Shown here one piece after another: positions 1 through 31,763 of a stretch of DNA of 31,763 nt. The stretch lies in UHGV virus genome UHGV-0245672; one strand, written 5' to 3'. Made by a program: the position numbers and the translations under genes. Position 1 is the stretch's first letter, and each line of letters starts with the position of its first letter. A model generated the notes under the pieces. That model had not been told where the DNA came from. It saw only the letters and a list, made by a program, of their open reading frames with translations, and did not search any database. This DNA is from a virus.

Positions 1-55
1 CATGAGGCGAAAAAGGCTAAAATCCAGGCATCATTTAACAGCTGGAGCATGGAAT

Positions 56-325
56 ATGCGAGTTCTGAAAATCGAATGCCCGGAATGCGGCTCAAAGGCT
101 GTTATTCGTAAAACAAACCGGAAGCACCGGCAGATTGCGGATATTTACTGCGCCTGTTCAGATGTGGAGTGTGGCCATACGTTTGTAATGAATCTGACGT
201 TCTCCCACACTCTCAGCCCCAGCGCAAAAACGGGTGATGCTATGGTGCAGAAAATATTGAATGCACTGTCACCCGGTCAGCGTCAAATGGCATTAGACCT
301 ACTGAAAGCGACTCCCGCCGCCTGA
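56..325 (+). CDS. ogr: Ogr/B/Delta-family zinc-finger late-gene transcriptional activator. The ORF is open from nt 2, so an upstream alternative start is possible.
   Basis: Translation carries a CPxCG...C.C..C.HTF Cys4 pattern like P2 Ogr / 186 B (IECPECGSKAV...YCACSDVECGHTF). Size is about 90 aa. A strong terminator follows. Confidence 0.75.
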   Translation: MRVLKIECPECGSKAVIRKTNRKHRQIADIYCACSDVECGHTFVMNLTFSHTLSPSAKTGDAMVQKILNALSPGQRQMALDLLKATPAA

Positions 326-505
326 TAAGCCCCCTTCCTGGGGGTTTTTAGCTTCTGTTCTGACCATCTCCCGCATTTCTCCAGCAATCTCACCAATCCA
401 GGCCAAAGCGATTGTTTTTTCTCTCTGGTTACTTTCGTACACATGGGCAATTTTGGCCAATAACTCAATGCGCTCCAGCTGTGCCGACGCTTCCAAAAGA
501 TCCAT
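299..505 (-). CDS. Hypothetical small protein (68 aa) downstream of the replication gene. Its 3' end reads through the ogr terminator hairpin.
   Basis: ORF with a GGGGG Shine-Dalgarno 4 nt before the ATG at 505. Helical-looking N-terminal 50 aa. Sits where P2/186 carry small ORFs after gene A. Confidence 0.3.
   Translation of the reverse strand: MDLLEASAQLERIELLAKIAHVYESNQREKTIALAWIGEIAGEMREMVRTEAKNPQEGGLSGGGSRFQ
329..349 (+). terminator. Rho-independent terminator downstream of the ogr-like gene.
   Basis: CCCCC-TTCCT-GGGGG stem-loop followed by TTTTT, immediately after the TGA at 323-325. Confidence 0.7.
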
Positions 506-624
506 TTAGCCCCCACAAACAATATATTACTGTATATACATACAGTGCACCGTAAAGCACAAATTGTGAAATGTATTTTCCTGCCATCTACTGACAAATG
601 AACGTGTTACACAGATTTATACCG

Positions 625-2640
625 CTACAACCACCCCGGCCACAGCTCGTGCATTGGCTCGCTTCGTGTCTCTTGCAACCGGCCATTACGGTAAATCAAT
701 GCCACCTGGCCAAATCTCAAACCACTACCCCGTATGAGAATGGCTATTTCATCGTCAGAACCATCAAAACCCCGGCTGCGCAATTCCAGTTTTAACCGTC
801 TGCGGGTTCCACCCTCCGTACAGTTATTGACAGAACTCCAAGGGGCGGCGTTGCCGCCAGAAAAACCCGCCTCCGCTGACGCTTCGGCCAACTTCGCAAC
901 CTTCTGCCACTTCACCAGGCGCGTACATACCGCCGAATCTGGAACCAATGGAGAATAGACACCCTGAACGCGCTGCACGTCCTCTGCGTATTCATTGCCC
1001 TGCTCAGTGATTTCATAAGCCAGACGAACAACCAGATCACGGCGGGCAACCAGTGCGCCACCCTGCGCCTGGGTGTATGACGCCCAGCACCCCACATCCG
1101 CAGCGGCCAGCACAGCATCCATTTTGGGATTAGGCAGCTGTTGGTTACGCAGGCGGCGCAATTCACGCCAGACAGTAACCGGGGCACCGCCGATTTGTTG
1201 AAACTGGCGAATACGCCAGCGGGAAGCCCATGCGGTAACAGATTTGGCCATTTCTTTAATGTCCTCGCCTGTCTTCTCATCCTTTTCACCATCCATCGCG
1301 TAACCATCTATATTCTTTGAGATGTATTTAGCGATATAGCCAGTAGCGCTGCCTTTCTGCGGATCGATAGCTTTAAAGCAGAAGCGGGCTTTTCTTGCTG
1401 AATAGCTGCGCAGCTCATGTGCATCTTCCTGGCAAGCGTATGTGTGAATAACACGACGAATCGCTTTCGCATCCTCTGGACGCATAAACAGCAGAAGATG
1501 CCAGTGCGGTGTGCCATCGTGATGCGGCTCAACAACGCGGAACCCGAAACAACGCAAATCTTTACGCGACAGCGCTGCACGAATTTTCTGCCAGACGCCG
1601 CATAAATAGCGCTGGGTATCCTGTGGTGTGCATCCTTCCCATTGCGAAACAAAACCCCCTTTGCTGTACACCGCATGGAATCGCGATGGCGCGGTGATAG
1701 TGTAAAACTCACCAGCCAACCCTTCTTCATTGGCCATATCTTCAAATCCTCTCATTCTTACCATTAGCTCACAGCGACGGATCGCCGGATTAGCAACGCT
1801 GCGGTGCACCATGCTGTCCAGTGCAATACGCAGCCCTTCATCATTCAGCAGGTCAAACTTTTTAAAGAACTCAAGGTTCCGCTTTTTCTGGTCTATCCAT
1901 TCCCCGAGGGTTTTACGGGACACATAAGCACTGGCGGCTTTCTGTACCTGCCCCACGGCAATGGCCATATGCTCACGCTGCGTATCCCGCGCCCGCTTAA
2001 GACGCAGATACCACCATTCAGGTGCCATCATGCGGAGAATCCCGGACTCAGCCTTCCGTGTTTCCAGTTGCCCGCTATTGGCTTCATGTTCTGCCCAGTA
2101 TGGCGGCTGATTGTTCAGCATCAGAGAGCACGTGCATAAATGGCGGTAAGACTCCAGCGTACGGCGGCGCAACTCTGCGGCATCGTCAGTGCTGCCCACA
2201 AATTGATCGGTGAAGTCATAAAGTGACTGGGAGATCCAGCCAGATATCTGGCCAGCCAGTTTTTTAAGATCATGACGGTCTAGTGACGGCAGTCGCTCCA
2301 GCGACTTACCGAAAGGAAGATCAAGTGCATCAGCGGCCAGCTTGTAACGTGCGGCCACTTTGCGCAGACGTGGCAATACATTCTCACCGATAGTTTTACG
2401 CAGGAATGTATTGGCACGGCGACGCCCGTTACGGCCAGCCAGCAGCTTTTCGTAACGGTTGCCAAAATACCCGGCTAACCAGTCGGGTATCTCATGCAGG
2501 TACTGGGAACGCCATTCATAATCCTGTGGGTTAGCAGCCCACAGGCGGCGTTCTGTGATCGTCGCATCTGAAGGGGTACCAGCCGCAAAGGTTTCACGCC
2601 GCCAGGCATTGACGGCATGGTGTTGACCAGGCTCCAGCAT
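625..2640 (-). CDS. A: P2 gpA-family rolling-circle replication initiation protein. Alternative upstream start at 2676.
   Basis: 671-683 aa. Contains HWHLLLF (HUH-type) and GYIAKYISK (catalytic Tyr pair) motifs typical of P2 A / 186 A. The ATG at 2640 overlaps the stop of the upstream ORF (TGATATG coupling). Confidence 0.88.
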   Translation of the reverse strand: MLEPGQHHAVNAWRRETFAAGTPSDATITERRLWAANPQDYEWRSQYLHEIPDWLAGYFGNRYEKLLAGRNGRRRANTFLRKTIGENVLPRLRKVAARYKLAADALDLPFGKSLERLPSLDRHDLKKLAGQISGWISQSLYDFTDQFVGSTDDAAELRRRTLESYRHLCTCSLMLNNQPPYWAEHEANSGQLETRKAESGILRMMAPEWWYLRLKRARDTQREHMAIAVGQVQKAASAYVSRKTLGEWIDQKKRNLEFFKKFDLLNDEGLRIALDSMVHRSVANPAIRRCELMVRMRGFEDMANEEGLAGEFYTITAPSRFHAVYSKGGFVSQWEGCTPQDTQRYLCGVWQKIRAALSRKDLRCFGFRVVEPHHDGTPHWHLLLFMRPEDAKAIRRVIHTYACQEDAHELRSYSARKARFCFKAIDPQKGSATGYIAKYISKNIDGYAMDGEKDEKTGEDIKEMAKSVTAWASRWRIRQFQQIGGAPVTVWRELRRLRNQQLPNPKMDAVLAAADVGCWASYTQAQGGALVARRDLVVRLAYEITEQGNEYAEDVQRVQGVYSPLVPDSAVCTRLVKWQKVAKLAEASAEAGFSGGNAAPWSSVNNCTEGGTRRRLKLELRSRGFDGSDDEIAILIRGSGLRFGQVALIYRNGRLQETRSEPMHELWPGWL

Positions 2641-2641
2641 A

Positions 2642-2854
2642 TCAACCACGATTAACCCACTTCCGCCAGAAATCAATCAGGAAGGCCACAAACACGGCCG
2701 CTACCAGTGGTAGCCAGAAAACCGCACTCAGTGTGATTAACCCTAAATCCTCAGCATCGTGATCAAATTCGTCCTGGCACTCGCCCCATAAGAGAAAGGC
2801 GAATGTGATACAGGCAAACAAGGCATAAAAGCCGGTGATAATTTCCGCCATCAT
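2642..2854 (-). CDS. Small two-transmembrane-helix protein (70 aa), function unknown.
   Basis: Two hydrophobic helices (FYALFACITFAFLLW and VFWLPLVAAVFVAFLI). Translationally coupled between dam and A. Confidence 0.5.
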   Translation of the reverse strand: MMAEIITGFYALFACITFAFLLWGECQDEFDHDAEDLGLITLSAVFWLPLVAAVFVAFLIDFWRKWVNRG

Positions 2855-3720
2855 GCCAACACCACCCGAACATCGATCGCTGGGTTAGCAGGTGACTTCA
2901 GAATCAACTCTGCGGCCACTTTCTGGCTTGCAGCTGCTGCACCCACACTGCGTGGCGCATTTACCCGAACAGCTTCGAATCCTGCATACAGGTAATGCAC
3001 CATTTCTAGATCGCTGTTTGACGCGACAACCTTAATCCCACGCTCAGTCAGGCGGCGCAGCTTACGCGCCAGCCGTCCCTGATCCATGTGCGAAAAACCG
3101 TGCCCATAGTAAGCGGTGAAATTAGCGCTATCAGTCAGATAAGGCGGATCGCAGTAAACAACGTCATTCCCGTCCCGAACCAAATCGAGCGTTTCTGAAT
3201 AGTGGGCAGTAATGAACGTTGCGCGTTTCGCTTTTTCAGCAAATGCGCAGATTTCATCAGCAGGAAAGTAGGTTTTTTTGTACTTACCAAACGGGACATT
3301 GAACTGGCCACGGCGATTGTATCGGCACAGACCATTGAAGCAGTGACGGTTCAGGTAAAGGAAACGCGCCGCAGCTTCCACAGATTCAGAACCAAAGGAT
3401 TTACCGGACTGGTTGAAAGCATCACGCACTGCGTAATAGAAAATTGCCCGGTTTTCTTCATCGCCTAATGCACCGGCAGAAAACAAAGCCTCCAGTTCAA
3501 TAAGCAACGCATCTGTGTGATAAGCCATCGTCTTATACAGATTAACAAGGTCAGGATTCACATCAGCTATCAGATACTCGTCATAATCCGTATTCATCAT
3601 GACAGCACAGGAACCGGCAAAAGGTTCTATCAGGCGCTTACCCTCCGGCAGATGGGGAAGCAACTGCGGCATAAGGCGGGCTTTGCTTCCCACCCACTTA
3701 AGCGGAGTTTTTACTGCCAT
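2851..3720 (-). CDS. dam: Dam-like DNA N6-adenine methyltransferase (GATC type).
   Basis: Strong similarity to E. coli Dam: LKWVGSK, EPFAGS, LNRHCFNGLCRYNRRGQFNVPFGKYKK, and catalytic DPPY. Confidence 0.9.
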   Translation of the reverse strand: MAVKTPLKWVGSKARLMPQLLPHLPEGKRLIEPFAGSCAVMMNTDYDEYLIADVNPDLVNLYKTMAYHTDALLIELEALFSAGALGDEENRAIFYYAVRDAFNQSGKSFGSESVEAAARFLYLNRHCFNGLCRYNRRGQFNVPFGKYKKTYFPADEICAFAEKAKRATFITAHYSETLDLVRDGNDVVYCDPPYLTDSANFTAYYGHGFSHMDQGRLARKLRRLTERGIKVVASNSDLEMVHYLYAGFEAVRVNAPRSVGAAAASQKVAAELILKSPANPAIDVRVVLA

Positions 3721-3944
3721 ACTGCACCGCCTTTACTGCAAATCGCTGCGGCTTCTTCGCGGATTAACTCAACGATTTCCGTTGCGCTTAAACCTTCATT
3801 GGCTGCATGGGTGGCCAGCTTATCCAGACGGGTGGAACACAGATCAGCAGCAGCGGCTTTACCTTCCTGTGTAGCCTTGGTGAGCATAGCCAGCAGGTCA
3901 GTGCCTGATTTTGTTGCGGGTAAATCCTGACGTGTAATGTGCAT
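3711..3944 (-). CDS. Hypothetical phage early protein (77 aa).
   Basis: ORF overlapping the dam start, in the same operon orientation. Confidence 0.4.
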   Translation of the reverse strand: MHITRQDLPATKSGTDLLAMLTKATQEGKAAAADLCSTRLDKLATHAANEGLSATEIVELIREEAAAICSKGGAVWQ

Positions 3945-4011
3945 TTTGGTTTCCTTAAGGCAAAAGAATCCCCGGCCACCTAAGCTGTGGCCAAAAAATT
4001 CAGGTTGTTAA

Positions 4012-4413
4012 TTAGTGAAAAGCGGGTTGTACAGTGACGGCGGAATGGTTCGGTGCTGGAATAAGGTGCAGCTCGTACGTTGTCCGCCACCACTCCTGGA
4101 TCAGTGCTTTAATTTCGCCAACACCCAACGCACCGGCCGTGTAGAAAATTGCGCGGATTCCGGCCAGCGCTTCAATCTGTGCTTCTTTGCTTTCGGCCTC
4201 GCGGTACACGCAGCACCAGAAAGCGGCATTGATTGCCAGCCAGTGACGCGGATTAGTCATGTGCTCAGTGTCATTAAAGAAGAACGGATGCAGCGCAATG
4301 CGACCATTTTTACTGGTACTTTTCTCTGCAAACGCTAAAGCATAGTTATGCGGGACTCCCCACGCGGCCAGCTCTGCCCCCAACGATTTACCTTCAACGG
4401 AAATAATGGCCAT
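4012..4413 (-). CDS. Hypothetical phage early protein (133 aa).
   Basis: Coupled ORF in the early leftward operon. No family recognised. Confidence 0.5.
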   Translation of the reverse strand: MAIISVEGKSLGAELAAWGVPHNYALAFAEKSTSKNGRIALHPFFFNDTEHMTNPRHWLAINAAFWCCVYREAESKEAQIEALAGIRAIFYTAGALGVGEIKALIQEWWRTTYELHLIPAPNHSAVTVQPAFH

Positions 4414-4841
4414 CAGAGATTCCCCTGTTGTTGCAACTTATGGACGATGTGAGGCGCGATAACCATCTGCACCCCGCTACTGCTATAAATTGGATGTGCC
4501 TTTTTGATCGGGCGGTTCGCGGTGCGCTTCGAAAAATCGCTGTCACGTAAACTGCCAAAACCTTCAAACGTTAACCTCGCCCGTGAAATGCCCCGGCGTA
4601 GTTGAATCATGTCCCGGTACCCCAGTCGTTCATAAAGCTCCCGCCAGCAGCATTTGCTTAAGTGGGCTTTGAATACCCCAGTACCTGAAGTAACCGCAGC
4701 AGCATGAAGCACCACACCGCGCCACTCTGGTGTTAAGTTGTCCCACCAGTCCCCCGCATCGCTGTAGGCAGGGTTGATCTGAAGGCGCATTCTTTTGCAA
4801 TGTTTCAGGGCGACTTCTACACGCTCAGTGCTAATTTTCAT
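4413..4841 (-). CDS. Hypothetical phage early protein (142 aa).
   Basis: GGGGGG Shine-Dalgarno upstream of the ATG at 4841. Sits between CII and the replication genes where 186 has fil/dhr-type genes. Confidence 0.5.
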   Translation of the reverse strand: MKISTERVEVALKHCKRMRLQINPAYSDAGDWWDNLTPEWRGVVLHAAAVTSGTGVFKAHLSKCCWRELYERLGYRDMIQLRRGISRARLTFEGFGSLRDSDFSKRTANRPIKKAHPIYSSSGVQMVIAPHIVHKLQQQGNL

Positions 4842-4853
4842 AGTGCTGCCCCC

Positions 4854-5027
4854 CTATAGCCCCATCAGGCGACGCCACCACGGACGGCGCGGTAGCTGAC
4901 CATTGAATTTGTACATGTGGCCAGGATTCCAGCGCTGACCATTTGGCAGTTCAATCCAACCAGTGGAACCGCTTGGCAGCTGCATGGATGGGGATTCATT
5001 TTTCAGATAAGTAACAAACGCTTTCAT
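4854..5027 (-). CDS. Small hypothetical protein (57 aa, MKAFVTYLKNESPS...). Not in the supplied ORF track.
   Basis: ATG at 5027 preceded by a GAGGGAG Shine-Dalgarno. Open to the TAG at 4854-4856. Immediately downstream of cII. Confidence 0.4.
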   Translation of the reverse strand: MKAFVTYLKNESPSMQLPSGSTGWIELPNGQRWNPGHMYKFNGQLPRRPWWRRLMGL

Positions 5028-5036
5028 AGTGCTCCC

Positions 5037-5540
5037 TCACATCAAGCCGGTGGCGTTAGCCGTCACCAGATCCACCGCTGCGGCCAGAACAGGCGCAGAC
5101 TGGATACGACTTTCAACGGTATAAGCCAGCACGGATAAGCTACGGATTGCATCGCGAGCGCGATCCAGAATTTGTGTACGGCGGGCGGCGGTCATATGAC
5201 CAGTTGATACGGCTTCCCCAGCAATTGCGCCCACACTGGCTGTGGCACTCAGTGCGCACAACTGCATGTTGCCTTCTGTGGCATTGTTCACCGGTACGGA
5301 TGGAAGGCAGTTAATCTGCCCCAGCATCCCATCCAGTAAACGCGCATCTTCGGTGTAATCCGTAATAGCTAATAGCTCGTCACAGGTTAAACGGTGCGGC
5401 TGTGCTGGATTCAACTTGTTGCGCAGGATCTGCGGCCTCATACCAACGGCAGCGGCTACATCTTCCAGATTGTGTTCAATTGCAAATGCTCGGCAAGCCG
5501 CATCAAAGTGCGCATGTTTAGAGGTCTGGTAATCAAACAT
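5037..5540 (-). CDS. cII: Phage regulatory protein CII (186 CII family; lysogeny establishment activator).
   Basis: MFDYQTSKHAHFDAACRAFA...LRNKLNPAQPH...LTCDELLAITDYTEDARLLDGMLGQINCLP closely parallels 186 CII. Confidence 0.85.
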   Translation of the reverse strand: MFDYQTSKHAHFDAACRAFAIEHNLEDVAAAVGMRPQILRNKLNPAQPHRLTCDELLAITDYTEDARLLDGMLGQINCLPSVPVNNATEGNMQLCALSATASVGAIAGEAVSTGHMTAARRTQILDRARDAIRSLSVLAYTVESRIQSAPVLAAAVDLVTANATGLM

Positions 5541-5570
5541 TGTTTGCCTCTCCCTAATCCGTAGGATGAA

Positions 5571-5792
5571 TTACGCATTAAGCGAAATATCACATTCGCT
5601 TAAAGCCTGAATGGTGAGCGCGGCCATGTTGACTTCAACCAGGCCTTTCTTCTGCTTCCCCTTCGGCTTAATGGGCAATTTTCCGTATTCAATCAGGTTC
5701 CTAGCGGTTTCTTTGTTGGTACCAGTACGTCGGCAATACTCGTCTAAAGGCAGGTATGGTTCTGGGATGATGATTGTAATGTTCGGACGCAT
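5571..5792 (-). CDS. apl: Apl/Cox-like excisionase and repressor of the lysogenic promoter.
   Basis: 74-aa basic protein (MRPNITIII...KPKGKQKKG) as the first gene of the rightward-equivalent operon, divergent from cI. GGAG Shine-Dalgarno 8 nt before the ATG at 5792. Confidence 0.65.
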   Translation of the reverse strand: MRPNITIIIPEPYLPLDEYCRRTGTNKETARNLIEYGKLPIKPKGKQKKGLVEVNMAALTIQALSECDISLNA

Positions 5793-5923
5793 AAGGCAAA
5801 CTCCACAAGTTAACCTGTACGGCAATACAGGTCTGTAATCGTCAATATTCGTATGGGAGAGGCTATATCGTACAAAGCGACAAATCAAGATCTTTTTCGC
5901 ATTTTAGAGTCGCCATTGATGTA
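5793..5923. promoter_or_regulatory. Lysis-lysogeny switch region (pR/pL-equivalent divergent or face-to-face promoters). Contains the dyad CCTGTA-N6-TACAGG at 5814-5831.
   Basis: 131-bp intergenic region between divergent apl and cI. Holds an inverted repeat suitable as a CI/Apl operator. Confidence 0.55.
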
Positions 5924-6505
5924 ATGAGCAAATTCCCTTTTGAACTAATCGGACATAGCAGCGAAGTTTTAGACCGAGTCATTGATGCATATGGTTTCAC
6001 TTCGAAATTAATGCTCGCAGACCATTTCGATATGGCCTCCAGCAGTTTGGCGGGTAGGTACAAACGTGGCGGCTTTCCTGCCGATATGGTTGTGAGATGT
6101 GTTGCTGAAACAGGGGCTAACCTCGAGTGGCTAGCAACCGGCCACGGGCGCAAGTTTAACGATGAAGAATTAGATATATTAAGAATCCCTCGCCGTAAAA
6201 TCGTGGATGGGCAACTATACGAGTCAGGCTTACTCATGTTGGACAAGGTAACTTTTTTACCTGGAAAACCATTACCTCAGAATCCTATCTGCGTAATTGA
6301 TAACAACATCCAATACATTGTCGAACAAAATTTCTCTGAGATTTATGACGATGATTGGCTGGTTGATGTAGAAGGTAAACACAGCATCAGAACTCTTACG
6401 CGTATACCTGTAAGGAAAGTTAGAGTTAGTGGTGTAGGAATGGCATTTGATTGCTCTATTGATGATATTGCTGTTATAGGTCGAGTTATTCTAACAATAA
6501 GATAA
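5924..6505 (+). CDS. cI: CI immunity repressor (186 CI family).
   Basis: 193 aa with VLDRVIDAYGF...LADHFDMASSSLAGRYKRG...ETGANLEWLATGHG...WLVDVEGKHSIRTLTRIP...FDCSIDDIAVIGRV, colinear with 186 CI. Confidence 0.88.
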   Translation: MSKFPFELIGHSSEVLDRVIDAYGFTSKLMLADHFDMASSSLAGRYKRGGFPADMVVRCVAETGANLEWLATGHGRKFNDEELDILRIPRRKIVDGQLYESGLLMLDKVTFLPGKPLPQNPICVIDNNIQYIVEQNFSEIYDDDWLVDVEGKHSIRTLTRIPVRKVRVSGVGMAFDCSIDDIAVIGRVILTIR

Positions 6506-6533
6506 TTTATCAATACAAGGGAATATTATTGAT

Positions 6534-6854
6534 ATGATAAAAAAATTGTTATTAAATTTACTAAAAGCATCAATCATATTTTTATTAATGATATGTGCTG
6601 TTGGGTTTAGCATAGACAAAAATGTATCAAGCACAGCGCGTTTTGTTCTGTCTCCATTGTTTTCAATATTATTGCTTTTCTTTTTTCACAAATGGATAAT
6701 TAAGCCATTGCTACTCAAGGCAAGATCAATAAAAAGTCACAGGAGCCATTTATCCATCATGTTGATTCTTCTAAAAATATTGCAAATCCGCTCACAGTCG
6801 ATCCTGTTACTGCTACACCTACTGATCAGGAGTTATTTAACAATAAGCCTGTGA
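6534..6854 (+). CDS. AT-rich ORF. The first ~57 aa encode two TM helices and the remainder is low-complexity. Probably the N-terminal part of a frameshifted gene that continues in the -1 frame (see 6704-7414).
   Basis: ATG at 6534 with an AAGGGA upstream. Two hydrophobic helices. Both frames are open across 6704-6854 around an A5 run (6731-6735). Confidence 0.4.
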   Translation: MIKKLLLNLLKASIIFLLMICAVGFSIDKNVSSTARFVLSPLFSILLLFFFHKWIIKPLLLKARSIKSHRSHLSIMLILLKILQIRSQSILLLLHLLIRSYLTISL

Positions 6855-7414
6855 TTGTGTGGAGCGGAACGACTAAGCCAGTTTCGTTTCGGATATTCTC
6901 AGATAAAGAACGTAAAGATGGTATTTTTACGCAATTAGAGATCCATAAAGATGGTGATTTTTATTTTTATCTAGCTGACCAATCCACTGGTGAGCTTACC
7001 TTAGTGAAAGAAAGAGAAATACAATCGCGAATTACAATTAATTCACAAACTTATGATTTCGTAGAATTGTGTAGAAAGGTCTTAAAAATCGACTTATCTG
7101 ATATGTTTGAGCTAGCAAAAGAAATACGTAAAGAAGCTAGCGAGCCATACGTAATTGCAAAATTCTCACCCATAACAACATCATTCACTTATTCATCATC
7201 TAATGGTAAAGAAAGAAGAACCGTTGATGTAGACCAAGTATTAAAAAATGGGAAAAATGACTATTATTTGTCAGGTTTTTGCCATTTAAGAAAGGAAAGA
7301 CGAACCTTTATTTCAAGCCGGTTCCAAACCATGTTAGTAACTGAGGGACACAAAAAATATTACTTCCATGACTGGTTGAAAAACGTTGCAGGGATTGATT
7401 ATGAGTGTCCGTAA
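6851..7414 (+). CDS. AT-rich cargo ORF with a WYL-like C-terminal domain. The listed GTG start is weak, and the frame is open from 6704, so it is probably fused to the upstream 2-TM segment by a frameshift.
   Basis: C-terminus DYYLSGFCHLRKERRTFISSRFQTMLV resembles the WYL-domain signature (WYL.a.C....R.FRl.RI). Codon usage is AT-rich, unlike the flanking cI and int. Confidence 0.55.
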   Translation: MIVWSGTTKPVSFRIFSDKERKDGIFTQLEIHKDGDFYFYLADQSTGELTLVKEREIQSRITINSQTYDFVELCRKVLKIDLSDMFELAKEIRKEASEPYVIAKFSPITTSFTYSSSNGKERRTVDVDQVLKNGKNDYYLSGFCHLRKERRTFISSRFQTMLVTEGHKKYYFHDWLKNVAGIDYECP

Positions 7415-8441
7415 ACTTCCTAACGGCGACTGGATCGCCGACTTCTATACCGTCAACCGCAGCAATGGTAAGAACGGGAAGCGTATACGTAAAAAATTTG
7501 CCACTAAGGGAGAAGCCCTAGCATTTGAGAATCACACGCTTCAAAAGGTAGATAGTGCGCCGTGGTTAGGTGAAGGGAAAGATAAACGAACTTTAATCGA
7601 CCTGATTACAATGTGGTATGAGCGCCACGGCGTAGCTCTGCGCAACGGTCAAAAGCGTAAAGACGCAATGACCTGGGCGGCTGAGTGTATGGGGTTTCCG
7701 CTGGCCACTGAGTTTAATGCTCAACTGTTTACAGCATACCGCGCCAAAAGGCTTGAAGGGCATTATGCCCGTACTAACCGTGTTACTAAGGTTTCACCTA
7801 AAACAATGAACCTTGAACACGCTTATTTTCTGGCTATGTTCAATGAGCTGAAACGGATCGGTGAGTGGTCAGCCCCTAACCCACTGGAGAACGTCAGACA
7901 GTACCGCACAGATGAAACTGAAATGGCATTTCTCACTGCTGAAGAAATTGATCGGCTTTTACTGGAATGCAAACGCAGCAAAGTAAGCTACTTAGAGTTA
8001 GTCGTAAAAATCTGTCTGGCGACTGGCGCAAGATGGAATGAAGCGGCAACACTCAAAAGCTCCCAAATTGCTGGCGGAAAAGTCACCTTCATAAAAACAA
8101 AAGGGAAAAGAAACCGCACCATTCCCTTAGATGATGAACTTCTGGCTGAACTACCTGAAACAAAAGGCGCTCTGTTTCCAAAGCCCTGCTATAACGCATT
8201 CCGTTCGGCTCTGGAACGTGCTGGCATTGAACTACCAGCAGGTCAGCTTACCCATGTACTACGCCATACATTTGCCAGCCACTTTATGATGAACGGCGGC
8301 AATATACTGGTTCTTCAAAAAATCCTCGGTCATGCCGATATCACCATGACAATGCGTTACGCGCATTTCGCCCCAAGCCACCTTGAAGAAGCTGTGCGAC
8401 TTAACCCATTAAAATGTCGCAAAATTGTCGCGACAGCTTAG
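7401..8441 (+). CDS. int: P2-family tyrosine integrase. Alternative start at 7386.
   Basis: MSVRKLPNGDW...KTKGKRNRTIPL...HVLRHTFASHFMMNGGNILVLQKILGHADITMTMRYAHFAPSHLEEAVRLNPL is colinear with P2 Int, including the R..H..R..Y catalytic residues. Confidence 0.92.
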   Translation: MSVRKLPNGDWIADFYTVNRSNGKNGKRIRKKFATKGEALAFENHTLQKVDSAPWLGEGKDKRTLIDLITMWYERHGVALRNGQKRKDAMTWAAECMGFPLATEFNAQLFTAYRAKRLEGHYARTNRVTKVSPKTMNLEHAYFLAMFNELKRIGEWSAPNPLENVRQYRTDETEMAFLTAEEIDRLLLECKRSKVSYLELVVKICLATGARWNEAATLKSSQIAGGKVTFIKTKGKRNRTIPLDDELLAELPETKGALFPKPCYNAFRSALERAGIELPAGQLTHVLRHTFASHFMMNGGNILVLQKILGHADITMTMRYAHFAPSHLEEAVRLNPLKCRKIVATA

Positions 8442-8680
8442 AAATACTGCCGAATACTCACGAACATTAACTAACGTAACTTATTGATAACACTGTAAGT
8501 TACTGTTTTTCGTAGATAGTTAATGCTTTATAATATAACTAATTATATATATTTTTTACACAATAAAATCAATGGCATACAACAAAACAAAACCATTAAA
8601 TGTCGCATAAGTGTCGCACTAAAACCAATACATCTACAATGTGCTTGTTTTTTTAATGTCGCAGATTTAATCTATTGCGG
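8408..8680. repeat. Probable attP region. There are direct repeats of an ATGTCGCA-containing motif (CCATTAAA(A)TGTCGCAnAAnTGTCGC) at about 8410-8437, 8594-8622 and 8656-8664, consistent with integrase arm-type binding sites.
   Basis: TGTCGC occurs five times within 270 bp at the 3' end of int and just downstream. P2-family attP lies next to the int 3' end. Confidence 0.5.
8476..8510 (+). terminator. Hairpin plus T-run downstream of int (GTAACTTA-N12-TAAGTTAC-TGTTTTT). Either an int terminator or a dyad within attP.
   Basis: 8-bp perfect inverted repeat followed by TTTTT. Confidence 0.4.
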
Positions 8681-8781
8681 CCCAAAAGTTAACTTTAATA
8701 AATTTCTAAGTTCCAATACTGAAATTTGATAGGTATTTTGCTCTTTAAAAAGGAAGTAAACTAAAATCGATTTTGATTAAT

Positions 8782-8811
8782 TTACATGCCACTCATTAAC
8801 CCTGCTATATT
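8782..8811 (+). promoter_or_regulatory. Candidate sigma70 promoter for the AIPR-like gene (TTACAT-18-TATATT), followed by the Shine-Dalgarno AGGAGAGAGAG at 8833-8843.
   Basis: Good -35/-10 hexamers with 18-nt spacing, about 45 nt upstream of the ATG at 8854, in an AT-rich leader. Confidence 0.45.
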
Positions 8812-8853
8812 TTTGTAGGAAAAGTTAAATCTCAGGAGAGAGAGAGTATTTAT

Positions 8854-10590
8854 ATGAGCTCAAGTAGAGAAATAGCAATACATGCTTTAAAAAGATATCT
8901 TACCAAAAACTATTCATCGCATATTGATATGAGCAATGTTGGTAGTAAAGCGACCGACAGAGAATATAATCTTATGTCAAGATGCATTGCTGCGCTATCT
9001 ATAAAATATCATAATACAGAATTAGATAATGAGATCTGCGCTGATAGCGTTTGTGACGGAAGTGATGATCATGGTGTTGATGCAATCTATGTTAATCATG
9101 ATAAGAGAACGGTCACAGTTGTTCAATCTAAGTTTGATTCTAGTGGAAATGGATCAATTGGGCGAAGCGAAATAAATGATTTCCTAAATTCCTGTAAAGA
9201 AATCCTTTTAGAAAAATATGATTTATTTAATGCTAGATTCCGCCGTTCGGAAAGTGACTTAGATAATGCCTATGATGCTTCATATAAATATATTTTTGCA
9301 TTTTCTTATAGTGGAGGAAACCAATTAAGCCATGATGTTCAAACTATAATTGAACAAAATAGAAAAGAGCTTAATTATGATATTGGGCCAGATGCAACCA
9401 CCATATCGATTCTAAATTTGGATGATCTTAGAGACTTCATCAGCAATCCAAATTCAATCAAAATAGATATGGATGATGTTGAGGTTTTACAATATGGGCT
9501 AAGCGACCATCCTTTACCTGCAGTTCATGGTATTGTCACTGGTGATATTGTTGCACACTGGTGGGAAAATTATGGTGATAGACTATTTGAGAAAAATATC
9601 AGGGGTGGGCTTGGAGATGTTTCGGAAGTAAACCAAGCAATAAGAGATACATTAATAAACCGTCCAGAGCTTTTCTATTATTTTAACAATGGCATTACCA
9701 TTCTTGTTGATTCTTATGCACCAAGAAGACGTAATAATATAAATAGAAGAGAATCAGGCGGATTCGACTTTAAAAACATGAGTGTAATTAACGGCGCTCA
9801 AACTATAAGCACTATTGGCAAGGCTTATCAGTCTGGTGATGCAACAGATGATATTCTGAGTAAAGTAAAAATATCATGCCGGTTTATAAAATCTTTAATT
9901 AATAATAGTGATGACGCTACAGATGATGATGTAGATGATATTTCATTAGACATTACCATAGCAAATAACAATCAAAATAAAGTTACATCTAGAGATTTTG
10001 CATCCAAAGATCCAATACAACTCGAACTAAGAAAATCAATTTCTTTTGAACATCCATATCAGTATGAGATAAAAAGAAGCGACACTCCCCAAGCGAATCC
10101 ATCACCATATATTATTGACATGGATGATGCACTCAATGCTCTAGTCTGCTGTAACTTCTCATTAAGAAACATTGCAAACTTAAAGTCCAACAGAGGTCGT
10201 TTTTTCGAAAGTCTAACAGGCCCATTATATAAAAGCGTATTTAACCCGAGCATCACAAGTGTCAAAGTTATAAATGCAGTAAATGTTTATAGAGAATGCT
10301 TAAATCATTTATTACATTTAGAAAAGACATGCACTGTAAAGAGAGAACAAAAGATTGTAATACATGGTCGCTATGTTTTAATTTCTATTGCAATGAATAA
10401 ACATCCTAATATTTTGAATTCATCCTCAGTTATAGCTATGACTTCCCTACCTAATTTTACTCCGACACTGGATGATGCTTTTGATACTATTACTACCTAT
10501 ATTGATAACCATTACTCTTCAAGTCATATGCCTCGCTTCTTTGAAAACCAGCAGAAACTAAAAGAGATTTACGCTCTTTTTAGCATGTAA
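8854..10590 (+). CDS. Candidate abortive-infection / defence protein resembling the AIPR family (578 aa). It is AT-rich cargo with its own promoter and terminator.
   Basis: The long ORF is strongly AT-rich, in contrast to the GC-rich phage backbone. N-terminal GVDAIYV...TVTVVQSKF resembles a PD-(D/E)xK-like core. FYYFNNGITIL and INGAQT motifs are recalled from AIPR-family Abi proteins. Location is int/att-proximal. Confidence 0.55.
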   Translation: MSSSREIAIHALKRYLTKNYSSHIDMSNVGSKATDREYNLMSRCIAALSIKYHNTELDNEICADSVCDGSDDHGVDAIYVNHDKRTVTVVQSKFDSSGNGSIGRSEINDFLNSCKEILLEKYDLFNARFRRSESDLDNAYDASYKYIFAFSYSGGNQLSHDVQTIIEQNRKELNYDIGPDATTISILNLDDLRDFISNPNSIKIDMDDVEVLQYGLSDHPLPAVHGIVTGDIVAHWWENYGDRLFEKNIRGGLGDVSEVNQAIRDTLINRPELFYYFNNGITILVDSYAPRRRNNINRRESGGFDFKNMSVINGAQTISTIGKAYQSGDATDDILSKVKISCRFIKSLINNSDDATDDDVDDISLDITIANNNQNKVTSRDFASKDPIQLELRKSISFEHPYQYEIKRSDTPQANPSPYIIDMDDALNALVCCNFSLRNIANLKSNRGRFFESLTGPLYKSVFNPSITSVKVINAVNVYRECLNHLLHLEKTCTVKREQKIVIHGRYVLISIAMNKHPNILNSSSVIAMTSLPNFTPTLDDAFDTITTYIDNHYSSSHMPRFFENQQKLKEIYALFSM

Positions 10591-10608
10591 ACATAGAATA
10601 AATTAAAA

Positions 10609-10640
10609 GCACCCTCTATATAAGAGGGTGCACAATTTTA
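10609..10640 (+). terminator. Rho-independent terminator of the AIPR-like gene.
   Basis: GCACCCTCT-ATATAA-GAGGGTGC stem-loop followed by ACAATTTT, 19 nt after the stop codon. Confidence 0.7.
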
Positions 10641-11135
10641 CAAAAAGCTTAATGTGAATAATTTTCAGTTTTTAAATCTCCAAAAAATCTCGCAACCCTT
10701 ATGTGCACTGGGGACATGCTCGATAACATGCTAATCATAGCAACCAATTAAGATCCAAAAATTTAAACAAAAATAAATAATAAACTTATTTTTCAACATG
10801 ATACAAAACACATCCATTTTAATATGATCTAATAAACTGAAAAATGCTGAAATCCTTTTCAATCTTTTCAGTTCACGTTCTCCGCTAATCCCCCAGTAAT
10901 GGCGCTCTCCGGGTTGGTCATTTGAAGAAAAAGAAAACTGAAAAATTTTATCGATCCAGAAACCGCAGGCGGGTGCGGTGTAGTGCCGTTTTTGTCTGTG
11001 AAGTATTTCTTTTGTCAGCATGTAGAGCCGTCAGTACCTCGCTGTGCATTTGATCTTATTGAGGTGCCTCGAGTGGTATCTGAGCATTGCAATGCGTACA
11101 GTGTGCGTTCTGTGCCGTCTGTTAACAGGCACAAA

Positions 11136-11166
11136 AAAACCCGCGTTATGCGGGTTAGCGGAATAC
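11136..11166 (-). terminator. Rho-independent terminator (minus strand) of the 110-aa secreted-protein gene.
   Basis: On the minus strand, AACCCGCATAACGCGGGTT followed by TTTTTTT. Confidence 0.65.
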
Positions 11167-11197
11167 TCTATTTATATCAACCGATATGAAGCTATGG

Positions 11198-11530
11198 TTA
11201 TCGGCAGGCTTTCTGACCAACATAGTATGCAATTGAACGGTCAATTATTGGTGCCATATTAGGATCTGCTGCTGAGTTATTCATTTGCTCGATTGTGTCA
11301 CCACTTCCGAGATACTTCACTGTCGAGGCTTTACAGTCGTACAAACGCTTCGAATACGACACTCCGGATGGTCCCTCTCTCTTAGTTGTTATAGTGGCCA
11401 TGTCGCCGCTACGCGTCTTATCTAAGACCGTGTAACTAGCTTTCGAATCTGTTGGCACAGAAAAAACTTCAGCGGCTAACACAGTGAATGAAACTGCTGC
11501 GCCTACAGCTAATACGATGAAACGCTTCAT
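11198..11530 (-). CDS. Secreted/periplasmic small protein (110 aa), moron of unknown function.
   Basis: Classical Sec signal peptide MKRFIVLAVGAAVSFTVLA-AEV. Mature part of about 90 aa with two Cys. Own Shine-Dalgarno (AAAGGAAAAGGGA) and own terminator. Sits in the accessory island. Confidence 0.65.
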   Translation of the reverse strand: MKRFIVLAVGAAVSFTVLAAEVFSVPTDSKASYTVLDKTRSGDMATITTKREGPSGVSYSKRLYDCKASTVKYLGSGDTIEQMNNSAADPNMAPIIDRSIAYYVGQKACR

Positions 11531-11635
11531 ATCCCTTTTCCTATCCTTTGAGCCAGTAATAATCCTATCGCAACAATCCTAACAAGGAACTGAGGAAACG
11601 ACAAAGCCCGCATTATGCGCGGGCTGATGGGATGG

Positions 11636-13339
11636 TCAGGCGATTATTTTCTGGTACTTACTCCGGGTCTGCCCTGCCTTCTCTGCCGTCTGAGTAAATG
11701 CTCCGGCATTGGTTGGCGTACCAACACTGGGGTGTGAATGGCTCGCACATTGCTGCGCCAGCTCGGCCAGTAAATCAATGGTGTCCAGCATCATGGCCAG
11801 CGTGTTGACGCTCTCACTGCCAATATGGACGGTTGGTCCCATAATCTGCTGACCGCCCGCCGCCACCGATTTACGTAATGCGGCAATCTTTTCTGTCAGG
11901 GTTCCCCCCACATCAACATCCACGGCACCGGCTACTTTCGTGGATTGTTTGCCGGTAATATCGGTTTCGTCATTTCCTTCAATGCTGGCCAACCTGTTGC
12001 CTTTCACGGCCTGGCTATAATCACCGGCACTGACCTGCTGAATGGCTCCGGCCATCAGGGTTGAGGTACCCAGAACCGTGGTCTTATCCGTGGCTTTAAC
12101 CGTTGTTTCACGGCTGACCAGCTCGCGCTGTTCCGTATCGGCTTTGACCGTCCGCGCCATCGATGTTTCGCTGATGGTCTGATCGGTCTGCCTCACCCAG
12201 TCGCCAGCCTGGGTAACACGTTGCGACACTTCCGCCCGCTGCTGTTGCAGCTGCTCGCCGGGTTTAACATCCGGCAGACTGGTACCATCCGGCAGTGTCT
12301 GCCTGATAAACGGTTTATCCGGGCGTCCACCGGTAAACGCAACTTCAACCAGCGTCCCTTCAGGCGGGAACTGGAACATACCCGAATCATTACCAGCCAT
12401 AGGTACCGGCAGCGGCACCGCAGAATATACCGGCGTCTGATTATCCGGGTTACCGTCTGCATCAAGCAGCTGCACATCAACGGCATAGCGCGGCCGGAAC
12501 GGATCGGAAAAATTACCACTTTTCACGGTCTCGCTGGGTGCCACCACTCTGGCCAGTTTTGGCAGATGCAGCCCGGAAGCCAGTTCCGGGTAATGACTTT
12601 CAATCTGGCGCTGTGCCGGTGTTTTCTGTAATGGCTGACCTGTTGCGCGGTTTCTGGGTGTCCAGGTGACGGCCATTGTGTCATTGGTCAGATGAACTTT
12701 GGTCACGCGCTCCCCGTTCAGCTCCACACCCGGCCGCAGACTCTGGATCACCGGCAGCGTCATGGAATTACCGCCAGCAGCCCCCTGACTGAACTCTGCC
12801 GGGATATCGACCGGACGACCGGCAAACATCGCTTTTTCCGCTCCGCCCACATACAGGGAACCATCCGGCAGCTGGTACCAGATGTAATCCGGGATACTGA
12901 ACGCCCTGCCCAGATTATTCAGCAGCTGATAACCCGTGCCGTTATGGGTGAAATGGGGGATCGGTTTATCGCTGTAAGGAGCATCCGGCACACTGACAGC
13001 TATTCCGCTGTTTTCCTCCAGCCAGCTGGCTACCTTGCGCAAAGTGGGATGCTGAAATGAACATGGCCACATCCTTTCAAATACGCCGACCAGCTCGCGC
13101 ACAAACAGACGCTGAAAACCGTTTTCGGCGGGTTGTGCGCGTTCCACGTAGCCGGTAAACCAGCGCAAAAGGAGATCGGAGTATCCCACATCCAGCCGCA
13201 CCAGTTTCCCGGTGTAATCCGTGGCTGTCTGTGCAGTGATAAATCCCCGGCCGCAGCTGTTCAGCTCCAGTGCCAGACTGGCATCAGCCAGGTGAACTTC
13301 ATCCGTTGAAAGGTACAGGCGTTTAACTGGTTTCATCAT
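11636..13339 (-). CDS. Baseplate hub-spike fusion protein (gpD / Mu gp44-like N-terminal region plus gpV / VgrG-like beta-helical spike C-terminal region), putative.
   Basis: 567 aa, the last gene of the tail operon and translationally coupled to the upstream ORF. The C-terminal 200 aa is a T/V/G-rich repetitive beta-strand region ending HSHPSVGTPTNAG, typical of spike tips. Size roughly equals hub plus spike. A terminator hairpin lies at 11605-11628. Confidence 0.5.
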   Translation of the reverse strand: MMKPVKRLYLSTDEVHLADASLALELNSCGRGFITAQTATDYTGKLVRLDVGYSDLLLRWFTGYVERAQPAENGFQRLFVRELVGVFERMWPCSFQHPTLRKVASWLEENSGIAVSVPDAPYSDKPIPHFTHNGTGYQLLNNLGRAFSIPDYIWYQLPDGSLYVGGAEKAMFAGRPVDIPAEFSQGAAGGNSMTLPVIQSLRPGVELNGERVTKVHLTNDTMAVTWTPRNRATGQPLQKTPAQRQIESHYPELASGLHLPKLARVVAPSETVKSGNFSDPFRPRYAVDVQLLDADGNPDNQTPVYSAVPLPVPMAGNDSGMFQFPPEGTLVEVAFTGGRPDKPFIRQTLPDGTSLPDVKPGEQLQQQRAEVSQRVTQAGDWVRQTDQTISETSMARTVKADTEQRELVSRETTVKATDKTTVLGTSTLMAGAIQQVSAGDYSQAVKGNRLASIEGNDETDITGKQSTKVAGAVDVDVGGTLTEKIAALRKSVAAGGQQIMGPTVHIGSESVNTLAMMLDTIDLLAELAQQCASHSHPSVGTPTNAGAFTQTAEKAGQTRSKYQKIIA

Positions 13340-13884
13340 TAACCCAAAGCATCATTGACGGGTTTAAGCACCCGTTTTTCAAACCACGTCAGTTTTTCTT
13401 CATCTTCCCCGGCACTCTGGCCACCAGGCTGTCCCGCATTACCGGCCGTCTGTTTTTTGGCTGACGTTTTGCCTGTTGCCCGGGCTTCCCGCTTTTCCTG
13501 CACGCTGATATGTTCTGCCAGGGTGAACGTGACCAGCCAGGCCATTTTCCCGTCCTGCTGCGGGGCATCAAGCGTCCCGCTGAATGTCGCCTCGCGAAAA
13601 TTCACGGCTCTGGCCACTTCATGCGCCACACGGTATTTCTGGCGGTTGCCTCCGGCATCCGTGGCGCTGGCCAGCTCAAAAATACGCTTCAGGATCTCCG
13701 GGCTTTTAAACGGAATTTCGCCACTGATACGCAGCTCTTTCCCTTTTGCCCCCTGTTCTGATTTGGTTGTGGCGCTTGTCTGGCCGGACTGGTCTTTATC
13801 CTGAAACTGCTGCGATACGGTCACGCGCATGTTTTTCAGCTGGATAGCCTCTCCATTAAGCGCCAGCGTTGGGATCGAAGTCAT
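13339..13884 (-). CDS. Tail-operon protein of unknown role (181 aa; Q/K/G-rich low-complexity segments).
   Basis: Translationally coupled on both sides (overlaps 13856-13884 and the ATGA at 13339). GC-rich like the phage backbone. Confidence 0.45.
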   Translation of the reverse strand: MTSIPTLALNGEAIQLKNMRVTVSQQFQDKDQSGQTSATTKSEQGAKGKELRISGEIPFKSPEILKRIFELASATDAGGNRQKYRVAHEVARAVNFREATFSGTLDAPQQDGKMAWLVTFTLAEHISVQEKREARATGKTSAKKQTAGNAGQPGGQSAGEDEEKLTWFEKRVLKPVNDALG

Positions 13885-14581
13885 GAATCATTCCCTTTAT
13901 TCCATCCAGATTGTCACCGACCAGCATCACCGCCGCGGTATATACGGCTGACGGTTGCGGGATATCCTTTACCAGTTCCAGCAACGTGGTGGCAGTATCG
14001 CCGGTGCTGGTAAACACCCATGCTCTGGCACTTTTTCCCTGCAAATCATTCAGCCCGCTGGCCACATCACTGATCAGGCTGTCGCGCAGCTGCGCGAACT
14101 CACCCAGTTGTTGCTTTAATCCGTCCAGGCTGAATCCCACACTGGCCGCTTTTTGTGCCTGGCTGACAGCCGCCGCAGACAATGCCGCCCTGCTGGTTGG
14201 CACAGACAGCGGAATGGCCACCGGCAACCCCGCCCCGGCTTTAGCGGGGATCTGCATTTTTTCGATGGCCAGCGCCGCAGCGGATTGTGCCAGGCGCTTG
14301 ACCTGCGTGAATGCCGGTGCCGGGAAAACATCAACCAGACCGTTGAGACGGGTCATAAAATTCTCATGCGTCTGGCCTGTCACCATCATGATCATCACAT
14401 CGGCATTCCCGCCCGTTCCGGCCAGCCTTTCAGCAAGATAGCGGACGGCATTCACCGGGCTGAGATATGCCCCGTTATCCGTCTGCTGCCCCAGGCCGTT
14501 TATCCACGGATGCGCCGGAACAACGGAACAATTCAGCGCGGCCAGTGAGTCAGTAAAAGCCAGACGTGCTTCACGCCACAT
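13856..14581 (-). CDS. Tail-operon protein of unknown role (241 aa).
   Basis: Overlaps the tail-fibre assembly gene by 11 nt and the next ORF by 29 nt. No recognisable family motif. Confidence 0.45.
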   Translation of the reverse strand: MWREARLAFTDSLAALNCSVVPAHPWINGLGQQTDNGAYLSPVNAVRYLAERLAGTGGNADVMIMMVTGQTHENFMTRLNGLVDVFPAPAFTQVKRLAQSAAALAIEKMQIPAKAGAGLPVAIPLSVPTSRAALSAAAVSQAQKAASVGFSLDGLKQQLGEFAQLRDSLISDVASGLNDLQGKSARAWVFTSTGDTATTLLELVKDIPQPSAVYTAAVMLVGDNLDGIKGMIHDFDPNAGA

Positions 14582-15104
14582 CAGGCACCTCCGGCCAGTT
14601 AATATCTGGCGCTGTGCTCAGATCCAGACGGCGCAAAGCAGTGCGGTAAGCGCGTAGTGTTGCCAGTTCTGTTTCCTCATCGGATGAAATATCACCGTCT
14701 TTTTGCGCATCCTCCAGCCAATCAATACGCGTTGTAACCTCCGCCATACGGTTGCCACGTTCCGCTTCAGCGTCAGCCAGATAATTGCGGATTTGCTGTA
14801 ATTTGCCGTCTTTATAAAACCAGTCATCACCCAGCGTGACGCGCAAATTAGCTTTTGTGGCCGGAAGCTCGACAACACTCAGATTGACCGGGAAAAGCGC
14901 ATGAATATTTGTCGTGAACGTTCTTACACGACCATCATCGTCATATCCAATTTTCAGCGTTTTTGATTCATCAAATAATTCAATAACGTCATACCAGTCA
15001 TTACCTTTATCATCCTGCAAAAACATAACATTCTGACCATCTATAATTCTTGGCCTGTCAGTAGTGTCTGGTGTATATGGGATGAATTTGCCAAAGCGTT
15101 GCAT
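14571..15104 (-). CDS. Tail fibre assembly protein (P2 gpG / lambda Tfa family).
   Basis: C-terminal ...TLRAYRTALRRLDLSTAPDINWPEVP is typical of the Tfa family. Immediately downstream of the tail-fibre gene. Confidence 0.8.
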   Translation of the reverse strand: MQRFGKFIPYTPDTTDRPRIIDGQNVMFLQDDKGNDWYDVIELFDESKTLKIGYDDDGRVRTFTTNIHALFPVNLSVVELPATKANLRVTLGDDWFYKDGKLQQIRNYLADAEAERGNRMAEVTTRIDWLEDAQKDGDISSDEETELATLRAYRTALRRLDLSTAPDINWPEVPDVA

Positions 15105-15116
15105 TTTTATTTACCT

Positions 15117-17120
15117 TTAATTAATCACATACCAGGTGTTATTCACCTGTTTCCGCATATAACGAATGATAAAATTACCAACGTTACTGCTACCACCAAC
15201 CATATTAAAGTTGTACATGGCTGCGCCATCTGTCCCTCGTGGATACCCCCACCCATCACGAAATCCAACTTCAGCAGGTGCTGTCAGGTCAATATTTTGG
15301 ACAAAGTTCTGCAACACCCAGCTTTGCGTTGCATAACCTTCAAAGCTAACGGGCTGCGGGTTGTTGGGTGAATAAACGCGAGTGTTACCTTCATAAACAG
15401 CACGACCTGACAAATTACCACTAACTGTCGTATTTCCATTGCGTCCTATGGTTAATGGATTTGATTCCCACGCACCTTTAATGTCATAAAAATGAATATC
15501 AAATCTGTCCTGATAATAACCATATCCGCAAGCCAGTACTCCGTTATCATCGCCGTTGAATATTAAGTGGTTAGCGCCATTTCTGGGTTGCGAGAATGAA
15601 AAGGAAAGTTGCCCCTTTAAATCACCACCTGTTATTGGTAGCGCCCCCACATCTGTAGAGGTTGGTTTATTTCCCGTGTGAAACACATAATTCCATTTAT
15701 TCCATGTTCTGTTATCACCATTACGCGCACGAAACGCCAGTATTTCGCCTGTCGAGTAGTTAGCGAATAGCTGGATGCTATAACCACTACCAAGCCCGGA
15801 AACATCCAGGATAGTCCCTGTATTTCCACTCGGTGAGTTTTTGGCATCACCATAGACAAACGATACTGCGTTAACCGGAAGGTTATTAGCATCGTCTACC
15901 TGTCCTCCATTGATTGCGCTGATGCTACGAACAGCAATAGCACTACCATTAACCAGCAATTTTCCGGCAGTAATATCATCCTGAGAAGTCTGGACCTCAC
16001 TTCGCTGCACTGCTCCGGCTGCTTTGTTAACTGTTTCCTGCAAACCAATGTTTTGAATAAACAGAGGTTTATTCGGAATGTCTCCACCGTTACGCTCTTT
16101 TGCAAGACGCGCATTGGCGTTATCCATCGCGATTTTAACCGCTTTCAATGTAGCGGCGAGTTCTTCGCTGGTGCTGTCCGTTGCACTGCTTAACTGGGTG
16201 AATCCCTTCGCGCTGGTCGTGGCATCAGGATGATTTCGGGACTGCTCATGCTTTTTCAGCGCATCACTGGCCTGTTGTTCATTCAGCGTTCCTTTTGGCC
16301 GTAAATCCGTGATATTGCCATTCACATCAATGCTGGCCACAGCAAACACATAATGCTGAACGCCGTTCTGCACGTAATCTGCCAGGTTTTCCGCCACGGT
16401 GATTTTGCACTGCGCGTTCCAGACACTGGTCAGCGATCCCGTCCAGCACACATCCAGCCAGACTTTGACCGGTTTTGTCGTCACGGTGATATTCTGATTG
16501 TCAGCCAGTGACGTACGCAGCCCTGCTACATAGCCGGTGCCTTTGGTAACAAAGAACTGATTGCCCGTTTTACCGACCAGCCAGCCATCGCCAAAGAATG
16601 CCGCAGCCCCGTAAATATCCGTGTTTTCCAGGCGCTGACGTTCATCCATTCCGGCCATTCGCGCCGTGAAATCAATCTGCCAGGTCTCAGCCGGTGTATT
16701 AATCCCGGTTTCGGTCTGTGCGCCGTTGTACTCCATCAGAAACGAACGGGTTAGCACGTTCCCCTGCTGCCCTTCCGCTGTTTTCAGCTTTTGCTGTAAT
16801 GGCGCATGAACAATCATGGCCAGAGTGCCGCTGGCCTTGTTCAGCAGACCGATCCAGTTGAAACTGAAGTCGCCCACATCAGCGCCCAGAACGGCGGAAT
16901 ACACCACGCCATTTTCATTCACCACGCCAGTGCGGGTAACAGGCTGCCGGTGCACAATATGTTCCACAGGCGGCAGTGCTTCACTACGATCAACGGGAAT
17001 ATCCGGGTTCAGCCCTGGCACATTCGCAAACACAAATTCATCCAGTAACACCGGCTCGCCGGTCGCACCCTGCTGCGCTTTCCAGTGTTCAAACACCAGC
17101 GTGATAGCTGTCTGTGACAT
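15117..17120 (-). CDS. H: Tail fibre protein (P2 gpH family) with a mosaic, AT-richer distal (C-terminal) receptor-binding part.
   Basis: 667 aa. Conserved gpH-like N-terminus (MSQTAITLVFEHWKAQ...GLLNKASGTLAMIVHAP...SFLMEY). The 3' third (about 15117-16100) has markedly lower GC. Confidence 0.8.
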   Translation of the reverse strand: MSQTAITLVFEHWKAQQGATGEPVLLDEFVFANVPGLNPDIPVDRSEALPPVEHIVHRQPVTRTGVVNENGVVYSAVLGADVGDFSFNWIGLLNKASGTLAMIVHAPLQQKLKTAEGQQGNVLTRSFLMEYNGAQTETGINTPAETWQIDFTARMAGMDERQRLENTDIYGAAAFFGDGWLVGKTGNQFFVTKGTGYVAGLRTSLADNQNITVTTKPVKVWLDVCWTGSLTSVWNAQCKITVAENLADYVQNGVQHYVFAVASIDVNGNITDLRPKGTLNEQQASDALKKHEQSRNHPDATTSAKGFTQLSSATDSTSEELAATLKAVKIAMDNANARLAKERNGGDIPNKPLFIQNIGLQETVNKAAGAVQRSEVQTSQDDITAGKLLVNGSAIAVRSISAINGGQVDDANNLPVNAVSFVYGDAKNSPSGNTGTILDVSGLGSGYSIQLFANYSTGEILAFRARNGDNRTWNKWNYVFHTGNKPTSTDVGALPITGGDLKGQLSFSFSQPRNGANHLIFNGDDNGVLACGYGYYQDRFDIHFYDIKGAWESNPLTIGRNGNTTVSGNLSGRAVYEGNTRVYSPNNPQPVSFEGYATQSWVLQNFVQNIDLTAPAEVGFRDGWGYPRGTDGAAMYNFNMVGGSSNVGNFIIRYMRKQVNNTWYVIN

Positions 17121-17130
17121 AAAAAACTCC

Positions 17131-17724
17131 TTACAAACCTGCGCTGAATGTCGCGCTTCGGGTTTCCGTCCCTGCTAACGAAGCCGGATAAACCACGTAT
17201 TCCCCCTGATCCCATCCGGCTCTGATAGCCATTTTTTCCGATGTGATCACCTCAAACTGATAGCGGCGGCATGTTCGCCCGTACTGCCGGATTATCTGGA
17301 TAAGCAGCTGCGTGTTGTCCGCTATCTGGCTGTCTGTCACACGAACCAGGATCACATCCCAGTCAATACCCGGCTGACGCTCCCGCAGCTCCACATATCC
17401 AATGCCCAACCGTTCAAAGATGTTGATAAATCCTTCAACGGAACCGGCATCACGCGCATTCACGAAGGCAAACGCCACCCGTTTGCGGAACAGACTCAAT
17501 GGCTCACCATCAAAGCGGGTTATGTCCCGGTCATACGCCAGCAGGTTCAGTAATGCCGGTGTGCAGGTCAGCGGATCAAACTGGTTCAGTGGCCAGGTTA
17601 TCCAGCCGTATACCTCTGCCCAGAATCGCCGCGCTGTTTTCAGCAGCTTGTCCGGCTCCCCCTGATTCATCCAGGAAGGAAGCACCATCCCGGCCAGCTT
17701 TTTCATGAACTCATTCATTCTCAA
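17131..17724 (-). CDS. I: Baseplate/tail protein gpI family.
   Basis: WPLNQFDPLTCTPALLNLLAYDRDITRFDGEP...KRVAFAFVNARDAGSVEGFINIFERLGIGYVELRE follows the P2 gpI pattern (W.P..CP..LLPWLAW..D.W...WPE..KR.VI). Confidence 0.75.
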   Translation of the reverse strand: MRMNEFMKKLAGMVLPSWMNQGEPDKLLKTARRFWAEVYGWITWPLNQFDPLTCTPALLNLLAYDRDITRFDGEPLSLFRKRVAFAFVNARDAGSVEGFINIFERLGIGYVELRERQPGIDWDVILVRVTDSQIADNTQLLIQIIRQYGRTCRRYQFEVITSEKMAIRAGWDQGEYVVYPASLAGTETRSATFSAGL

Positions 17725-18895
17725 GACTCACTACCAGTGACTTCAGACGCGGCACATTCAGCTCACTGGTAATGTCACCCAGTGAAAAGGACAGCGAATC
17801 CGCCAGCGCAAAGGTTTTGTGGATCTCCCGTCCCAGCTGAGAAAACGAGAACCGTGAATATGGCCACGTCTTTCTGACGTCAAAATCAGCGTTTTCACGG
17901 AAAGCACAGCGGATCATGTTTTCAATGCCAGCCTTCAGGCTGCTCCGTTCATCGTCTGTCAGGTTGGCCAGATTTCTGACATACACAGTAACGGCCAGAT
18001 CGTGACGGGTTTCCGGCATGGCATAACACTGCATATCGTCGCCGTGGCCGTGGTGTCCCTGCGTGTTGATGTAATCATTCACCGCATTCACAAACGGCGC
18101 GGAAGCCACCCCGCTGTCCAGCAATAAATAGGCGTTTGCGGTACCCGGTCCCCTCGGCGCTTCATGCTCAAAGAAAATCCGGTCAATACTCAGCCCGGCA
18201 ACACCGGCAATCATTGAACGGTAAACCGCATCCGTGTGGTAATTGCCCACCAGGTTGAACTGGTTGCGGCAGCGTTCACGCAGTTCATCATCACTTTCTT
18301 CATCGGCACCCGGCACCGTCAGCCAGTTTTCTTCGCTGGCCACATGGCTGATACCATCCACTGCCACAGGCAAAATACGGTAATACCCTGGCGCAAGGTT
18401 ATAGGCTCCCCCGGTTCCGGTGGCTTTCACCGGCAGCAATGCGCTGACCGTGCCGGAAGGGATCACCACATCGCCCGTGGTCGCCAGCTCGTACACCCTG
18501 CCGTTGATGCGTTCAGTCTGGATAACCGTCCCGGCCTTCACCGTCACAACGGCTCTGGCATCTTCCTTAAAGAAGCGGAGCACACCCTGCGCAGCGCTGG
18601 CGGGTTTCGCCGTCACGTTCACCGCCCAGGCCAGCAGACGCAGCATGCTCCCGCTGGCCGTGGCCACAAACATATTGGCCAGCACCGTGGACACCAGAAC
18701 CTCTTTCAGCCACATCACCGGCGCAGTCACAATGGCCGTGACTAACCGCCAGAACGGTGACATGCGGGATGTGTTGGTGATCATGCCCTCCTCAGCCGCA
18801 ATCGCATTAAAGCGATCCCGCACTTCAGATTCTGTCACCGGCATCCCGCTGGCCTTCACCACGCCTTCAAAATCAACCTGCGGTTTTTCCGTCAT
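17711..18895 (-). CDS. J: Baseplate wedge protein gpJ family (Baseplate_J-like).
   Basis: 394 aa. Its position between the gpW-like and gpI genes and its overall composition fit Baseplate_J. Confidence 0.7.
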   Translation of the reverse strand: MTEKPQVDFEGVVKASGMPVTESEVRDRFNAIAAEEGMITNTSRMSPFWRLVTAIVTAPVMWLKEVLVSTVLANMFVATASGSMLRLLAWAVNVTAKPASAAQGVLRFFKEDARAVVTVKAGTVIQTERINGRVYELATTGDVVIPSGTVSALLPVKATGTGGAYNLAPGYYRILPVAVDGISHVASEENWLTVPGADEESDDELRERCRNQFNLVGNYHTDAVYRSMIAGVAGLSIDRIFFEHEAPRGPGTANAYLLLDSGVASAPFVNAVNDYINTQGHHGHGDDMQCYAMPETRHDLAVTVYVRNLANLTDDERSSLKAGIENMIRCAFRENADFDVRKTWPYSRFSFSQLGREIHKTFALADSLSFSLGDITSELNVPRLKSLVVSLENE

Positions 18896-19221
18896 AAATC
18901 CACCTGCGCAGAAATGCCGCCAAAATCATAGGTGCTGGCCGTTAACCATAATCGTTTCTGGCTTTCCTCACTGATTTCCACTGTTCCCGGAATAATCCGT
19001 TCATCATCTTCAATCAGTAATTCCATACGGGTAAAAATATCCGCCCGCATTGTTGGGCTGCGTTCGGCAATCAGTTCCGTTGCCAGCCCGCTTTCAATAA
19101 TGGAATGAATAATGTCCTGTCCGATACTTTTACGGTTATTACACAGTTCAGGTTCATATCCGGTATTCAGAACAAAATCACCGCCCTGAATAAGCAAATC
19201 AATATAAAGGCTCTCACTCAT
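18892..19221 (-). CDS. W: Baseplate protein gpW / gp25-like.
   Basis: 109 aa with IGQDIIHSIIESGLATELIAERS resembling the GPW_gp25 core. Coupled (ATGA overlap) to the tape-measure stop. Confidence 0.65.
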   Translation of the reverse strand: MSESLYIDLLIQGGDFVLNTGYEPELCNNRKSIGQDIIHSIIESGLATELIAERSPTMRADIFTRMELLIEDDERIIPGTVEISEESQKRLWLTASTYDFGGISAQVDL

Positions 19222-21278
19222 GCGCCCAGCTCCTGAAATTCCATTAACTGACCGGGTGTAATCATTTCTTTCGGATAAATGTTTACCGTGTCAATTTTCC
19301 GGCTATTGTCGGTCACGGACTTAGCATTACTGTTAATCGTTTTGGTAATTCCGCCCTTCTCAATGCCTTTTAATTCACCTCCGGTTAACAGCCGGTCTGC
19401 GGTGAAACTATTTTGCGTCACCGCAGGAAGTGCGCCTTCAGCTTTCGCGGATTGTTTTAACTCTGGTACCGGATACACCGCTGTTTCATTTTTAGCGATA
19501 CCTGCTGAAGCAGCGCCCGCCAGTTCAATATCAACACCCGGAATATTATTTAATTTACTTACAATCCAGTTCCATGATTTCAGAAAGCCGTTTTTAACCG
19601 ACAGCCAGACATTATCAAACAATGACACAATGCCCGTGGCCAGCCCGCTTAATGCCTGAGAAGGAGAAAACCCTGTCAGCATGGAAATAAAACTGTTCCA
19701 GCCTTCGCTGATAAACTGCCAGGCTGAAGCAAACACCCCGGCAAGCCATGCCACTACCCTGGCGCATGCCTGAAATGCAGCGGTATCCATGACCGCGTTC
19801 TTTACCGTGTCCCAGTGTTTAATCAGCAGCCAGCAACCGGCAGCAAGTAAGGCAACGGCACCAATCACAAGCAGGATCGGCCAGCTCATCAGATTGATAC
19901 CTATCCCGGCCATCATTGCCGCCATACGAACCGCCAGCAACGTACCGCGCAGAAATTTCAGCGTGGCATTCCAGGCAATCACAGCAATGTTCCCCAGCCA
20001 GACAGCCACGGTGTAAACCTTCGCGACGGCCGTCAGCGATACCCAGATCCCGCGCAACCCCATCATGATGAATCTGGAGACACCCATCACAATATTGGCG
20101 ACTGCGCCCACAGCCGCAAAGCTGAGTAAGGCCATTGCCGCATACCCGACAACACGCGCAATGTTAGGAAACAGCTGCATCCAGCGGGCAAAAGTCTGTC
20201 CCATATCGGCCAGGCGGTTCAGTACCGGATATAACACCGGGATCAGCGTCAGGCCAATCACGGTCTGGATAGCCTTCAGGATTGCGACAAAGCGATCCCA
20301 CGGCTTCACCATTTTCTGCGCCATTTCCTGGGTACGCTTCAGACCATCCGCACCGCCCAGTTCTGTGATATTGCGCTGAAGCAGCGCCACATTACCGTAC
20401 AGGTGTTTTACCACCGCCGAACTGTCACCAAATGCCGCATCCAGTTCAGCCTGGGCTTTCAGATTCCCCTCCAGGCTTTTGCCATACTTGCCCTGTAACT
20501 TGATCAGCATTTCAGGCATGGACAGCATTTTGCCGGTGGAATCCGTGAAGGACAGCCCCAGCTTTTTACCGCCCTCGATGGCTCCGGTCATAAAGCCTTC
20601 ATAAGCGCTGCTGGCTTCCGTGCCCAGTGTCCGCTGAAGCTGTCCCAGCACAGCCAGCTGCTCATCCAGCCCCACACCGTAGTTGGTACCCACGCCGCGC
20701 GCCCCTTCCATCAAATCCTTGATAGCGGCCATTTCCGTGCCAAAGGTTTTGCGCATATACACCATTTTTCCGGCCAGTTGTTCGGCAAACTCAACTTTGC
20801 CCAGCCGGTTGGCATCAGCGGAGAAGTTACCGAACATCTGTCCCATGAACTCGGCGGTTTCCGCTGCGGTGGATTTGAGCGCAAACGCCAGGGTATTGGC
20901 GACTTTCGTCACTTTCGGCAGCTCATTCCCGGTCAGCCCGGCAATGGAGGCGTTTATACTTTCCGTGGACTGTACAAACTCCACCGCGCTGGCGCCGTAG
21001 GTTGTACTGAAGCGCAGCGCATCACGCTGAACGGTTTTAAGCGCAGAATCATCAATCCCTTTTGCGGCCGCATCATTCAGCGCGTCATACATTTCAATGG
21101 CGGGCATCAGCGCACCTTTAATGACCATCCCTGTACCCGCCAGCCCCAGAACGCCGCCACCAATCTGCATAAAGGCTTCTTTTGATTTTTCAGCAAAGCC
21201 CGTTACGTTGCCCTGCGCCTGTTTTAACGGGCGGGACAATTTATCAATCAGGCTTAATGTAAAATCTAACTGTTTCAT
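19218..21278 (-). CDS. T: Tail tape measure protein.
   Basis: 686 aa. The long hydrophobic and Ala/Gly-rich central segment is characteristic of TMPs. The start codon overlaps the stop of the E' frameshift extension. Confidence 0.8.
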   Translation of the reverse strand: MKQLDFTLSLIDKLSRPLKQAQGNVTGFAEKSKEAFMQIGGGVLGLAGTGMVIKGALMPAIEMYDALNDAAAKGIDDSALKTVQRDALRFSTTYGASAVEFVQSTESINASIAGLTGNELPKVTKVANTLAFALKSTAAETAEFMGQMFGNFSADANRLGKVEFAEQLAGKMVYMRKTFGTEMAAIKDLMEGARGVGTNYGVGLDEQLAVLGQLQRTLGTEASSAYEGFMTGAIEGGKKLGLSFTDSTGKMLSMPEMLIKLQGKYGKSLEGNLKAQAELDAAFGDSSAVVKHLYGNVALLQRNITELGGADGLKRTQEMAQKMVKPWDRFVAILKAIQTVIGLTLIPVLYPVLNRLADMGQTFARWMQLFPNIARVVGYAAMALLSFAAVGAVANIVMGVSRFIMMGLRGIWVSLTAVAKVYTVAVWLGNIAVIAWNATLKFLRGTLLAVRMAAMMAGIGINLMSWPILLVIGAVALLAAGCWLLIKHWDTVKNAVMDTAAFQACARVVAWLAGVFASAWQFISEGWNSFISMLTGFSPSQALSGLATGIVSLFDNVWLSVKNGFLKSWNWIVSKLNNIPGVDIELAGAASAGIAKNETAVYPVPELKQSAKAEGALPAVTQNSFTADRLLTGGELKGIEKGGITKTINSNAKSVTDNSRKIDTVNIYPKEMITPGQLMEFQELGA

Positions 21279-21732
21279 TCAGTGCCTTTAAATGCTTTAG
21301 CCACGCCATTAGCCACGGCTATTCCCGTATATTCCCAGTGGCGGTTATCCAGCCATATAGCGGCGGCAATATCGTCAACGGAATCCTGACCATGCGGTAA
21401 ATAATGACGGCGAAGAATTAAATACTGTTCGAGTCCATTTCGGTCAATATCATGGACTCGCTTTGTCAGTTTTTTACTTCAATCTCCAGTTCCGGCGCGT
21501 AAATATCATTAACCTTACTGACCAGTTGCAACGCAGCGCCCGGACGTTTTAATACGTCAATCAGTGCTTCTTTCGTTTCCGGGGTAACAATACGCATCAG
21601 ATAATTATTTGCAGGTGCAACTTTATTATCCATTGCCATTTCATTAATCAGTTTATTGTAAGCAGTCTGATTAGGTTCAAAAATAATATCTGCACCACAA
21701 ACACTCAGTTTAATTTGTTCCATAAATAACAC
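21275..21732 (-). other. E+E' tail-chaperone fusion made by programmed -1 ribosomal frameshift. The slippery heptamer A_AAA_AAC lies on the minus strand at 21469-21475. The -1 frame is open for 63 codons and stops in a TGA that overlaps the tape-measure ATG.
   Basis: I translated the -1 frame after the heptamer. It is stop-free until the ATGA overlap with T at 21275-21278. Same architecture as P2 E/E' and lambda G/GT. Confidence 0.7.
21466..21732 (-). CDS. E: Tail assembly chaperone E (short form).
   Basis: 88-aa acidic protein directly upstream of the tape measure, ending in the slippery site. Confidence 0.75.
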   Translation of the reverse strand: MLFMEQIKLSVCGADIIFEPNQTAYNKLINEMAMDNKVAPANNYLMRIVTPETKEALIDVLKRPGAALQLVSKVNDIYAPELEIEVKN

Positions 21733-22009
21733 GCTCTCTTAAATTAATTTCATCGACTAACTGATTATGACGCGCCGCACACTGGCCATATATTTCAAGG
21801 TAAGCAGTCAGCAGTTCCGCTGCGTCTTTACCTGTTGCCCCGTTCAGGCGCGGCAGCTGCGTGGCGCATCGTGTTTTCAGGTTTTCCTGATAACGCACGT
21901 TCGGTACCGGCGACGGCGCTGTTGTACATGCTGACAAAATCATCAGACAGACACCTGTTAGTAAAAACCGGCTTAAGCACTTCCGTGCGGATCTCTCGCG
22001 GTTGCGCAT
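21710..22009 (-). CDS. Rz1-like o-spanin lipoprotein, overlapping Rz in another frame.
   Basis: Signal peptide with lipobox LSAC followed by a short mature peptide. Starts inside the Rz ORF. Confidence 0.55.
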   Translation of the reverse strand: MRNRERSARKCLSRFLLTGVCLMILSACTTAPSPVPNVRYQENLKTRCATQLPRLNGATGKDAAELLTAYLEIYGQCAARHNQLVDEINLRERVIYGTN

Positions 22010-22208
22010 TTCTTAGCGCCTCCAGTTTATCTTCCAGCGCCCTGGCGGAATCACTGGCAATGCCCTGCATCACCTTTCGCGATTCATTACCCGCCACCTG
22101 CGCCGCCGTGTTGATTGCCAGCTCCAGGCTGTCGCGCCGCCAGTCAGCGGTCAGCCAGCCCCAGACAAACGCCAGCGCCACCACAACCAGCCACTGCGCG
22201 TGACTCAT
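21828..22208 (-). CDS. Rz-like i-spanin.
   Basis: N-terminal TM helix (WLVVVALAFVWGW), then a charged coiled-coil-like periplasmic domain. Immediately downstream of the endolysin. Confidence 0.6.
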   Translation of the reverse strand: MSHAQWLVVVALAFVWGWLTADWRRDSLELAINTAAQVAGNESRKVMQGIASDSARALEDKLEALRNAQPREIRTEVLKPVFTNRCLSDDFVSMYNSAVAGTERALSGKPENTMRHAAAAPERGNR

Positions 22209-22549
22209 CAGCGCACCCCGTTATGTTCCAGGCTGAAATGATTACCATCCGGTCTGGATTTGAAGCGTCCGCCCCAGCTTCCGCCCAGAGATTCCCAGTA
22301 TTCACCCAGCGGCAGATAGTCCTCTGTACGGGTCAGGTACTGGCCATTCACAAACAGATTAAAATCCACGGCCAGACGCTGGGTGTGCAGACTGTTAGAA
22401 ATGCCGCTGCCCTTCTTCGCGTTCAGCGCCGCCTGTTCCGGGGTGCGGTACGCTTCACCAAACGTCAGCCGGTAGCCGCGTTCTTCCGCCCAGTGGATAA
22501 GGTTGGCTACCATGACGGTAAACAGCTGCTGCTTTTCACTCAGGGTCAT
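22208..22549 (-). CDS. Endolysin, zinc M15-family peptidoglycan peptidase.
   Basis: SLHTQRLAVD...DGNHFSLEH (H-x6-D ... H zinc ligands) is typical of M15 / VanY-like phage endolysins. Size 113 aa. Confidence 0.8.
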   Translation of the reverse strand: MTLSEKQQLFTVMVANLIHWAEERGYRLTFGEAYRTPEQAALNAKKGSGISNSLHTQRLAVDFNLFVNGQYLTRTEDYLPLGEYWESLGGSWGGRFKSRPDGNHFSLEHNGVR

Positions 22550-22838
22550 TTGTCACACTCCCGTTTTTCTTTCCCGCTGCACGTCTGCGCAGCCACATTT
22601 CAACAGCCTGATAACCTGCAATACCCAGCGCTGCACCGAGTCCCTGAATAGCCAGCGGGCTGGCCTCCGGGATTTGAATCAGCACTGCGCCAGCGATGAC
22701 TGAAACAAAACTGCCCAAAATCACACGGCTGATAAACAGGCGCGGTGTAATGGGATCATCACTGGCCAGCACCTTCGCAACAGCAATGAGCGCTCCCATA
22801 ATCAGCAGTGAATAAAGGCTCTTTTCATGTTCCTGCAT
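22536..22838 (-). CDS. Holin.
   Basis: 100 aa with two or three TM helices and a charged C-terminus. Directly upstream of the endolysin. Confidence 0.65.
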   Translation of the reverse strand: MQEHEKSLYSLLIMGALIAVAKVLASDDPITPRLFISRVILGSFVSVIAGAVLIQIPEASPLAIQGLGAALGIAGYQAVEMWLRRRAAGKKNGSVTNDPE

Positions 22839-22848
22839 TCCGGCTTCC

Positions 22849-23304
22849 TTATCCGATCAGGTTTTCCGTGGCTTCCGCTTCCAGATACGGCACACCGTTG
22901 ATGTTCACGAACTTGGGACTGGTCACAAAATATTTGATTTTGTGCGTCGCCACACCGCCGCCCTTGGGATCGATATCCAGCAGATTACTTAGCTGGAGTT
23001 TGTTGCCGAACGACTCCACTTTCATTTCTTCGCTGCCCGCTTTGGCATAGAAAAGAAAATCCAGCGGCGGAATACCACGCCACGAACCTGCTGCGCGGGC
23101 TTTGGCCGTCAGTACGCCCAGCACTTTGGAACTGACTTCAATTTCTCCCTCTGCGGCCACATCGCCATCAACATGGCCATCCGGCACACCACGGGTCTGG
23201 GCGGCGGCGCTGTTATCCGTGATATCGAGCGTGATTTTCTCGATGTGGATCAGATCGCCGTCAAGGTAGGTATCAAACGACATACCCGAAATACGTTTAC
23301 TCAT
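22849..23304 (-). CDS. Tail tube protein (putative).
   Basis: 151 aa. Coupled downstream of the sheath gene (overlap 23301-23304). Confidence 0.55.
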   Translation of the reverse strand: MSKRISGMSFDTYLDGDLIHIEKITLDITDNSAAAQTRGVPDGHVDGDVAAEGEIEVSSKVLGVLTAKARAAGSWRGIPPLDFLFYAKAGSEEMKVESFGNKLQLSNLLDIDPKGGGVATHKIKYFVTSPKFVNINGVPYLEAEATENLIG

Positions 23305-24428
23305 GCAGCGCCCTCCAGACTGGCATCCAGTAACAGACTGATGGTGATTTGCAGTGGGACTTCCCAGGTGCGTACCACCAGATAAATATCCACCGTCTTT
23401 TTGTTCTTCCAGACAATGGTCACATCACCCTCCTGCGGCGGCTTCACTTCCCCTGGAAATGACACGCCATTGATACTGGCTGCCGTGGACATTTCACGCA
23501 GTGGACGTGCAAACAGCGTCTGGTGTGCAGCAATGCTGCCCGGTGTGCTGTTCAGTGAACGATCCGCGATTTTGCTGATCGCCAGCAGACGTACACGACG
23601 CGCCGCTTTATCGGCAACACGCAGGGTTTCAATCGACTGATAATCGCCGCCTTCCACATCCAGCGTCCGCCCGTCAGCCCAGTAAAAGCCGTCATAATCC
23701 GGGTACCACATCGGTACACTAAAACGCTGCGCTTCCAGTGCCCGAAGCGTGGCCAGCTCCAGTACCGCCCCGGTACCATCAACCGGCATTTCATCACTGC
23801 CCAGATTCAGCAGCGCCCCGGTTTTCACACGGGCGGGACTGTCTGCAATAGTCACGGCACGGCTGCACAGACGCCCAGCCAGCACACCCGGCTCATTTCC
23901 CCACAAACGCGGGATCAGCTGCACCGCTTTCTCTGCAATACCGTCCTGGATTGCAGACACACGGGTCAGGTAATCCGCCTGGGCTTCTTCTTCCTGCATT
24001 CCTTGCACGGCCAGAATGAACCACACCCAGCGCCCATATTTGGAAATCAGCGTGGATCGTAACGTCACCGCCTGATTCACCTGCGCTTTTGCCGTCACAT
24101 CACTGGACAGCACCACCCCCTCCACCGAACACACCACCTGTGCGGCCAGAACCGCTTTCACCCAGGCATCGTCCTCAGCATCTGCGGGCAGCACATGAAT
24201 AAATCCCCACCAGTTCTGACCGGCGTTTGCCAGTGCCGCCAGAACATCGTTTTTCAGCGGGCTTTCCCCCTCTCCCAGCAGTGCATCAAAATCACTCTGG
24301 GCATTCACCGCCAGCGTTTTCCCCACATTTTTGGTACCCGTACCGATAAACAGCAGCGTGCGCTCCACTTCATTGGTTTCACCCAGCAGCTGGTTTACCT
24401 GGTTCACGGTCACGTTTGGCCAGGTCAT
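23301..24428 (-). CDS. Tail sheath protein (putative).
   Basis: 375 aa, the first large gene after the tail-completion genes and followed by the tube gene. ATGA coupling with the upstream gene. Confidence 0.6.
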   Translation of the reverse strand: MTWPNVTVNQVNQLLGETNEVERTLLFIGTGTKNVGKTLAVNAQSDFDALLGEGESPLKNDVLAALANAGQNWWGFIHVLPADAEDDAWVKAVLAAQVVCSVEGVVLSSDVTAKAQVNQAVTLRSTLISKYGRWVWFILAVQGMQEEEAQADYLTRVSAIQDGIAEKAVQLIPRLWGNEPGVLAGRLCSRAVTIADSPARVKTGALLNLGSDEMPVDGTGAVLELATLRALEAQRFSVPMWYPDYDGFYWADGRTLDVEGGDYQSIETLRVADKAARRVRLLAISKIADRSLNSTPGSIAAHQTLFARPLREMSTAASINGVSFPGEVKPPQEGDVTIVWKNKKTVDIYLVVRTWEVPLQITISLLLDASLEGAA

Positions 24429-25132
24429 GCTTTCCCCTTAATATCCTGCGCCTTAACATCCCAGCCAAAGCCGATGGCCTGAAGCTGGCGCGCCAGCGCG
24501 TTATCAAATTCATCGTCACTCATGCCCAGAAAGACACGGGCAGGAAGATCCACTGTCCAGCTGGTTTTCACCGCCTTACCGCTGAGTTTTCGAATCAGTA
24601 ACCCCGCCCGGCTGTATGGCATTGTTTGGGTTAACTCGCCCAGCGTGGGCTTTTTCCAGCGTTTACCGGTGCGCACCCGGTACCCCAGCGCCCGCAGTTT
24701 TTTGGCCTGGGCTGGCGTGGCCATTTTTCCGGCCTCCGCCTTCCGTGGCTGGCTGCGACGGCTGACACTGACGCGCATCCCATTTTGTTGCGCATATCCG
24801 ACTGTCCCGGCCGGTACCGGCGTTTCCCCGTTCCGGTAGCCACCGCCCTGCAAATAAATCCGTACCGCCTGAATCTCTGGCATTTCACGGATATGCAGCA
24901 GTTTTGGCAGGTTCCGCAGCATCTTCCCTTTGCGCTTCGTTTTACGCCCTGGCCACTTCTGACCATCCGGTGCTTCCTGATTGCGAACATGCCGTTTTGC
25001 AGCGGCAATCACGCCGTATTTGGCCAGCCTCCAGATAAGACGCTGGCGCTTTTTGGGCGGCAGCTCCATGCTGGCCAGTGATTTACGCAACTCTGCCAGC
25101 TGTTTTTTATTCAGCTCACCACCGGCAATCAT
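24425..25132 (-). CDS. Virion morphogenesis / tail completion protein (P2 gpS / Mu G family, putative).
   Basis: 235 aa with a basic N-terminal region (KKRQRLIWRLAKYG...KWPGRKTKRKG). Sits between gpR-like and the sheath. Confidence 0.5.
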   Translation of the reverse strand: MIAGGELNKKQLAELRKSLASMELPPKKRQRLIWRLAKYGVIAAAKRHVRNQEAPDGQKWPGRKTKRKGKMLRNLPKLLHIREMPEIQAVRIYLQGGGYRNGETPVPAGTVGYAQQNGMRVSVSRRSQPRKAEAGKMATPAQAKKLRALGYRVRTGKRWKKPTLGELTQTMPYSRAGLLIRKLSGKAVKTSWTVDLPARVFLGMSDDEFDNALARQLQAIGFGWDVKAQDIKGKA

Positions 25133-25635
25133 TCGTTACCGCCTACCGGCGCACCGGTTTCATCCACGCCATAAATATTGGCGGTGATCGCTATCCAGAC
25201 TTCAGGGTTAACCAGCGACCAGCGTTTCCCCTGCCACGGGATCGCCCCGTTTTCGTCCTCCCTGATCACCAGTTCTTCCGCCATTGGTACCGTCAGCACA
25301 ATGGTGGCGGTTTCCTCATCCTCCACTGACACATCCCAGTCAGGTTCAGCTTCAGTCAGGCCGACTTCATCCAGTAATTCCCTGTCAGCCTCATCCAGCC
25401 ACGCGGCCAGCAGTGACATAAGCAACTGCGGCGGACACAGGCGATACGGGAAACGCTGCCAGCTGATTACCGCGTCATAGCGAATCACCGCCTGGCGGTA
25501 CTGTCCCAGTCCGTAATCCTTCGCGGCGGGGATGAACTTCATTTCATCCAGCACACTGTCAAATGACTGCATGGCGCGCGGCGGCACGTTTTGCTGAAAA
25601 AATGCGGTCAGGCTCTCAAGCTGTGTCTGGCTCAT
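25129..25635 (-). CDS. Tail completion protein gpR-like (putative).
   Basis: 168 aa. LLMSLLAAWLDEADRE resembles the P2 gpR LLIVPVLAWLRENQPD segment. Lies downstream of gpL. Confidence 0.5.
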   Translation of the reverse strand: MSQTQLESLTAFFQQNVPPRAMQSFDSVLDEMKFIPAAKDYGLGQYRQAVIRYDAVISWQRFPYRLCPPQLLMSLLAAWLDEADRELLDEVGLTEAEPDWDVSVEDEETATIVLTVPMAEELVIREDENGAIPWQGKRWSLVNPEVWIAITANIYGVDETGAPVGGNE

Positions 25636-26084
25636 ACTTTTTTCACCGTTGCCCGTTTAAGCCCCTTCATGCGGCGGATAACCACTGAAGCCTCAGCCAG
25701 TAGCCCGGCGCGGGTTTCCATACTTTCCTGTCCCGGATGGGTTTCACGTCGCCCGACAGTGGCGAACTCCCCCAGCAGATCCGCTTTTGCCCTGGCAAAT
25801 ACCGCTTTCATGTACTGGGCACACAGACTGTTAAGCCCGCCCATTTTTACGCCCGGAACATCTGCCGCCAGCGTGTGGCCTTTTGCTTTCCAGCTGGCCT
25901 CCACGTTTTCCAGCTCGGCATTCACCTCCGCGACTGCGGCCAGCAGCGCCTGACTGATGGTGTCCGCGTCGATATCGGCTGGCAGTGACCGCTGCGCCTG
26001 AAAGTCCTTCAGATTCAGATCCGGCCAGAACCCGTTATTCGTCAGCGGCTCATCCTGATAATCCAGCGGTTTTCCGCTAAACAT
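25632..26084 (-). CDS. L: Head completion/stabilisation protein gpL. The track start at 26135 is a GTG with a weak Shine-Dalgarno. The ATG at 26084 has a GGGGGA Shine-Dalgarno.
   Basis: Architecture and C-terminus like P2 gpL. Position after gpM. Confidence 0.7.
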   Translation of the reverse strand: MFSGKPLDYQDEPLTNNGFWPDLNLKDFQAQRSLPADIDADTISQALLAAVAEVNAELENVEASWKAKGHTLAADVPGVKMGGLNSLCAQYMKAVFARAKADLLGEFATVGRRETHPGQESMETRAGLLAEASVVIRRMKGLKRATVKKV

Positions 26085-26180
26085 AATTCCCCCGAAAAAG
26101 GCGGACTGACCGGTTTCCACGGCACAGTGACACACGGAGTGTTCTGCCCTCCACCGCGTCCGCCTGGCTTGCGGTAGTCT

Positions 26181-26882
26181 TTACCCCTGCGTCAGTTTTC
26201 GGATACGGGCGGCAATCGTCTGCCGTGCCGTTCTGACGCCGATTTTTAAATAGTATTTTTCTGCGGTGGCCAGCAGTTGATCGGCTTTCTCCAGCGTTTC
26301 AATGTCGTCCACACTCGCGGCCGTTGTCTGGCCATCTTCGCCGCGCAGCAGCTCCAGCCCGGCAAACTTGAACCACTTGGCCGTAACCTGTTCATGCAGC
26401 CGCCAGGTACTGGCGACACACTCAAATGTGCGGGAAAAATACGGTTCAACACTTTCCCCGCGCCCGGATGTTTCCTGCGCCCAGGCCAGCATCGTATCGG
26501 CCACGAACGTGGGAAAATTGCTGCGCAACCGATCCGGGGTTGCCTGCTGCTGGCTGATTGCAATGTCAGCCCAGTCCAGCGCCTTATCCAGATCGCCCAC
26601 GTCAAACAGCCAGATAACACACCAGGCAAATACCGGGTTGGCGTACACCTGCCCGCTTTCCAGATACGCTTCCACAGTCGGTGTCCAGCGCGGCAGCAAC
26701 ACATCCCGCTTAAACTCAACGCGATCCGCGATTGTCGGCAGGTTACGGGCATGTTCCACATCCGTTTCCAGCGCCTTAATCAGCAGGTGCATGCTTTCTG
26801 TGGTTTCCAGTGCCTGACTGCGTTTCAGCTTTTGTTCCATCGCAATGCGCTGGCTGTGACGCTGCGCGGGAGAAAGTGCCAT
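26181..26882 (-). CDS. M: Terminase small (endonuclease) subunit gpM.
   Basis: N-terminus MALSPAQRHSQRIAMEQ matches P2 gpM MTSPAQRH. 233 aa. Follows the capsid gene. Confidence 0.8.
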   Translation of the reverse strand: MALSPAQRHSQRIAMEQKLKRSQALETTESMHLLIKALETDVEHARNLPTIADRVEFKRDVLLPRWTPTVEAYLESGQVYANPVFAWCVIWLFDVGDLDKALDWADIAISQQQATPDRLRSNFPTFVADTMLAWAQETSGRGESVEPYFSRTFECVASTWRLHEQVTAKWFKFAGLELLRGEDGQTTAASVDDIETLEKADQLLATAEKYYLKIGVRTARQTIAARIRKLTQG

Positions 26883-26885
26883 TTA

Positions 26886-27908
26886 TCAGCCCTCTGCTGG
26901 TTCGGAAACCTTGCCGATGGTCACGGCGGATTCATCAATGGCCGCATACAGCTCCGGCACTTCAACCGCATAGCCTTCGTTACGCAGGTATTTGTTTTCG
27001 AACTGCTTACGGTCTTCAACAAATTCCGCCTTACGCATACGGGTGTTGCGCTGGGTGTAGATATGCAAATTAGAAAGCGGCGTGACGACCATACGTTTAC
27101 CCGGCATAAACGGCGGGATAACAGCAGGACGGCCAGCAATGGTGCTTCCCAGCATCTGCGCCGCAATTTTCTCAGTCGGGCGGTCTGCGGCCTGATACAG
27201 CCGGTATTGTTCAGCAGCAACCAGATCAGCACCGACCAGAACCACCAGGCGCGGGTCATTGCGGAACTGTGCCGGAATCTTGGCGTTAATCAGGTCAGAA
27301 GCCATTGCATCCAGTGACTTGTAATCACCGGCCTCATCCAGCACGACCGGATCGGTCATAATCTGATTACCACCCAGCAGCGTTTTCATACGCTCATGCC
27401 AGCCGATGTTTACATCTTCACCGTTCGGGTTATCCGTTGGATTCGTCGTTTTGGCACGGCTCTTACCGTTAAAACCAATACGCAGCATATCCAGCGCAAA
27501 CGCCTGTGTGGTAAACGCCTGGACCAGGTTGTAAAACTCGTTTTCGTCCTTACCGGCATTGGCCCAGACCGAAAGCAGATCCCAGCGCAGTGCGGCGCAG
27601 CTGTCCGTTTCAACCAGTGAATAGTCATTGCCGTCCACGCCAACCTGACGAACAAAGCGGCCATTTTCACTGCGGCCGGTATGCAGCACGGAGGAACCGA
27701 CAGAAATCACCTGGCCACTCAGTTGGTCAACATCCAGACAGGTGATCATGTTCAGGAACTCCACGGACTCCAGCAGCGCCAGACGCAGCGCATTTTCCTG
27801 CGGGTCATTCAGGGAAAAATAACGACTGGTATCACGTGCGCCAAACTGCTGCGCCATACCACTCGAATATTTATCCAGTAAATCCCGTGCACGATTATTA
27901 AGGTGCAT
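26886..27908 (-). CDS. N: Major capsid protein gpN.
   Basis: 340 aa, colinear with P2 gpN (IGFNGKSRAKTTNP..., VVLVGADLVAAEQY..., LSNLHIYTQ). Confidence 0.88.
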   Translation of the reverse strand: MHLNNRARDLLDKYSSGMAQQFGARDTSRYFSLNDPQENALRLALLESVEFLNMITCLDVDQLSGQVISVGSSVLHTGRSENGRFVRQVGVDGNDYSLVETDSCAALRWDLLSVWANAGKDENEFYNLVQAFTTQAFALDMLRIGFNGKSRAKTTNPTDNPNGEDVNIGWHERMKTLLGGNQIMTDPVVLDEAGDYKSLDAMASDLINAKIPAQFRNDPRLVVLVGADLVAAEQYRLYQAADRPTEKIAAQMLGSTIAGRPAVIPPFMPGKRMVVTPLSNLHIYTQRNTRMRKAEFVEDRKQFENKYLRNEGYAVEVPELYAAIDESAVTIGKVSEPAEG

Positions 27909-27969
27909 AAAACTCCCTCGCGATTAAGCGATAATAAAAATGTTTTGTACTAATTAACGTCAGAACGTA

Positions 27970-28773
27970 TTACAGGAAATTAAATTTACCCGCTTTTTCT
28001 GAAATCTTGCGCCCTGGTGTACGGGTAGATTTATTACCCAGATCGTTAAAACGTTTAACAATATCTTTTGCATTATCACGAATAGCCGCAAATTCTTCGG
28101 TATCGACCACTTCCGCAATGGTATCCACATCACCCTGAACATCATTGAGCTGATTTTCAATTTTAGCCACACGGCCTTCCAGTTCGTTTAACGCGTTGGC
28201 CAGTGCCTGTAACTTATCATCACCCTGCGCGGTATCATCAGGCGGTGTTTCATCTTCAAACTTCGGTTTAATACCAAACAATTTTTGCCAGTTCTTCATT
28301 CGTATATCCTGTTTAATTTTTCCGTCACGGGAAATCACACAACTGTAATATCCCTGCTTAGATAATTTTTTGCGCCGACTACTAAAGCGCAGCCGTGTGG
28401 TGCCAACACTGGCGGGAGTATCTGTTACCGCCAGCCCCTTGAGGTATGTACGCCCACTACCGCGCCAGTTCTCATCCGGTTCAACCGAGAAGAACAGGAG
28501 CTGATCTTCATGGTTGGCGAAAATTAAACGCATATTCGGGCAAAGGCTGACGTAAAGCCGCGCCAGTCCATCGTCGCCATCATGCCAGGTGGCTTCCAGT
28601 ACCTCCCCAAAATTACCGCAATCATTCTCGTGTTCAGGCCAGATTAAAGCGACATAATGGTTATAGTCATAGGTTTCCCCCATATCGATAATCCACTGGC
28701 GTTTAATTTCTCTGCCGTCAACGGTATCCCCTTCGGTAGCAACACACAGCCAGTCAGTTTTTAAATGCGACAT
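27970..28773 (-). CDS. O: Capsid scaffolding protein gpO.
   Basis: 267 aa. VATEGDTVDGREI..., LKGLAVTDTPASVGT and a coiled-coil C-terminus as in P2 gpO. Confidence 0.85.
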   Translation of the reverse strand: MSHLKTDWLCVATEGDTVDGREIKRQWIIDMGETYDYNHYVALIWPEHENDCGNFGEVLEATWHDGDDGLARLYVSLCPNMRLIFANHEDQLLFFSVEPDENWRGSGRTYLKGLAVTDTPASVGTTRLRFSSRRKKLSKQGYYSCVISRDGKIKQDIRMKNWQKLFGIKPKFEDETPPDDTAQGDDKLQALANALNELEGRVAKIENQLNDVQGDVDTIAEVVDTEEFAAIRDNAKDIVKRFNDLGNKSTRTPGRKISEKAGKFNFL

Positions 28774-28934
28774 ATCCCCCCTGATTTATTCACCGACGCT
28801 GCAAATCAATTATTGCCAAATAAAACCACCACCGCATCACGCTTTATTCTGAACAGTTCGGTTATCACGTATTACCGAACAGACGCGAATTAACACCGCC
28901 GTTTTTTCATAACAGCCACGGCATAATTATCCGC
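28774..28934. promoter_or_regulatory. Divergent late promoter region (PO/PP equivalents). Contains the dyad GTTCGGT-N11-ACCGAAC at 28855-28879, a candidate binding site for the Ogr/B-type activator.
   Basis: 7-bp perfect inverted repeat 56-80 nt upstream of the gpP ATG. In P2, late promoters carry an activator dyad centred near -55. Confidence 0.45.
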
Positions 28935-30710
28935 ATGGCTAAATACTCAGAAGAACTAAAAGGCGTTGTCCGCGCACTTTATTTGCGCCGCTATACGCCC
29001 AAAGAAATTGCATCAGAATTAAATCTGCCGAATGCGCGGATCGTTTACTACTGGGCTGAGAAATACAGCTGGGCTGATTTACTCAGTTTTGAAAGCACAG
29101 AGGAGGCAATCGAACGCCGCTACCAGCTGCTGGCCAGCCGCGATAATAAAACCGATCTCGACCTGAAAGAAATGGACATGCTGATTGCCCACGCCACAAA
29201 GCTGCGTGCTCAAAGCAATAAGCATAAAGAAAAGATGGCCAGCGGCCAGAGTAACGGGCAGGCAGCTGCGCGGGACAGCAACAACGATGAACCCCGCCCC
29301 AAACGCAAAAACAGGAAAAACGATATTTCTTCTCTGACTCAGGCGGATTTTGACACCTGGGCGGAAGAACATCTTTTTGAATACCAGAAACACCTGCGCA
29401 GGAATATTGGCCAGCAGGTCAGGAACATCCTTAAAAGCCGCCAGATTGGTGCCACCTGGTATTTTGCATTTGAAGCCTTTGAAAACGCGGTCATGACAGG
29501 CGATCCGCAAATCTTCCTGTCTGCCTCCAAAGTCCAGGCGGAATACTTCCGGTCTTACATCGTCAACATTGCAGAGCAGTATTTTGGCATCACGCTGACC
29601 GGCAACCCGATCCGCCTCAGCAACGGCGCTGAACTGCGTTTTCTCTCAACCAACAAAAACACGGCACAGTCCTACAGTGGCCACCTGTACTGTGACGAAT
29701 ATTTCTGGGTGCCTAACTTCGCCAGGCTTAACGAAGTGGCCAGCGCAATGGCCACCCATGACAAATGGCGTACCACCTACTTTTCAACGCCCTCAGCCAA
29801 AACGCACCAGGCTTACCCGTTCTGGACGGGTGAAGAATGGAAACAGGGCAGCAAAAAACGCGCGGCCGCCCAGTTCCCGTCCTTTGATGAAATGCGTAAC
29901 GGCGGACGGCTTTGCCCGGATGGTCAGTGGCGCTATGTCATCACGATGGAGGATGCCATTGCGGGCGGCTTCAACCTGGCCAACATCGAGAAGCTGCGCA
30001 ACCGCTACAACACCGCCACCTTCAACATGCTCTATATGTGCGTGTTCGTGGACAGCAAGGATTCCGTATTCAGCTTTTCTGACCTGGAAGCCTGCGGTGT
30101 GGAGGTGGACACCTGGCAGGATCACAACCCGGACGCTGCACGGCCATTTGGTGACAGGCCAGTATGGGGAGGCTTTGACCCGGCACGCAGCGGCGATTTG
30201 TCGTGTTTTGTGATTATTGCCCCGCCGATGTACGCCGCAGAGAAATTCCGCGTTCTGAAGGTTATTAACTGGAAGGGCATGAACTTCCGCTATCAGGCCA
30301 GGCAGATCGAACTCCTGTTTAAAAAATACAACTTCACCTATCTGGGAGTGGACGTTACCGGTATTGGCCAGGGTGTTTTTGACAACATCCAGCACTTTGC
30401 CATGCGCGTTGCCGTCGCCATTCGTTACGACATGAACACGAAAAATCAGCTGGTACTGAAAGCGGCGGACGTGGTGGAAAGCCAGCGTATTGAATGGGAC
30501 AAAAACCTGAAAGAGATCCCGGCCAGCTTTATGGCTGTACGCCGCACCACCACGCAAAGCGGTAACGCCATGACATTTGTCGCTGACCGCAGCCAGGACA
30601 CTGGCCACGCAGAGGCATTCTGGGCCATTACCCACGCCCTGCATAACGAACCACTCAACTACGAAAACAAACCGAAATCCCGCTGGGGTGTAAGGAAAGA
30701 GGCTGCATGA
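28935..30710 (+). CDS. P: Terminase large (ATPase) subunit gpP.
   Basis: 591 aa. N-terminus LYLRRYTPKEIASEL resembles P2 gpP. Divergent from gpO as in P2. Confidence 0.9.
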   Translation: MAKYSEELKGVVRALYLRRYTPKEIASELNLPNARIVYYWAEKYSWADLLSFESTEEAIERRYQLLASRDNKTDLDLKEMDMLIAHATKLRAQSNKHKEKMASGQSNGQAAARDSNNDEPRPKRKNRKNDISSLTQADFDTWAEEHLFEYQKHLRRNIGQQVRNILKSRQIGATWYFAFEAFENAVMTGDPQIFLSASKVQAEYFRSYIVNIAEQYFGITLTGNPIRLSNGAELRFLSTNKNTAQSYSGHLYCDEYFWVPNFARLNEVASAMATHDKWRTTYFSTPSAKTHQAYPFWTGEEWKQGSKKRAAAQFPSFDEMRNGGRLCPDGQWRYVITMEDAIAGGFNLANIEKLRNRYNTATFNMLYMCVFVDSKDSVFSFSDLEACGVEVDTWQDHNPDAARPFGDRPVWGGFDPARSGDLSCFVIIAPPMYAAEKFRVLKVINWKGMNFRYQARQIELLFKKYNFTYLGVDVTGIGQGVFDNIQHFAMRVAVAIRYDMNTKNQLVLKAADVVESQRIEWDKNLKEIPASFMAVRRTTTQSGNAMTFVADRSQDTGHAEAFWAITHALHNEPLNYENKPKSRWGVRKEAA

Positions 30711-31763
30711 GTAAAAAAAACCGCTTCGTTAAGCGCAACCCGCGCGGCGATAAGTCAAAAAAAATGAGCATCATTACTTTCGGCAAACCGGAACCCGTGC
30801 TGACTACCGGCACGGATTACCGCGACATCTGGTACGACAATGCCGCCGATCACTTTACCCAGCCGATTGACCGGCTGGCACTGGCACAGCTCATCAATCT
30901 GAACGGTCAGCATGGCGGCATCATCCATGCCCGGAAAAACATGATTGTGTCCGACTATCTGGGCGGTGGCCTGACTTACGACCAGCTGGAAGCCGCGGCG
31001 TTTGACTATACAACCTTCGGTGATATTGCGATTGGCAAAATCCGCAATGGATGGGGGGATGTGATTGCCCTGGAACCTTTACCCGGCCTGTATATCCGCC
31101 GCCGTAAAGTCAGGGACAACGCCACAGATCAGCCCGGCGATTATGTGGTATTGCAGGACGGTGAACCGCAGGTATGGCCGCAGGAAGATATCATTTTTAT
31201 CAAGATGTACGACCCGCAGCAGCATATTTACGGGCTGCCCGACTATATCGGCGGCGTACACTCGGCATTGCTTAACAGTGAAGCCGTCATTTTTCGCCGC
31301 CGCTACTACCACAACGGCGCTCATACTGGCGGCATTCTCTATACACGCGATCCCAGCATGACGGATGAAATGGAAGAAGAAATTGAACAGCAGCTGCGTG
31401 ACAGCAAAGGTATCGGCAACTTCTCCACTATTCTGGTGAACATTCCAGGCGGGGATGGGGATGCGATCAAGTTTATTGAAATGGGGGATATCTCTGCAAA
31501 AGATGAATTTGCCAACATCAAAAACATCAGTGCACAGGACATTCTCAACGCACACCGCTTTCCGGCAGGGCTGGCCGGAATTGTCCCGCAGAATACTGCC
31601 GGTCTGGGGGATGTCGAAAAGGCGGAAAGGATTTACAAGAAAAGCGAGATAGCGCCTATTCAGCGCCGGTTTATGACTGCCGTGAACAACGATCCCGAAA
31701 TACCGGAACGTCTGCACCTTAACTTTGATTTAAGTTACACAGAATCAACGGATAAGGATGCGC
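30707..31763 (+). CDS. Q: Portal protein gpQ. Partial: the ORF runs off the 3' end of the window.
   Basis: ATG at 30707 overlaps the gpP stop (ATGA). The frame stays open to the window end (352 codons). Position matches the P2 Q-P arrangement. Confidence 0.8.
   Translation, partial: MSKKNRFVKRNPRGDKSKKMSIITFGKPEPVLTTGTDYRDIWYDNAADHFTQPIDRLALAQLINLNGQHGGIIHARKNMIVSDYLGGGLTYDQLEAAAFDYTTFGDIAIGKIRNGWGDVIALEPLPGLYIRRRKVRDNATDQPGDYVVLQDGEPQVWPQEDIIFIKMYDPQQHIYGLPDYIGGVHSALLNSEAVIFRRRYYHNGAHTGGILYTRDPSMTDEMEEEIEQQLRDSKGIGNFSTILVNIPGGDGDAIKFIEMGDISAKDEFANIKNISAQDILNAHRFPAGLAGIVPQNTAGLGDVEKAERIYKKSEIAPIQRRFMTAVNNDPEIPERLHLNFDLSYTESTDKDA

What the first reader, a model, noticed from the sequence alone, without database searches (positions are those of the whole stretch)
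8854..10590. AT-rich single-gene AIPR-like putative abortive-infection cargo in the int/att-proximal hotspot
This 578-aa ORF has strikingly lower GC than the rest of the phage. It has its own sigma70-like promoter (8782-8811) and a clean terminator (10609-10640), so it behaves as an independent moron. It sits between attP/int and the tail operon. In P2 that slot holds ogr, whereas here the ogr-like gene is at the left end next to A. The protein has a PD-(D/E)xK-like N-terminal core (GVDAIYV...TVVQSKF) and FYYFNNGITIL / INGAQT motifs that I associate with the poorly characterised AIPR Abi family. No partner genes are present. It would therefore be a single-protein sensor-effector expressed from the prophage to protect the lysogen.
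Basis: partly seen in the sequence, partly recalled or inferred. Interest (0 to 1): 0.72.

Follow-up and report, generated by a model that had tools for sequence, protein, structure and literature searches.

The report
Prophage-borne AbiU/AIPR anti-phage nuclease gene
This is a real, intact, horizontally acquired gene of the already catalogued AbiU/AIPR anti-phage defence family, sitting alone in a variable cargo slot next to the attachment site of a P2-type prophage; it is an ordinary example of a known kind whose molecular mechanism is still unsolved.

Summary
The 578-aa ORF at 8854..10590 (+) is real. Its GC is 33.6% (GC3 24%) against 50% for the window, and it is under purifying selection (61-62 synonymous vs 7 non-synonymous codon differences from its nearest variants). 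It matches Pfam AIPR (110 bits, cutoff 25), the PADLOC AbiU model nearly full length, and PHROG 1841 ('abortive infection', E 1e-167). The identical protein is in RefSeq as 'AIPR family protein'.

No conserved partner gene was found. The att-to-baseplate slot is a genuine swap site: related prophages carry acetyltransferase or DprA cassettes there.

AbiU in P2-like phages, and its PD-(D/E)xK nature, are already published. A 32%-identical P4 AIPR gave no protection in one screen; a Vibrio AbiU did protect. The promoter is plausible but unproven. The 'clean terminator' is a strong hairpin whose U-tract faces the opposite strand.

The parts
8854..10590 (+). AbiU1/AIPR-family gene, 578 aa, single-gene cargo
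   Evidence: ORF. Pfam AIPR. PADLOC AbiU. PHROG 1841. Identical RefSeq protein 'AIPR family protein'. Purifying selection.
9046..9453 (+). N-terminal PD-(D/E)xK (FokI/Mrr-like) nuclease domain, about aa 65-200. The putative catalytic motif D68, D72, D76 ... Q91-x-K93 is encoded at 9055-9132.
9586..10191 (+). AIPR domain (aa 245-446) carrying invariant NNG (278-280), NGxQ (313-316) and NxQ (372-374). Presumed sensor or nucleic-acid-binding module.
   Evidence: Pfam match. Invariant columns. No confident structural neighbour. The sensor role is inferred.
10192..10587 (+). C-terminal all-helical domain (aa 447-578), confidently modelled, function unknown
8781..8811 (+). Candidate sigma-70 promoter: TTTACA, 19 nt, TGcTATATT (extended -10)
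   Evidence: Read from sequence. Lies on the phage side of attP and is conserved in variants. Not called by the scanner and not above chance. Unproven.
8834..8846 (+). Purine-rich Shine-Dalgarno-like run AGGAGAGAGAGAG ending 7 nt before the ATG
   Evidence: Read from sequence.
10609..10631 (.). Strong 9-bp hairpin 18 nt after the stop codon. Proper U-tract only on the minus strand; weak on the gene's own strand.
   Evidence: Scanner. Folding -17.2 kcal/mol, z -5.7. Sequence.
8413..8662 (.). attP region: crossover core at about 8520-8550, flanked by AATGTCGC repeats at 8413, 8599 and 8655 (likely integrase arm sites)
   Evidence: Alignment of the window with integrated copies next to mntR. Three of the five window-wide AATGTCGC matches fall here. 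The arm-site role is inferred.
11198..11530 (-). Conserved 110-aa signal-peptide gene that forms the fixed right-hand border of the variable slot. Backbone gene, not a partner.
   Evidence: Present next to every alternative cargo in related prophages. PHROG 13843.

Best explanation
The gene is a stand-alone member of the AbiU1/AIPR anti-phage defence family. It was acquired horizontally and sits in a variable cargo slot between attP and the baseplate genes of an ESSI-2-like (Quadragintavirus, Peduoviridae) temperate phage. In the lysogen it is the first gene inside attL, next to the host gene mntR.

Shown:
- Family membership.
- Single-gene organisation.
- An N-terminal PD-(D/E)xK nuclease fold of the FokI/Mrr/MspJI type with a conserved D...D...QxK motif.
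- A conserved AIPR middle domain and a helical C-terminal domain that resemble no solved structure.
- Purifying selection on the gene.
- Cargo swapping at this slot.

Inferred mechanism: the AIPR and C-terminal module recognises an infection-specific cue, either a feature of phage DNA or RNA or a phage protein. That recognition licenses the N-terminal nuclease, possibly by dimerisation as in FokI-type domains. The nuclease then cuts nucleic acid and blocks a superinfecting phage early. This would fit the delayed phage transcription reported for lactococcal AbiU.

Whether the outcome is host suicide (true abortive infection) or direct restriction is open. Transcription from its own promoter in the lysogen is also inferred.
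For: Family: Pfam AIPR E 3e-31, 109.7 bits vs cutoff 25. PADLOC AbiU E 1.8e-26 covering aa 53-554. PHROG 1841 E 1.7e-167 full length. Identical protein named 'AIPR family protein' on 48 contigs. The family has 8,161 cluster representatives.

Stand-alone: the only recurring neighbours in P2-like contigs are core phage genes. No neighbour family occurs in more than 5 of 80 genomes.

Selection and transfer: 61-62 synonymous vs 7 non-synonymous codon changes; GC3 24%.

Hotspot: the same flanks hold a serine acetyltransferase, an AAA ATPase plus acetyltransferase, or DUF6680 + hypothetical + DprA in related prophages.

Defence role of the family: lactococcal AbiU lowers plaquing efficiency and delays phage transcription. 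A Vibrio AbiU was used as a validated defence with a phage counter-protein, Surt. AbiU was detected in both P2-like phages and P4 satellites.
Against: No experiment exists on this protein.

A 32%-identical single-gene AIPR from a P4 satellite, cloned with its native promoter, is listed only among 'additional tested systems', not among the validated ones, against eight coliphages.

Lactococcal AbiU gives only 10- to 100-fold protection.

The promoter is not statistically supported, and the hairpin is a weak terminator on the gene's own strand.

The sensor role of the AIPR domain is pure inference: no structural or sequence relative with a known ligand was found.

Alignment of D76, Q91 and K93 onto the FokI catalytic residues was not inspected residue by residue.
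Confidence: 0.7

Rival explanations
1. The gene is a neutral or currently useless hitch-hiker. It is an intact AIPR gene that gives no measurable protection in this host or against phages the host meets.
For: The P4-borne AIPR (pFR77, 32% identical) was tested and not validated. Only 1 of 5,426 complete E. coli genomes carries this gene.
Against: There is strong purifying selection (61-62 synonymous vs 7 non-synonymous). The gene stays intact in E. coli strain 573, whose prophage has lost much of its structural region. The identical protein is spread over 48 contigs in several Citrobacter and Escherichia species. An eight-phage panel is small, as its authors say.
Confidence: 0.12
2. The nuclease serves the phage itself rather than the lysogen. 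Possible roles are degrading host or competitor DNA during lytic growth, acting against satellites, or acting as an addiction module that stabilises the prophage.
For: Its position at the prophage edge and its outward independence from the late operons do not exclude expression after induction. Phage and satellite hotspots are arenas of conflict between mobile elements. AIPR genes also occur as the main cargo of 5.6-kb plasmids.
Against: The gene lacks any linked antitoxin or immunity gene. It lies on the opposite strand to the adjacent tail genes. Most homologues are chromosomal and spread across many phyla, outside phages.
Confidence: 0.1
3. It is one component of a multi-gene system. Candidates are an MZA-type system (as MzaE), an R-M-like pair with the phage's own D12-class adenine methylase, or an AbiU1/AbiU2 pair.
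For: There are partial matches to MzaE models. A minority of family members sit next to HsdM, HsdS or other methylases, as noted in the literature. The phage encodes a D12 methyltransferase at 2851..3720.
Against: The NCBIfam MzaE score is 73 bits against a cutoff of 1050, and only aa 227-394 align. No Mza-like, HEPN or other conserved neighbour is present here or in relatives. The methylase is 5 kb away in the conserved early operon of ESSI-2-like phages that lack AIPR. AbiUi alone suffices in Lactococcus.
Confidence: 0.05

Closest known systems
AbiU (AbiU1/AbiUi) of Lactococcus lactis, as modelled in PADLOC and DefenseFinder
   Same: Single protein of about 570-590 aa. Near full-length match to the AbiU profile. 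N-terminal FokI-like PD-(D/E)xK fold, the same structural neighbour as published for AbiUi. AIPR middle domain.
   Different: Distant in sequence: a profile-level match only, with no Lactococcus hit by tblastn among the plasmids listed. It is carried by a Gram-negative P2-type prophage rather than a lactococcal plasmid. There is no AbiU2-like (HEPN) second gene. The phenotype is untested.
[quoted passage not shown] 2022, PMC9122126; NAR 2026, PMC13586616)
   Same: Same family and architecture: 32% identity to the P4 AIPR pFR77 and 30-37% to AIPR genes in P2-like viral contigs. Same logic of single-gene cargo in a swap site of a Peduoviridae element.
   Different: Those copies sit in the cos-proximal slot between gpA and portal gpQ, 42-106 bp from the portal gene. 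This one sits between attP and the baseplate genes of an ESSI-2-like phage. The 2026 hotspot list covers that slot only loosely, as 'downstream of GpL'.
Nuclease domains of FokI (Type IIS), MspJI/AspBHI (modification-dependent Type IV), and the Mrr-like effector domains of LlaBIII, HamA and Avs4
   Different: The nuclease is N-terminal here. The partner module is the AIPR and helical domain, which resembles none of their recognition domains. There is no helicase, ATPase or methylase in the protein.
MzaE of the MZA system and DndB (other AIPR-related proteins)
   Same: They share the AIPR core region. DndB's N-terminal domain is said to belong to the AbiU1/AIPR family (PMC3506569).

Membership tests
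Pfam AIPR (PF10592) | Score above the curated gathering threshold | tested here: met
   109.7 bits vs cutoff 25, E 3e-31, aa 245-446. All 37 aligned relatives also match.
AbiU (PADLOC PDLC02357; DefenseFinder AbiU) | Near full-length match to the AbiU protein profile | tested here: met
   E 1.8e-26, 91.4 bits, protein aa 53-554 on profile positions 35-515 of 537. PADLOC's own cut-off is not given by the tool, and DefenseFinder could not be run.
AbiU | Single-gene system (AbiUi alone confers resistance) | tested here: met
   No conserved neighbour in identical loci, in P2-like contigs or in 80 genomes. The convergent 96-aa ORF is probably non-coding: 80% nucleotide vs 63% amino-acid identity.
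AbiU | N-terminal PD-(D/E)xK nuclease-like domain (published for AbiUi/AbiU-1) | tested here: met
AbiU | Phenotype: reduced plaquing efficiency with delayed phage transcription | not testable with these tools
   Known only from Dai et al. 2001 as summarised in PMC13064643.
PHROG 1841 ('Abi alpha-like abortive infection', moron category) | Full-length profile match | tested here: met
   E 1.7e-167, aa 10-577 on profile positions 2-563 of 567.
MzaE (MZA system) | NCBIfam equivalog score and presence of the other Mza genes | tested here: not met
   73.3 bits vs cutoff 1050, with only aa 227-394 aligned. The neighbours are int/attP and phage tail genes.
P2 cos-proximal defence hotspot (gpA-gpQ; Rousset 2022) | Location between replication gene A and portal gene Q | tested here: not met
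   Here the gene lies between attP and the baseplate genes. Gene A is at 625..2676 and Ogr at 2..325. More distant AIPR homologues do occupy the gpA-gpQ slot.
Prophage variable cargo slot (hotspot in the general sense) | Conserved flanks with different cargo in related elements | tested here: met
   The arrangement mntR/att - cargo - 110-aa gene - baseplate holds AIPR, a serine acetyltransferase, an AAA ATPase plus acetyltransferase, or DUF6680 + hypothetical + DprA. ESSI2_ev129 has an acetyltransferase after int.
ParB/Srx-like (DndB DGQHR, DUF262) fold for the AIPR domain | Structural or profile similarity of the central domain to ParB-like proteins | tested here: inconclusive
HEPN (AbiU2-type) | HEPN domain in the protein or in an adjacent gene | tested here: not met
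   No HEPN family among the Pfam hits of any of the 37 members. There is no adjacent gene. HEPN belongs to AbiU2, not AbiU1.

The most novel reading that the evidence does not exclude
The AIPR and C-terminal helical module, which has no detectable structural relative, may be a new kind of infection sensor. It would bind a specific phage nucleic-acid feature or protein and switch on a FokI-like nuclease by dimerisation. AbiU proteins would then be single-chain, sensor-gated restriction-like enzymes rather than classical suicide systems. In addition, the att-to-baseplate slot of ESSI-2-like (Quadragintavirus) prophages may be a defence hotspot not yet described as such.
Probability: 0.3. Interest if true: 0.45.

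Novelty: already known. Interest (0 to 1): 0.2.

Why it matters
It adds one more well-delimited example to the picture that P2-type prophages exchange single-gene defence cargo at a few fixed slots. It also shows that the AbiU/AIPR family, which is abundant (over 8,000 sequence clusters across many phyla, phages, satellites and small plasmids), still lacks a solved structure, a known trigger and a demonstrated enzymatic activity.

This compact, self-contained gene, with clear candidate catalytic residues and a defined native upstream region, would be a convenient enterobacterial model for working out how AbiU functions. As a discovery it is not new: the annotation, the family, the nuclease prediction and the presence in P2-like phages are all already on record.

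Tried and rejected
1. Sequence search of the PDB, with the protein alone and with a 37-sequence profile, found no relative.

4. MzaE membership is rejected: 73 bits vs 1050.

5. Partner-gene searches in identical loci, in 32 viral contigs and in 80 genomes found none. A minority of loci have R-M genes nearby.

6. The convergent 96-aa ORF at 10731..11021 was considered as a partner and rejected. It has no family hits, gene callers do not call it, and its amino-acid identity (63%) is lower than its nucleotide identity (80%).

7. The 110-aa gene was considered as a partner and rejected. It is a constant flank whatever the cargo.

8. A HEPN domain, claimed for 'AIPR proteins' in one 2012 paper, is not present. 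HEPN belongs to AbiU2.

9. The original AbiU paper (PMC93294) is not held, so the AbiU phenotype is cited second-hand.

10. The promoter scan neither supports nor excludes the proposed promoter.

Full report
OBSERVATION

The ORF at 8854..10590 (+) is present as described: ATG start, 578 aa. It lies in the most AT-rich stretch of the window, with GC 0.30-0.34 over 8501-11000 against 0.50-0.59 for most of the phage. The gene is 33.6% GC with third-position GC of 24%. Core genes (A, baseplate, tape measure, sheath, capsid, terminase) are 49-57% GC with GC3 49-64%, and the whole window is 50.1%.

A 578-codon open frame in such stop-rich DNA is not chance, and the gene is under purifying selection. 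Against its two nearest variants (an IMG/VR contig and E. coli strain 573, each 96% identical in DNA), 61-62 of 68-69 differing codons are synonymous and only 7 change the protein.

SURROUNDINGS

The window is an ESSI-2-like temperate phage of the family Peduoviridae, genus Quadragintavirus. Its structural half is about 86% identical to Escherichia phage ESSI2_ev129.

Gene order near the finding:
- CII at 5037..5540 (-)
- CI-type repressor at 5924..6505 (+)
- two small low-GC ORFs at 6534..7414 (+)
- integrase at 7386..8441 (+)
- the AIPR gene
- a 110-aa signal-peptide gene at 11198..11530 (-)
- baseplate and tail genes from 11636 onwards (-)

The identical protein is found on at least 24 contigs. 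In every place shown, the gene is the first gene of an integrated prophage, immediately next to the host gene mntR. Aligning the window with those integrated copies shows that they diverge to the left of about 8520 and are identical to the right. The attP crossover core therefore lies at about 8520-8550. It is flanked by AATGTCGC repeats at 8413, 8599 and 8655: three of only five matches in the window, against 1.3 expected by chance. These are probably integrase arm sites (inferred). The 'int/att-proximal' placement is correct. In the lysogen the gene reads inward from attL.

EXPRESSION SIGNALS

Upstream there is TTTACA (8781-8786), a 19-nt spacer, and TGcTATATT, an extended -10 whose hexamer is at 8806-8811. 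A purine-rich Shine-Dalgarno-like run ends 7 nt before the ATG (sequence). The scanner did not call this promoter because its spacer rule is 16-18 nt. Promoter-like matches in this AT-rich region are no more common than in shuffles (11 vs 13 expected). The promoter is plausible, not demonstrated.

The 'clean terminator' is a genuine strong hairpin at 10609-10631: 9-bp stem, -17.2 kcal/mol, z = -5.7. The scanner called it on the minus strand, where UUUUAAUUUA follows. On the gene's own strand the tail is ACAAUUUUAC. It may act bidirectionally, but for this gene it is not a textbook intrinsic terminator.

The convergent 96-aa ORF at 10731..11021 is probably not a gene. It has no family hits, public gene calls skip it, and its protein identity to the variant locus (63%) is lower than its DNA identity (80%).

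FAMILY

- Pfam AIPR (PF10592) matches aa 245-446 with 109.7 bits against a cutoff of 25.
- The PADLOC AbiU model aligns aa 53-554 to profile positions 35-515 of 537, E 1.8e-26.
- PHROG 1841, a phage protein family labelled 'Abi alpha-like abortive infection mechanism' in the moron category, matches end to end with E 1.7e-167.
- MzaE models match only the AIPR core: 73 bits against an NCBIfam cutoff of 1050. It is therefore not MzaE.

The exact sequence is in RefSeq as 'MULTISPECIES: AIPR family protein [Citrobacter freundii complex]', and 99%-identical copies are named the same in E. coli and several Citrobacter species.

The family is large. A profile search of 1.84 billion cluster representatives found 8,161 at E <= 1e-3 and 979 at E <= 1e-30, mostly with the same 550-600 aa full-length architecture. 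Members occur in Cyanobacteria, Actinobacteria, Proteobacteria, Bacteroidota, Firmicutes, Acidobacteria and others.

STRUCTURE

No solved structure is related by sequence or by Foldseek. An AlphaFold2 model built on 37 homologues is confident: mean pLDDT 83.3, pTM 0.69.

All of these are PD-(D/E)xK nuclease domains of restriction or defence enzymes.

In 37 relatives D68, D72, D76, Q91 and K93 are invariant. In 138 much more diverse representatives (24-35% identity), D68, D72, G74 and D76 are invariant and Q91 and K93 are conserved in at least 90%. Sub-threshold Mrr_cat_2 hits appear in 6 of 37 members, and Mrr_cat_2 is the top hit for the isolated N-terminus, E 0.047. That these residues are catalytic is inferred from the fold and the motif; I could not inspect the superposition.

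This reproduces what is published. A 2026 review superimposes AbiUi on FokI and says it 'resembles a nuclease' (PMC13064643). A 2024 preprint lists AbiU-1 among single-gene PD-(D/E)xK systems.

The invariant residues of this part are polar: N278-N279-G280, N313-G314-x-Q316, N372-x-Q374 and Y404. Near-invariant are R250, T282, T317, N375, D381 and K444. That pattern fits a ligand- or nucleic-acid-binding surface, which is an inference.

PARTNERS AND CONTEXT

There is no partner gene. In the loci with the identical protein, the neighbours are mntR on one side and the 110-aa gene and baseplate genes on the other.

In nine P2-like viral contigs, AIPR homologues of 30-37% identity lie between replication gene A and the portal gene, 42-106 bp from the portal in eight of them. 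The only recurring neighbours there are core phage genes. This is the cos-proximal hotspot of Rousset et al.

In 80 genomes from different species, no neighbour family recurs in more than 5 loci. The few that do are Type I HsdM and HsdS, other DNA methylases and an AAA_15/21 ATPase. That matches the reported occasional linkage of AbiU1/AIPR to R-M systems.

The slot itself is a true swap site. With the same flanks (mntR/att on the left; the 110-aa gene and baseplate genes on the right), related E. coli prophages carry:
- a serine acetyltransferase (four sampled genomes)
- an AAA ATPase plus an acetyltransferase
- DUF6680 + hypothetical + DprA
- in one genome of 5,426, this AIPR gene

ESSI2_ev129 has the acetyltransferase there.

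WHAT IS KNOWN ABOUT FUNCTION

Lactococcal AbiU lowers plaquing efficiency 10- to 100-fold and delays phage transcription, and AbiUi alone suffices.

A Vibrio AbiU was cloned with its native promoter and used as a defence against which a phage counter-protein, Surt, was validated.

Rousset et al. list AIPR among the cargo of both P4 and P2 hotspots. However, their cloned single-gene AIPR from a P4 satellite (pFR77) appears only in the table of additional tested systems, not among the seven P4-hotspot systems the text reports as protective. Its protein is 32% identical to ours with the same motifs.

A 2026 survey of thousands of P2-like prophages reports AbiU in both P2 and P4. It lists hotspots at gpA-gpQ, int-att, int-primase and downstream of gpL.

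In the phage collection, only 20 of 50,697 records have any homologue, at 27% identity or less. Several of these are P2-like Klebsiella and Salmonella phages already annotated AIPR or abortive infection.

Small 5.6-kb plasmids of Citrobacter, Klebsiella and Salmonella carry a 36%-identical full-length copy.

MECHANISM

Best-supported reading, confidence about 0.7: a stand-alone defence protein in which the AIPR and helical module senses an infection cue and licenses the N-terminal FokI/Mrr-like nuclease.

- Shown: family, fold, conserved motif, single-gene status, selection, cargo swapping.
- Inferred: the sensor role, activation (possibly by dimerisation), the substrate, expression in the lysogen, and whether the outcome is cell death or direct restriction.

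Rivals are a functionless hitch-hiker (0.12), a function for the phage itself (0.10) and membership of a multi-gene system (0.05). Reasons are given in their entries.

NOVELTY AND VERDICT

It is not new, for four reasons:
- the protein is already annotated
- current defence finders would label it AbiU
- the nuclease prediction is published
- AbiU in P2-like phages has been catalogued

The modest additions here are three. First, the precise slot: att-to-baseplate in an ESSI-2-like phage, distinct from the classic gpA-gpQ hotspot. Second, the family-wide invariance of the nuclease motif. Third, the finding that the AIPR and C-terminal part has no structural relative. Interest 0.2.

Noticed in passing
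window 6534..6854 (+) and 6851..7414 (+): [quoted passage not shown] In ESSI2_ev129 the integrase follows the repressor directly. The 187-aa protein has a WYL domain (Pfam E 3e-6; weak PADLOC WYL hits). The 106-aa protein has no hit in Pfam, PHROGs, PADLOC or NCBIfam. The DNA has no match in 5,426 complete E. coli genomes. The cI-int interval is a described defence hotspot in Vibrio P2-related phages. This is a possible uncharacterised two-gene system.
   Followed up: partly
window 11198..11530 (-): A 110-aa protein with an N-terminal signal peptide, followed by its own terminator-like hairpin at 11156-11138. It matches PHROG 13843 (unknown function) but no Pfam or NCBIfam family. It is conserved as the fixed border of the cargo slot in hundreds of E. 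coli prophages. A secreted prophage protein of unknown role.
   Followed up: partly
L001 (E. coli strain 573, NZ_CP102853.1) 9333-16361: The only complete E. coli genome with this gene carries it in a decayed prophage. A partial tail-protein pseudogene abuts a partial replication-endonuclease pseudogene, so most structural genes are deleted. The AIPR gene is nevertheless intact with only 7 amino-acid changes. This looks like retention of a defence gene after prophage decay.
   Followed up: partly
L123 (E. coli EC101, NZ_CP196707.1) 742-3774: In the same att-proximal slot this relative carries a three-gene cassette on the opposite strand: a DUF6680 protein, a 437-aa hypothetical protein and a DprA-like protein. 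It is reminiscent of the DprA-containing P2-hotspot system discussed by Rousset et al.. I did not analyse it further.
   Followed up: no
plasmid hits H44-H48 (e.g. NZ_CP056368.1, 5,631 bp): Very small (5.6 kb) plasmids of Citrobacter, Klebsiella and Salmonella carry a full-length AIPR gene 36% identical to this one. It takes up about a third of each plasmid.
   Followed up: no
window 8413-8662: AATGTCGC occurs three times around the attP core, at 8413, 8599 and 8655. Related GTGTCGC/TTGTCGC copies lie beside them. Only two other matches occur in the whole window. These are probably arm-type integrase binding sites.
   Followed up: partly
window 2851..3720 (-): The phage encodes a D12-class N6-adenine DNA methyltransferase (Pfam E 8.5e-66) in its early operon. 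ESSI-2-like phages without AIPR also have a methyltransferase in that operon, so it is unlikely to be tied to the nuclease. An interplay was not tested.
   Followed up: no
window 10731..11021 (-): A 96-aa ORF convergent with the AIPR gene, ending near the shared hairpin. It has no family hits, and its protein conservation (63%) is lower than its DNA conservation (80%), so it is probably non-coding.
   Followed up: yes
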